A stretch of 64,000 nt of DNA. It comes from Nannocystales bacterium (lineage in GTDB: Bacteria > Myxococcota_A > Polyangia > Nannocystales > Nannocystaceae). Position numbers and translations under genes: made by a program. The stretch lies in NCBI GenBank assembly GCA_050633305.1, contig JBOEGF010000047.1, positions 32,001 to 96,000 on the forward strand, read 5' to 3'. Of the stretch, positions 1 through 64,000 are shown one piece after another; position 1 is the first letter of the stretch; every line of letters begins with the position of its first letter. Below the pieces are notes generated by a model. That model did no database searches. It was given only the letters and a program-made list of their open reading frames with translations, and was not told where the DNA came from.

Positions 1-756
1 CTCCATCGGTGGAAGCCCCGAAGACAGTCGGGCCGCGATCCTGCGCTCGAGGTTCGACCTGAGCTCGCCTTGTGGCGGAGAATGCTTGGCGAGCAGAGCC
101 TGTGCATGCCGATCGAAGAACTCTCGCATCGCTGGGTTGCTCGACCCCGGGGACCGGTCGAGCACGCTCGCATCGAACTCGATGCTGTCCTCCGTACGCC
201 CGAACCCCGGCTCCACGCCGAAGTACTCCGTGTGGGCGCTGACCTCCTTGGGGGCCGCGTGCTGAAATGCGACCCCGGCACATGTGAAGTCCGGGTCCAA
301 CACCGCTCGCACCATCGCAACCCATCCTGCGAGCGCCCCCTCGTTGTCACACCGGTGACCGAGCGTTCGAGGTCCCGGGCGATGGAGCGAGAGGCGTGCC
401 CGCCCCGGCGAAGGACGCGTAAGCTCGAAGCGGATCGTGTCCGACGTGAGGTGGGTGTATCGGATGCCTCGCTCGAACGCTTCCCATCCCGTCGCGCTCG
501 TGACCGCTGCAAACCCTCGCACCTCGAGATCCGCGGCCGAGCGCATCCCACCCGCGAACACGGGGAACCCTGGATCGCGAAGCGTCCGCATGATCCGTTC
601 CCACAGGTCGTAGTGCTGGGTGATCGGAAGTCGCTTGTCGCGAAGCGCTTCCGGTGTCGACACGCCGAAGATATCCAGCAGCGGGCCAGCTTCGAGCCCC
701 CGTCGCCCCGCGGCTTCGACCACTCGCAGTGGAATCTGTGCGGTGATGCTCCCCAT
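1..756 (-). CDS. AraC-family transcriptional regulator, N-terminal ligand-binding part; runs off the window start
   Basis: Not in the ORF track because it has no stop in the window. Manual translation from ATG 756: MGSITAQIPLRVVEAAGRRGLEAGPLL...GFAAVTSATGWEAFERGIRY...VAFQHAAPKEVSAHTEYFGVEPGFG...IEFDASVLD...LSSGLPPME. This matches the AraC 'Arabinose_bd_2'-type pattern, ending just before the HTH. Confidence 0.8.
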   Translation of the reverse strand, partial: MGSITAQIPLRVVEAAGRRGLEAGPLLDIFGVSTPEALRDKRLPITQHYDLWERIMRTLRDPGFPVFAGGMRSAADLEVRGFAAVTSATGWEAFERGIRYTHLTSDTIRFELTRPSPGRARLSLHRPGPRTLGHRCDNEGALAGWVAMVRAVLDPDFTCAGVAFQHAAPKEVSAHTEYFGVEPGFGRTEDSIEFDASVLDRSPGSSNPAMREFFDRHAQALLAKHSPPQGELRSNLERRIAARLSSGLPPME

Positions 757-928
757 CCTGCGCTCCCGAGGTCACCTCGCGGCGCCCGACCATACCTCGA
801 CCGTCGTCGCGGCCGGCCCCCGTCGCAACACTCATCGTTATGGCGCCCCACCCGCTTCCACCGCGCCGGCGCCTTCGGGTCGAACGCCCGCGTGTTCGAC
901 CGATCGTGGAGCGTGTTAGCGTCGACGG

Positions 929-1426
929 ATGCAGCTGTCGAAGTGCAGTGGATGCGACCGGCTCATCGATACCCAAGCCTCGACGTGTGTGCATTGCCAG
1001 GTGCCTCAGCGGCGCGCCAGTTGGCGCGCAGCACACTCCGGATGGATCGCTCCCCTGACCATCGCCGGCCTCGCCCTGGGAACCTGCAGCGGCACCGCGC
1101 GTGCGAGCACCAGCACCGGAGCAGACATGCCAGGCTCGACCGGCGTCGCGAGCTCGACGGGGGCTGCCAGCTCGACCGGCAGCACGGGTTCGCCCCCCGC
1201 GGAGTCCACCACCGGCGACACGACGGGCGAGGAGCTGATGACAGGGTCCGGCACCGACACCGACGCCGCCACTGAACACGACACGGAGAGCTACCCGCCT
1301 GCCGAGCCCCACTACGGAACGTCCGCTTGGGGCTGCGACATCGGCGAGGAGGACACCCCTGCGGCGCCCGCCTCGATGCTCCTGCTGCTGCTCCTGGCCC
1401 AGCGTCGACGAAGCCGCGACGCCTGA
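929..1426 (+). CDS. MYXO-CTERM-anchored surface protein with N-terminal CxxC..CxxC ribbon and Ser/Thr-rich linker
   Basis: C-terminus GCDIGEEDTPAAPASMLLLLLLAQRRRSRDA (GC, hydrophobic stretch, Arg cluster). N-terminus CSGC...CVHC followed by a hydrophobic segment. TAGCGT lies 6 nt upstream of the ATG. Confidence 0.7.
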   Translation: MQLSKCSGCDRLIDTQASTCVHCQVPQRRASWRAAHSGWIAPLTIAGLALGTCSGTARASTSTGADMPGSTGVASSTGAASSTGSTGSPPAESTTGDTTGEELMTGSGTDTDAATEHDTESYPPAEPHYGTSAWGCDIGEEDTPAAPASMLLLLLLAQRRRSRDA

Positions 1427-1515
1427 GCGCGTTCGCTTCGCAGACGACTGCGTTTCACGCGGGTCGTGTCCTCGACTCATGCCCCGGCGCCCTCGCCCGC
1501 ACGGGGTCTCGATAG

Positions 1516-1983
1516 AGGCCGCCCTATCGCTCGAAGCAGGCCCAGGGCGGCGGAGACTCCTTCTTTCGCCTCCGCGGCGAAGAGCCCACCCCGACCTGAA
1601 AGAGCGGCCGCGCGGACGGCGGCTCGCTCTACGACACAGTCACGGACCTGGTGATCAACTCGGCGGGTGAGTTGGTGTTGAGCGGCACTTTCCTCTGGAA
1701 AGATCTCAACAACATCAGCCCCTACGCGGACCGGGACCTCTCGGCACTTAAGTTCGTGACGTTCGCCTTGGCGGGATATCGTACTGCCGATGGTATGGGG
1801 CTCTGGGCCGAGAGCTACGGCGGGGCCCATGGGGAGCTCAACAACGATCTCGTCGCGATGTCCGCGTCACCTGCAGGCAACGTGATCCTCGCCGGCTACT
1901 TCAAGGAGGCCGTTTCGATTCATGGATTGACCCTCCCTGCCACCACGACAGCCGACTTCTTTGTGCTGAGCACCGAGCCCTAG
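1516..1983 (+). pseudogene. Relic of a myxobacterial beta-propeller repeat protein (C-terminal blades only)
   Basis: Blade-like repeats DTVTDLVINSAGELVLSGTF / DLVAMSASPAGNVILAGYF / GGGDSFFRL / ADFFVL. In-frame TGA at 1597, where Trp would be expected, and TAG at 1513. No signal peptide or N-terminus. Confidence 0.55.
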
Positions 1984-2074
1984 CTTCGCAACGGTGCTCT
2001 CGTGCCGCTGGCCCTGCATCAGCTGGGCATGGAGCGGCCTCCCTTCGCCGCGCGCCGCACCGGGGTCAGGTCAT

Positions 2075-2102
2075 GCAAATGCGACAGCGCTGTCGCATTT
2101 GC
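2075..2102. repeat. Perfect 28-bp palindrome GCAAATGCGACAGCGCTGTCGCATTTGC
   Basis: The 14-bp arm GCAAATGCGACAGC is followed directly by its exact reverse complement, with no loop. Confidence 0.9.
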
Positions 2103-2239
2103 GCAGCCACACTCCCAGGCCAACCGGGGCCGCAGCCCAGCATCCCGGGTTCATCCGAGGACGTCGATGAACCGCGTGCTCTCGTCCACCGTCGGCTCCT
2201 GGCCTGGGGTTGTCCTCAACCGTGCCAGCGCCGCTTCGG

Positions 2240-2390
2240 TGGCCCCGACATTGGGATGCGACAGCTTGGTCAGCGCTTGGGCCTCCCGTACGCGCCGCTT
2301 CGCGGTCGGTATGGATCGTCGTGTCGGCTCCGGACTTCGGCCCGCGCAAAACCTTGAGGGCGACGCATCGATCCAGGTTGGGAGTCCGGC
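2240..2390 (-). pseudogene. Frameshifted fragment of a Ser/Thr protein kinase (subdomains II-IV)
   Basis: PNLDRCVALKVLR in one frame and KRRVREAQALTKLSHPNV in another. Compare PELERRVALKVL...REAKAAAQLSHPNV in the intact kinase at 15993. Coordinates approximate. Confidence 0.7.
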
Positions 2391-2674
2391 GGGTGAACGA
2401 CGTCAAGACGGAGCGGAGCTGCGAGGCGACTACAATGCAGTTCGGCGCTTCCACGGAGGCCCTCCTTCAAGGGATTCGCGGACGCTCTCTGGAGCCAGGA
2501 ACGAACCGAGACCGAGCCGGTCGACGCGGCAGTCCCCGATTTCGATCCCGTCGTTCGCCCGCGTTCCAAGGGCCGCCTGCCCTCGCGCTGGTCCCGGCGG
2601 GAGCCAGACGGACAAAAGCCCAGGCAGGATATCGGGAACGTTCGGCCGCCCGCGGCAACTGACCAGGAGCCTCT

Positions 2675-3347
2675 ATGCTGCTCCTGCCCCTCATGACGCT
2701 CACAGCTGCGACCGAAGCAGCCCTCGTGGCCTGGACCCCGACTCCGACCACGATCGTTCGCGCTTCCGAACCATCTGACCCCTCCGAACCGGCCGAACCA
2801 TCCGACCCCGGAAGCGATCCGTCGACACAGCCCACGACCGATGCTGCAGCCCCGATCACCGTTCAAAACGCAGGACGGCGTGAGCGTTGTGGACCTGGAG
2901 GACGAAGCATCGTGGGAAGGACTGTCCCCGGCGGCGAAGGACAGGCTCCGAGCGGAGCGCGCGAGACGGCAGGCCGAAGCCGTGGCGAGCCCGGAACCGG
3001 CGGACGAAGGCGCCCACGTGCCCGGCACCGACCTGGAGCGACCGCCGACCCGCTCCGCACCACGACCCCGGAATGCTCGTAAGCTGGAGACTTACTACAA
3101 GGACAAGGAGCGGCATCTCGTCATCGCGACCGCCGTGCTGGGAGGGGCTTGGGCGGTCCTGGTATCTACGAGCATCGGCCTTGCGTCCACGGGCAGCGGA
3201 ACGCCGGCGCTCTACGGCACGCTTGGGACGCTCACCTCCGCCGCGGGGCTGGGAACCATCGTCTCGGGCACACTCCTGGGGGCCCACCGGAACACGCGGC
3301 CGCTCTACTTCACCGCGGGGCGGGGTGGGATCGGCCTGCGGTTCTAG
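2675..3347 (+). CDS. Secreted/membrane hypothetical protein split by a single frameshift near 2865 (pseudogene or sequencing indel)
   Basis: AGGAG precedes ATG 2675, then a signal-like start and a Pro/Ser/Glu linker. Removing one A from GTTCAAAACG joins it to the 2841-3347 frame, which has two hydrophobic segments and ends ...GGIGLRF. Confidence 0.6.
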
Positions 3348-4045
3348 CGGCAGCCTCCGGCCCGTCGACGTCTACCCGTTCTCCCATGTACCTGGAGGAC
3401 ATCGCGAGGACTCGGTGTCTGACGAAGCGTTCTCCCCGGGGTCGGACAACCAACGATGACTGCTGTTCGTCCACGGATCGGTGATGCACAGCATTCTCCG
3501 GGGATCTGCTGGTCCGCATGCGACCTTGCCCAGGGTCCGTCCCTCTCGGCCAGGAAGCAGAGCTGTTTCAGAGGGCCCGGAGCGAGGCGACTCGGGCTGA
3601 TCCGAGAGCAACGTTGCGACGGCGCGATCCACATTCCGTGCAAGCTGCGCCCGCGGCATCTGCGCTGAAGTCCCCTGCCAGCTTCGAGACGAAGGGCACA
3701 CCAACCTCAACACGGATGTACACAACGAGGTGGAGGCCCCGTCGCCCTCGGAGACGAGCCAGGACTCGCAGTACCGCAAAGGCGACGCGCCGCTCGCAGG
3801 ACACCGAACGACGCAGCCCCTGTCCGCTCATCCCTCCTCATGGGCTGGGGTTGTGCGCGGCCGGGTCCCTCCGGTCCAAGACCTCCGCCGGAGTTCCCCG
3901 TCACTGCTGCGATCGAGCTCGCCGATGCCCGTCATGCCCGGGCCGCAGCCACCCACGCCAGTGCGTCGGCATGCCCGCCATGCCATCGTGAGCAACGACG
4001 GCGGTCCGAAGGAACGCCCTGTTTCGAGCCATTGACGACTGGCCT

Positions 4046-4717
4046 ATGCACAGACGAATTCAACTGACGACGACGATCGGGATCGGCCTGCTGGCAGGGT
4101 TGCTTTCTGCCTGCGGTGACGACGCTTCGGTCGGCACGGCCTCGGGCACCGGGACGGGCACCGAGGGAAGCGGTGCCGAGACGACCACCATGGTTCCATC
4201 CGACTCAAGCTCGAGTTCCTCGTCGAGCGGCACCACCCCAGACCCCACAGGTTCCGGAAGTTCCGGCGTGCCTGCATGCGAGCCCGACTTCACGCCCCTG
4301 CAGGCCGACGCCCTGCCCCGTTGCACGGACAGCACTCTGGAGTGTTGGCTGTCGTGCCCACTTCTCGACTCCCATGAATGCAGGTCGGCCTGCACCGCCG
4401 CCGACCCAACCCCGCCCCACGTTCTCGACGATGGCTCGACCGTCGACTGCGGCCGATGCATCAACCGAATGTTCGGCAGCTGTTGGGCGGATGCATGCCC
4501 CGAAGAAACCCTGGCCTCTCGCTGCTGCACTCAAGACTCGGGCTGCTCGGAGCAGTGCCTTGCGTTCGGGCCGTGCACCACCGAAGACCTCGAGTGCATC
4601 CGGACCGCGTGCGCCCCCGAGCTCAGCGCCCAGGCTGAATGCCTCGAGCAGACCGATGGGCTGGCCAGCTGCCGCGTCTCGAATGGCGGACTCGCCACGC
4701 AGTGCTTCGGCCCCTGA
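4046..4717 (+). CDS. Cys-rich lipoprotein
   Basis: Lipobox LLSAC, Ser/Thr/Gly linker, and a C-terminal domain with repeated CxxxC motifs. Confidence 0.8.
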   Translation: MHRRIQLTTTIGIGLLAGLLSACGDDASVGTASGTGTGTEGSGAETTTMVPSDSSSSSSSSGTTPDPTGSGSSGVPACEPDFTPLQADALPRCTDSTLECWLSCPLLDSHECRSACTAADPTPPHVLDDGSTVDCGRCINRMFGSCWADACPEETLASRCCTQDSGCSEQCLAFGPCTTEDLECIRTACAPELSAQAECLEQTDGLASCRVSNGGLATQCFGP

Positions 4718-5134
4718 CGCTCGACCGCGACGGAAGACGTGCGCAGTGCACCACCGAGACGCTGCGCTCTCGTCGGCTCCGGTCCGATGAGGTCGGGTCG
4801 ACTCGCCTGGTGTGTCGCAGATGTCGGAGGTTTCGCCACGCGAGCGCCCGGCCAGCAGTGGCCCGAAGTTCGATTCGCCGATGACCGGCCGGGGCTCGGC
4901 GGTCGCGTCTGCGGGGAGTACTCGCGCGGGGGTCATTCAGGCCGATCGAAGTCTCGGCCGCAAGCGTCGTTGTCGTTGCCACCTCCTGTCCCTCGGCTGC
5001 AGCGGCCGGTTTCTTGCTCGCGACCAGCGAGCGCAAGAGGTAGGCGCAGGGGACCGAATGTAGAGAGATGGAACACCGGACATTTTCCACGTAAGGCGGA
5101 TGACATCGGGGAACACCGGTCGTATAGTCCCCGA

Positions 5135-6073
5135 GTGCAAATCGCTCGGGCATTCTGTGCGGTCGCACTGGGGTTGACGGGCTGCCCCTCCTCCCAAGGG
5201 TTCGCCTGCGAGGACGACCACCAATGTGTCCAGAGCGGACAGGCTGGGGTCTGCCAGGCCAACGCGTTCTGCAGCTTCCCGGACGCCGATTGCCCCTCGG
5301 GGCATCGCTATAGCGAGCACTCATCGCATTTTTCGGGGCTTTGCGTCGGCGAGAACGAGAATCCCGGGGGCACGCAAGGGACCGACAACGGGGCCACGTC
5401 GTACACCCCCATCAACGAGCCCGAGACCGGTGGCGAGGAGACGTCCGGCGAGGGCACGACGACGACCGCCTCCGGCCCTTCACTCACCACGGGGAACGAG
5501 GACGCCGATTCCACCGAGTCATCGGGCACAGACGGGCCGCCAAACATGACGCTACGGAATCACAATGGTGAATGTGAAACCGGTAACGGAGTCGCATGTC
5601 TGTCCAGTGGTGACTATGTCGGGGACAATCACACGCAGGAGTGCTTCGAAAGCCCCTTGGAGCTTCCATTCTCGCTGCTCTCAGCCCGGTACTACGTCGG
5701 CAACGTCGACGAGGCACTCAGCGACTTTCGTCTCCAGGTACGCCCCGGATCCGAAGGAGCTCCCAGCGAACGACAGGTGCTCTTCGAGGTGCCTCTCGAG
5801 GCCGACGATGCGACACCTGGATGGCACACCTTCGTCCTATCACAGCCCCTGGAGATCACGGAGGCCGAGTTCTGCGTGGGGATTGCCGCTCCCGAAGACG
5901 GGCCCGGGGGCGGCGTGGGGATCGCCGCCGATTCGAATTCCTTACTGGTCTCCGGGCGCAGCTACTTTCGCTCCTCGCGCTGCGGGTTGGAAACGTTCGT
6001 CGACATCATGTCGCTCGACAACGTCTCCCCACAGCAGGGCAACTGGTGCATCGACGTCGAGGTCGGGAACTGA
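5135..6073 (+). CDS. Lipoprotein with Cys-rich N-terminal module, Thr/Ser linker and beta-rich C-terminal domain
   Basis: Start placed at GTG 5135 (TATAGT 6 nt upstream). Lipobox LTGC, then CEDDHQC...CSFPDADCPSG. Confidence 0.75.
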   Translation: MQIARAFCAVALGLTGCPSSQGFACEDDHQCVQSGQAGVCQANAFCSFPDADCPSGHRYSEHSSHFSGLCVGENENPGGTQGTDNGATSYTPINEPETGGEETSGEGTTTTASGPSLTTGNEDADSTESSGTDGPPNMTLRNHNGECETGNGVACLSSGDYVGDNHTQECFESPLELPFSLLSARYYVGNVDEALSDFRLQVRPGSEGAPSERQVLFEVPLEADDATPGWHTFVLSQPLEITEAEFCVGIAAPEDGPGGGVGIAADSNSLLVSGRSYFRSSRCGLETFVDIMSLDNVSPQQGNWCIDVEVGN

Positions 6074-6134
6074 GCGCACCTGAACTCCGGCCTGCACTGA
6101 ACGGCTCGCGGGCGGAGGCGTCCCGTCGGACCCG

Positions 6135-6536
6135 CTACGGCAGAAGCCACAGCGACCGGCCGCTGTCCGCCCAGAGGCTGTTCCCACTCTTGAGAGCGTA
6201 GAAACCCATCACGCAACCTGACTCACGGGCGCACGAGATGATCGCCGGTGGCACGCTCGCCGCCATGCTCTTGCTGAAGTTGATCGCCGGGGGCTCGGAC
6301 GAATTCAGCCCCCGGTCACTCCAGGCACACTGACCGTTCTGAAGCGATGCGCCGTTGCTGCTTCCGCTCGGCGCCTTCGAGAACCGGATCACCATGTGGC
6401 TCTTGACCATCTCCACCTTGAACTTGCCCTTGCAGAGCATCTTGTAGGAGCGGGCCGCCGCGTCGGCGTTCTCGGGAGCCACGGTAACGGTCATGAGGCC
6501 AAGGCCGAGGAGCGCTGCGATTCTTGAATACTTCAT
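6135..6536 (-). CDS. Small secreted hypothetical protein
   Basis: Signal peptide MKYSRIAALLGLGLMTVTVAPENADA, four Cys in the mature part, coding-like codon usage. Confidence 0.7.
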   Translation of the reverse strand: MKYSRIAALLGLGLMTVTVAPENADAAARSYKMLCKGKFKVEMVKSHMVIRFSKAPSGSSNGASLQNGQCAWSDRGLNSSEPPAINFSKSMAASVPPAIISCARESGCVMGFYALKSGNSLWADSGRSLWLLP

Positions 6537-6886
6537 TGTGGAGAGGCCTTCGGTTCTGTTGCGAGTCCGCCCACCCAATGCGCTTCCGCAGCTCCGTGGG
6601 GCTGGACGCACGGAGGCGCAAAGGTGCCGGGGGGTGGCCGAACGTCATCTTCGGGCCACAGACGTGCCCCGGGGACGAACTCCCTCACTTTTTCTTTGAC
6701 GTGGCTTCCGTACCCACCCGTGCTCATTTTCGCCCAGCGCGACGGGACGCCACCTCGAAGAGCCCTCGATGGCTCGACGTGCGGCAATTTCAGATTGCGG
6801 CGACGCAGATGGGTACGAGGGGCCAACGCACCCGGCAACGGAGGGCCCTCGCTCCCCGATGCGGTCACGCGACCCGGGACCGTCGG

Positions 6887-7423
6887 CTACCAGATCGTGA
6901 ACAGCGGATGCCAGGACACGGACAGCATCGCCCCGCTGCCCCACGCCTGGTCGTTCGAGAGCGGCTGGTACCAGTTGGCCTTCACCTCAAACGCGCCCGC
7001 GCGCTCGGTGTACACGCGCGCCGAGACGCCGGGTTCCGCCGCCGCAAGCAGCCCACTGCGCTCCGCGTGCACCTTCCCCCCGCCCGCGGTGATCGACAGG
7101 TCAGGACCCAACTCAAACCGGTCGTTTCCCAAGAGCGAGTAGTACCCCCGGGCTCCGCCCCAACCCAGCCGCGACTTGTTCGGGCCCATGCCCACCCGAG
7201 CGATCGCCATGAACCCAACCCGGTCCCACATGTATCCGAAACCGGTGCCCAGCGTCCCCAACTGTTGGTCGGACCGGCCGCGGTAGCTGCCGAAGTTGTG
7301 CATGTATCCGCCCTCCATCGGAACCAAAATGAGGTCCCGCTCTGGCGGAGCAGCGTTGGCGATGGGGACGCAGAGCAACGCGGTCAACCCGACCGCCGCA
7401 CCGATGATTTTGTTTCCAGACAT
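6887..7423 (-). CDS. Putative small outer-membrane beta-barrel protein
   Basis: Signal peptide ending ANA, alternating Gly/aromatic strands (LGTGFGYMW, WGGARGYY, FEVKANWY), terminal Trp. Confidence 0.65.
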   Translation of the reverse strand: MSGNKIIGAAVGLTALLCVPIANAAPPERDLILVPMEGGYMHNFGSYRGRSDQQLGTLGTGFGYMWDRVGFMAIARVGMGPNKSRLGWGGARGYYSLLGNDRFELGPDLSITAGGGKVHAERSGLLAAAEPGVSARVYTERAGAFEVKANWYQPLSNDQAWGSGAMLSVSWHPLFTIW

Positions 7424-7618
7424 GCCCTGCCCAACCCCAGGCCGGCGTCGCTCTTACGCGGGCATGGGACCGCTCGGCGAAGCGACGGGTTGATCGACCC
7501 TGCTGAGCGATCGTGTGGGGCCTCCCCACGTCTCCGGCCCCGATTTCGCGCGTCGGACCGCAAGACGCACAGGCCCCGCCGCAGAGCGTCCTCCACGAAG
7601 ATGGACACCTGGAGGCGG

Positions 7619-9913
7619 TCAGTCGAACAACGAGACTTGCAGGCCGGCGACCGCGGCAAAGCTGGTGCCCAAGAACTGCAGCAACCCATCTGCAGCAGGC
7701 GCGAGCTGACGCGACAGGTAGTGCTCATGGTCGAGGCGCCCGTGGGGCAACTCGACGGGTTCAGCGCCGCGTGCCGTAATCACGTAGCGAATCTCTCGAA
7801 CTTGGCGTCCGAGTTTTCGCGCCGCCTGGATGTGTGGTGGCACGTTCCGCTCGTAGGCATCCAACCGACGGCGAATGCGCTTGCGATAGACCAACTCGTC
7901 GTCGAGTTCGCCTGCACGAACCGAGCGGGCCAAGGCCGCCATCCATTCACGCCACGGCCGCTCGGCGAACACGCGCGCCAACAGCTCGCGTTGAAATCGA
8001 CGCGCCAGCGGAGTCCAGTCGGTCCGCACAGCCTCGAGCCCCTTGATCACGAGCTGCGCATCGGGCCCGGCGCCCAGGGTCCCCGCGTACCGCTTCTTGC
8101 TGCCTTTGTCCGAACCCCGCATGGTCGGCATCAAGAAGCGACGATAGTGGGTCTCGAACTCGAGTTCGAGGTGACTCTCGATTCCATAGGTGGAGGCAAG
8201 GTGTTCCGTCCAATGCCGATTGAGCTCGGCCGCCAAGCCCTCACCGATCTCGGCGCACCGCTGTGGAGTACCCACCCCCACGTGCACAAACACCGAATCG
8301 GTATCTCCGTAGATGACCTGGAGCCCCTGCTCCTCGATCAACGCCCGACTCTCCTGAATGATCTCGTGCCCGCGCAAGGTGATCGAGCTGGCCAGCTGGG
8401 GGCTGAAGAATCGGCACCCTCCGCTGCCGAGCACCCCGTAAAACGAGTTCATGAGGATCTTGATGGCACGTGACCGCGCGGCATCCTTCCTCCGCTTCGC
8501 CTCTTCCCGCGCCGCCCACAGGCCCTCGATCAACGCGGGAAGAATGTGGCCGTCCCGGGCAAAACTGGCCCCCTCGAAGCCCGGAATCGGATCCTCGCCG
8601 GGCACCGCGAGCCCCAGCGGATCGATCGCGAAGGTGCGGATGATGCTGGGGTACAGACTCTTGAAGTCCAAGACGAGCACGTTGTCGTAGAGCCCGGGCA
8701 ACGAGTCCATCACCCAACCGCCAGGACTCCCAAACACCCCCTCTCCGTCGCCAACATCGGGCGCCACGTACCCGCGACGATGTAGGCGAGGCAAGTACAG
8801 GTTGTCGAAAGCTGCGACCGAGCCTCCCTGGCGGTCCATCGGCAGCCCAGTCAACGCCTGGCGCTCGGTCGCAAACCCGACCAGATCCGCTTTCGCGAAG
8901 ATATCCAGCACCAAACGAGCATCTTGCAAGTTGTACGCGGCGAGGGCGGGCTTGTCCTCGGTGTGCAAACGGTTGATCTCGGCGACCGGGTCGGTGCCGT
9001 GTTCGATCTTCTTGCCACGACCGAGCAGGGCTTGGGCCACGTCTTCGAGCCGGAAACTCTCGAACGAAAAGGTGGCCGCGCGCAGGGTTGCGATGCCGTC
9101 GAGCACCGCTCGCCCTGCCACTCGAGCGATATGGGGCTGGCCGTCGTTCCGCGGCACCAAGACGGTCGCCCGCTCTCCGCCGCGACCCAAGGTGAACGGA
9201 ATCTTCAGCGCCTTGGCCTTGTGTTCGAGGTAGGCCAGATCGAACTCGACCACGTTCCAGCCCGCCAGGATGTCTGGGTCTACGGTTGCAACGTGCTCCA
9301 AGAAGCAGCGCAGCAGGGTCGCCTCGTCCGGAACCGCACGGTACGTGCCGTCGGCAGCTTCGCTCGGCGCCGTGATCCAAACCCGGTCGCCACCGTGCCC
9401 TGCTGCGGCGATCGACAGCAACGGTCCATCGAACCCCGCGGTCTCGATGTCGAAGGAGAGCAACGAGGTCGCCGTCGTGAAGTCGGTCCTCTCGACCCGC
9501 GGGTTGGTCACCTCGCGAAACCCATCGCGCGAGCGAAAGACCCCATGAAGTGCGAAGGCTCCCGTCACAAACCGTTCCATCAAGAAGCGGTCGTGAGGCT
9601 TGATCGCGGCCTCGAACGTCAGACCGCCGGCAGACCGAATGCGGTGCCGTTCGGTGCTCAGCGCCCGCTGAGAGCTGAAGTAGGCCGCGTCGACGGGCGC
9701 ACCGCGCAACGTCGAAAGCTCGACAGAACGACGGCGCCCCTCTTGGGTGGGTGTCGCCCGCTCGACGAACATCACCGCATCTTGCCCGGTCAAGACCGCC
9801 TTGACCGGTCCCCGCGCGGACGCCCCCCAGAACGTGAGTTCCAGGCCGTCGCGGCGGTCGAACCATTGACGGGTCAGCAGGACCGCCGAGACCGTCTCGG
9901 TCGCGGACTTCAT
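7619..9913 (-). CDS. polB: DNA polymerase II (family B)
   Basis: Exonuclease motifs FDIET, GWNVVEFD and YNLQD. Polymerase motifs DFKSLYPS, KILMNSFYG and YGDTDS. Also KKRYAG and KGLEAVRTDWT. Confidence 0.95.
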   Translation of the reverse strand: MKSATETVSAVLLTRQWFDRRDGLELTFWGASARGPVKAVLTGQDAVMFVERATPTQEGRRRSVELSTLRGAPVDAAYFSSQRALSTERHRIRSAGGLTFEAAIKPHDRFLMERFVTGAFALHGVFRSRDGFREVTNPRVERTDFTTATSLLSFDIETAGFDGPLLSIAAAGHGGDRVWITAPSEAADGTYRAVPDEATLLRCFLEHVATVDPDILAGWNVVEFDLAYLEHKAKALKIPFTLGRGGERATVLVPRNDGQPHIARVAGRAVLDGIATLRAATFSFESFRLEDVAQALLGRGKKIEHGTDPVAEINRLHTEDKPALAAYNLQDARLVLDIFAKADLVGFATERQALTGLPMDRQGGSVAAFDNLYLPRLHRRGYVAPDVGDGEGVFGSPGGWVMDSLPGLYDNVLVLDFKSLYPSIIRTFAIDPLGLAVPGEDPIPGFEGASFARDGHILPALIEGLWAAREEAKRRKDAARSRAIKILMNSFYGVLGSGGCRFFSPQLASSITLRGHEIIQESRALIEEQGLQVIYGDTDSVFVHVGVGTPQRCAEIGEGLAAELNRHWTEHLASTYGIESHLELEFETHYRRFLMPTMRGSDKGSKKRYAGTLGAGPDAQLVIKGLEAVRTDWTPLARRFQRELLARVFAERPWREWMAALARSVRAGELDDELVYRKRIRRRLDAYERNVPPHIQAARKLGRQVREIRYVITARGAEPVELPHGRLDHEHYLSRQLAPAADGLLQFLGTSFAAVAGLQVSLFD

Positions 9914-10068
9914 CGCGGGACGCAGTCTACATGCGTGCCCTCCGGAGTCGACCCCACGCGACCCGTGAGACCGCGCTCTGCCGCAACGAACCCGTGACAT
10001 GTGCTGGACCTCGGGCGAGACGCGCGGACGCGCGACCAGGAGCCATACGCATCCGGTACAGTATCGGT

Positions 10069-11412
10069 ATGCGTTCCTTGGCTCTCATCGCATCACTTGG
10101 ACTCGTCGGCTGCTTCAACCCGGACGACACCAATGCGGAGACCGATTCCGGCACCTCATCGACGGGGACGACCAGCCCGGACACCCAGACCTCCGCCCCG
10201 TCGACGAGCGCGCCGTCCTCGACGGGACCCGGCTCGACGACGACCGCCACCGTTTCGGACACCAACTCGAGTAGCGAGACCACATCCGCCGACGCGTCGA
10301 CCACGGCGAGCACCGACCCCACGATGGGGACATCCGGCGATGCATCCAGCTCGACCACCGACTTCGTCCCCGGATGCGACAACGGCGTCGTTGAGGATGG
10401 CGAGCTCTGCTTCCTCGATCCGGTCGAGCTCGACACCCTCGTGAGTAGCCAAGGCGTCGCGATCGCGGACCTCGACGGCGATGACCACCTCGATGTCGTG
10501 GTCGGAGACTACGGAGATGGGGCCGTGGGAGGGTTGTACGTCTACCTCGGCAGCGGCGACGGGAACTTCTCGGACGCCATCGACTCCGGCGACGACACCC
10601 CACTCATCCGTGTGGCCGCCGCCGCCATCGCGGACGGCGTGGTCGATGTCATCGCGATGCGAGCGACCGCGACCTCGGCCATCATGCGATTCCGCGGCAA
10701 CGACGACGGCAGTTTTTCCAGCATCACCGCCTATGCCGGTGGCAGCAACTGGGATGTTGCGTTGGCCGACCTCAACGGAGACGACCGGTTGGACGCACTG
10801 GGAACCAACTCCGGCATCAACGTGCTGATCGCGACCGCCGCCGAGGGCTTCGGAGCCGCCGAAACCTTCGGCAGTCCCACGGCGTTCCAAAACGTCCATG
10901 CCGCCGACTTGAACGGCGACGGCGACCTCGACGTGGTGGCAGGGGTCGCCAGCGGCATCTACCCGTTCATCAACGATGGCGGCGGAACCCTTGCGATCGG
11001 CACAGCGTTTGGCACGGGCTCCAGCGATGTGATGGTCGGAGACTTCGATGGCGACGACAATCTCGACGTGGCCGGAACCGGGAACAGCATCGTGTCGGTG
11101 CACTTCGGAGGCGGGGACGGCTCGTTCTCCGCCGGGCTGGAGCTGACCGTGAACTCGTCTCCGATCGCGGGCAAGGCGTCGGACCTCGACAACGACGGCT
11201 TCGACGACATCATCGTGGTCAACACGAGCGGAACGACCAGCATCCTGATGAGCAATGGAGACGGCACGTTCGCCCCCCAGGAACTGTTCACGATGCTCGA
11301 TGGCTACCTGTACGACATGGACATGGGAGACTTGAACGAGGACGGGGTCGACGACGTCGTGGTGGTCTCGCCCAACGCCGGGCCGGTCCAGCTGCTGCTG
11401 TCGCACATCTGA
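10069..11412 (+). CDS. FG-GAP/VCBS repeat lipoprotein (beta-propeller)
   Basis: Lipobox LVGC, Thr/Ser linker, and repeated DxDGDxxxD motifs (ADLDGDDHLDVV, ADLNGDDRLD, ADLNGDGDLDVV, GDFDGDDNLDV, DLDNDGFDD, GDLNEDGVDD). Confidence 0.9.
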   Translation: MRSLALIASLGLVGCFNPDDTNAETDSGTSSTGTTSPDTQTSAPSTSAPSSTGPGSTTTATVSDTNSSSETTSADASTTASTDPTMGTSGDASSSTTDFVPGCDNGVVEDGELCFLDPVELDTLVSSQGVAIADLDGDDHLDVVVGDYGDGAVGGLYVYLGSGDGNFSDAIDSGDDTPLIRVAAAAIADGVVDVIAMRATATSAIMRFRGNDDGSFSSITAYAGGSNWDVALADLNGDDRLDALGTNSGINVLIATAAEGFGAAETFGSPTAFQNVHAADLNGDGDLDVVAGVASGIYPFINDGGGTLAIGTAFGTGSSDVMVGDFDGDDNLDVAGTGNSIVSVHFGGGDGSFSAGLELTVNSSPIAGKASDLDNDGFDDIIVVNTSGTTSILMSNGDGTFAPQELFTMLDGYLYDMDMGDLNEDGVDDVVVVSPNAGPVQLLLSHI

Positions 11413-11441
11413 GTTCGGCCCGCACGATCGAGCGGCACCGC

Positions 11442-14400
11442 TCACCGCATCAGGGCCGTCAGTTCATCCAGGTCCAGCGCCCTTGCGGTGCTCATCCCGC
11501 CCAGCACATCCTGCGCGAGTTCGCGTTTTTCACCATGCAACGCAAGGATCTTCGGTTCGATGCTGCCTACGGTGCAGTAGCGATAGACCGTGACGGGTCG
11601 GGTCTGACCCATCCGGTGCGCCCGGCCGGTGGCTTGGTCCTCGACCGCGGGGTTCCACCACGGGTCCACATGAATCACGTAGTCCGCTGCGGTGAGGTTC
11701 ACACCCACCCCACCCGCCTTGAGACTCATGAGAAACACATCCGCGTCCCCGGCCTGGAAGGCATCAATGCGCCGGGCTCGCTCGGGACCGGGGGTTGAGC
11801 CCTGGAGTTCCAGGACACGGACACCCCGCTTGCGCAGCAGCTCGCCGAGGATCGCCAGCACGCCGAGGAACTGGGTGAACACCAACACCTGGTGCCCTGC
11901 CGCGACCAACTCGCGCGCTCGGTCGACGACAAGGTCGAGCTTGGCGCCTCGCGGTGCGGTCTCATCGACCAACCGAGGCTCGACGGCAGCGCGCCGTAGA
12001 CGGCTGATCTCGGCCAGGATCTTGATCCGCGAACGGCCCCGGACGTCCTTGGATGCGCCCAGGCGTTCTTGGGCGAGCTGACGCTGGGCTTCGTACCAGG
12101 CGCGCTCCCGAGTACTCGGCTCCACCATGACGAGGGTCTCCGAGCGCTCGGGTAGCTCGGTCAAGACCATGTCCTTCGTCCGCCGCAACAAGAACGGCCG
12201 TACCAGAGCCCGCAGACGTGAGGCTGCCGCCGCGTCCCCGGCCGCGACGGCACGAGCGGTCGTCCGACGAAAGACATCCTCGTCCCCCATCAAACCGGGC
12301 ACGCAGGAGTTGAAGACACTCCACAGCTCCCCGAGGTGGTTTTCGATCGGGGTCCCGGTGAGGCCGAATCGGACATCCGCCACAATCGACGCCGCGGCCT
12401 GGGTGCGTGCGCTCGATGCATTCTTGAGCGCGTGCGCCTCGTCAAAGACCAGTGTGGCGACCTCGAGGGGGTCGCCCTCGAAGCGGGAGAGCAGGCCATA
12501 GCTCAAGACCGCCAACGTGCCGGGGCCCAGACTCCGGAGCGTGGGCTCTCGCTGCGCACGGGGGATCGTGCCCACGTCGACGACCCGCATCGATGGAGCG
12601 AACCGAGTCGCTTCCGCACACCAGTTGGCGACGACCGAGGTGGGGCATACGACCAGGGCGGGGCCTTGTTTCTTGCGCTCCAGCAAGACGGCGAGGGTCT
12701 GCACGGTCTTGCCCAACCCCATGTCGTCGGCCAGGACGCCCCCCAAGCCGGCGCGTGCGAGACGGGACATCCACACGAAGCCTTCTCGCTGATACCCGCG
12801 CAGCGTGGCGCGAAGACCCCGCGGAGTCCGGGGTCGAGAGGACAGAGCGTCCTCGATGTCCGCGCGCCGCTGCCTCAACTCGCCGGCGAAACTCAGCCCG
12901 CCGTCCTCCCCCAGCAGACCCTCCAACGCGGGCAGTGCGACCTCGGGGAGCAAGACCCCCTCGGCCCCGTCCCGAGCCGCTCGGGCGTCGCGAAGGTGCC
13001 CAAGCGCGTCGAGTTTGCGGCGCAGGCTCTCGGAGAGGCGCAGCACCTGCCCATCCGCCAGGGGCACAAACCGACCGCTCCCTTCCCGCTCGGCCCCCAG
13101 CAGTCGCCACGTGCTGACCTCCCCCTCATCGACCTGTAGATCGGCTTCGATCCGCAACCAATGCCCCTTGTCCCGCCGGACCGAGATGTTGATATCGCGG
13201 ACATCGTACTCCCGAGACAAGCGCAACGGTTTGCCGCGCGGCCACGCCAACGTGACGGTTCCGGCCTTCGCTTCCAGGGTCAGCTCGCCCAGGGCCCGAC
13301 ACGCGGACTCCACTCCGTAGGCCAACAGCGCGCCATCGTCCGCGGTGTCCAAGGCCTGAAGGCGCGGACACGCCTCGAGCAACGCCTCCAGAGCCGCTCG
13401 CTCTCCCTCGAGATCCCGCGTGGTCGTCCGCAGGCTGCGATCCGCATGCGCGACGATCTCCGCGGGCCCCTCTGCAGGCGTGCAGCGCGGACCTCCGCGC
13501 CCCAGCGGCCAGCATTGGATGAGGAGGTGGAGCATGGGGCTGCGCCATTCCAAGTCGACCTCCAAGTCGGTCTTGGGATCCACGTGCTTGTCCTCGAGGT
13601 CGAAAGTGCCGCGTGCTTGCAACGAAACCTGGCCGGCCAATCGCGGCAAGACAGGCAACAGACGCTCGAGCGCGACCTGGGGAACACGGCCATCGGGCGT
13701 CCCACCGAGCGCCTCGAGGACCGCCTCCGTGGGTTCGTCGGTCGGGTAGACGACCAACCGGCTCGATGTCTCCCACTCGACCGCGACCGGCGAAGCCCGC
13801 AACGCTTCGGGCTCGACGAAGATCCGCGCGCCCCGAGGATCACCGTCGACGACGACCCTCGGCGTCCCCCGAACCACGACCAGCGCCCGTCCGTCTCCCC
13901 CACGAACCCTCGGGTGGCCGACCATCGCCAGCAGCGCGGCGGCGTCGGGACCGACGGCCCGGCCCGATGCCGCACCGACCCCACCGCTGAGTTCGCTGAG
14001 TTCGCGCGCGCGCAACCAGGCGTGGGCGATCGCGACGTCGTGCTCGTCGGCGAGACCGACGTGCTTGCCGACGAGTTCCGCGATGCTGATCGCTCGGCCT
14101 TGCACCGCCTGCGCAGAACGGACCAGACGCGGCGCCACCGTGGGCGCATCGGCTGCACCCAGAACGTCCCAGTGGATCGCGGGCCGCCCACCCGCCTGCG
14201 GCGCCAACCGTTCGGCGAGAGCCTCGAGTTGTTCGACCACGTGCTCCCACGCAGCCCGAGGCGCGTACGCCTGCAGCAAGCTCACCTGCGATGAGGATGA
14301 ACCGGAGCGACACGCCAACGCTGCGAACGTCTGCGGAATGAGCGTCGAGCGCAACGCCTCCGCACTCCGAGCATGCGCCGCGACGCAGACCTGGAGTTCC

Positions 14401-15560
14401 TCCGGCTCGTCTACGGGCATCCAACGGGTGAGCAGGCCTCCAACCAATCCGGTCGTCCACGGCAGGTGGGGACGCCCGCGAAACACCTCCCCGAGTTCGC
14501 CGGCCAGCGAAGCGACGGTCGACACGCCGGTCTCCACATCCCGGAACCCCCCGAGAAGCTCGAGGGCGTCCTCGTGCTGTGGCGACCGTCCGCGGGCTTG
14601 CCCCAACACATCGTCGAACCGCAGCCACGCCCCCTCCTGCCCGCATCGGGCTGCATCCACACACGCCAGCAGCATGCACAGCGCCACAAGCCCGCGTACC
14701 TGCGCCGGGTGCGACTCCAGCAGGGCGGCTCCGACCGAAAAGCAGCGACCCAGCTCGCCCTGCGCGAAGGCATGCAGCAGCGTCAGGCTCGCGCCGATCG
14801 CCTTGCCACGCACACGTGTCCAAGCCTCCGAACGCGCCGCGTCCTGCGAAAGCACGCCGCCTCGGAGCAGCTCGACCGGGAAGCGTTTGGTCGCGGTCAA
14901 CCGCCGCGGCGCAAGCACCTCGAGCACCGTTTCGACGAGCCCGGTTGGCAGCGCGCGGAGTTCATCGGTGCAGCGCAGTCCCACGCCCTTGGCGTACGAG
15001 ACCAGCACCTCATCCGGCGCGCTCTCCAACCACTCCCGTTCGGGGTTGAGGCCCAGCAGATCGACAGGCCACTGCTTGGATCCCCGAGCGACCGAGACGA
15101 ACTCGGGCATCGACACCGACGCCATCGCTTCCCCCACGCACCCCAGCGCTAGCTGCACTCGAGCCTGGCGTAGAAGGTCCCATCCGTAGACCGACACCCG
15201 GCGCGTCCCAAAGGCCCGCGCGGCGTCGGCCTCCAGCCGGCCCGCTCGGTGGGCTGCCCGCAGCACCAACCATGCGCGCTCGGGGTCCATGACGTACTGC
15301 AGCCGCCAGGTATCCATCTGCGATTGCACCCAGCCGCGCTCCACGAAGCCCCGCAGGCGTCGGTCGAGTTCCCGCCCTCGAAACTCGGGTGGCAGCGGGT
15401 CTTTGCTCTGTCCCCGGACGACCCGCGCCGCGACTTCGAGCCAGGCCGCCTTGCTCTGCAGCTCGGGCGCGATCGCCTTCGCGACAAGAAGCACCCCGTC
15501 GACCTCGTCGAGGCCGGCAAAGAACGCCTCGCCGTGGGCCTCGTCCACCATGGGGCGCAA
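11442..15560 (-). CDS. SNF2/Swi2-family helicase-like ATPase with long N-terminal region
   Basis: Motifs LADDMGLGKT, DEAH, LTGTPIEN, FLLRRTK, LVFTQF, SLKAGGVGVNLTAAD and DPWWNPAVEDQATGRAHRMGQ. Confidence 0.93.
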   Translation of the reverse strand: MRPMVDEAHGEAFFAGLDEVDGVLLVAKAIAPELQSKAAWLEVAARVVRGQSKDPLPPEFRGRELDRRLRGFVERGWVQSQMDTWRLQYVMDPERAWLVLRAAHRAGRLEADAARAFGTRRVSVYGWDLLRQARVQLALGCVGEAMASVSMPEFVSVARGSKQWPVDLLGLNPEREWLESAPDEVLVSYAKGVGLRCTDELRALPTGLVETVLEVLAPRRLTATKRFPVELLRGGVLSQDAARSEAWTRVRGKAIGASLTLLHAFAQGELGRCFSVGAALLESHPAQVRGLVALCMLLACVDAARCGQEGAWLRFDDVLGQARGRSPQHEDALELLGGFRDVETGVSTVASLAGELGEVFRGRPHLPWTTGLVGGLLTRWMPVDEPEELQVCVAAHARSAEALRSTLIPQTFAALACRSGSSSSQVSLLQAYAPRAAWEHVVEQLEALAERLAPQAGGRPAIHWDVLGAADAPTVAPRLVRSAQAVQGRAISIAELVGKHVGLADEHDVAIAHAWLRARELSELSGGVGAASGRAVGPDAAALLAMVGHPRVRGGDGRALVVVRGTPRVVVDGDPRGARIFVEPEALRASPVAVEWETSSRLVVYPTDEPTEAVLEALGGTPDGRVPQVALERLLPVLPRLAGQVSLQARGTFDLEDKHVDPKTDLEVDLEWRSPMLHLLIQCWPLGRGGPRCTPAEGPAEIVAHADRSLRTTTRDLEGERAALEALLEACPRLQALDTADDGALLAYGVESACRALGELTLEAKAGTVTLAWPRGKPLRLSREYDVRDINISVRRDKGHWLRIEADLQVDEGEVSTWRLLGAEREGSGRFVPLADGQVLRLSESLRRKLDALGHLRDARAARDGAEGVLLPEVALPALEGLLGEDGGLSFAGELRQRRADIEDALSSRPRTPRGLRATLRGYQREGFVWMSRLARAGLGGVLADDMGLGKTVQTLAVLLERKKQGPALVVCPTSVVANWCAEATRFAPSMRVVDVGTIPRAQREPTLRSLGPGTLAVLSYGLLSRFEGDPLEVATLVFDEAHALKNASSARTQAAASIVADVRFGLTGTPIENHLGELWSVFNSCVPGLMGDEDVFRRTTARAVAAGDAAAASRLRALVRPFLLRRTKDMVLTELPERSETLVMVEPSTRERAWYEAQRQLAQERLGASKDVRGRSRIKILAEISRLRRAAVEPRLVDETAPRGAKLDLVVDRARELVAAGHQVLVFTQFLGVLAILGELLRKRGVRVLELQGSTPGPERARRIDAFQAGDADVFLMSLKAGGVGVNLTAADYVIHVDPWWNPAVEDQATGRAHRMGQTRPVTVYRYCTVGSIEPKILALHGEKRELAQDVLGGMSTARALDLDELTALMR

Positions 15561-15992
15561 TCATGGGGGCGCATGGCGGCCGGACTCAAGGCCGTGGAAC
15601 GCGACGGCTCAGATGCACCCCTGCCGTCCATCCACCGCGAACTGGTAGACCCCCAGCCCCGCTGGCGACGCGGTCGTGGCACGACGCACACAGAACCCAC
15701 GACCGTTGAACGGGACGGGTCTGCTCAACCGGGGACGAACGTCTGCACCGCGTGGTCACCACCCGGAGAACCGCATGCCGCACAGTCACGCGACCCCCCA
15801 CACCGCGGCAAGACCCGCGGGAACGGCAAGCCACCGCGGAGTCAGCGGCCGCCGCTTGTCTCCCCTGCGACGACGGGAGCCCGGAGCTGGTTGGCCTCGG
15901 GTAGCCTCCCGTGGGCACGCACCGCGCATCCGCGGCCACAGCAGCCTAGAAGGCGCGCTCTGAGAGGCCGGCTGGTACGGTTCGCGGCTCGC

Positions 15993-18626
15993 ATGGCGAC
16001 GTCGAAACCAGGGCTCGAAACCCAACTCCGAGACGCCCGGGCGGGCGAGCAAGGTCTGGAGAAGTCGATGGCGTTCTCTGCGGTCCGCAGGGCTCTGCTC
16101 GGAGCCAAATCCGGGACGGATCCAGCCGACGACACCTTCGGCAAGTACAGGATCCTCGAACGCCTCGGGGCAGGAGGCATGGGCGCTGTGTTCGCGGCCT
16201 GGGACCCTGAACTCGAGCGACGGGTCGCCCTCAAGGTCTTGACCGGCGGACGAGAAGCTCAGCAGGAGCGGCAGATGATCATGCGGGAGGCGAAGGCCGC
16301 GGCGCAGCTGTCCCATCCGAACGTCGTGACCGTGTTCGAGGTCGGCGTGACACAGGACCGCGTGTTCTTGGCGATGGAGTACATCGCTGGGAAAACGCTG
16401 CGCGCGTGGGCGAGCGAGGCGCCGTCGGCCACGGCACGCATCACGGTCCTGCTCCACGCCGGTCGAGGGCTGGCTGCGGCGCATGCCCAAGGACTCGTCC
16501 ATCGCGACTTCAAGCCGGACAACGTCCTGGTCGACGAACAGCAACAGGCCAAGGTCGTCGACTTTGGCCTCGCCCAGTCCAGCGATGATCCCGTCGGCGG
16601 CACCCTGGACGAACGAGAGACCGACAAAGGCCCAGTCTCGCCGATCACCCAAACCGGGCCACGCTCGGGGACGCCGGACTACATGGCCCCCGAGCAGCTC
16701 GGAGGCAGCCCCGCAAACGCCCGGACGGACCAGTTCGCGTTCGCGGTGACCGCATGGGAGTTGCTCTGTGGCGAGCGCCCGTTCCAACGGAATGAACACG
16801 CACGCGAACCCCGAGGACGGCCGCTCACCGGGGTGCCCAGGGGCGTCATGCAAGCCCTCACCCGTGCCCTCTCCGCCGCGCCGGAGGAGCGATTCGACTC
16901 GATGGACCTCCTGCTTGGAGAGCTCGACCCTGCGCCACGGGCAGCCCAAAGAAGCCGGGTGTTGCTCGGCGGCGCGAGTGTCCTGACGATCGGCGCCGTG
17001 GCGTGGGGCATGGCGGCCCGGACACCGCCCCCCACGGCCCAGTGCACGGGAGCGCTGGCGCGGCTCGAGGGGATCTGGGACGGCGAGCATCGCGACCGGT
17101 ACGCGAGCGCATTCTCGGCAGCTTCCCAGGACGGCGCGGAGCAGTGGAGCGCGGCCTCGGACACCCTCTCGCGCTACGCGGATGCGTGGGTCGAAGCGTC
17201 CACCGACGCGTGCGAAGCAACCCGGGTCCGCGGCGAGCAGAGCGACGAGATGTTCACACTGCGAACGCGGTGTCTTCACGGCCGCCTGCGGGCGTTTCGA
17301 GCCCTCACCGGCCGCTTCGAGGCCCTCGACGAGGCCAGTGTTCTCCGCGTCGCTGATGCGGCGCGTGACCTCCCGCCCATCGATGCGTGTGCGGATCCAG
17401 AGGTGCTCACGGCACTTGTCGACCCCCCGCCGACCCAACTCGACGCCGAAGTCGACGCGGTCCGAGACCGTCTGGCCTCGATCGCGGCGTCCGAAGCGCT
17501 GGGCCAGTACGAGCTCGTGGGCGAGGCCATCGTCTCCGTCGTGCGAGACGCCCTGGGCATCGAGTACCGAGCGCTTCACGCCGAAGCGAAGTACTGGGAG
17601 GGCCGCGTCCACCAACGTCGAATGAAACTCGACGAGGCTCGGCTTGCGCTCGAGCAAGCAGTCCTACACGCCACCGCGACTCGCCACGATCGTCTCCTGG
17701 CCGAGAGCCTGGGTTTGCTCGCTCGGGTCGTGGGAGCGCTACAGTCGAACAAGGTCGCCGGGCTGGCCATCGCGGACCAAGCCGAGGCCGCCATCGACCG
17801 ACTCGGCGGTGACCCAGCACTGACAGCCCAGCTCGCCTCGCGTCGCGGCGAGACCTACTACGCCGCCGGCGACTTCGAACCCGCCCGAGCACAGTTCGAG
17901 CTCGCGGTCGAAGGATTCACCGCACTCTCGCCCGAGGGGCCGCAGCTCGCGGACTCGCTCGCCAACCTCGCTGCTGCGACTCGCGGGCTTGGAGACTACG
18001 AGGCCGCCGCAACAATGACGGCGCGCGCGCTCGCACTTCTCGAGCGACGACTCGGACCCAACCATCCCTCCGTGGGCAAGACGCTCGTCAACCAGGCGTC
18101 CCTCCTCAACGCGCTCAACCGTAGCGACCAGGCACGCGCGAGCTACGAGCGCGCCCGCACGATCCTCGCGGCCACCTTCGGCGAGACCCACGTCAACATC
18201 GCGGCCATCGACATGAACCGCGGGAACCTCGAGCTCGACGACGAAAAGTTCGACGCCGCCCTCGATCTTCTTGAAAACGTCCCAACTCGCTTGCAAGCCG
18301 GGCTTCCTCCCGAGCACCCTTGGGTGGCCAAGTCTCTGACCTCACGCGGCCGAGTACGGGTCGAGACCGGACAGATCGCCGAAGGGCTGGCCGACCTCGA
18401 ACGAGCGGTCGCGCTCTACGAGAAGACCGCTCCAGAGTCGATCGACCTCGCGATCGCCCAGTGTCGTCACGCGTGGGCCCTCGGCAAGGGTGGCGATGAA
18501 CCAGGATCCCGGAAGGGGTTCGCGCAAGCCCTCTCGCTGTTCGAGCGAAGGCTCGAGCAAGCGGCGAGCGCTCATCCGGAAGTTCAAAACTGTCATTCCA
18601 TGCAAGAGGAGCTATCATCGCAATGA
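15993..18626 (+). CDS. Ser/Thr protein kinase with transmembrane segment and C-terminal TPR array
   Basis: GAGGMGAV, VALK, HRDFKPDN, DFGLA and GTPDYMAPE. TM segment VLLGGASVLTIGAVAWG. TPRs with LGPNHPSVG and FGETHVNIA linkers. Start placed at ATG 15993. Confidence 0.92.
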   Translation: MATSKPGLETQLRDARAGEQGLEKSMAFSAVRRALLGAKSGTDPADDTFGKYRILERLGAGGMGAVFAAWDPELERRVALKVLTGGREAQQERQMIMREAKAAAQLSHPNVVTVFEVGVTQDRVFLAMEYIAGKTLRAWASEAPSATARITVLLHAGRGLAAAHAQGLVHRDFKPDNVLVDEQQQAKVVDFGLAQSSDDPVGGTLDERETDKGPVSPITQTGPRSGTPDYMAPEQLGGSPANARTDQFAFAVTAWELLCGERPFQRNEHAREPRGRPLTGVPRGVMQALTRALSAAPEERFDSMDLLLGELDPAPRAAQRSRVLLGGASVLTIGAVAWGMAARTPPPTAQCTGALARLEGIWDGEHRDRYASAFSAASQDGAEQWSAASDTLSRYADAWVEASTDACEATRVRGEQSDEMFTLRTRCLHGRLRAFRALTGRFEALDEASVLRVADAARDLPPIDACADPEVLTALVDPPPTQLDAEVDAVRDRLASIAASEALGQYELVGEAIVSVVRDALGIEYRALHAEAKYWEGRVHQRRMKLDEARLALEQAVLHATATRHDRLLAESLGLLARVVGALQSNKVAGLAIADQAEAAIDRLGGDPALTAQLASRRGETYYAAGDFEPARAQFELAVEGFTALSPEGPQLADSLANLAAATRGLGDYEAAATMTARALALLERRLGPNHPSVGKTLVNQASLLNALNRSDQARASYERARTILAATFGETHVNIAAIDMNRGNLELDDEKFDAALDLLENVPTRLQAGLPPEHPWVAKSLTSRGRVRVETGQIAEGLADLERAVALYEKTAPESIDLAIAQCRHAWALGKGGDEPGSRKGFAQALSLFERRLEQAASAHPEVQNCHSMQEELSSQ

Positions 18627-19252
18627 TGACATCCGACGACGCAGTGCTGATCCAGGCCTGGCGCGGAGGAGACATCCAGGCCGCCGATACCCTCCTGCGC
18701 CGCTATTTCGACGAGTTGTGGCGATTCTTCCGCAACAAGGTCGACGACGCGGCCGAAGAGATGATCCAGCGGACGATGACCGCGTTGCTCAAAACCCCGG
18801 AACAGTTCCGCGGTGACTCGAGCTTCCGCACCTACCTGTTTCGGATCGCCCGCTCCGAGCTGTTTCGATTCTACCGAGAGCGCCAACGAACCCACGATCG
18901 ACTCGATTTTGGTTCGGTCTCCGTCGCCGACATGGGCGCGTCCCCCAGCTCGGTCGCTGCCCAGCGCCAGAACGAACGCGCCCTTCTCATCGCGTTGCGC
19001 CGCATCCCGCTCGAGTTTCAGATTCTGCTGGAGTGGCACTACTGGGAAGACCTGAAGATGACCGAGATCGCGGCGGCGCTCGACATCCCCTTGGGCACCG
19101 CAAAAAGTCGACTGCGACGCGCCCGGGAGCGCCTCGAGACCGAGCTGCGGGAGACGATCGACTCGCGCGACCAACTCTCGTCCACGCTTCAGAATCTCGA
19201 CTGCTGGGCCCAACAGCTCCGCGAAGCGGTGGGCAAAGCCGACGCCGGCTGA
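18623..19252 (+). CDS. ECF-type RNA polymerase sigma-70 factor
   Basis: Region 2 (AEEMIQRT...FRGDSSFRTYLFRIA) and region 4 (EIAAALDIPLGTAKSRLRRAR). ATGA overlap with the upstream kinase. Confidence 0.92.
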   Translation: MMTSDDAVLIQAWRGGDIQAADTLLRRYFDELWRFFRNKVDDAAEEMIQRTMTALLKTPEQFRGDSSFRTYLFRIARSELFRFYRERQRTHDRLDFGSVSVADMGASPSSVAAQRQNERALLIALRRIPLEFQILLEWHYWEDLKMTEIAAALDIPLGTAKSRLRRARERLETELRETIDSRDQLSSTLQNLDCWAQQLREAVGKADAG

Positions 19253-19293
19253 CCCCGCCTGCGAGAGCCTCGCACAGCCCAGCCCAAGTCGGG

Positions 19294-19701
19294 CTAGTTG
19301 AGGTCCCGATCGGCTCCCGGCACGCCGAAGATGAGCGCACCGCTGGAGTAGCTGGTCCCGAACGTGTCGACGAGGCCCGCGACCTGCTCCAGCGCCGAAC
19401 CGAACTGTTCCGCGGTCAACGGGGACAGCGGATGAATGAACGCCGAGTACAACACGCCGTCGCTCGTCCCATAGCGGGCATCGAGCGCGGTGTGAAAGTT
19501 CGCCTCCAAGACCGCCGTGCGCTGCTCCTGTGTCATGTCCTCAGCATCGAGGATCGGTGCGACCAACCGCATCCGGTCAAAGCGCGTGTCGGTGAAGCAG
19601 GCCATGTGAACGCCGCCGATCTCGAAGTCCCAGGCGCCATCCTCTCCGCGCACGTTCTGGGCCCGGCTGCGGAGTGCGGCTTCGAGCGCTTCGACATCCA
19701 T
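19294..19701 (-). CDS. Hypothetical protein, YbjN/type III chaperone-like fold suspected
   Basis: Conserved-looking DRMRLVAPI...LEANFHTALDARY...SAFIHPLS...FGTSYSSG pattern. TACCGT lies 6 nt upstream of the ATG. Confidence 0.7.
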   Translation of the reverse strand: MDVEALEAALRSRAQNVRGEDGAWDFEIGGVHMACFTDTRFDRMRLVAPILDAEDMTQEQRTAVLEANFHTALDARYGTSDGVLYSAFIHPLSPLTAEQFGSALEQVAGLVDTFGTSYSSGALIFGVPGADRDLN

Positions 19702-19796
19702 CGCCCCACGGTAGCAGCCCTCCCCGCCCGCGCAGCCCCGGCGACCTCACAACCAACCGGGTGCCGCCCCGGGATCCGTCGTACGCTCCGGCCCCA

Positions 19797-20021
19797 ATGA
19801 TCTACCCCCACAGCAACGAGACCCAGACCCAGTGGGACCGGGGTGAGCTGCACGTTCAGCTCGTCCAGCCAAACAACCCCCGCCCGGTGGGCTTCTGCGA
19901 CGGGACCCCAGCGGACCTCGCAGAGCTTCGCGAGCTCGCCGAGTCCGAGGGCGCCGACGACTTCAGCATCGATCGAAAGGTCCTCAAATCAGGCCGAGAG
20001 ATCTGGACCGTCTCCGGTTGA
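19797..20021 (+). CDS. Small conserved-looking hypothetical protein
   Basis: MIYPHSNETQTQWDRG...RPVGFCDG...LKSGREIW has a globular composition and is divergent from the 19701 gene. Confidence 0.6.
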   Translation: MIYPHSNETQTQWDRGELHVQLVQPNNPRPVGFCDGTPADLAELRELAESEGADDFSIDRKVLKSGREIWTVSG

Positions 20022-20151
20022 TCCACGCTCGACGTCTTGCACCATCACGCACCCGCGGCCGGGATCGATCTGTGACGCGGCCCGCGGGCCCTCGCCCCGA
20101 TCCGATACCTCCGCGGCACCCAGAGACCGCGAAACGGCGTCCGCCAAGAGT

Positions 20152-20166
20152 TGGCTCGCATCTTGA
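20152..20166 (+). promoter_or_regulatory. Possible sigma-54 -24/-12 promoter
   Basis: TGGCTCGCATCTTGA versus consensus TGGCACG-N4-TTGC, with correct spacing, just upstream of ATG 20181. Confidence 0.3.
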
Positions 20167-20180
20167 TGGTGCGGCAAACC

Positions 20181-21644
20181 ATGTCCGCACGCGTTCTCCT
20201 CGTCCTCGGCCTCCTCAACGGATGCGCCGCAACCTCCGACAGCGACAGCTTCGGCGGCAACGATTTCGGGGAAGGCACCAGCGGCGGGCCGACCGGCGGC
20301 ATGGTGACCACCACCCCACCCGCCTCGGGCGAGGACTCCAGCGGCAGCCCGGGCACCAGCGACACCGATGGCACAGGGACCGGCGGCCTGGAGACCGGGT
20401 CGGGCAACGGCGAGTCCAGCGGCGAGGTGCCCGGCTTTGAAAAAGGGCCCGGCCTGTACGTCAACGCAACCGTGGGGGCGGACTCGAACGACGGGAGTCG
20501 CGAGGCACCCATGCGCTCGATTCAATGGGCACTTCAAGAAGCGCAAGCGCAGGGACTCCCCGCGGTCTACGTCTCCCAGGGGCTCTACACCGCCACCCAC
20601 GATGACCTGGCGTCCATCGAGCTTCGACCTGGAGTCTCGTTGTACGGCGGGTTCTCAGCGACGAGCTGGGACGACCGCGACCCCGCCTTGTACCCAACCG
20701 AGGTCATCGACGAGTCGGTCGCGACGACAGGCGTCAGCGACCTGCTTCCCCACCACGCTGTGCATGCGCCGGTCGGCGTGTTTGAGGATGTCGTGGTCGA
20801 TGGGTTCACGATCACCGCCGCCGAAGCGGGCTACGCCGCAGCGGTGTTCATCGAAGGCGGCTCTCCGACCCTGACGGGCAACACCATCCTGGGTCGCCCC
20901 GCGGCGAGCGTGACCACGGCAGTGCGCATCAACGGGGGACGGCCCGTCTTCACGGACAACATCATCGATCCGGTGGGCGCCGTCAGCTCGAGCACCGGAG
21001 TGCGTTGCGACATGGGCCAGCCCGAGTTCGTCCGCAACGACATCCACTCCGGGGACACGGGCACCACCCACGCCGTGCTCTACGAGGTGTGCGACGGAAG
21101 TCTGGCCAACAACGTCATCCGCTCCGAACGTTCCACTGCGGCCACCTCCTACGCGCTCCAGCTGCACGACAGCTCCCCAGACATCCTCTCCAACAGCGTC
21201 GCGACCGATCCCGAGAGTGGGTACAGCAGCTACCACGCGTACATCACGGGAACCTCGACCCCGAGGATCGACAACAACAACTTCGTCCAGGTCAGCGAGC
21301 TCGGAGCGGTCTACTGCGTCTATGCCAGCGCCGGCGCGCAGCCGTCCTCCATGCGCAACAACAACCTGGGCTGTAGCCAGATCTACTCCGGAACGCTTTC
21401 GGCGACGACGCTGCTCGAGCTGGAGATGAATCTGCCCACCGCCACGGACAACATCGTGGTCGAGACCGCAGTCATGGACGCCGTCTCGGGAGACCTCCGG
21501 CTGCGTGACGACGGCAGCGTCCCGTGCGCCCTCGCCCGGGGCGGCCTGGACCTGTCGCGCGTGCTCGACCAGGACCGTGCGGGATCGATGCGCAGCGTTC
21601 CGTGGAGCATCGGAGCGTACGAACTCGACAGCGACTGTGAGTGA
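20181..21644 (+). CDS. Lipoprotein with DUF1565-like/right-handed parallel beta-helix domain
   Basis: Lipobox LNGC, then LYVNATVGADSNDGSREAPMRSIQWAL, VVVDGFTI, repeated SPTLTGNTI/PVFTDNII/ANNVI turns, and C-terminal SIGAYE. Confidence 0.85.
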   Translation: MSARVLLVLGLLNGCAATSDSDSFGGNDFGEGTSGGPTGGMVTTTPPASGEDSSGSPGTSDTDGTGTGGLETGSGNGESSGEVPGFEKGPGLYVNATVGADSNDGSREAPMRSIQWALQEAQAQGLPAVYVSQGLYTATHDDLASIELRPGVSLYGGFSATSWDDRDPALYPTEVIDESVATTGVSDLLPHHAVHAPVGVFEDVVVDGFTITAAEAGYAAAVFIEGGSPTLTGNTILGRPAASVTTAVRINGGRPVFTDNIIDPVGAVSSSTGVRCDMGQPEFVRNDIHSGDTGTTHAVLYEVCDGSLANNVIRSERSTAATSYALQLHDSSPDILSNSVATDPESGYSSYHAYITGTSTPRIDNNNFVQVSELGAVYCVYASAGAQPSSMRNNNLGCSQIYSGTLSATTLLELEMNLPTATDNIVVETAVMDAVSGDLRLRDDGSVPCALARGGLDLSRVLDQDRAGSMRSVPWSIGAYELDSDCE

Positions 21645-21711
21645 CGCGCTCGCGGGGCTCAACGGTCGCGCGACGCCTGCGGACGGCGTGCACAACCGCC
21701 GGGCCGGAGGT

Positions 21712-22425
21712 ATGAACCCGACGATGGAGGGGTTCATCGCATTCGCCATCGGGTTCGGCCTCCTGCAAGCGGCAACCTACTTGTGGAACGAGCGCAGCCA
21801 TCGGCAGGCGTGGGTCCACGATGTGCCGTATGCCCGCTCCGAACCGGACCTGGAGAGCGGATTCCGCGGGGACGGGCGCGTGCAGGACCAAACCTATGTG
21901 GGCCCGTTGCAGCACCCCCGCGCGCCATGGGGTGTGCGCGCCACGGCGCTGTGGTCGATCGGGATGGGACAGATGTTGATTCCCGGCGGGGCGATGGCGC
22001 TCGTGGGCTGCATGTTCTACGGCGTCGGCCTGGTGGGAATTCCGGGCTGCATTCTGGCGGCCCGCATCTGGGCGGTCGGACCGGCGCTCTTGCGAGCAGA
22101 ACCCGGCTCGGTCCATCGCGCCCGCTCGGCCGCGAGGTTCGCAAGGGTGTTGAACACGATCATCCTCGTCGTGGTCGCGGCGGTCCTGACGGTCCCCGAG
22201 TTCATGATCCTCGCTCTGGGCACCGCCCTCTACGCGGGGATCTCGTTTGCGCACGCACGGGCCCTGGACCGCGCCGCTGACCGTGTAGAAGCGCTGTGGG
22301 TCAAGCGTGGGTACTCCCGCGACGAGCTGTCCTCCCTGACACCGCGGCCTCACGCGACAAGCCCCCGCCGTCGTTCACGGTCGGGGACGACCGCCGCCGC
22401 ACCTGCAGCTCCGCCCAACGTCTGA
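21712..22425 (+). CDS. Integral membrane hypothetical protein
   Basis: GGAGG immediately upstream of the ATG and several hydrophobic segments. Confidence 0.65.
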   Translation: MNPTMEGFIAFAIGFGLLQAATYLWNERSHRQAWVHDVPYARSEPDLESGFRGDGRVQDQTYVGPLQHPRAPWGVRATALWSIGMGQMLIPGGAMALVGCMFYGVGLVGIPGCILAARIWAVGPALLRAEPGSVHRARSAARFARVLNTIILVVVAAVLTVPEFMILALGTALYAGISFAHARALDRAADRVEALWVKRGYSRDELSSLTPRPHATSPRRRSRSGTTAAAPAAPPNV

Positions 22426-22680
22426 ACGGGTCCAGGCTCGCGACGACGCCCAAGGTCTGCGCCACCTGCGCCAACGGTCTGGGCTGCGGTCGGCTTCACC
22501 GAGACCACCCCAACCGCCCATCGCGACGACCTCCATCCTCGGCGGCCGTACGGCCCCGCGACCCGTCCGCAGGCGACCCACAACCTCACCCAGGCGTCGG
22601 CAGACCAAGCGTCCGGCCGTTGCACCCGCACCCCTCCCGCGCGATTTGACTTTCCCACGCACGCAAACAAGAGTCTCTTC

Positions 22681-23406
22681 GTGCGGTTTCCTCGCCTCGC
22701 CGCGGCAGTTCTCGGCCTCGGCTGCTTCGCGGCCCCTGTTGCCGCCCACGCTGCGGAAGAACCCGGCGAGCCCGAGGGCTTCGTCGATCCGCGCGCGCGA
22801 CCCTTGCCCCGCAAGCATCGGTTCCGGCTGGGTCTTCAGATGGACTACATGCGGCTGTCCGCTGCGATCGACGAGGACTCGGGCAAGGTCCAACGGTTCC
22901 AGTTCATCCCGTTGCAGCTCGACTTCGCCTACCAGGGCCGGATCGGCCGCTACGTCATGGTCCGGCCCAGTCTCGCCGTGGGCGCAAACCCGGCCAACAC
23001 CGTCGAGGCCATGCCGATGGTCATCCATCCGCAGCTGTTCACCGGCTTTCAGGGACGTCTGGTCGGCGTGGCGTTCGGCTACGGGTTCCTTGGCGCGCCC
23101 ATCCAAAACAAAGACGCCGTCTCCGACATCCGGGGCGGCTTGGGGCAGCCGATTCTCAGCAACGCGCACCACATTGGTGGCGAGCTCTCCTTCACCACGC
23201 GAGTGCACCGGCGCCGCGAGTCCGCCCCCGGCGCGGGCGAGCTGTCCATCATCTTGCGCGTCGCAGGGCTCAACGGCCGCACTCGACACTTCGAGATCGA
23301 CACCCGTCGGTGGCGAGCCATGTTCACGTTCGGCCTCGGCTGGTACTTTGGTGACGGTCGACGCGGCCAGGCCCGACGTGCGCAGCGGTCAGCCGACGGG
23401 TCTTAG
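22681..23406 (+). CDS. Secreted protein, putative outer-membrane beta-barrel
   Basis: Signal peptide ending AHA, with amphipathic strands FRLGLQMDY, VAFGYGF and FTFGLGWYF. Confidence 0.65.
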   Translation: MRFPRLAAAVLGLGCFAAPVAAHAAEEPGEPEGFVDPRARPLPRKHRFRLGLQMDYMRLSAAIDEDSGKVQRFQFIPLQLDFAYQGRIGRYVMVRPSLAVGANPANTVEAMPMVIHPQLFTGFQGRLVGVAFGYGFLGAPIQNKDAVSDIRGGLGQPILSNAHHIGGELSFTTRVHRRRESAPGAGELSIILRVAGLNGRTRHFEIDTRRWRAMFTFGLGWYFGDGRRGQARRAQRSADGS

Positions 23407-23936
23407 TGGACCACGACCGCAACAGCGAGGCGCAGGCCTGCCCACCACGATCGGCGACCGACGAAATGCATCGTCGGCTGGAGGCCGAGCTCGAAGCCAC
23501 CGACATCGAGGACGGCCCGACCATGGGTCGTGCGGCTGGCGGTGTGTTCACCATCGGCCACATCGCGCTCGCATCGGTCCTCGGAGGGGGCATCGGTGGG
23601 GTGATCCTGATGACCGTCAACGACCGCCGAATGGAGCACCGGGCCGTGTGGCGAAGCGCCGTCGCTTACGTCATGGCGACGATGGGTGGGGCGCTGTTGC
23701 TGGGACTCGCGCTGCCTCCGGGATTCACCGCCCGCCTCGCACCCGTCCTCGCGTTGTTGCTCACCGTGATCCCGCCAATCGCGCTCGCGATCGTCTTCCA
23801 GAGACGCATGATGGCCGGGCGACCGCAGGAAGCTGAGCCCGCCCGCTCCATCGCGTTTGCGATCGCCGCAGGCTGGCTGATCTCTGCTGCCGTTTTCGGG
23901 CTGCTTCGTTCCGTCCTCCCCACGCCTCCCGCGTGA
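23406..23936 (+). CDS. Membrane hypothetical protein
   Basis: GTG overlaps the upstream TAG. Four to five hydrophobic segments. Confidence 0.65.
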   Translation: MDHDRNSEAQACPPRSATDEMHRRLEAELEATDIEDGPTMGRAAGGVFTIGHIALASVLGGGIGGVILMTVNDRRMEHRAVWRSAVAYVMATMGGALLLGLALPPGFTARLAPVLALLLTVIPPIALAIVFQRRMMAGRPQEAEPARSIAFAIAAGWLISAAVFGLLRSVLPTPPA

Positions 23937-24018
23937 GGATTCCCGGCGCCCGGGCAGGTAGGCGTGGCTGCACGGGCGGTGCGGCCCTTGGTACTTCTGC
24001 GGCCGAGGACTGCACCGC

Positions 24019-25407
24019 ATGACCGAGAACTTGATGAAGGGCGCCGTCGCCGACATGACCCGTGCCATCGGAGGCACGCCAATCGTCCGCCTCAACCGCG
24101 TCGCCGAGGACATCTCCTCCGAGATCTACGCCAAGGTCGAGTACCTGAACCCGGCGGGTTCGATGAAGGACCGCGTGGGCATGAACCTGATCCGCGACGC
24201 CGAGGAGCGCGGCATGCTCGGACCCGGCGGCACGATCGTCGAGGCGACCTCGGGCAACACCGGCGCTGGCTTGGCCATGGTCGCGGCGATCAAGGGCTAC
24301 AAGTGCATCTTCGTCATGCCCGACAAGATGTCGTACGAGAAGGTCGATGCCCTTCGAGCCTACGGCGCCAAGGTCGTCATCTGCCCGACCGCCGTCGAGC
24401 CCAGCGACCCCCGCAGCTACTACTCCACCGCGCGTCGCATCGTGGAGGAGACCCCCGGGGCGTTCTACGCGAACCAGTATCACAACCCCGCCAACCCCGA
24501 GGCGCACTACCTGAGCACGGGACCGGAGATCTGGGAGCAGACCCAAGGCGACTTCGACGTGTTCGTGTCCGGCATGGGCACCGGCGGCACCCTCAGCGGC
24601 TGCGGCCGTTACTTCAAAGAGAAGAACCCCGACATTCAGCTCGTCGGCGTCGATCCCATTGGCTCGCTGTACTACGAGTACGTGAAGACCGGCCGCCTCA
24701 CGAAGGCCTTCTCCTACTACGTCGAGGGCATCGGCGAGGACTTCCTTCCCTCGACGATGAACCTGGATATCCTCGACGACGTCGTCCAAGTCGACGACAA
24801 GGAGTGCTTCTTGATGACGCGCGAGCTCGTGCGTCGTGAGGGAATCTTCTGCGGCGGCTCGTGTGGCGCGGCCGTCATGGGCGCCATCAAGTACGCCCGC
24901 ACGCTCAAGGAGCCCAAGAAGATCCTCGTGCTCCTGCCCGACAACGCGCAGAAGTACCTCAGCAAGGTCTTCAACGACGACTGGATGCGCTCCAACGGCT
25001 TCCTCGACGAAGACGACGTCGAAGGCACCGTCGCCCACCTCATCAAAGCACGGGGCGGCGACGTCATCACCGCGCAGGCGTCCTCCTCGGTACGCGACGC
25101 CATCGGCGTGATGAAGCGGCACGGCATCAGCCAGCTTCCGATCCTCGACGACAAGGGACGACACTGCGGCATGGTGGCCGAGCGAGACCTGCTGAACGTT
25201 TTGGTGGAGAACGAGGGCAGCCTCGACACCCCGCTGCGGGATCTGGCCGACGGCGACTACGCCACCGTCTCCCCGCACACGCGCATCGCGTTGCTCAAGA
25301 ACATCTTCAATGACGCCAAGGCCGTGCTCGTCACCGAGGGCGATCGACTCATGGGCGTGCTGACGAAGATCGACCTGATCGACTACCTCGCGAACCAGAA
25401 GGTCTGA
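24019..25407 (+). CDS. cbs: Cystathionine beta-synthase / PLP-dependent cysteine synthase family protein with C-terminal CBS domains
   Basis: KVEYLNPAGSMKDR (PLP Lys), EATSGNTG, GMGTGGT and EGIG. C-terminal CBS pair (GISQLPIL, GVLTKIDLI). Confidence 0.9.
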   Translation: MTENLMKGAVADMTRAIGGTPIVRLNRVAEDISSEIYAKVEYLNPAGSMKDRVGMNLIRDAEERGMLGPGGTIVEATSGNTGAGLAMVAAIKGYKCIFVMPDKMSYEKVDALRAYGAKVVICPTAVEPSDPRSYYSTARRIVEETPGAFYANQYHNPANPEAHYLSTGPEIWEQTQGDFDVFVSGMGTGGTLSGCGRYFKEKNPDIQLVGVDPIGSLYYEYVKTGRLTKAFSYYVEGIGEDFLPSTMNLDILDDVVQVDDKECFLMTRELVRREGIFCGGSCGAAVMGAIKYARTLKEPKKILVLLPDNAQKYLSKVFNDDWMRSNGFLDEDDVEGTVAHLIKARGGDVITAQASSSVRDAIGVMKRHGISQLPILDDKGRHCGMVAERDLLNVLVENEGSLDTPLRDLADGDYATVSPHTRIALLKNIFNDAKAVLVTEGDRLMGVLTKIDLIDYLANQKV

Positions 25408-25485
25408 CGGCAACGACCTCGCGCGTCGTGACGGGAGCAGCACTGCTCGAGCACGACCGCGGAGGCACTGGCCGAGATCTTCCCA

Positions 25486-25526
25486 AAGACGCCGCCCCTT
25501 CAACGAGGGCGGCGTCTTCGTTTCTG
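25486..25526 (+). terminator. Probable intrinsic terminator after cbs
   Basis: 12-bp stem AAGACGCCGCCC / GGGCGGCGTCTT followed by CGTTTC. Confidence 0.6.
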
Positions 25527-25740
25527 CGACATCCGTCGACACGCCCCGACGAGCCCGGTGACGTCCACCACGGGCGCGTATCGGCGCTCGGTGGCTCTCA
25601 GCCCTCGGTGGCCCGATGACACAGCGAAGGGGCGCACCCGTTGGCTCTGGAAACCTCGACGAAGATGCGCGCGAACGCTCAGCTCGGCACGCATCCAGGT
25701 TCTCTAACATCTACAGATGTAATCTGAGACACTCTCCAAC

Positions 25741-26841
25741 GTGCGCCCAATCGAAACCGGCCAACCGGTCGCTTTTCAACATCCACTCGCAGACGAGGAG
25801 GAACGGTTTGAGCACGGCCGTCGGTTGACCCTTCGCGGCCTGCTCGGCGGCCGTGATTCGGACCTTTGGCGGTGTCGGGCGGCCAACCGGATTCTCGGAA
25901 GCCTCGGGAATCCGGGCCTTGCAGCGGCGACCCACGTCGAACGTGACGCTGATCGCCGGCTCGTCCTCACCTACGAGACCGACGACCGCGAGCCCCTCTC
26001 CGCACGCCTGAGCGATGCCCCTGCCTTCGTCGAACACGTCCTCATCCAGCTGTGTGCCGCATTGGAGGCCGCCCACAGCCTTGGGATCGTCCACGGTGGG
26101 TTGACGCCTGGCGCGGTCCGCCTGGGACACGACCCTCACCGCCCCTCCGTGACCCTGGCAGACTTTGGCCTGGGGCATCTGTTCGGAGCCAAGTCAGCGC
26201 TCGAGGGCGGCCAGTCCTGGCAACCCCACAGCCCCGAGTAGGAGCAGGGACTCGAACCAACGCCCCGGGAGGACGTCTATCTGCTCGGCGCGCTCGGATA
26301 CACGATGCTCACCGGGCGACCCCTGTTCGACAGCACGTCGCGGCCACAGACACTGCAGAAGCACGCGACCGAGACCCGAAGCGGAGTCACCCCGGGCAGC
26401 CTCCCCTGCGCGCCCGCCCTCGCGGCGATCGTGCAACGCTGCCTGAGCAAGAACCCCAGCGAGCGATTCTCCGGTCCCGCCGAGGTCGCGCATGCGCTGC
26501 TCGCCCGCGCCCCAGAGGCCCAGCTGCCCCCCCGCCCGGGACAACGCCCGGCGGTCGTCGGCGATGTCCTGTCGGCCGTCGCTCCATTCCCGCTGCGACC
26601 CATCCCGCCCGGTGTACCCGGAGACTCCAAACGGCTGGCCGCCATGATCATCGCCTCGACACTCGTCGTCACGGGCGTCACGTGGGCGGCTGTGTCATCC
26701 CTGCCCACGGACCCGTCTCCGCGCTCGAACGCAGCCGGTGCGGCAGATGAGCCCACGCGCGCGTCGGCAGCTGCGCCCTCCACCATCACTGCGGCGACCG
26801 AAGCAGACCTCCGCCCAGCCGCTCTCCTGCGGGGACCATGA
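25741..26841 (+). pseudogene. Degenerate Ser/Thr kinase-like gene interrupted by an in-frame TAG (26239-26241)
   Basis: One frame reads GIVHGGLTPGAV...LADFGLG...SPE*EQG...EDVYLLGALGYTMLTGRPLF...CLSKNPSERF, followed by a TM segment. Confidence 0.75.
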
Positions 26842-27046
26842 GGTCCGGCCGCAGCTCGAGTGTCGGCGGGCAGGTGCCAACCTCGAAGGAGCGCAGCCGG
26901 ACCGACGCCGGGAACTTCGCGGCACGCGGGGCGTGGGACCCCTCGTGCTCAACCCGTGCTACGCCTTCGGGCACGAAAAAACCCGGGAGCCCGACCACCA
27001 TTGCTGGTGGGCAGCGCCCGGGCCTTTCACAGTCCGAAGCAGGCGA

Positions 27047-27424
27047 TCAGCCGGCGGCGGGACCCGTGAACGTGTACGTGAACGTTGCCTGACCGTCGCG
27101 ACGGTCTTCCGGCGTGAGCGCCAGACCGTCAACGGCCGTGACGACGCAGGTCTGAAGCGACTCGGGGGCGGTGGAGCCCTCGGCAGCGGTCGCGTTCATG
27201 ATGGCGCCCGTCTTCTTCTCGACGGTGAAGTTCACAACAACGTCGCCCGAGAGGGCTGGGTTGTTCGCGAGCTCTTTGTCGTAGCAGCTGCGGACGTCCG
27301 CGTTGCGAGTCTCGAGAAGAGCGCGGGTGTCGGTGCGGTACTGGTCTTCGCCACGGGCGATGAACGAGCAGCCCATCGAAAGGGCGACCGACGCGAGGAT
27401 CATGGAAGAGATGGTTTTACGCAT
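27047..27424 (-). CDS. Lipoprotein with AgmX/PglI C-terminal (TonB-C-like) domain
   Basis: Lipobox SMGC, then VRSCYDKELANNPALSGDVVVNFTV...LQTCVV...FTYTF. Confidence 0.8.
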   Translation of the reverse strand: MRKTISSMILASVALSMGCSFIARGEDQYRTDTRALLETRNADVRSCYDKELANNPALSGDVVVNFTVEKKTGAIMNATAAEGSTAPESLQTCVVTAVDGLALTPEDRRDGQATFTYTFTGPAAG

Positions 27425-27451
27425 GTCGATTTCTCCTGCGGTGCAGCTGAA

Positions 27452-28078
27452 TCAGCCGCTGACCTTTTTCTCTTCGAGGACTTTCTCTTTGCCGTCTTCG
27501 GACACTTCGACCTTGGTCTGCGTGACCTCTTGCTCGATGATCACGAACTCGACGCGACGGTTCTTCTCACGACCGTCTTCGGTGTCGTTGCTCGCGATGG
27601 GCTGGGTTTCCCCGTAGCCCTTGGCCGAGAGGTGGTCCTTGGTGACCCCACCCTTACCGGTGAGGAACTTGCGAACCGCCTTGGCGCGACGATCCGACAA
27701 CTTCATGTTGTGGTTGTCTCCGCCTTCGGCCGAAGCGTGCCCCTGGATCTCGATCTTCTTGATCTGGGGGTTTTCTTGAATGACCTTGGCGACCTCGTTC
27801 AACAAGTCGAACGAGACTTCTTGAATCTTGTCCGAGTTGACCGCGAACTGGATCTTCTCGTTGATGGCGATCTTGTTGTCGCGAACTTCGACCCGCTTTT
27901 GCGGCTCGGGTTCGGGGGCAGCAGCAACAGGCTCGGGCTCCGGCTCAGCAGAAGTTCCCACAATGGCGAGGGAAGCGTCGTCGCTGAACACGATCGGTCC
28001 GCAAGCGGCCGTCGTGAGGAGCATGAAGCCCGCAGCAAGCAGACCGATGGCCCGGCTGGGATTGCGTAGAGCGTGCAT
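27452..28078 (-). CDS. OmpA-family (peptidoglycan-binding) lipoprotein
   Basis: Lipobox TAAC, then KIQFAVNSDKI, IEIQGHAS, NMKLSDRRAKAV, GYGETQPI and NRRVEF. Confidence 0.92.
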   Translation of the reverse strand: MHALRNPSRAIGLLAAGFMLLTTAACGPIVFSDDASLAIVGTSAEPEPEPVAAAPEPEPQKRVEVRDNKIAINEKIQFAVNSDKIQEVSFDLLNEVAKVIQENPQIKKIEIQGHASAEGGDNHNMKLSDRRAKAVRKFLTGKGGVTKDHLSAKGYGETQPIASNDTEDGREKNRRVEFVIIEQEVTQTKVEVSEDGKEKVLEEKKVSG

Positions 28079-28280
28079 GATGATCTCCGTACAGTTGGAA
28101 AAAGAAGCGGACCGCGAACGACAACAGGCCGAGCGGCGGTGCGCGCGTGAACATAGAAAACGCTCAGGAATCGTCAACCCCGGGCCTAGAGGTAGCTTCA
28201 GTTCTTCTGTGTGCGCAGACCATCGGTCCAAGCACGAAGACCGCTCGCTCATCGAGGGAGTTGGCGCTAGCCTATGGAAG

Positions 28281-29357
28281 ATGACGATGGTGAACCGGCT
28301 TGCATTGAGGGCGCTCGTAGGCGCCGGGTTTGTCCTGTGCAGCACGGGTTCGGCAGCGGCCGCGCCGGCTGATCCCGCGCCGGAGATAGCCGCACCAACC
28401 GGCGGGGAAACACCGTCCACCCCGTCCCCTGAGCCATCAGCTCCCGCGGAGGGGCCCACAGCGGCACCCGTCGCGGACGCTGGCGCAGTGCCCGCATCGC
28501 CCCCGGCCGCAGGCGCACCCGAGAGTGCGACGGCGGTGCCCGAAGCGCCTCCCGCCGCGGAAGACGAGGGCGCGGTTTCGGCCGCAGAAGAAACCCCACG
28601 TGAGGCAACCGCTACTAGTGCGGAGATTGAGGCAGAACGCCCCACGACCGGCCAGGAGAAATCCGACGCGATCGACCCAGATCTCCTCTCCGGGGACACG
28701 GAAGAGCCCGCTCCGCCCCCCGCTCCGACCGCCCGGACGGTCGTGCACGACCCCGGTGCGTACGACGCCGCGCTCGCGAAAGCCTATGCGGACGAGTACC
28801 GGCCCGCCGACAACCCCGGACGCCTACATGTCGGAGCTCGGGCGCTCTTCGCCAACGCGGGCGGCGACAGCGAGATCGGCGGACGCATGGGCGGCATGCA
28901 GGTCGATGTGGGCCAAGCGTGGAACCACTTCGGCTACGCCGCGACCGCATCGGCCTGGGGAGGCCGCGTCCTGTTGGGCGATCGCGTCGCCGAGATGAAC
29001 GCCCTGTTCGGCATCGGGCCCACGATCACGTTGGGTCGCAGCGCGCTTCAGCAACGCGGCATGATCGACCTCCGGCTTGGCTACGACTTCATGTACGGCG
29101 TGGTCAACCAGCGCTCGCAGCAAGCGACCATCGTCGCTCCGCAGGACGACTCGGCCTTCGCGCTCGAGCAAACCGAAAACCTCCTGCCTCATGGCCCTCG
29201 CGCCATGCTGCAACTGGGCCTCCTCAGCCCCAAGCGCCGCAACTACCACCACGGTATGGGCATCGTGTTTGGCTACCAGGGGTTGGTGGGTAGCCTCCGT
29301 GGCGACCTCCCCTTCACCCACATGCTGGTGACCGGTTTGCAGTGGTGGATGGGCTGA
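28281..29357 (+). CDS. Secreted protein with Pro/Ala/Glu-rich linker and beta-barrel-like C-terminal domain
   Basis: Signal peptide, low-complexity linker, amphipathic strands and C-terminal GLQWWMG. Confidence 0.65.
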   Translation: MTMVNRLALRALVGAGFVLCSTGSAAAAPADPAPEIAAPTGGETPSTPSPEPSAPAEGPTAAPVADAGAVPASPPAAGAPESATAVPEAPPAAEDEGAVSAAEETPREATATSAEIEAERPTTGQEKSDAIDPDLLSGDTEEPAPPPAPTARTVVHDPGAYDAALAKAYADEYRPADNPGRLHVGARALFANAGGDSEIGGRMGGMQVDVGQAWNHFGYAATASAWGGRVLLGDRVAEMNALFGIGPTITLGRSALQQRGMIDLRLGYDFMYGVVNQRSQQATIVAPQDDSAFALEQTENLLPHGPRAMLQLGLLSPKRRNYHHGMGIVFGYQGLVGSLRGDLPFTHMLVTGLQWWMG

Positions 29358-29406
29358 GGCCGCATCCGATCCCGCAGCGGGCAACTCGCCCGGTACCATC
29401 GCGTGC

Positions 29407-30222
29407 GTGTCGTTCCTGAACATCACACGCGCCGGTCACGTTGCCCATGTCCTCTTGGACAACCCCAAGAAGCTCAACGCGATGGGGACGGAGTTTTGGA
29501 CCGAGACCGCCAAGACGCTGCACGCACTGGGCGAAGACCCCGAGGTCCGTGCGGTCGTGGTGCGGGGTGCAGGCCGGGCGTTCACATCCGGGCTCGACAT
29601 CCCGGACATCATGTCGAAGCTGCCGATCGACCCGACCGGAGGGCCACCGGATGGGAGCCGGCAAGCCGCACTCCACCGCTTGATCCGCGAAATGCAGGGC
29701 GCGGTCAGTGCGTTTGAACGACTGCCGGTCCCGGTTATCGCGGCCGTGCACGGGTACTGCCTGGGCGCCGGGGTGGACCTCATCACGGCTTGTGACATCC
29801 GCCTCGCCAGCGCCGATGCGGTGTTTGGCGTCCGAGAGACGAAGATTGCGATGGTCGCTGATGTTGGCACGCTGCAACGCCTCCCGCGAATCGTGGGCCC
29901 TGGGCACGCACGCGAACTGGCCTACACCGGGCGTGATTTCGATGCCGCCTACGCCGAGAAGATTGGGCTGGTCAACCGCGTCCTTCCCGACCCCGACGCG
30001 CTGTTTGCCGACGCCGATGCGCTGGCGCAAGAAATCGCGGCCAACCCTCCCCTCGCCGTCCGTGGAAGCAAACACGTGATGAACGAAGCCCAGCGGCACG
30101 ATATCGACCGTGAGCTCGAGTACGTCGCGACGTACAACGCAGCGCACCTGGTCACCCAGGATCTGGGTGTCGCCATCACCGCAGCGCTCACCAAGCAAAA
30201 ACCCGAGTTCAGCGGTCGCTGA
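29407..30222 (+). CDS. Enoyl-CoA hydratase/isomerase (crotonase family, dienoyl-CoA isomerase-like)
   Basis: AFTSGLD, PVIAAVHGYCLGAGVDLITACDIR and ADVGTLQRLPRIVG. Confidence 0.92.
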   Translation: MSFLNITRAGHVAHVLLDNPKKLNAMGTEFWTETAKTLHALGEDPEVRAVVVRGAGRAFTSGLDIPDIMSKLPIDPTGGPPDGSRQAALHRLIREMQGAVSAFERLPVPVIAAVHGYCLGAGVDLITACDIRLASADAVFGVRETKIAMVADVGTLQRLPRIVGPGHARELAYTGRDFDAAYAEKIGLVNRVLPDPDALFADADALAQEIAANPPLAVRGSKHVMNEAQRHDIDRELEYVATYNAAHLVTQDLGVAITAALTKQKPEFSGR

Positions 30223-30260
30223 GTGGGAATACGGACCCCCGAGCCTCGGTTTGGGGCGCC

Positions 30261-30785
30261 ATGCCTCCCGCAAGACGGCTGCGCGCCAGTCTCCTCTTCT
30301 TGCTCGCCTCCACGCTCGGGACGGGCTGCGACCTCGGCACAAAACTCTGGGCAACCGAGGCCCTCGCCGGAGGTGCCCAGCCAGTCGCGGCACCGTGGGT
30401 CTCCCTGCAGCTCGCCTACAACCGCGGCACCGCGTTCAGCGTGTTCCCCAAGCTCGGGAACGCGCTGCCCATGATGGCCGTGCTTGCGCTGCTCATCTCG
30501 GTCGCCGTGGGGGTCTATGTATGGCGCAGCCGTCCCGATGGCATCACCACGTTCGCGCTGGGCAGTATCGTCGCTGGGGCGCTGGGCAATGGCTACGACC
30601 GCGCGTTTCGCAACGCGCCCGGTGGCGGGACCGGTGTGGTCGACTTTGTCTCGGTGCGACTGCCCGGGGGCTACGTCTGGCCGACGTTCAACGTCGCGGA
30701 CGTTCTGCTGGTCGTCGGCGTCGCAACACTCTTCGCGCTCAGCATCCGACGCCGTAGCGCTGCTCCCCAGGCGTCCACCGCCTGA
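30261..30785 (+). CDS. lspA: Lipoprotein signal peptidase II
   Basis: DLGTK, YNRGTAFS, GALGNGYDR, GVVDFV and WPTFNVAD. Confidence 0.92.
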   Translation: MPPARRLRASLLFLLASTLGTGCDLGTKLWATEALAGGAQPVAAPWVSLQLAYNRGTAFSVFPKLGNALPMMAVLALLISVAVGVYVWRSRPDGITTFALGSIVAGALGNGYDRAFRNAPGGGTGVVDFVSVRLPGGYVWPTFNVADVLLVVGVATLFALSIRRRSAAPQASTA

Positions 30786-30788
30786 GGC

Positions 30789-31754
30789 TCAGTCGATCGA
30801 CTTCACGCGTCGGTGGAAGCGAGCCACGATGTTCGGGTCCGGCGTGAGCGTGATCTGGGCATTCTCTTTTCCCTTGTAGGGAAACAGGCTGAGGATGTGC
30901 CGAATCGCGGCGAGCCGAGCACGCTTCTTGGAGTTCGCCTTGACGATGACCCACGGGCTGAAGGACGTGTGCGTCCGCGCGAACATCTCCTCTTTGTAGC
31001 GGGTGTACGTATCCCACAGGTCCTGGGCGCGATCGTCGACAGGACTGAGCTTCCACTGTTTGAGGGGGTTCTTCCGTCGGGCCTCAAAACGAGATTTCTG
31101 CTCGTCCTTGGAGATCGAGAACCAGAACTTGACCAAGTTCAGACCATCCTCGTAGAGCATGTGCTCAAACTCGGGAACCTGCCGCACGAAGGTGTCGTAC
31201 TGCGCTTGTTTGCAGAACCCGTTCACGGGCTCGACCACCGCGCGGTTGTACCAACTGCGATCGAAGAACACGATCTCGCCGGGATTGGGAAGCTGCCGGG
31301 TGTAGCGCTGGAAGTACCATTGCCCCTGCTCTTCGTCGGTGGGCTTCGGCAACGCGACGACTCGCATGGAGCGAGGGTTGAGATGTTCGGTGAATCGCCG
31401 AATCGTGCCGCCCTTTCCGGCGGCGTCGCGCCCCTCGAACAAGATGGCGATGCGCAGACCCTTGTCTTGAACCCACCGCTGCAGCTTCACCAGCTCGACC
31501 TGAAGCTGGCTGAGTTCTTCCTCGTACTGAAGCACGGAGACCACCTTCTTGAGGTTGATGTCTCGATGCCGCAGCAGCGCGATCAGGCCATCCCGCGACG
31601 TGACGCGCGAGAGTTCATCGTGTGTCAGCGGTGCCTTCCGCTTCTTCTTGGACACGTCGAGGATCCCGTCCTCGTCTTCGCTGGCCACTATCGTGGCAAG
31701 GACCTCTTCGGGAGCCCCTGCCTGTCCTCGCTTGCTCGCCGTGCTCTTCCCCAT
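30789..31754 (-). CDS. ppk2: Polyphosphate kinase 2
   Basis: LQVELVKLQRW, FEGRDAAGKGG, QWYFQRY, FFDRSWYNRA and KQWKLSPVD. Confidence 0.95.
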   Translation of the reverse strand: MGKSTASKRGQAGAPEEVLATIVASEDEDGILDVSKKKRKAPLTHDELSRVTSRDGLIALLRHRDINLKKVVSVLQYEEELSQLQVELVKLQRWVQDKGLRIAILFEGRDAAGKGGTIRRFTEHLNPRSMRVVALPKPTDEEQGQWYFQRYTRQLPNPGEIVFFDRSWYNRAVVEPVNGFCKQAQYDTFVRQVPEFEHMLYEDGLNLVKFWFSISKDEQKSRFEARRKNPLKQWKLSPVDDRAQDLWDTYTRYKEEMFARTHTSFSPWVIVKANSKKRARLAAIRHILSLFPYKGKENAQITLTPDPNIVARFHRRVKSID

Positions 31755-31847
31755 TGAGAAGATCAGTGTGACGCCACCGCCCGACTCTCGTTCCGCAAAT
31801 GCTGCGTCAGGCCCAACAAGGGACGCCCCAGTAGACCTGGGCCGCCC

Positions 31848-33680
31848 CTAACGCATACGTCGCTCGAGACGACGCGCGGTGTCTTCGAGGACCGCCCGGT
31901 ACGTTGGCGGAACCAACTCCACCTGGTGTCGCAGGTACGGCAGCAACTCGGAGTTCGTCAGCTCGCGGAGCGCGTGAAGGGCCAGTTCGGCGAACACCTT
32001 GTCGTTCTCGCGCAAACGGTCACACAAAAACTCCAGCGCGGGCGCGGTGTTGATCTTGCCGATCGCTCGAACGGCAGCCGTGCGCGCTTTCTCGGCATCG
32101 GGCAGGTCCCGCATGGAGAAGATGCGACGCAAGGGCTCGAACGCATGCGGAAACACGAGCCGGGTGGTCGAAGCGGCAGCCGCCTCTCGAACGTCGGAAT
32201 CGTCGTCGCGCAAGGCCTCACCGACCAGCGCGAACGACCGCTTGAAACGCAGGCTGCCCATCGCAGCACCCACGGCCTCCCGGATGTTCGCATCTGGGCT
32301 CAGGTAGAGCCGCTCGAGCGCCGCGATCACGGGATAGGCACGGATCGACTCCAGACGACGAATCACGTCCACCGCGGGGGCATCACCGCCGCGTCGTTCG
32401 AGGTCCAACACCAACAGCAGCGCGTGTCGCCGCACGAAGTCGGGGAAGCGACGATCCGCCATCACCCCCGCAGCGATCAGCCCGGGGTCGCCCTCGAGTT
32501 CCCACTCCGCGAGGTCCACGTACCAGACCTCCTCGTACTCAGGGAGTTGCTTGAGGAACTCTGGAACGGGCACAGGCCGTGGCGCGTCCTGCTGCTCATT
32601 GCCCAGGCGGTCGACGAGTCGGCGGTAGCGTTCGCGAACCTTGGTGGGCAACTCCAGCGCCGAGAGTCGCCCGTACACCTCGACCACCTGTCGATACGCC
32701 CGAACCGACGCGAAACCTTCGGACGCGGCCAGGAAAGCGTTCTCGACCATCTGCAGGGGATGCGAGGCCGCTTGCGCCTCGGCGGCCGTCTTCACCCATG
32801 CCTCCGCACTGCGCAGTCGAAGGTCATCCGCATACGGAAGACCCGCGCGGGTGCAGTAGTCGGCCGCCTCCCGCAGAATCCCCGCGGCGGCGTGGTGCTC
32901 TCCGGCCCGTCTCGCCAGGGTCACCAGAGCTTCGTAGAGCCGAAGGGCGTCGAGCTTGAGGCCGTCGTTGCGGAGGATACGGACGCTGTTGAGGTACCCC
33001 TCGGCGATGTTCTCGAACGCTCCGGCTTCGGCCCCGATCCGCGCCAGCAGCTGGTAGCAATCGAAGGCGCGTTCGCGCAGCCCTTCGGTCTCGAACCAGT
33101 CGGCGACCTCTTCGACCGCCGTCGTCGCGTCCGCGAGCGCGCTGCGGGCCCGCTCGTGCTTGAGACGAAGCAAGCACAGGCCGTAGTTGATCTTCGCCAA
33201 TGCGAGTTCGTACTTGCGGTCGCGAAGCTCGTCGGAGGTCATGATGACCTGCCACAACTCCGAAGCGGCCGCGTCGTCCCCGGCTCGTTCGAGGGCAATG
33301 GCCTGATGAACCGGCATTCGGGCAGCGGCGAACCACTGCGCAGCTGCGGCGTGGTGCCCCGCCCGGGCCATGTAGATGCCCTGCAAACGCATCCCCCGAA
33401 GCGCCCCCTCATCCCCCGCCTCGACGTTCGTGACGGCCGCTGAGAACGCCTCGGTCGAGGGGACCTCGGTCGCGCCCAGGTACGCAGTGCAGCCGGCCGC
33501 TTCACGCCAATGGGCAAGCGCGCGGAGGCTCTCCCCCATCGCACGCAGCCATTCTTCGTACTCGAAGTCGATGCGGTCGACGACCTCGACCAAGTGCCGC
33601 AGGTGGACGAGCGCGTCTGCGTGGCGACCCGCCCGGATGTTGGCCTCGGCCCGGACCCACAGCACCGCGGTATCGATCAC
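31848..33680 (-). CDS. TPR/SNAP-like helical repeat protein with C-terminal HEAT repeats
   Basis: All-helical, with repeats such as AAQWFAAA, AFDCYQLL and AAGILREAADY. HEAT-like DANIREAVGAAMG, DDDSDVREAAA and ARTAAVRAIGKI. 4-bp overlap with the vWA gene. Confidence 0.8.
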   Translation of the reverse strand: MIDTAVLWVRAEANIRAGRHADALVHLRHLVEVVDRIDFEYEEWLRAMGESLRALAHWREAAGCTAYLGATEVPSTEAFSAAVTNVEAGDEGALRGMRLQGIYMARAGHHAAAAQWFAAARMPVHQAIALERAGDDAAASELWQVIMTSDELRDRKYELALAKINYGLCLLRLKHERARSALADATTAVEEVADWFETEGLRERAFDCYQLLARIGAEAGAFENIAEGYLNSVRILRNDGLKLDALRLYEALVTLARRAGEHHAAAGILREAADYCTRAGLPYADDLRLRSAEAWVKTAAEAQAASHPLQMVENAFLAASEGFASVRAYRQVVEVYGRLSALELPTKVRERYRRLVDRLGNEQQDAPRPVPVPEFLKQLPEYEEVWYVDLAEWELEGDPGLIAAGVMADRRFPDFVRRHALLLVLDLERRGGDAPAVDVIRRLESIRAYPVIAALERLYLSPDANIREAVGAAMGSLRFKRSFALVGEALRDDDSDVREAAAASTTRLVFPHAFEPLRRIFSMRDLPDAEKARTAAVRAIGKINTAPALEFLCDRLRENDKVFAELALHALRELTNSELLPYLRHQVELVPPTYRAVLEDTARRLERRMR

Positions 33681-35155
33681 GAGCGACGACCTCCACCAGG
33701 CCGTGTCGAACGCCTCTTGGCGCGCCCACCATCGAGGTCGCTTTGGACCTCAGCGATGATCTGCCGGGCCTTGTGAGCGCGGCGCCCATGCGAGATGGCG
33801 TCGGAATCGATGACGTGGACCCTGTGTAGCGAGTCGAGATACGGCAGTTCCAGGGGCCCGCTGGGCAGGATGAACACCCCGTAGACCGGCGCCCGGGTGC
33901 TGAGCAGCGCCAGCTCGTCGGGTGGGAGCTGACACTCGCCGTGCGTGAGCAGGTAGACCAGCGACTGACCTTCCTTGCGCCGCGGCGTCGCGAGTTCGCT
34001 GTTGAGTTGCCGGATCACGCGGGCGTAGTTGCGACCGCGCTCCGCCCGAAACTGCAGCGCGTACGGGACCTCGGCGCTGCCCGTCCCGCTGACCTTCACC
34101 CCTTCGTACAGGCGTGAGTCAAAGAACCGCAGGCTTACATCCTCACCCAGCATCGCCAGCCGCTTGCACAGCGCCAGTGCAAGCCCCCGAGCGAACACCT
34201 CACGAACCCCGCGCATCGAGGCGGACCCGTCGACCAGCACCTGATGACGGCGCCGCTCGTTGTCCATCTGCTTCTCGTGCGTGAAGTAGAACAGCTCGTT
34301 GTCGACCAGCCGTTGCTCGAACACATCCTCGTCGTAGGCGAGCTGCGTGAGCACCAGGTCATCGAGGTTGCCGCGCCGCTCGATCGACGCGTACCCGTCG
34401 ATCGAGAAAGACTGCTGCCCGCCCTCGCGCCGAACCTCGAGGATGCTGGGAAGCAACTCCATCGAGAAGTCGACAACGTCGGCCAAGGACGGCGAGATGA
34501 TGACGTTGTATAGGTCGGCCAGATCGATCCCCGGCAACGCATCACCGCCGCGGAACAGCCCCAGCAACCGCAGCGCGTCGAGGTCGACCTGCTCCACCTC
34601 GAGGATCGGAAGCAGCCGATGCGTCGTCATCGTGCCCAGCCAGGCATGAGCCTCGCTCTGGTCGTAGCGGCCCCACGCGGAGGTGGGCTCGACCCGGGCG
34701 TACTGCACCACATCGACGGGAAGCATCGTCGGTTTGAGCACCCGAAGGTCTTCGGGAAGCTGCGGAATGATGGTGGAGAACACCCGAGCCAGAACCACGC
34801 CCACCATCGCGTCGCGGTGTTTCCATCCTGCTTGGGTCCGCACGAGCTCGGACTCCCCCAGCTCCAGCAACAACCGGCGCCAGGCCTCACAGACCTCCGG
34901 GTCCCCCAGTCCGCGGACCTGTCCAGCGGGTTTTCCCAGACCCGCGATCAAGCACCCAAGGTCGTGCACGACGACCAACGGGACCGCGTAGCCAAGTCGC
35001 CCCAGGGCGTTGTGCCAGGCCACTGCCCGCATGAGCGCGAGGGCACCGGTGCCCTCGAGCTGCGACATGGCCATCGTCCCGACCTGCCGTTCGAATCCGG
35101 GGCCGGGTCCAGGTCCGGAGCCTGTGTCCGGCCCACCAGCGGTGTCGCGCGCCAT
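33677..35155 (-). CDS. vWA domain protein (MoxR partner)
   Basis: MIDAS VLVDGSASMRG, LRFFDS and VYLLTHG. The preceding GYASIERRGNLDDLVLTQLAYDEDVFEQRLVDNELFYF segment resembles the one in MoxR-associated vWA proteins. Confidence 0.85.
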   Translation of the reverse strand: MARDTAGGPDTGSGPGPGPGFERQVGTMAMSQLEGTGALALMRAVAWHNALGRLGYAVPLVVVHDLGCLIAGLGKPAGQVRGLGDPEVCEAWRRLLLELGESELVRTQAGWKHRDAMVGVVLARVFSTIIPQLPEDLRVLKPTMLPVDVVQYARVEPTSAWGRYDQSEAHAWLGTMTTHRLLPILEVEQVDLDALRLLGLFRGGDALPGIDLADLYNVIISPSLADVVDFSMELLPSILEVRREGGQQSFSIDGYASIERRGNLDDLVLTQLAYDEDVFEQRLVDNELFYFTHEKQMDNERRRHQVLVDGSASMRGVREVFARGLALALCKRLAMLGEDVSLRFFDSRLYEGVKVSGTGSAEVPYALQFRAERGRNYARVIRQLNSELATPRRKEGQSLVYLLTHGECQLPPDELALLSTRAPVYGVFILPSGPLELPYLDSLHRVHVIDSDAISHGRRAHKARQIIAEVQSDLDGGRAKRRSTRPGGGRRS

Positions 35156-35182
35156 GAAGGAGCAATCAGAAGGAGAGAACCG

Positions 35183-36415
35183 TTAGACGAAGCGACTGGA
35201 GGCGAACATCGTCTCCAAGAGCTTGTCGACTTCACCGATCATGCGGCCGGCCGTGGGGTTGTCGGGCATGCGGGTGAGCGCAGCTTTGATGTCTCCGAGG
35301 TTTCGCAGCTGGCTGAACAACTGCATGTCCGAGAGCACCTCACTGCTGGTGAGGGTCTCGCGGATGACCTTGAGTTCTTCGAGGAGGTCGCTGAGGTTGG
35401 TCGGCGTAGCGCCGATCCGGGCCTGATCAGGGTGCTGCTCGTACCACTGGTCGAGCACGGGACCGACGATCTCTTGGAGGATTTCCTCCTGCTCGGGCGT
35501 GTTCCACACGTGGCGCAGCACGAAGAAGTCGCTGTCGTTGACCTTTGTTCGACCGTCGAACACGGCCGACGCTGCGAACAGCTTGAGCATCTTGACGATC
35601 CGGCGGTCGGACAGGCCGAGGCCCTCGGAGCGAATCTGAAATGCGAGGCCCTTGAAGGTGGCCAGGAACTCCTCGTTGAACGACAGCAGGTTGCCAAAGT
35701 TGCGCTGCAGCGAGCGGAGTTCGGCCGCCGTGACCACGGGGGTGAGCGCCTTGGAGTCGGGGTCCATGCCCCGTGCCTCCAGCTCGATGCCTTTTTGGAG
35801 CAACCCTCGGAAGTGATACGAGTCGAGGTAGTCGACACGCACCCGCAACAAGAAGCGGTCGAACAATGCGGAGAGCGCATCGTCGGTCGGCACCTCGTTG
35901 CTCGCGGCGAACATCGAGATCAGCGGCACCCGAATCGACTGGTTGCCATGGGTGAAGCGCCGTCCGTTGAGGACCGTCAACAAGCTGTTGAGAATGGCGC
36001 TGTTGGCCTTGAAAATCTCGTCGAGGAACACGACCTCGGACTCGGGCAGCATCGCCTCGGTCCGACGACGATACGACCCCTGCCGGAACGCCTGAATGTC
36101 GACCGGTCCGAAGATTTCGTTGGGCTCGGTGAATCGGGTGAGGAGGTAGTCGAAGTACTCCGCCTCGATCACCTGAGCGAAGCCACGGAGCAATGCCGAC
36201 TTGGCCGTGCCCGGAGGACCGACCATCACCAGGTGCTCGCCGGCGAGCGCACTGACGAAGAGGAGCCGAATGATCTCCTCCTTGCCCAGAAACTGTTGTT
36301 CGAGCTGACGCGCTCCGTCTTGGAGTCGTCGTGCGAGGTCCGGGATCGAAGGGGGATTCGAGGGCGCGGGCGCGTTGCCGGGCGGCGGCGGCGCGGGTGA
36401 CGGCTGCGTCATCAC
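35183..36415 (-). CDS. MoxR-family AAA+ ATPase (RavA-like)
   Basis: Walker A GPPGTAKS, YLLTRFTEPNEIFGP, Walker B FLDEIFKANSAILNSLL, AASNE, ALFDRFLLR and LSDRR. Confidence 0.93.
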   Translation of the reverse strand: MMTQPSPAPPPPGNAPAPSNPPSIPDLARRLQDGARQLEQQFLGKEEIIRLLFVSALAGEHLVMVGPPGTAKSALLRGFAQVIEAEYFDYLLTRFTEPNEIFGPVDIQAFRQGSYRRRTEAMLPESEVVFLDEIFKANSAILNSLLTVLNGRRFTHGNQSIRVPLISMFAASNEVPTDDALSALFDRFLLRVRVDYLDSYHFRGLLQKGIELEARGMDPDSKALTPVVTAAELRSLQRNFGNLLSFNEEFLATFKGLAFQIRSEGLGLSDRRIVKMLKLFAASAVFDGRTKVNDSDFFVLRHVWNTPEQEEILQEIVGPVLDQWYEQHPDQARIGATPTNLSDLLEELKVIRETLTSSEVLSDMQLFSQLRNLGDIKAALTRMPDNPTAGRMIGEVDKLLETMFASSRFV

Positions 36416-37584
36416 GCAGGTTTTACGATGGCGGGGACAAGGCCGGCTAGCAGATTCTCGACCGCCGCCTTCGGCACCAGCTCAGCGACGTGATCGAGGT
36501 ATTCGGTCCACAGGCGATTGGCTCCCGCCTCGAAGCTCTCCAGTCCCAAACCGGCACCCCGTACCGCCGTGCCGGACAACGGCGATCCTAGCCGCGAACG
36601 CAGGGCGGGCAGGAGCAGCGGTAGGGCCAAGAACGCCAGGACCCCCGGGTCACGGCTGCCCAGCGCCAGTCCCAACCGAGCGTCAAACTCCAGCACTTTG
36701 AGGAAGTGAAGGTGGATCAGCGACCCTACGAGCGCGCTGAGAGACTCGGGGTCCGAGGCGGGTACCGCACCGGGAAGCGCGAGCATGCCTCCGGGGCGTG
36801 CGGGCAGAGGCGCCGTGGGCTTGGGTGCAACCGAGGGAAGCAGCGCCGACATCACCGCCCCACCGACCTGAATCCAGTCTTTTCCTTGCGCCCAACGGTA
36901 GACGATCGCCCGGGCCAAGCCGCGCTCGCGAAGCGCGTCTGTGGCGAGCAAGGGGGACCAGCCCGAGGGTGCTCGGCGCGGCTCGAGTAGACACGTGAGC
37001 GGCGAGGCCCGGAGCGCATCGTCGATCAGACGTCCTGCCTCCGGTGCGTGTGGCAGCGTCAGCCAGGAATGCGTCTCACGCGCCGTCCCCAAGGACGGAC
37101 CGCCGAAGAATCGGCGCGGTGGCTCTTGCCCGGCGAACCGATGCTCACCACTGGCGTTGACCAGGACCGTGTCGGTGCGTTGCGACCCGAGGAATGCCCC
37201 CACGGTCACGTGCCGAGCAACGGCAGCACCGACGGAACTCGGAAACGGGAGCGTGAGGAGCGTGCGGGTGGCTCCCTCGACCCGGCGCCAGACGCTTGCG
37301 CGACTCCAAACCCTGGACCGGTCGGGATGATCGAACGCGAACGTGTTGTGCAGCCCCATCCACAACGAGAGTTCTTCGTCATCGGGCTCGGGCAACGCGG
37401 GGTGCGGCGTGAGTTCTTGGGCCCGGCGTAGCCGGAGGTACGCGAGCGCGGACCCAGCCTGGCTCACGTCACCAAGCCACTGGTCGCGCTCCCGCGTTCG
37501 CAGCGGTCGGCCCACGTGCACCGCGCCTCCGCCGAGCAACGGCAGGATGAAACCACGGAGGAATTGGTCGAACGTTGCCGGCAC
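36412..37584 (-). CDS. Hypothetical protein of the MoxR-vWA operon
   Basis: Long ORF whose stop overlaps the MoxR start and which begins 9 bp after the upstream gene's stop. No recognised motif. Confidence 0.75.
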   Translation of the reverse strand: MPATFDQFLRGFILPLLGGGAVHVGRPLRTRERDQWLGDVSQAGSALAYLRLRRAQELTPHPALPEPDDEELSLWMGLHNTFAFDHPDRSRVWSRASVWRRVEGATRTLLTLPFPSSVGAAVARHVTVGAFLGSQRTDTVLVNASGEHRFAGQEPPRRFFGGPSLGTARETHSWLTLPHAPEAGRLIDDALRASPLTCLLEPRRAPSGWSPLLATDALRERGLARAIVYRWAQGKDWIQVGGAVMSALLPSVAPKPTAPLPARPGGMLALPGAVPASDPESLSALVGSLIHLHFLKVLEFDARLGLALGSRDPGVLAFLALPLLLPALRSRLGSPLSGTAVRGAGLGLESFEAGANRLWTEYLDHVAELVPKAAVENLLAGLVPAIVKPA

Positions 37585-37593
37585 TGCCGAGTC

Positions 37594-39174
37594 CTACTGT
37601 CCGGGTCCTCGCTCGTCGTCCCGACCCATGACCGGGGCCTGCCCCCCGAATCCCCACAGGGCAAAACGACCGAGCTTCTCGTTGCGGATCGAGCCCGCGG
37701 TCAAAGCCGGCGCCGACGGGTCCACAACCTGAGCATCTTCCAACGTCAAGCGGCCGATCAGAGCCGCGTCCAACGGCAGCAACTGATCCGGCCCGACGCG
37801 GATCGGGGCCTTGTCGGGTCCGAGGAACAACGCGTGGTCCTCAGGCCCCAAGCCAAGAAGCTGCCGGAGCAGCGTTGGGCGGACGCGCGGCCACAGCTCG
37901 TACCCCTCGGGCAGCAAGACACCGGGGGCCGCCTCGCCCAAGCGCTGCCCCAGCGGCACGATGACCCCTGCCCCGATGCCCGCGGCCGAGGCCGCGGTTC
38001 GAGGTCCGAGGGACGACCCGGTGAGGACGACGACACCTTCGTCCAGCGGGACGACACGTGAGGCGGCGAGGGCACTGGGTGGGATCAGGTAGACGAGATT
38101 CCGCAGCAGGGCGACCTGCGACCAGGCGATCAGCGTGCCGCGAGGTTCCTTGGGCGCCGTCGTGGCACGCACCTGAAGCTCGACTCGCAACGGGGCCAGT
38201 TCGGCATCGCGCAGCTGCCCGACCTCTCGCAGCTGGTTGACCCCCGTCGATTCGACGAGGTGGCGACCATCGACGAAGCGTGGAGGGCCACCGAGGCGCT
38301 CGACCCGACCCACGCGCCCCCGGAACAGGAACATCTCCTCCCCGGGAAAACAGCTCTGGGCGGAGGACAGTGAGATCGCGTGTCGGTAGCCGATCTCGAC
38401 CGCAGCCCGAGAGCTGACGGGTGCGAACAGATCGATTCCCGGAATGCCCGCGAGCACGTCCAGGGTCCGGGGCTCGGGCTGACGAAGCCGAAGCAACAGG
38501 CTGGGCCGTGCGTCGCTCTCGAGCTGCACGTAGTAGCCGGCCATCGGCACCTCGGACTGCCACAGGTACCGCAGCACCCGCTCGGCGAGCCCGGCGGAGA
38601 CGAGGACCAGCGCCATCTCCCGCATGCCGAGCAGCTCCGAGTCGCGGGACACCCCGCCCAACGGCATCGGCATCGGGCGCAGCTGCAAGCGCTGGATCAG
38701 CTCGACCGGATCGATCCGGTCCAACGTTTGGTACCGCGCCATGTGGGTTGGCTCGACCACGGTCACGTCGTCGCCCGAGGGCACGATCGGCTCCACGACG
38801 TCGTAGCCGAACGGCGCATCGCGCTCTCGCCAGCGAAGGAACACCGAGCCGGCGCCCGAATACAGCTCGCCCCGCGCGGCCATGCACAACCGGGAGATCC
38901 GGTCGACAGCATAGCCATCCCCGGCACCACACCGCATCAGCATCGCGTGTCCGCCACCTTCACGGCGCGCGTGCTCCAACGTCATCGTTGGGATGAGTTC
39001 GTCGAGGCTGGCCTCGTCGCTGTACGCCCCGAGAAAGGAGACCAGCCAGTCGATCGAGCCGAACACCAGGAGGAGTTCCCGACCCACGGCGATTCCGCGG
39101 GCGTCGGGCGCCAGGCCTTGCATTCGGAATCGCGTTTGTCCCGCCGCAACGGGCTCGAGCAGGGCTGAAGCCAC
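37594..39174 (-). CDS. Hypothetical protein, first gene of the MoxR-vWA operon
   Basis: Coding-like from GTG 39174 (alternative ATG 39123). Extended -10 TGcTAGTAT lies 8 nt upstream. The ORF-track extension to 39735 is antisense to the FHA gene. Confidence 0.75.
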   Translation of the reverse strand: MASALLEPVAAGQTRFRMQGLAPDARGIAVGRELLLVFGSIDWLVSFLGAYSDEASLDELIPTMTLEHARREGGGHAMLMRCGAGDGYAVDRISRLCMAARGELYSGAGSVFLRWRERDAPFGYDVVEPIVPSGDDVTVVEPTHMARYQTLDRIDPVELIQRLQLRPMPMPLGGVSRDSELLGMREMALVLVSAGLAERVLRYLWQSEVPMAGYYVQLESDARPSLLLRLRQPEPRTLDVLAGIPGIDLFAPVSSRAAVEIGYRHAISLSSAQSCFPGEEMFLFRGRVGRVERLGGPPRFVDGRHLVESTGVNQLREVGQLRDAELAPLRVELQVRATTAPKEPRGTLIAWSQVALLRNLVYLIPPSALAASRVVPLDEGVVVLTGSSLGPRTAASAAGIGAGVIVPLGQRLGEAAPGVLLPEGYELWPRVRPTLLRQLLGLGPEDHALFLGPDKAPIRVGPDQLLPLDAALIGRLTLEDAQVVDPSAPALTAGSIRNEKLGRFALWGFGGQAPVMGRDDERGPGQ

Positions 39175-39182
39175 GGCGCAGG

Positions 39183-39191
39183 ATACTAGCA
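39183..39191 (-). promoter_or_regulatory. Extended -10 element for a probable leaderless MoxR operon transcript
   Basis: Minus strand reads TGC-TAGTAT-CCTGCGCC-GTG. Confidence 0.45.
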
Positions 39192-39501
39192 GCCCGAGGT
39201 GAAACCCGGCGGGGCGGATCCCAAAGGATTTTCGAGCCCCGCGGCGAGAGTCGAAACCGCGACGAATGAGGTGTCCTGCGAGGTTTGGGGACGCGCGGAG
39301 GCACAAAACGGCACGGGCGACCCCCTGCTGTGCTCGCCGAGTCGACCTGCTCGTCCGTCCTCGTTGCCCCCTGCCCGTGTCGGCACGCCGTTGGACTGCT
39401 AAGATCGCATCCGGAGGCACAGGCCCCTGTCGCGAGGAAACGACCCGCTCACTCACCCGGAAAACGCGCTCGCTCGGCTGGACCCCACCGGTCGTGCGCG
39501 G

Positions 39502-40761
39502 TTGTCCCGGAGGTCGACGCTGCGGCCCGAGGTTCGTGCCGCGCTTGCGCTGGAAGAAGCCGGGGAACTCGAAGAAGCCGCGCGGGTCTTCGAGCACGCA
39601 GGCGAGCACGCTCAAGCGGCGCTGTTGCGGATCGAGCACGCCCGCACCCTCCGCGATCCATCCGACCGGCTCGATGTCCTGCGAGAGGGATGCGCCCGGA
39701 ACTCGGGCAACACACCGCAGGGCAAGACGCTGCATCTGGCGCTGGCTGAGGTGTTGCTCGACGAGCGTGACGCCGAGACCGACGCCTCCCGAATCCGCTC
39801 GCTTGAACTCGAAGCTGCGCGCGCCCTCGAGGAAGCCGGAGAGTTCGCGCGCGCCGGCGAGAGCTACGAAGCGCTCGGCTTACTGCGCAAAGCCGCCCGC
39901 GCCTACGAACGCGGCGGCGAGATCGCCAAGCTCGAACTGGTGCTGGCCGTGCTCGAACGCATCGATGACAGCCGAAAGCGCGAACGCGACCTGCTGCGCG
40001 AGTTCGACGACGCCGTCGCTGCTGGCCAACGACGCTTGGCCCAGGAGCTGCTCGCCGAACACGACACCCCGACCCTGCCCGTCCTCGCCTCCGAAGCGCA
40101 TCGGACCGCCGCCGCGGGGCTGCCCCCGGCACTGCTCGAGCGACGCCAGTGGCTGCAGGGCCGGGTGCTCGACCGAGACCGGGTCGACCTCGCGTGGGGG
40201 AAGGACCGCTTGACCTCCGTCCGGATGAGTCGCCATCTCGAGATCGGCCGCTCCCCGAGTGCCGACATCACCCTGCCCGCCCCCCGACTCTCGAGAGAAC
40301 ACGTTCGGCTGTCCTTGGAGACGCTGGAGGGCCGAACCCGGCTTGCTGCGACCGACCTCGGCTCAAAGGTCGGCACTTTCTGGGAGGGCGAAGCGCTCGT
40401 CCCGGGCGAACCCACCCCCTTGGAAGAACCCGGGGCGCTGGCCCTGGGCATGACCTCCGAGCTCGAAGTCGTCCCGGTCGAGGGTAACGCAGGCGCGGTG
40501 CACGGAGCGTTGGTCCGCGCCGCCCCTGACGAAGCGTGGATGCTCTTCCTCCCCAATGGCGGGCCGCTGTGGCTCGCACCGGACATCAAGGTGCCCGCCC
40601 GGGTGTTGTTCGACCGCGGCCTGGTCACCTTCGACCTCGCCACCGGCGTGGGCGCGACCCTGGGCGACCGTCCGTTGGGCGCGGGCGCGAACATCGAGTT
40701 CATCTTGGGCGACCGCTTGTGCTTGGTGGGCGCCCCGCTGTGCCTCGAGGTGCTTGGATGA
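39502..40761 (+). CDS. TPR-like repeat plus FHA domain protein
   Basis: N-terminal repeats (EEAGELEEAARVFEHAGE, EEAGEFARAGESYE). FHA motifs EIGRS, LSREH and DLGSKVGT. Confidence 0.82.
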   Translation: MSRRSTLRPEVRAALALEEAGELEEAARVFEHAGEHAQAALLRIEHARTLRDPSDRLDVLREGCARNSGNTPQGKTLHLALAEVLLDERDAETDASRIRSLELEAARALEEAGEFARAGESYEALGLLRKAARAYERGGEIAKLELVLAVLERIDDSRKRERDLLREFDDAVAAGQRRLAQELLAEHDTPTLPVLASEAHRTAAAGLPPALLERRQWLQGRVLDRDRVDLAWGKDRLTSVRMSRHLEIGRSPSADITLPAPRLSREHVRLSLETLEGRTRLAATDLGSKVGTFWEGEALVPGEPTPLEEPGALALGMTSELEVVPVEGNAGAVHGALVRAAPDEAWMLFLPNGGPLWLAPDIKVPARVLFDRGLVTFDLATGVGATLGDRPLGAGANIEFILGDRLCLVGAPLCLEVLG

Positions 40762-42131
40762 CCGCGTCCTGGGCCCTGGAGATGGGTGGCGCCGAAACCC
40801 CGCCCTCCCCCCTGCACAATGCCGCCTCGGAAGTGATCGCCGCGTTTGCCGACGGCGCGACCACGCCCGCGGAGCATGCCCTGCTTGGGCAGTTCGCCGA
40901 TGCGCTGATGCGAGGTGTTCCCATGAGCGCGCTGCGAGCCGACCTCGCGCAGCTCAACCACGAGGGCTACATCCGCGGTGCGCTGGTGAGCATGGCGGTC
41001 GCGCTGCAGCGGCACGGCAACCCGGACGTCGCCCTCGCGCTGGGCCGCGAGCTCATGGACGCGATCGACATCGAGCTGGGCGTGCGCCTGTGCCGAGCGG
41101 TCCTCGCTCTCGACGATGTCGACCAGCACCGACACCAGCCTGGCAGCACCTTTGTTGCGGCCAACCGCATCGTCGGCGACGCGCTGCTCGAAGCGGGCGA
41201 TGCCTCCACCGCGCTGCGGCATTTTGAAGCGGTGTTGTCCGTCGATGTCGACGATCCGCGGGCGCTGCGGGGATGGTCTGAAGCCACCCGAAGCCTCGAG
41301 CGTCGCGGCGTCGCAGTCGAGCACCGAACGCGCGGGCTATCGCTGCTCGAGGGGCTCGATGAACTCGAACTCGAAGAGGGCCTGGCCGGAGAACGCTACG
41401 AGGTTCAGCGACCGCTGGGACGGGGTCGCCACGCGGTCGTCTATCAGGCATTCGACCGCCACGTCGGGCGCGACGTCGCGATCAAGCGCCTCCTGGACGC
41501 CAGCGCACGGACCTCGGCAGCGCCGCCTCGCGTGGTCGAGGCGCGATTCTTCGCCGAAGCGTCCACCTTGGCCAAAGTCCGCAGCCCGTTCGTGGTTGCC
41601 CTCCTCGACGCGCATCCGTCCAAGCGCTTCATCGCGCTCGAGCTGTGCCGGGGTGGCAACCTGCGTCTCGCGTTGCGCCGGGGGCTTGTCGACGCATCCG
41701 ATCTTCCCCGGATCGGTGGCCAGCTCCGGTCTGCGCTCGAGGCCGTCCGCGCTGCGGGTGCGGTCCACCGAGACGTGAAGCCTGCAAACATCCTCGTCCG
41801 AGCAGCGCGGCGAGGCTCCACGATCGCACTGGGAGACTTCGGGCTCGCGGTGGGGCATGCCAAGGCATCGGGCACGGGCCGTGGCGGCACGCTGCGCTAC
41901 CTCGCACCGGAGCTGCGCACGAAAGACGCGCCCAAAGCGACGGGGCAATCCGACCGTTTCAGCGCCGGCGCGGTGCTCCTGGAGCTGGCGCTGGGAAGCC
42001 TCCCCGAAGCTTTCGACCACGTCGACGACACCTTCGACGCCGCCGCATTCGTCCCCGAGGACCTCCCCGAGGCATGGACCCCCCGCCTTCGCAGCCTTCT
42101 ACAGGCCGACCCGCAGGACCGCTCGTGGTGA
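40758..42131 (+). CDS. Cytoplasmic Ser/Thr protein kinase with N-terminal helical/TPR region
   Basis: LGRGRHAVVY, VAIKR, HRDVKPANIL, DFGLA, GTLRYLAPE and DPQDR. ATGA overlap with the FHA gene. Confidence 0.9.
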   Translation: MTASWALEMGGAETPPSPLHNAASEVIAAFADGATTPAEHALLGQFADALMRGVPMSALRADLAQLNHEGYIRGALVSMAVALQRHGNPDVALALGRELMDAIDIELGVRLCRAVLALDDVDQHRHQPGSTFVAANRIVGDALLEAGDASTALRHFEAVLSVDVDDPRALRGWSEATRSLERRGVAVEHRTRGLSLLEGLDELELEEGLAGERYEVQRPLGRGRHAVVYQAFDRHVGRDVAIKRLLDASARTSAAPPRVVEARFFAEASTLAKVRSPFVVALLDAHPSKRFIALELCRGGNLRLALRRGLVDASDLPRIGGQLRSALEAVRAAGAVHRDVKPANILVRAARRGSTIALGDFGLAVGHAKASGTGRGGTLRYLAPELRTKDAPKATGQSDRFSAGAVLLELALGSLPEAFDHVDDTFDAAAFVPEDLPEAWTPRLRSLLQADPQDRSW

Positions 42132-42778
42132 AATCCGTCGTCACCCCACTCTCGTTGCTGCTGCTCATCGTCACCGCGGTGGGCTGCGAGGAGCAGCCGC
42201 GGCTGTACAGCACCCGCGCCGCGACGGGCGAGGTCATCTTGCGTGAAGACTTCGACCGAGATGAGCTTGGCGAACGCTGGCACGCCACGGGCGAAGGTGC
42301 CCGGATCGAAAACGGCCTGCTCGTCGTCGATGGTGTTCGCAACCACCCGTTGTGGCTCGAACTCGACCTACCCGACGACGTTCGGATCGAGTTCGACGCC
42401 TGGGCCACCACCGACGAAGGAGACGTCAAGGTTGAGCTCTTCGGCGACGGGACGAGTTTCGCGACGACCCCCAACTACATCGCCAGCGGGTACGTCGTGA
42501 TTTTCGGTGGTTGGAACAACACTCTGTCTGCGCTCGTCCGCAAGAACGAGCACGGTCGGCAGCGGGTCACGACCAACGAGCTGAAGGTCCAGCCCGACAA
42601 ACGCTACCACTTTGTGCTGACCCGCACGGGCCGCGAGCTTCATTGGGAGGTCAACGGAGCCGAACTTCTGGTGTACGAAGACGCCCAACCTCTGCGTGGC
42701 GTAGGTCAAAACCGCTTCGCGTTCAGCGGGTGGGACGCCCAGGCCCATTTCGACAACCTCGTGATCGAAGCGCTGTGA
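42128..42778 (+). CDS. Lipoprotein with concanavalin-A-like beta-sandwich
   Basis: GTG overlaps the upstream stop. Lipobox AVGC, then EDFDR...W, RIEFDAW, RYHFVL, VNG and HFDNLVIE. Confidence 0.75.
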   Translation: MKSVVTPLSLLLLIVTAVGCEEQPRLYSTRAATGEVILREDFDRDELGERWHATGEGARIENGLLVVDGVRNHPLWLELDLPDDVRIEFDAWATTDEGDVKVELFGDGTSFATTPNYIASGYVVIFGGWNNTLSALVRKNEHGRQRVTTNELKVQPDKRYHFVLTRTGRELHWEVNGAELLVYEDAQPLRGVGQNRFAFSGWDAQAHFDNLVIEAL

Positions 42779-45700
42779 CCGATTCCCCCGACCTGCCGAG
42801 AGTGTTCGGCCGCTACATCCTCACCGCGCTGGTCGGCGAGGGGGGCATGGCAGAGGTCTACACCGCCACCGTGCAGGTCGCGGCGGGGCTCACCAAGCGC
42901 GTCGTCATCAAGAAGATCCGGCAAGTCTACGCCGACCACGAAGAGTTCACGCGAATGTTCGTCGACGAGGCGAAGATCGCCTTGTCTCTCAACCACGCGA
43001 ACATCGTCCAAGTCTTCGACTTTGGGCAGGTTCAAGGCGCCTTCTACCTCGCGATGGAGCCCGTCGAAGGCATCGACGCGATGCGGCTGTTTCATGCGGT
43101 CCGGGACGCCCAAGAGCGTTTTCCACGGGTTGTCGCCGCGTACATCGGGCATCAGGTCGCAGCCGCCCTCGCCTACGCGCATCGCAAGACCGACGACCAC
43201 GGCCAGCCCCTCGAGTTGGTCCACCGCGACATCAGCCCGCACAACGTGATGGTGTCGTTCGAGGGCCAGGTCAAGATCGTGGATTTCGGCATCGCGCGAA
43301 CCGCAAACGGATCACGCGATGCCCCGGTCCCCGGCATCGGGGAACGGACAGAGGAAACGATCAAGGGCAAGGTCGCGTACATGTCCCCCGAGCAGGCCCA
43401 CGGCCTGGCGGTGGACCAACGCTCCGACGTCTACTCCCTCGGCGTCCTGCTGTACGAACTCGTCTCCGGCGAGCTCGTGTTTCGCAGCCGCGACCGGCTC
43501 GCCGCGCTCGAACGCGTTCGCAACGAGCCTCTTCCGGCGTTGCGAGACCAGGCCGACGACGTTCCACAAGCCCTGCTGAACATCATCGACCGGGCGCTCG
43601 AACGCGACCCGCAGGATCGCTACCCCACCGCGCGCGCGATGCAGTCCGAGCTCGCGAAGTTCCTGCACGCCGCAGACCCGGTGGTCGACGACGACACCCT
43701 CTCGCAGTTCGTCCTGCGCTACTTCACTCCCACCCCACCTCCGGTCATCGACGAGAGCGCCCTTCCACGCGACGCGACACGGGGCGGACAGACCTCCTAC
43801 CCGTCAGTCCGAGGGACCGCCGCGCGCGTCATCGTCGTGCACATGGCGTTGGACGCCCATCCGCTCATGCCCACCGCGGGGCCCGTCGAAGCAGAGCCCT
43901 TCTTGCGGCTGGTCGATGACGTCGCGTTCAAGCGCGACGCGGTGCTGCTGCGAAGGGATGAATCGGGCATCACGATGGCCTTTGGGGCGGTCCTACAATC
44001 CCCCGACGACGCCGACCGAGGGTTGCGCTGTGCCCTCTCGCTGCAGGATGACGTCGCCCACATGGCCCCCGGGCTCCGGGTAGGCGTGGTCGTTGCCCGC
44101 ATTCGCGCGAGCGTCACCCGGGAGAGCAAGACCGTGCAGGTCAAGGTGCGTCCACAGACGGCCGACCTTCTCCACAAGGTCGCCGCGGTGGGCATGGAAG
44201 GCCCTGTTCGGGTCGCCGGTCCGCTGATCGAGGCGCTCTCGAAGGGCTGGCGATTTGGTCCCGAAGCGTTCGTCGACCCAGACGGAGCAGGAGAAACCCA
44301 CTCGGCGGTGGATCGAGAGCTGGGCAACGTCGCCCCGGTCCTGGGCCCACTCGCACCGCAGGCTCGTACCCGCGCCGCAGCCCCGGGGGGTCGAGCGCTC
44401 CTGTTCGGACGAGAGCTGGAACTCAAGGCCCTGCGCGACACCTTCTCCGAATCGATCCGGGCCCGAGAATCGCGCGCTGTGGTGGTGCTCGGTGAGGTGG
44501 GTGTGGGCAAGCGAGCCGTCGTCGAGCGATTCGTAGAATCTCTGCCCCGGACCGCCTGCTGGATCCTACGAGCATCGGGGACGTACGGCCGGCGCAACGT
44601 CCCGCTGGGCGTGGTCCTCGATCTGCTCTCTCGCTTCCTGGGTACCGACCATCGCTGCGATGAGAGCGATGTGGTGAGCAAACTGCAAAGCCACGGCGTC
44701 AGCGAGGCGCCGGTCTTGGGCGCGGCGCTCGCCTCCGCGTTGGGCCTCAAGGGAAGTGCGGCCGATGGCGGGGACGATGATCTCGATCCGTTCACGCGCC
44801 GCGACCGACTTTGGAAACTCGTCCGTCGCTTGACCACCGCGCTGGCACAACGCCGGCCGGTGCTGATCGTGATCGAAAACCTGCACCTGCACGACGAACA
44901 GAGCATCGCGCTGCTCCGCGAGTGGGTTCAGATCCGGCATCCGTACCCGATCTTGGGGGTTACGACCGGCCGACCCGGGACCCCGCGTGTCGATGCGATC
45001 CTTGGAGAGCCCAACATCGCGCGCATCGAGTTGGGTGAGCTGGACCTGCAAGCGCGACATGAACTCGTGTCCTCACGGTTCGAAGACTCGCCTTCCGCAC
45101 GAACCTTCGCCGAAGCCCTGCTGGCCCAGACCGGCGGCAATCCGTTGTTCATCGAGGAGAGCCTGGCTTCACTCCTCGAAGCCGGCGTCATCGGATGGAA
45201 CGCCCAGGCCAGCGCGCTGGTGGTCAAGCAGCACGGGGCTCCCATCCGCATGCCGCCCAGCGTCGAAGCTGCCTTGGTCGAACGCATCGACCGCCTGCCC
45301 GAGGAGGACCGCCAAGCCCTCCTCGGCGCCGCAGTGCTCGGTCGACGGTTTCGCAGCCACGAACTCTCCGACCTCATCGAGCGCAGCGTCGGCCGAAGTG
45401 TCGACCACCTCATCGAGCGCAACCTTCTCGAGCGACTCACACCGACCTCGCCCCTGGGAGAGAACGCTCGGTTCGCCACCTTGAGCCTGCACGAGGCCTG
45501 CAAGGGCATGCTCGAGACCTCCGCTGCCCACGCCCTTCATGTTCGGGCCGCCCACCTGATCCGCGAGCGGCCCGACTACGCTGCAGAGCGTGACGACGGC
45601 CCGATCGCCGACCACCTGGTCCAGGCCGGCCGCGCATCCGAAGCCATCGCCCCAGCCTTGGCCGCTGCGCTTCGAGCCTACGACCTGGCGGGCAACGTCG

Positions 45701-47070
45701 AGGCCTACTACCACCTCTCGCAAGCGCTGCGCGCGATGGCGGACGATGACCCGCGGCGCTGGGATGCGCTGCTGAGGCGCGAGCGAATCCTTCGCGCATG
45801 GGGACGACGACGGGCCCAGGGTGCCGATGTTCGCGCCCTGCTACATACCGCCGACTCGCTGGGCGACCCGGTCCGCCAAACGATTGCGTCGATCCGGTTG
45901 CTGCGCTTCTATCTTGAGGTTGGCCGCGTGCATCAGGCTCAGCGCCTGATCCCCCGGATCGAGGCGAGGATCGAGACCCTGCCCGCCCCAGATCCCTTCT
46001 GGGCGGTCCTTGGCGAGCTTCGCTCCGAGCTCTTCTTTTCGACCGGGGAGTTCGAGGCCTCCGAGAACACCGCTCGCTCGAGCCTGCCGTACTGCGCGAG
46101 CGATGCGAGAGGCCAGCGGCAACGTTGCAGGCTGCTGCGCAGCATCGGACAGGTCAAGGCCACCATCGGGCGGTTCGCGCAAGCGCGGCAGTGCTACACC
46201 GAAGCGCTCGGCATCGCCCGCGAGATCGGCAACCAGCGCCTCGAAGCAAACCTCCTCAACGCTCTTGGCGAGGTTGCCGGTCGGAGCACCCACTACCAGG
46301 AAGCGGTGGACCACTTCAAGGCGGCCCTCGCCATCGACCGCGATCTGGGAGACCGCTACGCGACCGGCCGAAAGCTCGCCAACCTCGGCATGACCTATGC
46401 CTGCATTGGCTTGGCCCGCCGTGCCGAACGGTTCTTCCGCAAGGCGCTCGAACTCCACGAAGCGGTCGGCCACCCCGGCGAGTTCAACGACGCCGCCGTT
46501 CACCTGGGCGAGGTCGTCGCCGACGGCGGGGACCCAGAGACCGCTCGCACGCTCTTGCTGGATGCCGCACGCGTGGCGGCCACCCGGGGAGACATTCGCA
46601 CCGAACTTCGTGCCCGGGTCCGCCTCGCCCAAGCGCTGCGCGCCGGCACCCCGTCGGCCGAAGACCTCAAGGCCTCCCGCGTAACGGCCGAGCAGGTCCT
46701 CACCACGGCGCGGGCACAAGGGCTGCGAACCTCGACCTGCCGCGCACTCCACGTGTTGGCGCAGCTGGACCTCGCCGCGGGCAACCTCGACGCGGCCCAG
46801 GCGGGCCTCGAAGAAGCCGTCGAACTCGTTCGCGCAGGCGCCGCCCCCGTCGACGGAGTCCGTTCGATCCACCTGCTTGGGGTTCGGCTTCGCGACTGTG
46901 GGCACCACGACGATGCGCGAGCACTTCTGCACGAAGCCGCGCTGATGGTGAAGGGCCGGCTCGATGAGCTCCGCGACAGCGATCTACGCTCCGGCTACCT
47001 CGAACAGCCCGAGGTCCGCCAGATCATGACCGACGGCGGTCTCGACGCGCCTCACGACGACCTCGGATAG
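42775..47070 (+). CDS. Multidomain Ser/Thr kinase - degenerate cyclase-like domain - STAND-type AAA ATPase - TPR protein
   Basis: Kinase motifs GEGGMAEVY, HRDISPHN, DFGIA and GKVAYMSPE. Cyclase-like AFGAVLQSPDDADRGLRCAL..LRVGV. NTPase LFGRELEL, GEVGVGKR, IENLH and TGGNPLFIEE. C-terminal TPRs. Confidence 0.9.
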   Translation: MTDSPDLPRVFGRYILTALVGEGGMAEVYTATVQVAAGLTKRVVIKKIRQVYADHEEFTRMFVDEAKIALSLNHANIVQVFDFGQVQGAFYLAMEPVEGIDAMRLFHAVRDAQERFPRVVAAYIGHQVAAALAYAHRKTDDHGQPLELVHRDISPHNVMVSFEGQVKIVDFGIARTANGSRDAPVPGIGERTEETIKGKVAYMSPEQAHGLAVDQRSDVYSLGVLLYELVSGELVFRSRDRLAALERVRNEPLPALRDQADDVPQALLNIIDRALERDPQDRYPTARAMQSELAKFLHAADPVVDDDTLSQFVLRYFTPTPPPVIDESALPRDATRGGQTSYPSVRGTAARVIVVHMALDAHPLMPTAGPVEAEPFLRLVDDVAFKRDAVLLRRDESGITMAFGAVLQSPDDADRGLRCALSLQDDVAHMAPGLRVGVVVARIRASVTRESKTVQVKVRPQTADLLHKVAAVGMEGPVRVAGPLIEALSKGWRFGPEAFVDPDGAGETHSAVDRELGNVAPVLGPLAPQARTRAAAPGGRALLFGRELELKALRDTFSESIRARESRAVVVLGEVGVGKRAVVERFVESLPRTACWILRASGTYGRRNVPLGVVLDLLSRFLGTDHRCDESDVVSKLQSHGVSEAPVLGAALASALGLKGSAADGGDDDLDPFTRRDRLWKLVRRLTTALAQRRPVLIVIENLHLHDEQSIALLREWVQIRHPYPILGVTTGRPGTPRVDAILGEPNIARIELGELDLQARHELVSSRFEDSPSARTFAEALLAQTGGNPLFIEESLASLLEAGVIGWNAQASALVVKQHGAPIRMPPSVEAALVERIDRLPEEDRQALLGAAVLGRRFRSHELSDLIERSVGRSVDHLIERNLLERLTPTSPLGENARFATLSLHEACKGMLETSAAHALHVRAAHLIRERPDYAAERDDGPIADHLVQAGRASEAIAPALAAALRAYDLAGNVEAYYHLSQALRAMADDDPRRWDALLRRERILRAWGRRRAQGADVRALLHTADSLGDPVRQTIASIRLLRFYLEVGRVHQAQRLIPRIEARIETLPAPDPFWAVLGELRSELFFSTGEFEASENTARSSLPYCASDARGQRQRCRLLRSIGQVKATIGRFAQARQCYTEALGIAREIGNQRLEANLLNALGEVAGRSTHYQEAVDHFKAALAIDRDLGDRYATGRKLANLGMTYACIGLARRAERFFRKALELHEAVGHPGEFNDAAVHLGEVVADGGDPETARTLLLDAARVAATRGDIRTELRARVRLAQALRAGTPSAEDLKASRVTAEQVLTTARAQGLRTSTCRALHVLAQLDLAAGNLDAAQAGLEEAVELVRAGAAPVDGVRSIHLLGVRLRDCGHHDDARALLHEAALMVKGRLDELRDSDLRSGYLEQPEVRQIMTDGGLDAPHDDLG

Positions 47071-47086
47071 CGGCTATTCTCCGGCG

Positions 47087-47689
47087 GTGAGCCCCGCGCG
47101 ATCGGTTGCCCTGGCTGCGTGTCTTCTGGCTGGGTGTGCCAGCCGCTCGGGCATGCTCGTCGCGCCCTCGGGCGAGATGCGGCAGACCGGCCGCGACATG
47201 GAAAGCGGCGTGACGATGGTGATCACCTCCGGCGTCTGGACCGGTGCGCCCGAGGGACTCGAGGAAGAGCTCGAGGTCCTCCACGTGCTGGTCGCCAATG
47301 ACGGAGACCAGCCGATCTTGCTCGCACCCGGGGACTTTGAGTTCCACGACCGACGAGGGTTCCGCTACGCCGTCTTGGATACCGGGGCGAGCTTCCGCCC
47401 GGCAACAACCACCGAGAAGAGCACTGGACGCTACGACTTTGACCTCGAGCGGGGATACGACCCGGGCGGACCCGCACCGGTCGAGCGCATCGAACCCTTG
47501 GGGGACATTGCCAGGCTGGCGCTGCCCTGGGGTGTCCTGCTCCCCGGATCTCAGATGCGCGGCTTTCTCTACCTCGAACCCGTCGCCGAGTCGGCCAACG
47601 GCGGAACGCTGACATGGCGCATGACCACAGCGGCGCACCAACGCATCGCCGACGTCGTCTTCGAGATGTCCGTGGCTCGCGCCCGCTAG
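47087..47689 (+). CDS. Lipoprotein, DUF4352-like Ig fold suspected
   Basis: Lipobox LAGC, then LHVLVANDGDQPI...DFEFHD...LLPGSQMRGFLYL. Confidence 0.75.
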   Translation: MSPARSVALAACLLAGCASRSGMLVAPSGEMRQTGRDMESGVTMVITSGVWTGAPEGLEEELEVLHVLVANDGDQPILLAPGDFEFHDRRGFRYAVLDTGASFRPATTTEKSTGRYDFDLERGYDPGGPAPVERIEPLGDIARLALPWGVLLPGSQMRGFLYLEPVAESANGGTLTWRMTTAAHQRIADVVFEMSVARAR

Positions 47690-47720
47690 CGGTGCTCGCG
47701 AGATCCGAACACGCTCTACG

Positions 47721-47754
47721 CAAAGAGCGGCGGCACCCCGAAGGATGCCGCCGC
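47721..47754 (-). terminator. Intrinsic terminator with C(UUCG)G tetraloop
   Basis: Minus strand GCGGCGGCATCC-TTCG-GGGTGCCGCCGC-TCTTTG, located between convergent genes. Confidence 0.75.
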
Positions 47755-47818
47755 GACTCGCAAAACTAAGACTGGGAACTGAGATTGGGACTCACCCGTG
47801 GGGGCGTCGGTCAGTGGC

Positions 47819-48778
47819 TCACTCCGGGATGGCGCAGAAGCCAACGTCCTCGTAGCTGGGGATCACCATGCCCTCGGGGAAGGCGGAGATGCACTCTTGC
47901 CCACCTGCCAGGCCTTCGCAGTCCGCGGAGGCTTCCGGCTCGGAGATGTCGCAGTAGCTGGTGCAGCAACGTGCGCTGTCACAGCCAGGGACCGCTCCTG
48001 CGCCGACACACAGCAGACTCGAATCACATGCGTTGGTGAACTCGCAGGCATCACCGTAGGCGCCCTGGTCCGGACCCGACGCATCGGGAGCGCAAACGAA
48101 ACCGTTCTCGCTCGGGTAACACGCCTCGCCATCCTGACAGTTCTGCGAGAGCGGGTCGCAGGCGGGCAAGCACAACGGCAGGAACCCCTGGTTGGCGACG
48201 ATGCAGGTGGTCGAGATGTCGTCACACAGCGGGGCCCCCTCGGTGCCGGTGCACAGCGGGACGCAGGTCCCGTTGTTCTGCTCGTCCGTGTTCCAACACA
48301 TCGACCCGGTGTCGCAACTGTCGATGCCGGTCACTCCGCTGCCTTCGACCGTGCAAGGGTCACCGGGCTGGCCGGGTGCTGAATCGAGCGGAGTGCAACG
48401 CGAGGAGTTCCACGAGTTGCCGCCGTCGTTCGCCCACGGCATGCACTTCTCACCTTCAGCGCAGTCCTGATCCCACAGCGAGCACTCGCCACCGCCCAGG
48501 GTGTCGTCGGTGTCGGTCGGGCAGTCCAGGAAGGTGCACTCCGGCTCCGTCTCCCCCTCGTCCGCGCCAGTGCTGCCGTCTTCCCCGCCCGTGCTCCCAC
48601 TGTCCGAGTCGTCGTCGTCCGGGGTTCCAGGGTCTTCCGTCACAGCGCCTTCATCGTCCTCAGGGGTCGTCCCGGACGTCGCGCCATCAGCACCAGGGTC
48701 CTCGCCTTCCTTCGGGTCACACGCGGTCGCGCAGAGTACGAGGGCGGTCAAGCTACCGAAAATCCAGTTCTTCTTCAT
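47819..48778 (-). CDS. Cys-rich lipoprotein (paralog A)
   Basis: Lipobox ATAC, acidic linker, then ECSLWDQDCAEGEKCMPWANDGG...QPGDPCTVEGSGVTGIDSCD. Confidence 0.85.
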   Translation of the reverse strand: MKKNWIFGSLTALVLCATACDPKEGEDPGADGATSGTTPEDDEGAVTEDPGTPDDDDSDSGSTGGEDGSTGADEGETEPECTFLDCPTDTDDTLGGGECSLWDQDCAEGEKCMPWANDGGNSWNSSRCTPLDSAPGQPGDPCTVEGSGVTGIDSCDTGSMCWNTDEQNNGTCVPLCTGTEGAPLCDDISTTCIVANQGFLPLCLPACDPLSQNCQDGEACYPSENGFVCAPDASGPDQGAYGDACEFTNACDSSLLCVGAGAVPGCDSARCCTSYCDISEPEASADCEGLAGGQECISAFPEGMVIPSYEDVGFCAIPE

Positions 48779-48845
48779 CGGGTGGGTCTCCTGTGGGTCG
48801 TGGCGGCTCCTCCGCCTTGCCAACACCCTATTCATAGCAAGACAG

Positions 48846-48902
48846 ATAAAACTAACAACTTAAAAAGACCATAAAACTAACACTCCTTCCAAAAAACTAA
48901 CA
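48846..48902. promoter_or_regulatory. Three direct repeats AAAACTAACA in an AT-rich upstream region
   Basis: Copies at 48848, 48873 and 48893. The first two extend to ATAAAACTAACA. Confidence 0.6.
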
Positions 48903-48953
48903 TCCTGAGAGATCGGCGGCGCTGTTGGCGCACTTCGCCTCATGCGCTTAACG

Positions 48954-48995
48954 AAAAAAAGGAAGGGAAGCCACCAGGCTCCCCTTCCCTTTTCG
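48954..48995 (-). terminator. Rho-independent terminator after paralog B
   Basis: Minus strand GGAAGGGGAGCC-TGGT-GGCTTCCCTTCC followed by TTTTTTT. Confidence 0.85.
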
Positions 48996-49010
48996 AATCA
49001 GACGGTCAGA

Positions 49011-50000
49011 TCAGGCAGGAAGTGCGCAGATGCCGACGTCCTCGTATCCCGGAGGCACTGCACCCTCTTCGAAGAAGGCTTCGCAGGTCTCCATCGTGTC
49101 GCAGCCCTGGTCGGCAGGGTCAGCGGCCAGGTCGCAGACGTTCTGGCAGCAGCCGCCGGCACCGGCGGGGCAGCCCTGGACGATGGCTGGGTTCGCGCAG
49201 ATGTTGCCCATATCGCAGGCGTTGAGGAACTCGCACGGGTCGTTGTCCGCGCCTTGGTCCTCACCCGAAGCATCGGGAGCGCAGACGAATGCGTTGTCGA
49301 TGGGGTAGCAAGCCTGGCCCTCGGCGCAGTTCTGCGTCAGCGGATCGCAGCTGGGCAGGCAGAGGATGAGCGTACCGCCGTTGGCGACCGAGCAGCTGGT
49401 GGTCGGGTCGTCACAGACCGGAGCGTTCTCAGAGCCGGTGCAGAATGCGACGCAAGTACCTTCGTTGGTCTCGCCGTCGACGTCCCAGCACATGGAGGAG
49501 ACATCGCAGGTGTCGATGCCCGACACGCCCGAACCTTCGACCGAGCAGGGGTCACCAGGCTGAGCGGGGTTGGGGTCGAGCGGCACGCAGCGCGTCGCGT
49601 TCCAGGAGGAACCGCCGTCGTTGGCCCATGCCGAGCACTTCTCGCCCTCGCCACAGTCCTGGTCCCAGACCGAGCACTCGATGCTCACACCGCCGCCGTC
49701 GGGGTCGGTGATGAAGCCAGTGCTGACGCCGGTGGGATCCGGAGTGTCGGTGTCCGAGCCGTCGGTGGTGTCGGTCTCCGACGTACCTTCGGTGGTCATC
49801 GAGTCCGCGGTGTCTGCGGTGTCCGCGGTGTCTGCAGTGTCTGCGGTGTCTGCAGTGTCTGCGGTGTCGCTGGTGTCCTCGGTTTCACCCGCGGTGCCAT
49901 TGCTGTCGCTTGCCGCGCCAGTGCTGCCGTCGCTGTCCGCGTCGCAACCGATGACCAGAAGGGCGGAGCCCAGTAGAGAAATCAAGACCTTTTTGTGCAT
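49011..50000 (-). CDS. Cys-rich lipoprotein (paralog B) with (DTA)n linker
   Basis: Lipobox VIGC, then ECSVWDQDCGEGEKCSAWANDGG...QPGDPCSVEGSGVSGIDTCD, colinear with paralog A. Confidence 0.85.
   Translation of the reverse strand: MHKKVLISLLGSALLVIGCDADSDGSTGAASDSNGTAGETEDTSDTADTADTADTADTADTADTADSMTTEGTSETDTTDGSDTDTPDPTGVSTGFITDPDGGGVSIECSVWDQDCGEGEKCSAWANDGGSSWNATRCVPLDPNPAQPGDPCSVEGSGVSGIDTCDVSSMCWDVDGETNEGTCVAFCTGSENAPVCDDPTTSCSVANGGTLILCLPSCDPLTQNCAEGQACYPIDNAFVCAPDASGEDQGADNDPCEFLNACDMGNICANPAIVQGCPAGAGGCCQNVCDLAADPADQGCDTMETCEAFFEEGAVPPGYEDVGICALPA
49807..49869. repeat. Coding 9-bp tandem repeat, 7 copies (GC[G/A]GTGTC[T/C/G]) encoding Asp-Thr-Ala
   Basis: Read directly from the sequence; the protein shows DTADTADTADTADTADTADTA. 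Confidence 0.9.
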
Positions 50001-50541
50001 TGTTCGTCCCTTGCGGTTTGTGGGTAGCTCGCTTGCGCGGTCGAAGAGCCAGTCCCCGAGGCTCTCTTTGCTCGTTCGTCTGAGCCGCCTTTCAGACGGG
50101 TTGACGAGGTGGAGCGGAATGACGTTGTGGGCGAGTCCTTTGGTTCTGCGAGTGGCGAGGGGTCGAAACAACGGGTCACGACCGTGACACCACGGCTGAC
50201 GGAAGAATCCACAAAAAACTGCCGCCCAGCAAGCGAAAACTAATAAAAAAATGTGAGAAAGCTACCGAGGGCGACTTCGCGCATCGGAGACAAGATTCCC
50301 GAAAAGCCTCATCATCATCGACACCTAGGCCAAGCGACGCGCATGCGCCACCTGCGCACCCGGCGCGAACGTCGATACTTTCGTGCGTTTCGAGGATCCT
50401 ACCGCCCGCCGCTGTGCGCACATGCGCGCATCGTCAGCAGACCGACACTGAGGTGACGGCCCGGCCCGGGTCGCCCCGGCGCCAAGCCCCCGCGCCCTCT
50501 GCGTCGAGCACACGGTCCGCCGCTTGCACTCGTTGTTGGGA

Positions 50542-51591
50542 ATGCCTGACGCACCGTGTTGTCCCCTCTGTCAGCAGCCCTCGGGTGAGAGCAACACCCA
50601 CGCGCGCATCATGCCTGTAGAGGACATGTCCGTCCGGGTGTGTGAAGCGTGTACGTGTGTGTTTCATGGTGTCCAGGTCCCACGAGTGGAGGACTGCTAT
50701 CGCGCGCGGGTTTGGGGAGGACCGCCGCGTGCGGGCTTCACAGAAACCGGCGAAGGGTCGATTCGCCGCTCTCCCCCTGCGGCCCGCGCAGCACGGACTT
50801 CCGCCAAGCTGCATGCGCTTCGTGCCGCACTCCGGCGTGGTGCAGTGTTGTCCGCCTCCGTCCTCGAGGTGGGATGTCGGGACGGCGAGTTCTCGGCCGC
50901 TGCAAGGGATCGCTTTCGCGGACTCGAACTCGCAGCCTTGGAACCCTGGCTTCCTTGGAGAGACGAGGCCGCGGCGCGGGGGCTCACCGTGACCCCGGCC
51001 ATCGCCGAGGCCGTGGACGGGGGCAGCGTCGATATCGTCGCAGAGTTCGATCTACTCGATCACTTCACCGACCCGGTCGCCCACCTCCGAGCGCTCACAC
51101 AACTCATGAAACCCATGGGGCACCTCGTCCTGGGCGTGTCCAGCATCGAGACCTGCGCCGGAACGCTGCACCCGCACCGACTACGCCTCGACACCCCGAT
51201 CGGGTTCACACCACGCTCCTTGCGGGCCGCCTGCACTGCCGCGGGGCTCGAAGCGAGGATCTGGGAAGAAGGCCCGACCCTGTTCGCGGTCTGCGAACGC
51301 GGGGATGTGAAACCAGAAGCCGCCCCACCCGGCGAGGCCGATGCACTGTCGCTCGCGCTCGCAGAGAACGACGGTCGGCTGTTGCTCAAGCGTGCCTTGG
51401 CCAAACACGGGGCCACCGATGCAGCGCTACGAGCCGCGGGCGTGGCTGCGCGAGCCTGCCGCACCCCGGCGTGTTACGTGGCGCTGTGCGAAGACGTTGC
51501 GGCGGCGTGCCGGCGTGACCAACGTAAGGACCTCGCAGCCCAGTGGTCGGCCTACGCACACGAGCGCCCCACCTCACAGAATGTGGCGTGA
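50542..51591 (+). CDS. Class I SAM-dependent methyltransferase-like protein with N-terminal Zn ribbon
   Basis: CPLC...CEAC, VLEVGCRDGEF and LLDHFTDPVAHL...LMKPMGHLV. Confidence 0.75.
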   Translation: MPDAPCCPLCQQPSGESNTHARIMPVEDMSVRVCEACTCVFHGVQVPRVEDCYRARVWGGPPRAGFTETGEGSIRRSPPAARAARTSAKLHALRAALRRGAVLSASVLEVGCRDGEFSAAARDRFRGLELAALEPWLPWRDEAAARGLTVTPAIAEAVDGGSVDIVAEFDLLDHFTDPVAHLRALTQLMKPMGHLVLGVSSIETCAGTLHPHRLRLDTPIGFTPRSLRAACTAAGLEARIWEEGPTLFAVCERGDVKPEAAPPGEADALSLALAENDGRLLLKRALAKHGATDAALRAAGVAARACRTPACYVALCEDVAAACRRDQRKDLAAQWSAYAHERPTSQNVA

Positions 51592-52941
51592 GAGGTCCTG
51601 ATCTTCGAGCAGATCGCCGACCCGCTTGGCGACGTAGTCGGCAGTGATCCGGACCTCCTGCGCTCCCACTTCGCTCGCCTCGAAGCTCAACTCCTCGAGA
51701 ACACGTTCCAGCACCGTGTGCAGACGTCGGGCCCCGATGTTCTCCAGCGTCGCGTTGGCTTTCCACGCGATGTCGGCGACCGACTCGATCGCGCCATCGT
51801 CGAAGACCAACTGCACGTTTTCGGTCTCCAACAGGGCTGCGTACTGTTTGAGCAACGAGTTCTCGGGTTCCCGCAGGATGCGAACGAAATCGTCCGCACG
51901 GAGGGACTCCAGCTCCACGCGGATCGGAAAGCGTCCTTGCAGCTCGGGAATGAGGTCGCTGACCTTGGAGAGGTGAAAAGCCCCGGCCGCGATAAACAGA
52001 ACGTGGTCCGTCCGGACCGGTCCGTAGCGTGTCGAGACGGTCGACCCCTCGACCAGCGGTAGCAGGTCCCGTTGCACGCCCTCGCGAGAGATGTCCCCAC
52101 TCCCGACCTTTTCGCGGCCACAGATCTTGTCGATCTCATCGAGGAACACGACCCCCAGCTGCTCGGTGCGAGAGACCGCTTCCTTCGAGACCGCGTCTCG
52201 GTCGACGAGCGATGCAGCCTCCTCATCGGCGAGGAGGTCCAGCGCGACCTTGACCGTCACAGTTCGCTTCTGCGATTTCTTTCCGAACTGGCCGAACAGG
52301 TCCTTGAGCTGTTGCATCTGCCCCCCCATGTCCATGCCAGGACCTCCGCCCATCATCGGCGGCGGCGTCGCTCCACGCTCGGTCACCTCGACTTCGACCT
52401 CGCGCTCATCCAGCTTGCCTTGGGTCAGCAAGTCACGAAGCTTCTCTCGGGTGGCGCTGCTCGCCTTGGGAGGCTCTCCAGGTCGATCCGTGTAGGTGCG
52501 CGCCGCGTCTTGAGCAGGCGGAAGCAACAGGTCGAGAACGCGTTCCTCGGCCGCGCTCTTGGCCTTCCCCTGGACCGAGCGTTCCATCTCGGCTTGTACG
52601 ATCTGCACGGCGGACTCCACGAGGTCGCGGACGACCGAGTCAACGTCTCTGCCCACGTACCCCACCTCGGTGAACTTGCTGACCTCAACCTTGACGAACG
52701 GCGCCCCCGTCAACCGGGCGAGCCTCCGCGCAATCTCGGTTTTTCCGACGCCGGTCGGGCCGACCATGATGATGTTCTTCGGCGAGATTTCATCCCGCAT
52801 CGGATCGGGGACCATCTGCCGTCGCCACCGGTTGCGCATCGCGATCGCAACCGCACGCTTGGCCGCATGCTGTCCGATGATGAATCGGTCGAGTTCCTCG
52901 ACCACCCGGCGTGGGGTGAAAGCCTTGGCTTCGGTGTTCAT
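51574..52941 (-). CDS. hslU: ATP-dependent protease ATPase subunit HslU
   Basis: [58 protein letters not shown] and NIGARRL. Confidence 0.97.
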
Positions 52942-53504
52942 TTCGATTCTCCTTCGCCCAGTGTGAGCACCGTGTGCTCGAGATTGGTGAAGACACAGAT
53001 CTCGCCAGCGACACGCAGCGACTCCGAGACCACCTCCGCCGCACTCATGTCGGTGTGACGCACGAGCGCCCGGGCGGCGGCGAGGGCGAAGTTTCCGCCC
53101 GAACCGATCGCCAGGACCCCGTCATCGGGCTCGATGACATCGCCGGTCCCGGAGAGCAGCAACGAACGCTCTGCATCGCAGACGATCATCAGCGCTTCGA
53201 GCTGGCGGTACCGCCGCTCCATCCGCCAGTCCTTCGCCAACTCCACGCACGCGCGGGTGAAGTTTCCGCCCACCTTCTCGAGCTTGCCCTCGAGCAGCTC
53301 GAACAGGGTCAAGCCATCCGCCGCCGAGCCCGCGAAGCCCCCGAGGATGCGACCTTGCGCGAGTGTACGGAGCTTGCGCGCACGACCCTTCATGATCGTG
53401 TTTCCCATCGAAACCTGGCCGTCTGCTCCGAGGGCGACCGAGTCGCCGCGACGTACGCACAGGACGGTTGTGGACCGAATCTCAGGACGTGCAGGGTCCG
53501 TCAT
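52938..53504 (-). CDS. hslV: ATP-dependent protease peptidase subunit HslV
   Basis: [44 protein letters not shown] and ICVFTN. Confidence 0.96.
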
Positions 53505-53600
53505 GCCGGGAGTATACGGCGCACCAGCCAAAAACCGACCGCGACAACGCCATCCAACGGTCCGCTTGACCGCATTCGTCCCGCCGACGACTCTTCGGCC

Positions 53601-54176
53601 GTGCTTCGCCTCAGCGCCTTCGCTTCCGGACGAGGATCCAACGTCGCGGCCCTGCACCGGGCGACGCAACGCGGCGAGCTGAACGCGGAGCTCGCCTTGG
53701 TGGTCTCGAACAACTCCGGCGCCAAGGTCTTGGCGTACGCGCGCGAACACGGCATCCCCGCGCTCCACATCAGTAGCAAGACCCACCCCCATGAGGGAGA
53801 TGCGCTGCTCGAGGCGCTGGCGTCCGCGCGTACCGACGTCCTTGTCCTCGCCGGCTACATGAAGAAGCTCGCGCCCGAGGTCGTGGCGGCCTACGAGGGC
53901 CGGGCCGTGAACATCCACCCCGGCCCCCTCCCCGAGTTCGGTGGGCGCGGCATGTTCGGACAGCACGTCCACGCCGCGGTGCTCACTGCCGGGCGGGCGG
54001 AGTCCGGGCCCACGGTCCACCGCGTCACCGCGGAGTACGACGAAGGCGCGACGCTGGGTTTTCGGCCGGTGCCTGTGCTCCCCGACGACACGCCCGAGAC
54101 CCTCGGTGCCCGAGTCCTCGTTGCAGAGCACGACCTCTATTGGCGCGTCATCGCGGACACATTCGCGCGCCCCTAG
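53601..54176 (+). CDS. purN: Phosphoribosylglycinamide formyltransferase
   Basis: [35 protein letters not shown] and YDEG. Confidence 0.93.
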
Positions 54177-54482
54177 CGTGCTCGTGCCGGACTCGCCGCG
54201 CGGGCCTCACGGCGGATCAGCGCTCGGTCCGTCGCGCCGCGATGGCGACCTCGGGAAGCTTCGAGACCCGCACGCGCGCCCCAGCCCGCTCGGTCATCGC
54301 GACGAGCCTCGCTTCCCTCAGGGCGTGAGGCTGCGGTAGGAGACGCATCTTCGAGCCCATCCACAACGCCCCGCGCAAGACCGCCCCCGAACGGTCGCCC
54401 GCCGGGGATGATACGCAGCCCCACCGCCGGTCCAAGCACAGGACGCAGCGGTGCAGCAGCGAACCGCGGATGTCGAAACGGG

Positions 54483-57400
54483 TCAGGCCTTCTCGATGGT
54501 CGTCAGCGGCGGCAGAACACGACGGAGCCAGTCATCGAGCATCACCAGGCCCGAGATCGTCACCCCGGTATCGACCTCTTCGCGAACCCGCTGGTTGAAG
54601 TCGCCGAGTCCATACTTCTCGACCATGCCCGCGACGTCGTCACCGTCGACCAGACGCACGAGTTTGTGCAGGTGGAAGTTGAGCTGTCGACGGAGCGCGT
54701 TGACGGCGGGTCCGTCCCAAGGCGTGGCGATCTCCATGTGATCGATGGCCTGGTTGAGATACAGGAAGCCCATCACGTCGGTGACCTTCAGCCGCAACGC
54801 GAGCCACTCCTCAGGGGTGCGCCCCAAAAGCATCGCGAGCCGAACCGCATCGAGCACGGGCGTCAGGTACCGCAACCGAACCAGACGGTGCGCGAGGGAC
54901 TTCGGCACCCCTGCCTCGACGAGCCGGGCCGTTCGTCCCTTGGTGCGACGCTTGGAGCCCGTCGGCAGGACGTCGTCGACGTGGGACAACAGCGCGAACG
55001 TCTTTTTCGCGGCGTCGTCGTTCATCGCCGGAAGCGGCATCTGATCGAGCAAGTAGTACGTCGCATCTTCGAGCCACGTCTGGGCCAGCGTCATGCACCG
55101 GTACACCGCGGTCTGCGTCTTCGACGTCTCGGTCGCGTACAGCTCGGTGCACAACTCGTCCCACTCGCATGCCGCCGCCGCGTGCATGTACGAAAGCGCG
55201 ATGTCGCGGGTCGAGCTCCCGGTCGCCAGTGCGACCTCGCCGAGCATGCTCCCGCCCGCGTTGTCCACGATGTTGTTGACCAGCATCGTGGTCCCGATCT
55301 CGCGCCGCAGGAGGTGGTTCTCGACCGCATCCGTCCCGGCGAGTTCGAGTACGCGCTGCGGGAAGTAGTCCCGCACCATCCGGCGCACGAGTCCATCGGG
55401 GAGCGGTTCATCCTCGAGGAGCTCCCGGTACGCCAGCATCTTTGCGTGTGCGCACAGAACCGCGGCCTCGTGTTTGATCAGCCCTTGGCCGCGGCGTGAG
55501 CGGCTCTGCAGTTCCTCATCCCCGGGCATCGCGAACATGTCTGGGTTGAACGGGACGGCGTCGGCGAGGAATCGCAACGCACGCGAGTAGCGGAACACAT
55601 CTTTGCGGCTGCGCTCGACATCGAAGGAGACCATTCGGCTCTGAGAACGGTTGTTCTCCAACACCATCTCCACGACCTCGTCCTCGCAGTCCTCCAGCAA
55701 GGTGTTCCGCGCATCCCGGGAGACGTCGCCGGACTTCAGAAGCGGCGCGAACAGAATCTTGATGTTCACCTCGTGGTCGGAGGTGTCGACGCCGCCGGAG
55801 TTGTCGAGGAAGGCGTTGTAGTTCTGGCCACCACGCTTCGCGAACTCGACCCGGCCCCGGTCTGTGATCGCCAGGTTGGCGCCCTCTCCGAGCACCCGAC
55901 ACTGCAGTTCGTTGGCGTTGACTCGGACCGAGTCGTTGGCTTTGTCCCCGGCCTCGACTTGGCTCTCGTCCTTGGCCTTGGCGTACGTCCCGATACCGCC
56001 CATCCACAGCAGGTCCACCTCGAGCTTCAGGATTGCGCTGATGGCTTTGTCGCCGTTGACGACCTCGTCGGGACCGAACCCGAGCAGTTCTCGGGCCTCC
56101 GGGCTCAGGTCGAGTTCTTTCGCCTTGCGCAGGAAGACGCCCCCGCCCTTGGAGAGCAGCGCTTTGCTGTAGTCCTCCCAGCTGGACCGCCCCATCTCGA
56201 ACAGACGAAGCCGCTCTTCGTAGCTCTTCGCGGGATCGGGATCCGGGTCGATGAAGACGTGCATGTGGTTGAAGGCACCGACGAGTTTGATCGTCTTGCT
56301 ACGAAGCAAGCCGTTGCCAAACACATCCCCACTCATGTCCCCCACCCCCACCGCGGTGATGACGTCCGCTTCGGGGTCGATGCCAAGCTCACGGAAGCTC
56401 CGCTTCGAGACCTCCCACGCGCCGCGGGCGGTGATCCCGGTCTTCTTGTGGTCGTACCCATTGGATCCGCCCGAGGCGAACGCATCGTCCAGCCAAAAGC
56501 CCTGGTCGGCACTGATTGCGTTCGCGGTGTCGGAGAGGTGGGCCGTGCCTTTGTCGGCCGCCACCACGAGGTACGGATCCTCGCCTTCGAGGAACGGGAT
56601 GATGCCCTCGGGGTGTTTGGCGACGCCATCGACGACGTTGTCGGTCACCGACAGCAGCGCCCCGATGAAGCGCTTGTAGAACGCATCGCCCGCAGCCCGA
56701 AGTGCGTCGCGCCCTGCGGGTGGGTTGCGCAGGACGAACCCGCCCTTGGCCCCCATGGGCACGATCAGGACGTTCTTGACCATCTGTGTGGCCATCAGGC
56801 CGTGAATCTCGGTCCGGAAGTCCTCGGGACGGTCGCTGAACCGCAGACCACCACGCGCCACCCGGCCACCGCGGAGGTGCACGCCCTCGAAGTCGGGGTG
56901 ATAGACCCAGATCTCGCGGAACGGCTTGGGGTCACGACCGAAGCTGAGGGTTTCGGCAGCGATCTTGAACGCGAGCGCTTTGCCCTGCTCAGCAACCCAC
57001 GCGTTGGTCCGGCGAACCGCTCGCACCACCTCGGCAACGTTCGCGAGCACTCGGTCCGCGGTGTAGTCGGTGACTTGCCGAAGCTCGGCCGACAGCGCGG
57101 ACTCGGAGGCGTCGCGGGTGTCGGTCGACTGCGCGCGGGGATCGAAGCGTGCGGCGAGCCATCCGACGAGCGCTTGCGCGACCGAAGGGTGATCGACCAA
57201 CACCTGCCGGATCACGTCCGGACCGAACGGGACCTGCAGCTGGTGCAGGTAGGCCACGAAGGCGCGAAGGATCTCGACATCGCGAGCGCCCAGGTCGCTG
57301 ACCACCACCAAGCGGTTGAGGTCGTCGTCTCCAGCACGCCCTGCGAACACGTCGCGAAGCGCGGAGACGATGTTGTGCCGCCGCCCCATGATCTGGCCGA

Positions 57401-59216
57401 TCCGGTCGGGCCGAATGTCGAACCGGAAGTTGTCCATGTCGATCGTCGGCAGCCGAGCGATGTTGATGTCGCGGCTGTATTCGTCGACGACCTCGAAGCC
57501 AAAGTTGGTGATGACCGGAAGCTCGCGGCTGAGATTGAGAGCTTCACGCGAGAAGATCCGCAGGTTCAGGCTGCCGGGGTGTTCCCCGAACTCAGAGCTG
57601 TACAGGTCGCAGTCGATGTCGAGGTCGCCCGAGCGCAGACGCTCGAGGCAGCGGATGTCGCCTTCGATGCGCCGCACGCTGCAACGCCGCTTGTGCTCGT
57701 CGTTGAACGCATCGGTGTACGTGTCGATGAGCTCATCCTTGCGAGTCTCGTCGACCGCGTCCGCCGCTTCGCCCAGCCGGTCGCTCCACGAACGCGCGTG
57801 CGCGAGGATCTTGATCCGCAGCTCCTCCGTGTCCACCTCGCGCAGCGCACCCACGCCGGTGACGTAGTAGTGGATGACCGCGTTGTCGTACCGGTCGATG
57901 TAGACGCCGTAGTCGGCGTACGTCCCCGTGAGGTCCTCGAGCAGGATCGACTGGACCTCGCGACGGAGTTCTTCGCTGAACTGCCAACGGGGTAGCGCGA
58001 CGACCACAAACGCAAACCGAGCCTGATCACCGATGCGGATGTGAACATCGGAGCCCCCTTCGGCCTCGGCCCGCAGGATCTGGTCGGTGAGCTCCCAGAT
58101 GCTCTCCCGGTCCTGCATCAGCAGGTACTCCAGCGGCAGCGAGTTGAACGCGTTCGTGATGTTCTTCCCGCGGTTGCTGTGCTCGGAGACCTTTCCGTCG
58201 GTCAGCAAGTCTTGCAACGAACGGCGGATCACGGGGATCTGCTCGGGCGGGGTATGCAGCGCTTTGTAGGTGAAGAGGCCGTCGATGATGATGCAGCCCC
58301 CCGGCGTACCGTCCTCGGCGAACGTCGTCACGAGGAAGTGGCCGAGCTTGCCAGCACGGTGCACCGGCGACTCGACGCCAGATCGCAGGTAGCGGACGTG
58401 TCGCCCCTCCCCTTTGGCCGCGGCCGCGACGAGTTCGGCGTCCCGCTCCGGCTGGTGGATGCGGCTGGTTCCCAGGGCCACGGCGCGGTTGCCCTTGGCG
58501 TCGTACTCCTCGACCGCGAGCAACACGAAGCTCTCCTCGCACAGCCAGCGGAGCAGTTCTTCGGCTTCTCGCAGGGACGTCGAGACCTCACCACGCTCGG
58601 CCGAGGCCGCGGCGAAGTAGCCGTCGGCGACGGACGCGATGCGTTCCCCCATCGCGCCGAAATCCTCGACCATCGCTTGGGCCAACCGCAGCCGCTTCTC
58701 GATGCGCTCGACCACGCCAGCAGGAATCGCGGAACCGGCTTCGTTCCCAGCCGACGCGCGCATGCTGACCTCGGCCCGCATGAGGGACTCGGCCTGGCCT
58801 GCACCGATCGAGAGCATTCGTCCGGCGGGGTCACGGCGGACGCGAATGATCGCGTTGAGGAAGCTCTTGATCTCGTACTGCTCGTTGGCCAATGCCGCGC
58901 GAAGGGTCGACACCAAGAACGGCTGGTCGTCGAGACACGACTCGACGACAAGCAGGTCGCGCTCGACGTCATGACGAATCTCGACTTTGATCTCCGCACG
59001 CTTGCGGTCTCGCATCAAGGCGAGCATGTCCTCGAGTTCCACGACCAGCGTGTCGGGCGAGACCCGCTTGAGGTCGCGAACGTCGACCGAGGCGAGCACG
59101 TCTCTGGCCAAAGAGGCGAGTTGTTCCCGGTCGGTGTTCTCGCGGCGCGGCGAGAATGCAGACACGGCTTTTTGAACTTCGAGGATGAGCCGACTCGTCA
59201 GCTGGCGGGCAGACAT
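54483..59216 (-). CDS. gdhB: Large NAD-specific glutamate dehydrogenase
   Basis: EGVHLRGGRVARGGLRFSDR, QMVKN..VPMGAKGGF, DPYLVVAADKGTA, DAFASGGSNGYDHK, GVGDMSGDVFGNG and DNSGGVDTSDHEVNIKI. Confidence 0.95.
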   Translation of the reverse strand: MSARQLTSRLILEVQKAVSAFSPRRENTDREQLASLARDVLASVDVRDLKRVSPDTLVVELEDMLALMRDRKRAEIKVEIRHDVERDLLVVESCLDDQPFLVSTLRAALANEQYEIKSFLNAIIRVRRDPAGRMLSIGAGQAESLMRAEVSMRASAGNEAGSAIPAGVVERIEKRLRLAQAMVEDFGAMGERIASVADGYFAAASAERGEVSTSLREAEELLRWLCEESFVLLAVEEYDAKGNRAVALGTSRIHQPERDAELVAAAAKGEGRHVRYLRSGVESPVHRAGKLGHFLVTTFAEDGTPGGCIIIDGLFTYKALHTPPEQIPVIRRSLQDLLTDGKVSEHSNRGKNITNAFNSLPLEYLLMQDRESIWELTDQILRAEAEGGSDVHIRIGDQARFAFVVVALPRWQFSEELRREVQSILLEDLTGTYADYGVYIDRYDNAVIHYYVTGVGALREVDTEELRIKILAHARSWSDRLGEAADAVDETRKDELIDTYTDAFNDEHKRRCSVRRIEGDIRCLERLRSGDLDIDCDLYSSEFGEHPGSLNLRIFSREALNLSRELPVITNFGFEVVDEYSRDINIARLPTIDMDNFRFDIRPDRIGQIMGRRHNIVSALRDVFAGRAGDDDLNRLVVVSDLGARDVEILRAFVAYLHQLQVPFGPDVIRQVLVDHPSVAQALVGWLAARFDPRAQSTDTRDASESALSAELRQVTDYTADRVLANVAEVVRAVRRTNAWVAEQGKALAFKIAAETLSFGRDPKPFREIWVYHPDFEGVHLRGGRVARGGLRFSDRPEDFRTEIHGLMATQMVKNVLIVPMGAKGGFVLRNPPAGRDALRAAGDAFYKRFIGALLSVTDNVVDGVAKHPEGIIPFLEGEDPYLVVAADKGTAHLSDTANAISADQGFWLDDAFASGGSNGYDHKKTGITARGAWEVSKRSFRELGIDPEADVITAVGVGDMSGDVFGNGLLRSKTIKLVGAFNHMHVFIDPDPDPAKSYEERLRLFEMGRSSWEDYSKALLSKGGGVFLRKAKELDLSPEARELLGFGPDEVVNGDKAISAILKLEVDLLWMGGIGTYAKAKDESQVEAGDKANDSVRVNANELQCRVLGEGANLAITDRGRVEFAKRGGQNYNAFLDNSGGVDTSDHEVNIKILFAPLLKSGDVSRDARNTLLEDCEDEVVEMVLENNRSQSRMVSFDVERSRKDVFRYSRALRFLADAVPFNPDMFAMPGDEELQSRSRRGQGLIKHEAAVLCAHAKMLAYRELLEDEPLPDGLVRRMVRDYFPQRVLELAGTDAVENHLLRREIGTTMLVNNIVDNAGGSMLGEVALATGSSTRDIALSYMHAAAACEWDELCTELYATETSKTQTAVYRCMTLAQTWLEDATYYLLDQMPLPAMNDDAAKKTFALLSHVDDVLPTGSKRRTKGRTARLVEAGVPKSLAHRLVRLRYLTPVLDAVRLAMLLGRTPEEWLALRLKVTDVMGFLYLNQAIDHMEIATPWDGPAVNALRRQLNFHLHKLVRLVDGDDVAGMVEKYGLGDFNQRVREEVDTGVTISGLVMLDDWLRRVLPPLTTIEKA

Positions 59217-59494
59217 GCACCGGGAGCGTCCCGCAGCAGGGTGCTCCACGCAAGCCGGAGCGCCTGTGAGACTGACCGCGCGCAAACCGTTGCGCGCCCC
59301 CTGCGGGCCCCCTCTCAGGCGAGCGATAGCACGGCGATTGCACCGAGCAGCGCGGCGCCCAGCGGCCCCGCCAACGGGAGCACGAAGCGAGGCGTATCGC
59401 GCAGCACGTAGGGCGAGTCGTCGAGCGTCATACGGCAGCCATCGTCGCCGATGCGCCCGCACCGTAGCTCGGGTATGGGCCGCAGCGTCCCACG

Positions 59495-60883
59495 ATGGCA
59501 GTGCTACTCTGCGCGCCGATGCGTGTGTCTTCGGCCCGCTCTGGCGCTGCCTGTGGTGACCAACCCCGACCCAGCGCGGATGCTTGTGCGCAGCGGCGCG
59601 CCCGAGTCGCGTCGATGCTGGGGCCGGACGAGGCGCTGATCCTCTCTGGCGGGGCCGTCCACACCCGCTCCAACGACACCGAGTTCCGGTTCCGGCCGGA
59701 CTCGGACTTCTACTATCTGACCGGCATGGCCGATCCCGGCGCCGTCCTGGTGCTGCGTCCAGGACATGAACCGGAGTTCACCATGTTCGTCCGACCCAAG
59801 GACGCCGACGCCGAGGTCTGGTCCGGCCGCCGCGTGGGCCCCGAACTGGCCTCCGAACGATTTGGCGCAGACGCGGCCTTCGCTCAACCGGAGCTGGCGA
59901 GCGAGCTTCCCGCGCTTCTCGACGGCGTCCGGCGCGTCCACCTCCCCCTCGAAGATGCCGCCCTTCAACGCCGCGTGCTCAAGGCTCGTACCGTGCTCCA
60001 GCGCCGAAACCGGACGGGTGCGATGCCGCCCGAAGGCTTCACCGACGCCCGCGTCACCGTGGGTGAGGACCGGATCCGCAAGGATACGGCGAGCCTCGCC
60101 TCCCTACGCCGCGCGATCGACATCACCGTCGCCGGGCACGAGGCAGCGCAGCGCAGCGTGCGGCCCGGCATGCACGAGTTCGAGGTCGAAGCTCGGATCG
60201 AGTACGAGTTTCGGCGCCGCGGTGCCTCCGGGCCCGGCTACGGCAGCATCGTCGGCTCGGGCGCGAACGCGACCATCCTTCACTACGTCGACAACGACGG
60301 CCCGCTGTCCGACGGTGAGCTCCTGCTGATCGACGCAGGCGCCGAGTTCGACCTCCACAGCGGCGACCTCACCCGAACCTTCCCCGTGGGCGGAACGTTC
60401 AGCCCAGCCCAACGGGACCTGTACGCCGTGTGCCTCGAAGCCAACATGGCGGGCATCGCGGGAACCCGGGTCGGGCAGACCATCGAGACCATCCACAAGA
60501 CGTGTCTGCGCGTCCTGTGCCAGGGCTTGATCGACCTCAAACTGTGTGAGGGACCCGTAGACGCTCTGCTCGAGTCCGAGGACTACAAGCGCTACTACAT
60601 GCACCGCACCAGCCACTGGCTGGGGGTCGACGTCCACGATGCGGGGTACTACTCCGTCGAGGGAACGCCCCGCCCGCTTCAGCCAGGCTACGTGTTGACC
60701 GTTGAGCCGGGGTTGTACGTGTCCGCCGACGACGACCGGGCACCGCAAGAATTGCGCGGCACCGGGATCCGCATCGAGGACGATGTGCTGGTCACCGACG
60801 GCGATCCCGAGGTTCTGACCGCGGCATCCCCCAAGACCCCCGAGGCGATCGAAGCTCTCATGGCTCGCGGTCCGGCAGACTGA
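59495..60883 (+). CDS. pepP: Xaa-Pro aminopeptidase
   Basis: FRPDSDFYYLTG, NATILHY, LLIDAG, DLTRTFP, HRTSHWLGVDVHD, TVEPGLY and GIRIEDD. The start could be ATG 59519. Confidence 0.93.
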   Translation: MAVLLCAPMRVSSARSGAACGDQPRPSADACAQRRARVASMLGPDEALILSGGAVHTRSNDTEFRFRPDSDFYYLTGMADPGAVLVLRPGHEPEFTMFVRPKDADAEVWSGRRVGPELASERFGADAAFAQPELASELPALLDGVRRVHLPLEDAALQRRVLKARTVLQRRNRTGAMPPEGFTDARVTVGEDRIRKDTASLASLRRAIDITVAGHEAAQRSVRPGMHEFEVEARIEYEFRRRGASGPGYGSIVGSGANATILHYVDNDGPLSDGELLLIDAGAEFDLHSGDLTRTFPVGGTFSPAQRDLYAVCLEANMAGIAGTRVGQTIETIHKTCLRVLCQGLIDLKLCEGPVDALLESEDYKRYYMHRTSHWLGVDVHDAGYYSVEGTPRPLQPGYVLTVEPGLYVSADDDRAPQELRGTGIRIEDDVLVTDGDPEVLTAASPKTPEAIEALMARGPAD

Positions 60884-61313
60884 GCCGGGGCTTGATTCGA
60901 GCCAGGGTTCGCGGACCGACCCCCTTCACCTCGAGCAACGCCTCGGCGTCGGGGTATGGACGCCCTTGGACGATGCGTGTCGCGAGGACCGGGCCGATCC
61001 CCGGCAGGCTCTGCAGCTCGTCGGCATCGGCCTGATTGGGATCGACCTCGATGCCGAGCGCGGCAAGATCCTCGGCGGCCATCCGCCCGACCTCACACCC
61101 GTGGAGCGCATCCCCGGCCCGCAGCCGGTGCCCCTGACCACAGGCGTCTTCGAACGTCCGTTCCCCGGCGCAGACCAAACGCCCGTGAGCCGAGGCGACG
61201 GACTCGCAGACCGCCGAGCTTGCGTCCTGACGCGGCGCTGGGTTGAGACTCCACGCGATCCCCACGGCCCCGAGGACCGCGACAACCCACGGAAACCATC
61301 TAGGTTGGGGCAT
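60858..61313 (-). CDS. comEA: ComEA-like helix-hairpin-helix DNA-binding protein
   Basis: N-terminal TM, then VDPNQADADELQSLPGIGPVLATRIV...LLEVKGVGPRTL. Confidence 0.8.
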   Translation of the reverse strand: MPQPRWFPWVVAVLGAVGIAWSLNPAPRQDASSAVCESVASAHGRLVCAGERTFEDACGQGHRLRAGDALHGCEVGRMAAEDLAALGIEVDPNQADADELQSLPGIGPVLATRIVQGRPYPDAEALLEVKGVGPRTLARIKPRLSLPDREP

Positions 61314-62613
61314 CGAGCCCGAACGCCGAATGGAGGCTTCGGAGCGCGAGCTCTCCGTACCGTTCTTGGACGACGACCGACATCTTCAGCTCGGAGTTGC
61401 TGACCATCTGCACGTTGATGTTTTCGGTGGCCAGGACCGAGAACACCCGCGCCGCAACCTCGGCATGCGAGCGCAGTCCAAGACCCACGACCGAGATCTT
61501 GGCGATGCTCCGGTCGGTTTCCAACGTGAGCGACTCGTCTCCGGGACGCAGGCGTTCGAGCACCTCGCTCGCGGCTTCGAGGTCCGCGTTGCCGACGGTG
61601 AACGTGATGTCCGTCCGATCGTTGCGGCTCGCGTTCTGCAGGATCATGTCGACCGACACCCCCGCGGCACCCAAAGCCCCAAACACCTCGGCGATGACCC
61701 CGGGGATGTCGGGCACGCCGACCAGAGTGACCTTGGCCTCGTCGCGTTGCAGTGCGACGCCGCTGACTTCGATGGCTTCCATGGCAGGGTCTGCTCTCTG
61801 TGTGCGGATGCGGGCGACTTCTTCGGGAGCGACGATCATCGTGCCCGGGCCGTCGTGGAGGCTCGAACGGACGTGCACACGCACGCCGTACTTCTTGGCG
61901 AAGGCGACCGAGCGAATCTGAAGCACCTTGGCGCCGAGCGAGGCGAGCTCGAGCATCTCGTCGTAGCTCATCGCGTGGACCTTCTGTGCCCGGGGCACAA
62001 TGCGCGGGTCGGTCGTGTACACACCGTCGACATCGGTGAGGATTTCGCAGACATCGGCCTTCAGCGCCGCGGCCAGCGCGACTGCAGAGGTGTCCGAGCC
62101 TCCGCGCCCCAGCGTCGTGATGTCTCCGCGGTCGTCGATGCCTTGGAACCCAGCACACACGACCACCCGGCCCTGCGCGAGCTCAGCCCGAATCCGCTGC
62201 TCGGAAATGTCGGTGATCTTGGCGCGCGTGAAGCTGCGGTCGGTGTGCATGCCGAGCTGATGCCCCGCCAGGGACACGGCTCGACCGCCGCGAGCCGAGA
62301 TCGCCATCGCCAACAACGCCGCGGAGACCTTCTCCCCGGTGGCGACGAGCTGGTCGAGTTCCCGATCGTGCTCGGGGGACCGGCGTGCCGCCGTCACGTA
62401 GTCTCCTCGGCCCGGATCTGCGGAGACGTTGGACGAGTCTTGCACCAAGGCGTTCGCCATCGCGATGAGCCGATTGGTCTCCCCCTTCATGGCGGAGACG
62501 ACGACGACCAACCCCTGATGGGCACGAGCCGTCGCCACGCACCGATCGGCGCATGCCCGGATCCGATCGAGGTCTGCAACCGAGGACCCTCCGTATTTCT
62601 GCAGTACGAGCAT
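61300..62613 (-). CDS. lysC: Aspartate kinase with two ACT domains
   Basis: LQKYGGSSV, VVVVSAM, RELD...TGE, TTLGRGGSDTSAV, DVDGVYTTDPR and MLELASLGAKVL, with C-terminal ACT domains. Alternative start GTG 62652. Confidence 0.95.
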   Translation of the reverse strand: MLVLQKYGGSSVADLDRIRACADRCVATARAHQGLVVVVSAMKGETNRLIAMANALVQDSSNVSADPGRGDYVTAARRSPEHDRELDQLVATGEKVSAALLAMAISARGGRAVSLAGHQLGMHTDRSFTRAKITDISEQRIRAELAQGRVVVCAGFQGIDDRGDITTLGRGGSDTSAVALAAALKADVCEILTDVDGVYTTDPRIVPRAQKVHAMSYDEMLELASLGAKVLQIRSVAFAKKYGVRVHVRSSLHDGPGTMIVAPEEVARIRTQRADPAMEAIEVSGVALQRDEAKVTLVGVPDIPGVIAEVFGALGAAGVSVDMILQNASRNDRTDITFTVGNADLEAASEVLERLRPGDESLTLETDRSIAKISVVGLGLRSHAEVAARVFSVLATENINVQMVSNSELKMSVVVQERYGELALRSLHSAFGLDAPT

Positions 62614-62676
62614 CGTGTGCGCGAGCAGGCTACCCCGCTTGGGGTCGGCCACAGTCCGGCTGTGTTGCAGAAAAAG

Positions 62677-62919
62677 TCATCCGTCGGACCCACTGCCGAA
62701 CAGCCGCAGCTGATCGAGAAGGGCGGCGGGCAGTGGCTTGCGAGCCTGGGCACGCAGCCACTCCTCGAGCAGAACCTCGATGCCCCCACGACAGCTTCCG
62801 CAGCCTGTCCCAGCTTCGCAGCGCTCGCCGATCTCATCGACCGTATGCGCCCCCGCCCGGATGGCCCGTTTGATCTCGGCCTCGGTCACGTTGAGGCACT
62901 GACACAGCACTCGACTCAT
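62677..62919 (-). CDS. bfd: Bacterioferritin-associated ferredoxin-like (2Fe-2S) protein
   Basis: LCQCLNV...AGTGCGSC. Confidence 0.85.
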   Translation of the reverse strand: MSRVLCQCLNVTEAEIKRAIRAGAHTVDEIGERCEAGTGCGSCRGGIEVLLEEWLRAQARKPLPAALLDQLRLFGSGSDG

Positions 62920-62940
62920 CGGATGCTCTCCACAGTAGCG

Positions 62941-63999
62941 CTATCCAGCGTCGGCGGCCCGTGCAACGGCGTCGCCGCCCCTCCGGGCGAGTTCACGCAC
63001 CACCTCTGGATGCGCTGAGAGGCCAGGATCCCGCTCCAAGAGGCCCCCGGCGGCCTCGCGTGCGGCGACGAGCAGCTTGGTCCCCTCGCCGGCAAATCCG
63101 GTGAACCGCAGACGCGGCGCCCCCGCCTGGCGAGTCCCGAACACCTCGCCGGGGCCGCGGAACTCGAGATCCCGCTCGGCGACCGCGAAGCCATCCCCGG
63201 TCTCGGTGAGGACGCCGATGCGTTTCGCGGCGTCCGACTGTGGGCCGCCCGAGGCGTGCAACAAGCAGAACGACTTTCCGCCGCCCCGCCCCACCCGTCC
63301 ACGCAGCTGGTGAAGTTGGGCCAGCCCGAACCGTTCGGCATGCTCGATCGCCATGACGGTAGCGGCTGGGACATCGACGCCCACTTCGATGACGGTCGTC
63401 GCCACCAGAACCCGCGCGTCCCCTTCTCGAAACCGAGACATCACCGATTCTTTGTCTTTGGACGACATGCGCCCGTGCACCACGACGATCTCGGTCTGTG
63501 GGATCTGGCTGCGCAGCTCAGCCGCGGTGGCCTCCACGTCCGTCGCCTCGAGCGCGTCACTGGCCTCGACCAACGGACACACCACGAACACCTGACGGTC
63601 CTGGCCGACCGCCTTGGCCACCGCGCGGCGCAGCGCTCCCAGCCCGCGTTTCCCGGTGTAGAGCTTCGTGAGCGTCGGCTCTCGTCCCGGCGGCATCTCA
63701 TCGATCACCGAGACATCCAGCTGACCGTAGGCGCACAACGCCATCGTCCGAGGGATGGGTGTCGCGGTCATGACGAGCAAGTGTGGCTGATCGCCTTTGT
63801 GCCTCAGGATTGCGCGCTGTTCGACCCCGAAGCGGTGCTGCTCGTCCACGACGACCAGGCCCAGATCGGAGAAGTGCACATCGTCGGTCAACAACGCGTG
63901 CGTCCCGACCAGCAGGTCGATCTTGCCGCTGGCCAGCAACGCCATCTTGCTCGTTCGTTCGGCTCGCGGCGTGGACCCGGTAAGCTTGTCGATCCGTAG
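62941..63999 (-). CDS. recG: ATP-dependent DNA helicase RecG (C-terminal part; continues past the window end)
   Basis: VGTHAL, DEQHRFGVEQR, MTATPIPRT, VHGRM, TTVIEVGVDVP, AERFGLAQLHQLRGRVGRG and RGPGE. The frame stays open to the window end. Confidence 0.96.
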   Translation of the reverse strand, partial: LRIDKLTGSTPRAERTSKMALLASGKIDLLVGTHALLTDDVHFSDLGLVVVDEQHRFGVEQRAILRHKGDQPHLLVMTATPIPRTMALCAYGQLDVSVIDEMPPGREPTLTKLYTGKRGLGALRRAVAKAVGQDRQVFVVCPLVEASDALEATDVEATAAELRSQIPQTEIVVVHGRMSSKDKESVMSRFREGDARVLVATTVIEVGVDVPAATVMAIEHAERFGLAQLHQLRGRVGRGGGKSFCLLHASGGPQSDAAKRIGVLTETGDGFAVAERDLEFRGPGEVFGTRQAGAPRLRFTGFAGEGTKLLVAAREAAGGLLERDPGLSAHPEVVRELARRGGDAVARAADAG

Positions 64000-64000
64000 A

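What the first reader, a model, noticed from the sequence alone, without database searches (positions are those of the whole stretch)
31848..47689. Candidate phospho-regulated MoxR-vWA system: chaperone/conflict operon back-to-back with an FHA-kinase-STAND operon
Seen: two compact operons diverge from a ~330-bp gap (39175-39501). The left one encodes two unknown proteins, a RavA-like MoxR AAA+, a vWA protein and a TPR/HEAT protein. The right one encodes a TPR-FHA protein, a TPR-kinase, a ConA-like lipoprotein, a kinase-cyclase-like-STAND-TPR protein and a lipoprotein, with 4-bp stop/start overlaps at 40758, 42128 and 42775. Established: MoxR-vWA pairs remodel target proteins, FHA domains read phosphothreonine, and MoxR-vWA 'ternary' conflict systems have been described in multicellular bacteria. 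Inference: this is one module in which an envelope or intracellular signal is relayed by Ser/Thr phosphorylation and FHA binding to a MoxR/vWA remodelling machine. No obvious nuclease or toxin effector is visible.
Basis: partly seen in the sequence, partly recalled or inferred. Interest (0 to 1): 0.85.

Follow-up and report, generated by a model that had tools for sequence, protein, structure and literature searches.

The report
Inherited chaperone-kinase module of myxobacteria
Seven genes (a protein-remodelling ATPase with four partners, plus a kinase and a phosphate-reading protein) are kept or lost together across one large class of myxobacteria, which points to an undescribed cellular machine related to putative immune systems but inherited like housekeeping genes.

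Summary
The two divergent operons are real, and the link between them is not chance. Seven genes (U1, U2, MoxR, vWA, TPR-HEAT, TPR-FHA, TPR-kinase) form one inherited unit. In 52 genomes, U1, U2, MoxR, TPR-HEAT and TPR-FHA were each in 32 of 32 vWA-positive and 0 of 20 vWA-negative genomes, even where the genes are scattered. In a second sample, 101 of 102 kinase-positive genomes had the vWA; 43 keep the back-to-back layout, in 8 families. Lineages without the MoxR set also lack the FHA-kinase pair at its syntenic site. The ConA-like lipoprotein, STAND kinase and last lipoprotein look accessory. MoxR, vWA and U1 are homologous to FtsH/beta-propeller ternary-system proteins, but there is no FtsH, propeller or effector. 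The genes are single-copy, under purifying selection and follow family trees, and the vWA keeps DxSxS with an invariant His. Best reading: a phospho-gated MoxR-vWA remodelling machine with a cellular rather than defence role. The phospho-relay is inferred. The client is unknown; type IV pili are a weak lead (FHA gene faces pilB in 18 of 20 genomes of three families).

The parts
37594..39174 (-). U1, 526 aa, core. Tandem ferredoxin-like alpha/beta domains; residues 163-472 are homologous to fvmX7 and to bpX2/bpX3/bpX5 of MoxR-vWA ternary systems
   Evidence: 47 of 96 homologues hit bpX2, 30 of 96 fvmX7 at E<=0.01; the window protein itself hits none; hhalign 98.3%; model pLDDT 87.5, best Z 7.9
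36412..37584 (-). U2, 390 aa, core. Mostly helical with one beta-hairpin region; no family or fold match found
   Evidence: pLDDT 92, pTM 0.89; best Z 5.1
35183..36415 (-). MoxR AAA+ ATPase, core. P-loop GPPGTAKS, Walker B DE, N173, R187 and R191 invariant in 35 of 35
   Evidence: bpMoxR 257 bits; RavA, E 4e-63, AAA part only
33677..35155 (-). vWA protein, core. N-terminal helical domain (P59, H64, D65, G67 invariant) plus vWA with D309-x-S311-x-S313 and invariant T404-H405
31848..33680 (-). TPR/SNAP-like repeats plus C-terminal HEAT repeats, 610 aa, core
39175..39501 (.). 327-bp divergent intergenic region, presumed shared promoter region; no sigma-70 match
   Evidence: (112-511 bp between matched regions in 23 of 24 linked loci)
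39502..40761 (+). TPR-FHA protein, core. G249-R250 and S264-R265-x-H267 invariant in 23 of 23; the FHA Asn is replaced in this family
40758..42131 (+). TPR-Ser/Thr kinase, core, soluble. K243, E267, H337, D339, K341, N344, D360 and G362 invariant in 30 of 30
42128..42778 (+). Predicted lipoprotein (AVGC lipobox-like), accessory; beta-sandwich label not tested
42775..47070 (+). Kinase-(cyclase-like)-STAND NTPase-TPR protein, 1431 aa, accessory; strong orthologues only in families f1, f7, f8
47087..47689 (+). Predicted lipoprotein (LAGC), accessory; seen in only two other fetched loci, both of the same family

Best explanation
A seven-protein cytoplasmic module inherited vertically in one class of Myxococcota (Polyangia, judged from record titles). 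It works most likely as a phosphorylation-gated remodelling machine. Shown here: co-inheritance of the seven genes, an old back-to-back layout, intact catalytic motifs in the ATPase and kinase, intact phosphothreonine-binding Arg and Ser in the FHA, and homology of MoxR, vWA and U1 to FtsH/beta-propeller ternary-system parts. From established MoxR-vWA biology (PMC7159879 section 8): MoxR forms a ring, the vWA domain grips a peptide through a metal site, and ATP turnover remodels and releases the bound protein. Inferred: U1 docks on the vWA protein; U2 and TPR-HEAT are scaffolds or clients; the TPR-kinase phosphorylates a threonine (possibly in its own linker); TPR-FHA reads it and brings a client to, or gates, the ATPase. 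The role is more likely routine assembly or disassembly of a cellular complex than anti-phage defence. My odds: one functional module 0.85; phospho-gated remodelling 0.55; type IV pilus machinery as the client about 0.25.
For: Co-occurrence 32 of 32 versus 0 of 20 for U1, U2, MoxR, TPR-HEAT and TPR-FHA (+65+102). Second sample: 101 of 102 kinase-positive genomes are vWA-positive; 43 have both genes divergent on one contig within 32 kb, in 8 families; the layout also occurs in a genome of another class (G061). FHA and kinase are absent from their syntenic slot beside pilB in module-negative genomes of two families. Three 8.4-9.9 Mb genomes lack vWA, kinase, U1 and TPR-FHA alike, while 4.2-4.8 Mb genomes keep all. 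Single copy; MoxR, U1 and FHA trees group by family; dN/dS 0.03-0.22. vWA-U1 fold: score 0.60, best of 3 controls 0.00, rated weak support; the mark was reached by 116 of 157 solved and 2 of 215 mismatched pairs, but at 0.60 or under by only 18 solved pairs and both passing mismatches; runs share at least 47% of contacts, partner pLDDT at least 75. Functional precedent: archaeal ArnA (FHA), ArnB (vWA) and kinases.
Against: No direct evidence links the kinase or FHA protein physically to MoxR, vWA, U1, U2 or TPR-HEAT. G191 (96% complete) has five of the genes plus the kinase, but no core vWA or MoxR was found. Four of 28 informative Nannocystaceae loci lack the back-to-back layout, and 58 of 101 class genomes do not show it (56 on different contigs, 2 otherwise). 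The genomes are related, so the counts are not independent, and 10 of the 20 negatives are one genus. In this family the FHA Asn and the kinase-linker Thr are mostly replaced. pilB persists in 18 of 20 module-negative genomes, so pili do not need the module.
Confidence: 0.55

Rival explanations
1. It is a conflict (immunity) system of the ternary type that became fixed in the class: the kinase/FHA pair senses an invader, MoxR-vWA thresholds the response, and U2 or an unlinked protein is the effector.
For: MoxR scores 257 bits on bpMoxR and has the GxxxTAKS loop; vWA and U1 are homologous to FtsH-system parts and keep the order fvmX7-MoxR-vWA. Kaur et al. note that beta-propeller systems have no conventional effector either. 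STAND-TPR genes recur beside scattered members.
Against: No variable effector; dN/dS 0.03-0.22 against four close relatives. Present in 34 of 34 and 32 of 33 genomes of two families, single copy, trees follow families. No relative in viral contigs and one 18%-coverage plasmid hit. Kaur et al. use variability, lateral transfer and patchy presence as marks of conflict systems. True FtsH ternary systems sit in the same genomes as separate, sporadic paralogues.
Confidence: 0.2
2. Two biochemically separate units (a MoxR-vWA chaperone set and an FHA-kinase pair) serve the same lifestyle and share a promoter, so they are lost together without touching each other.
For: The pair moves as its own unit, to beside pilB in three families. 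G191 has the pair without a found MoxR/vWA. Most negatives are small genomes.
Against: G191 still keeps U1, U2 and TPR-HEAT with the pair. The divergent layout persists in 8 families plus another class. Large negative genomes with hundreds of kinase candidates lack exactly this kinase and TPR-FHA.
Confidence: 0.15
3. One reading: an envelope signal enters through the lipoproteins and the STAND kinase and is relayed through FHA to MoxR/vWA; all ten genes are needed.
For: The lipoprotein and STAND genes are translationally coupled to the kinase and keep their place in Nannocystaceae, G090 and, more loosely, G245. A STAND orthologue lies near MoxR-vWA in G271 and after vWA in G110.
Against: STAND distribution does not match the core (28 of 32 positives, 4 of 20 negatives). 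In most other families the FHA-kinase pair has no such neighbours. No membrane segment in either kinase, so another transmembrane partner would be needed. It may still be a lineage-specific input.
Confidence: 0.1

Closest known systems
FtsH ternary systems (vWA-MoxR subsystem 3 of Kaur et al. 2020, PMC7159879; Pfam ivWA, ivWA-helical_N, fvmX7)
   Same: GxxxTAKS MoxR; vWA with an N-terminal helical domain homologous over 362 columns; U1 homologous to the N-terminal part of fvmX7; gene order fvmX7-like, MoxR, vWA.
   Different: No FtsH, fvmX5, radical SAM or ubiquitin-like genes. The vWA keeps DxSxS where the compared FtsH-system protein lacks it. Adds U2, TPR-HEAT, TPR-FHA and an intact kinase. 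Its MoxR forms a separate clade and is inherited vertically.
Beta-propeller ternary systems (subsystem 4, PMC7159879; Pfam bpMoxR, bpX2, bpX3, bpX5)
   Same: bpMoxR far above cut-off; U1 homologues match bpX2/3/5; no conventional effector; a TPR component.
   Different: No propeller after the vWA domain; no variable, membrane-anchored third component; near-universal within families rather than sporadic.
RavA-ViaA of E. coli
   Same: Closest solved ATPase (E 4e-63); MoxR gene upstream of a vWA gene.
   Different: The match covers only RavA residues 7-308; 198 bits against a cut-off of 681; different C-terminal region and five extra conserved partners.
ArnA-ArnB phospho-module of Sulfolobus (PMC4858521; bioRxiv 10.64898/2026.08.11.744115)
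   Same: FHA protein, vWA protein and Ser/Thr kinases acting together; ArnB-type vWA genes are often linked to MoxR/GvpN ATPases; the module controls type IV filaments from genes outside the pilus loci.
   Different: An analogy in parts and logic only. Homology beyond the shared domain types was not tested, and U1, U2 and TPR-HEAT have no counterpart in the passages read.

Membership tests
FtsH ternary system | MoxR with GxxxTAKS P-loop | tested here: met
   GPPGTAKS invariant in 35 of 35; feature
FtsH ternary system | Divergent vWA fused to an N-terminal helical domain | tested here: met
   hhalign 97.3%, 362 columns; ivWA matched by 24 of 50 members at E<=0.05, the window protein under cut-off
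FtsH ternary system | Third component with FtsH-type AAA+ domains in the locus | tested here: not met
   No such gene among the window ORFs scanned or recurring beside the core genes; it is present in the separate paralogous loci
FtsH ternary system | Effector or accessory genes (radical SAM, NEFF1, Ubl conjugation, caspase) | tested here: not met
   None among the ten genes; NEFF1 has no model that I could name, so that part is unchecked
Beta-propeller ternary system | bpMoxR-type ATPase | tested here: met
   257 bits, cut-off 27; FtsH-system MoxR also passes (204 bits), so this is not specific
Beta-propeller ternary system | vWA protein strictly followed by a C-terminal beta-propeller | tested here: not met
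   The conserved part ends near residue 475 of 492; no propeller family in 50 members. The vWA protein was not folded alone.
Beta-propeller ternary system | Third component with variable N-terminus, membrane segment, TPR and propeller | tested here: not met
   TPR proteins here are conserved and soluble
Biological conflict system (criteria in PMC7159879 section 6 passage) | Hypervariable effector part | tested here: not met
   dN/dS 0.03-0.22 for nine genes against four relatives
Biological conflict system (criteria in PMC7159879 section 6 passage) | Lateral transfer and patchy presence among close relatives | tested here: not met
   34 of 34 and 32 of 33 in two families; trees group by family (quick trees, no species tree built). 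Family f67 is patchier (23 of 34).
Biological conflict system (criteria in PMC7159879 section 6 passage) | Protects against an invader | not testable with these tools
   Needs knockouts
RavA-ViaA | Full-length RavA orthologue | tested here: not met
   198 bits against cut-off 681; only the AAA part aligns
ArnA-ArnB-like phospho-switch | FHA protein, vWA protein and active Ser/Thr kinase inherited together | tested here: met
ArnA-ArnB-like phospho-switch | FHA binds phosphothreonines on the vWA partner | tested here: inconclusive
   The only Thr conserved in the vWA alignment is T404 at the metal site; no conserved Thr-rich tail was seen
ArnA-ArnB-like phospho-switch | Controls type IV filament formation | not testable with these tools
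   Only synteny with pilB

The most novel reading that the evidence does not exclude
This is the metal-binding, housekeeping sister (or ancestor-like form) of the FtsH/beta-propeller ternary conflict systems, and in this class of myxobacteria it acts as a phospho-switched AAA+ remodeller of the type IV pilus or a related surface machine. It would be a bacterial counterpart, reached independently, of the archaeal ArnA-ArnB switch, with a His-substituted vWA metal site and a partner (U2) of unmatched fold.
Probability: 0.25. Interest if true: 0.85.

Novelty: new variant of a known kind. Interest (0 to 1): 0.7.

Why it matters
The MoxR-vWA ternary systems are predicted immune systems whose accessory domains (fvmX7, bpX2/3/5) have no known job. 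This module holds the same parts in a conserved, single-copy form, so it offers a tractable place to learn what those parts do, and whether the conflict systems came from a cellular chaperone or the reverse. It also defines seven hypothetical proteins as one machine in cultured but little-studied myxobacteria (Enhygromyxa, Plesiocystis, Paraliomyxa, and a vWA orthologue in Labilithrix), and suggests direct control of a MoxR ATPase by Ser/Thr phosphorylation in bacteria.

Tried and rejected
Chance adjacency: rejected. Genome size as the sole cause of co-occurrence: weakened by three large negatives and several small positives; no genome-wide control gene set could be run. Recent acquisition: GC matches the window and trees follow families. 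U2 as the split C-terminal half of fvmX7: no similarity. TPR-HEAT as that half: 1.9% probability. The MoxR-vWA gap as an effector slot: the inserts are unrelated between lineages. Fold searches gave no clear match for U1 or U2; this shows neither a new fold nor absence of relatives. ESM Atlas: no hit of 0.9 or more for U2, none usable for U1. No PDB sequence match for the vWA profile. No promoter signal above shuffles. No RNA holder was listed, so expression is untested. No earlier scan findings. Names of the distant U1 relatives could not be looked up, so the range outside the phylum sample is open. [quoted passage not shown]
Full report
Observation. The ten ORFs, their strands and the stop/start overlaps are as described. 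Seven are single-copy in the 11-Mb genome at E<=1e-5; MoxR has two distant relatives at 22-26% identity, and the kinases have many. GC across the region matches the rest of the window. Homologues of U1 align from residues 1-6, which favours the start near 39174. Relatives with record titles are mostly Nannocystaceae. The class name Polyangia is my inference from those titles; G handles and family labels (f1, f2 ...) are unnamed.

Is the adjacency conserved? Of 40 loci found with the vWA protein, 5 held no U1 and 7 had too little upstream DNA. Of the other 28, 24 have TPR-FHA head-to-head with U1 and 4 do not, among them Paraliomyxa miuraensis. In an evenly drawn sample of 201 genomes of the class, the vWA orthologue was in 126 and the TPR-kinase orthologue, at a strict E<=1e-85, in 102. 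101 of the 102 are vWA-positive. In 43 the two genes are divergent on one contig within 32 kb (8 families), 56 are on different contigs and 2 are otherwise arranged. The exception, G329, has FHA and kinase at a contig edge and no U1 found. The 25 vWA-positive genomes without a kinase hit are mostly of families f10 and f67, where several f67 hits lie near the threshold; five f10 genomes tested all had TPR-FHA. A genome of another class, G061, also has the layout, so it is probably old.

Are the genes inherited together when unlinked? In a phylum sample the vWA was in 33 of 301 genomes, only 2 outside the class. I took the 32 positives other than the own genome and the 20 same-class negatives that the output listed. 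U1, TPR-HEAT, MoxR and U2 were each found in 32 of 32 and 0 of 20. TPR-FHA was found in 30 of 32 and 0 of 20, and the two misses were found by closer looks. In family f2 the genes lie at several separate places. The profiles were partly built from these genomes and the genomes are related, so these are not independent trials. A phylum-wide FHA search that scored only 6 candidates per genome found 26 of 301, one of them vWA-negative. That genome, G191, has U1, U2, TPR-HEAT, FHA and kinase, but no core vWA or MoxR was found.

A natural deletion test. In families f2, f3 and f9 the FHA-kinase pair faces pilB head-to-head in 18 of 20 positive genomes (within 2.3 kb; two undetermined; pilB identity by Pfam). 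I fetched the pilB region of 14 negative genomes; none held TPR-FHA or the kinase, and one contig ended too soon to tell. In G100 and G080 (f2) pilB directly faces the ThiF-rhodanese gene that follows the kinase in positive f2 genomes. In f3 negatives pilB faces the gene that follows the kinase in G059. So the pair was lost from its own site in lineages that also lost the five MoxR-side genes. Three large genomes (8.4-9.9 Mb, contamination 6-8%) lack vWA, kinase, U1 and TPR-FHA, while 4.2-4.8 Mb genomes keep the set.

What is not core. The STAND protein has homologues in 28 of 32 positives and 4 of 20 negatives, with strong scores only in f1, f7 and f8. The ConA-like gene was seen only in loci of f1, G090 and G245, and the last lipoprotein in two f1 loci; neither was searched genome-wide. 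Neither kinase has a membrane segment.

What the parts are. MoxR scores 257 bits on bpMoxR and keeps GPPGTAKS, Walker B and the arginines in 35 of 35; Kaur et al. give GXXXTAKS as the mark of FtsH and beta-propeller systems. The vWA protein aligns over 362 columns with an FtsH-system vWA. It keeps D309, S311, S313 (50, 49, 50 of 50) and has T404-H405 in 50 of 50. Reading H405 as a replacement of the last MIDAS aspartate rests on my recall of the usual T-D-G pattern, not on a model. U1 has no Pfam hit itself, but 47 of 96 homologues match bpX2 and 30 match fvmX7, several above cut-off, and the profiles align at 98.3%; its model shows ferredoxin-like domains. U2 folds confidently without a clear match. 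The kinase's catalytic residues are invariant in 30 of 30, unlike the mostly inactive kinases that Kaur et al. report as effectors. The FHA keeps G-R and S-R-x-H in 23 of 23. The kinase linker has Thr followed by hydrophobic residues in 21 of 24 non-f1 rows but 1 of 6 f1 rows (counted by eye), and the FHA Asn is replaced in all f1 rows shown, and also in f9, f36, f49 and f58; that this Thr is the FHA ligand is a guess from recalled FHA preferences. A vWA-U1 complex scored 0.60 against a best control of 0.00, rated weak support: the mark was reached by 116 of 157 solved and 2 of 215 mismatched pairs, but at 0.60 or under by only 18 solved pairs and both passing mismatches; runs share at least 47% of contacts, partner pLDDT at least 75.

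Defence or housekeeping. True ternary systems occur in the same genomes as separate loci: second MoxR genes in 11 of 32 genomes. Three loci were confirmed as FtsH systems and one as a beta-propeller-type system by Pfam, on long branches apart from this clade (quick tree). The module itself is in 34 of 34 f1 and 32 of 33 f8 genomes. MoxR, U1 and FHA trees group by family (no species tree was built). dN/dS is 0.03-0.22 for nine genes against four close relatives. No relative was found in viral contigs and only an 18%-coverage hit among plasmids. This is the opposite of the variability and lateral spread that Kaur et al. use to define conflict systems.

Mechanism and client. By analogy with studied MoxR-vWA pairs, the vWA grips a client and the ATPase ring remodels it. 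The co-inherited kinase and FHA most simply gate or target this. The client is unknown. The pilus lead rests on the pilB synteny, a PilB-like gene after vWA in G061, PilT-like genes near U1 in G110, and the archaeal precedent in which FHA and vWA proteins with kinases control type IV filaments. Against it, the synteny may be one old event, pilB is in 18 of 20 negatives, other FHA genes lie near pilB in three negatives, and in the own genome pilB is on another contig.

Papers seen. PMC7159879: abstract and outline, sections 8, 21 and 22 in full, search passages, and a search of the two readable supplements; its Figure 1 source data could not be read and may bear on novelty. PMC4858521 and bioRxiv 10.64898/2026.08.11.744115: search passages. 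All others: search listings only. Six searches listed no description of this module; the library lacks most subscription papers.

Verdict. A real seven-gene module, a new variant within the MoxR-vWA ternary family rather than a member of a described subsystem. Interest 0.7.

Noticed in passing
L074:11298-11678, L096:4946-5362, L072:6058-6501: A small gene sits between MoxR and vWA in G245, G090 and G150 (families f7, f8); the G245 copy is a weak receiver-domain match. A possible second, two-component input.
   Followed up: partly
L176, L177, L180, L184, L187; L109, L117, L119, L120, L121, L124: In five or six f2 genomes MoxR lies directly behind a STAND-TPR gene, and U1 faces a kinase-STAND-TPR gene; both are distant paralogues of the window's STAND protein.
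   Followed up: partly
L094:1628-3427; L126:1203-4301: A PilB-like gene (MshEN plus T2SSE) follows vWA in G061, and two PilT-like ATPase genes lie downstream of U1 in G110.
   Followed up: partly
G245:C20 and G245:C14 (L074, L098): Two near-identical copies of the whole module in one genome; a duplication or an assembly artefact.
   Followed up: no
window 35156-35182 and the same site in L006, L007, L014, L028, L073, L076, L078, L100, G210: The MoxR-vWA junction takes unrelated insertions of about 0.7 to 24 kb in many lineages.
   Followed up: partly
window 47819-48835 and 49011-50171 (minus strand): Two related cysteine-rich, probably exported proteins with acidic Thr/Ala/Asp repeats; no Pfam or NCBIfam match.
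   Followed up: no
window 30789-31754 (minus strand): Polyphosphate kinase 2 gene (326 bits) 93 bp after TPR-HEAT on the same strand; not seen as a conserved neighbour.
   Followed up: no
window 51574-52941 and about 52938-53500 (minus strand): Genes that look like the HslU ATPase and HslV protease; identity recalled from the sequence, not tested.
   Followed up: no
L156-L160, L164-L166, L227: Bona fide FtsH and beta-propeller-type ternary systems in several sampled genomes, some beside WGR-like and radical SAM genes (the WGR label is recalled).
   Followed up: partly
L209, L216, L218: Other FHA-domain genes lie 2-4 kb from pilB in three genomes that lack the module.
   Followed up: no
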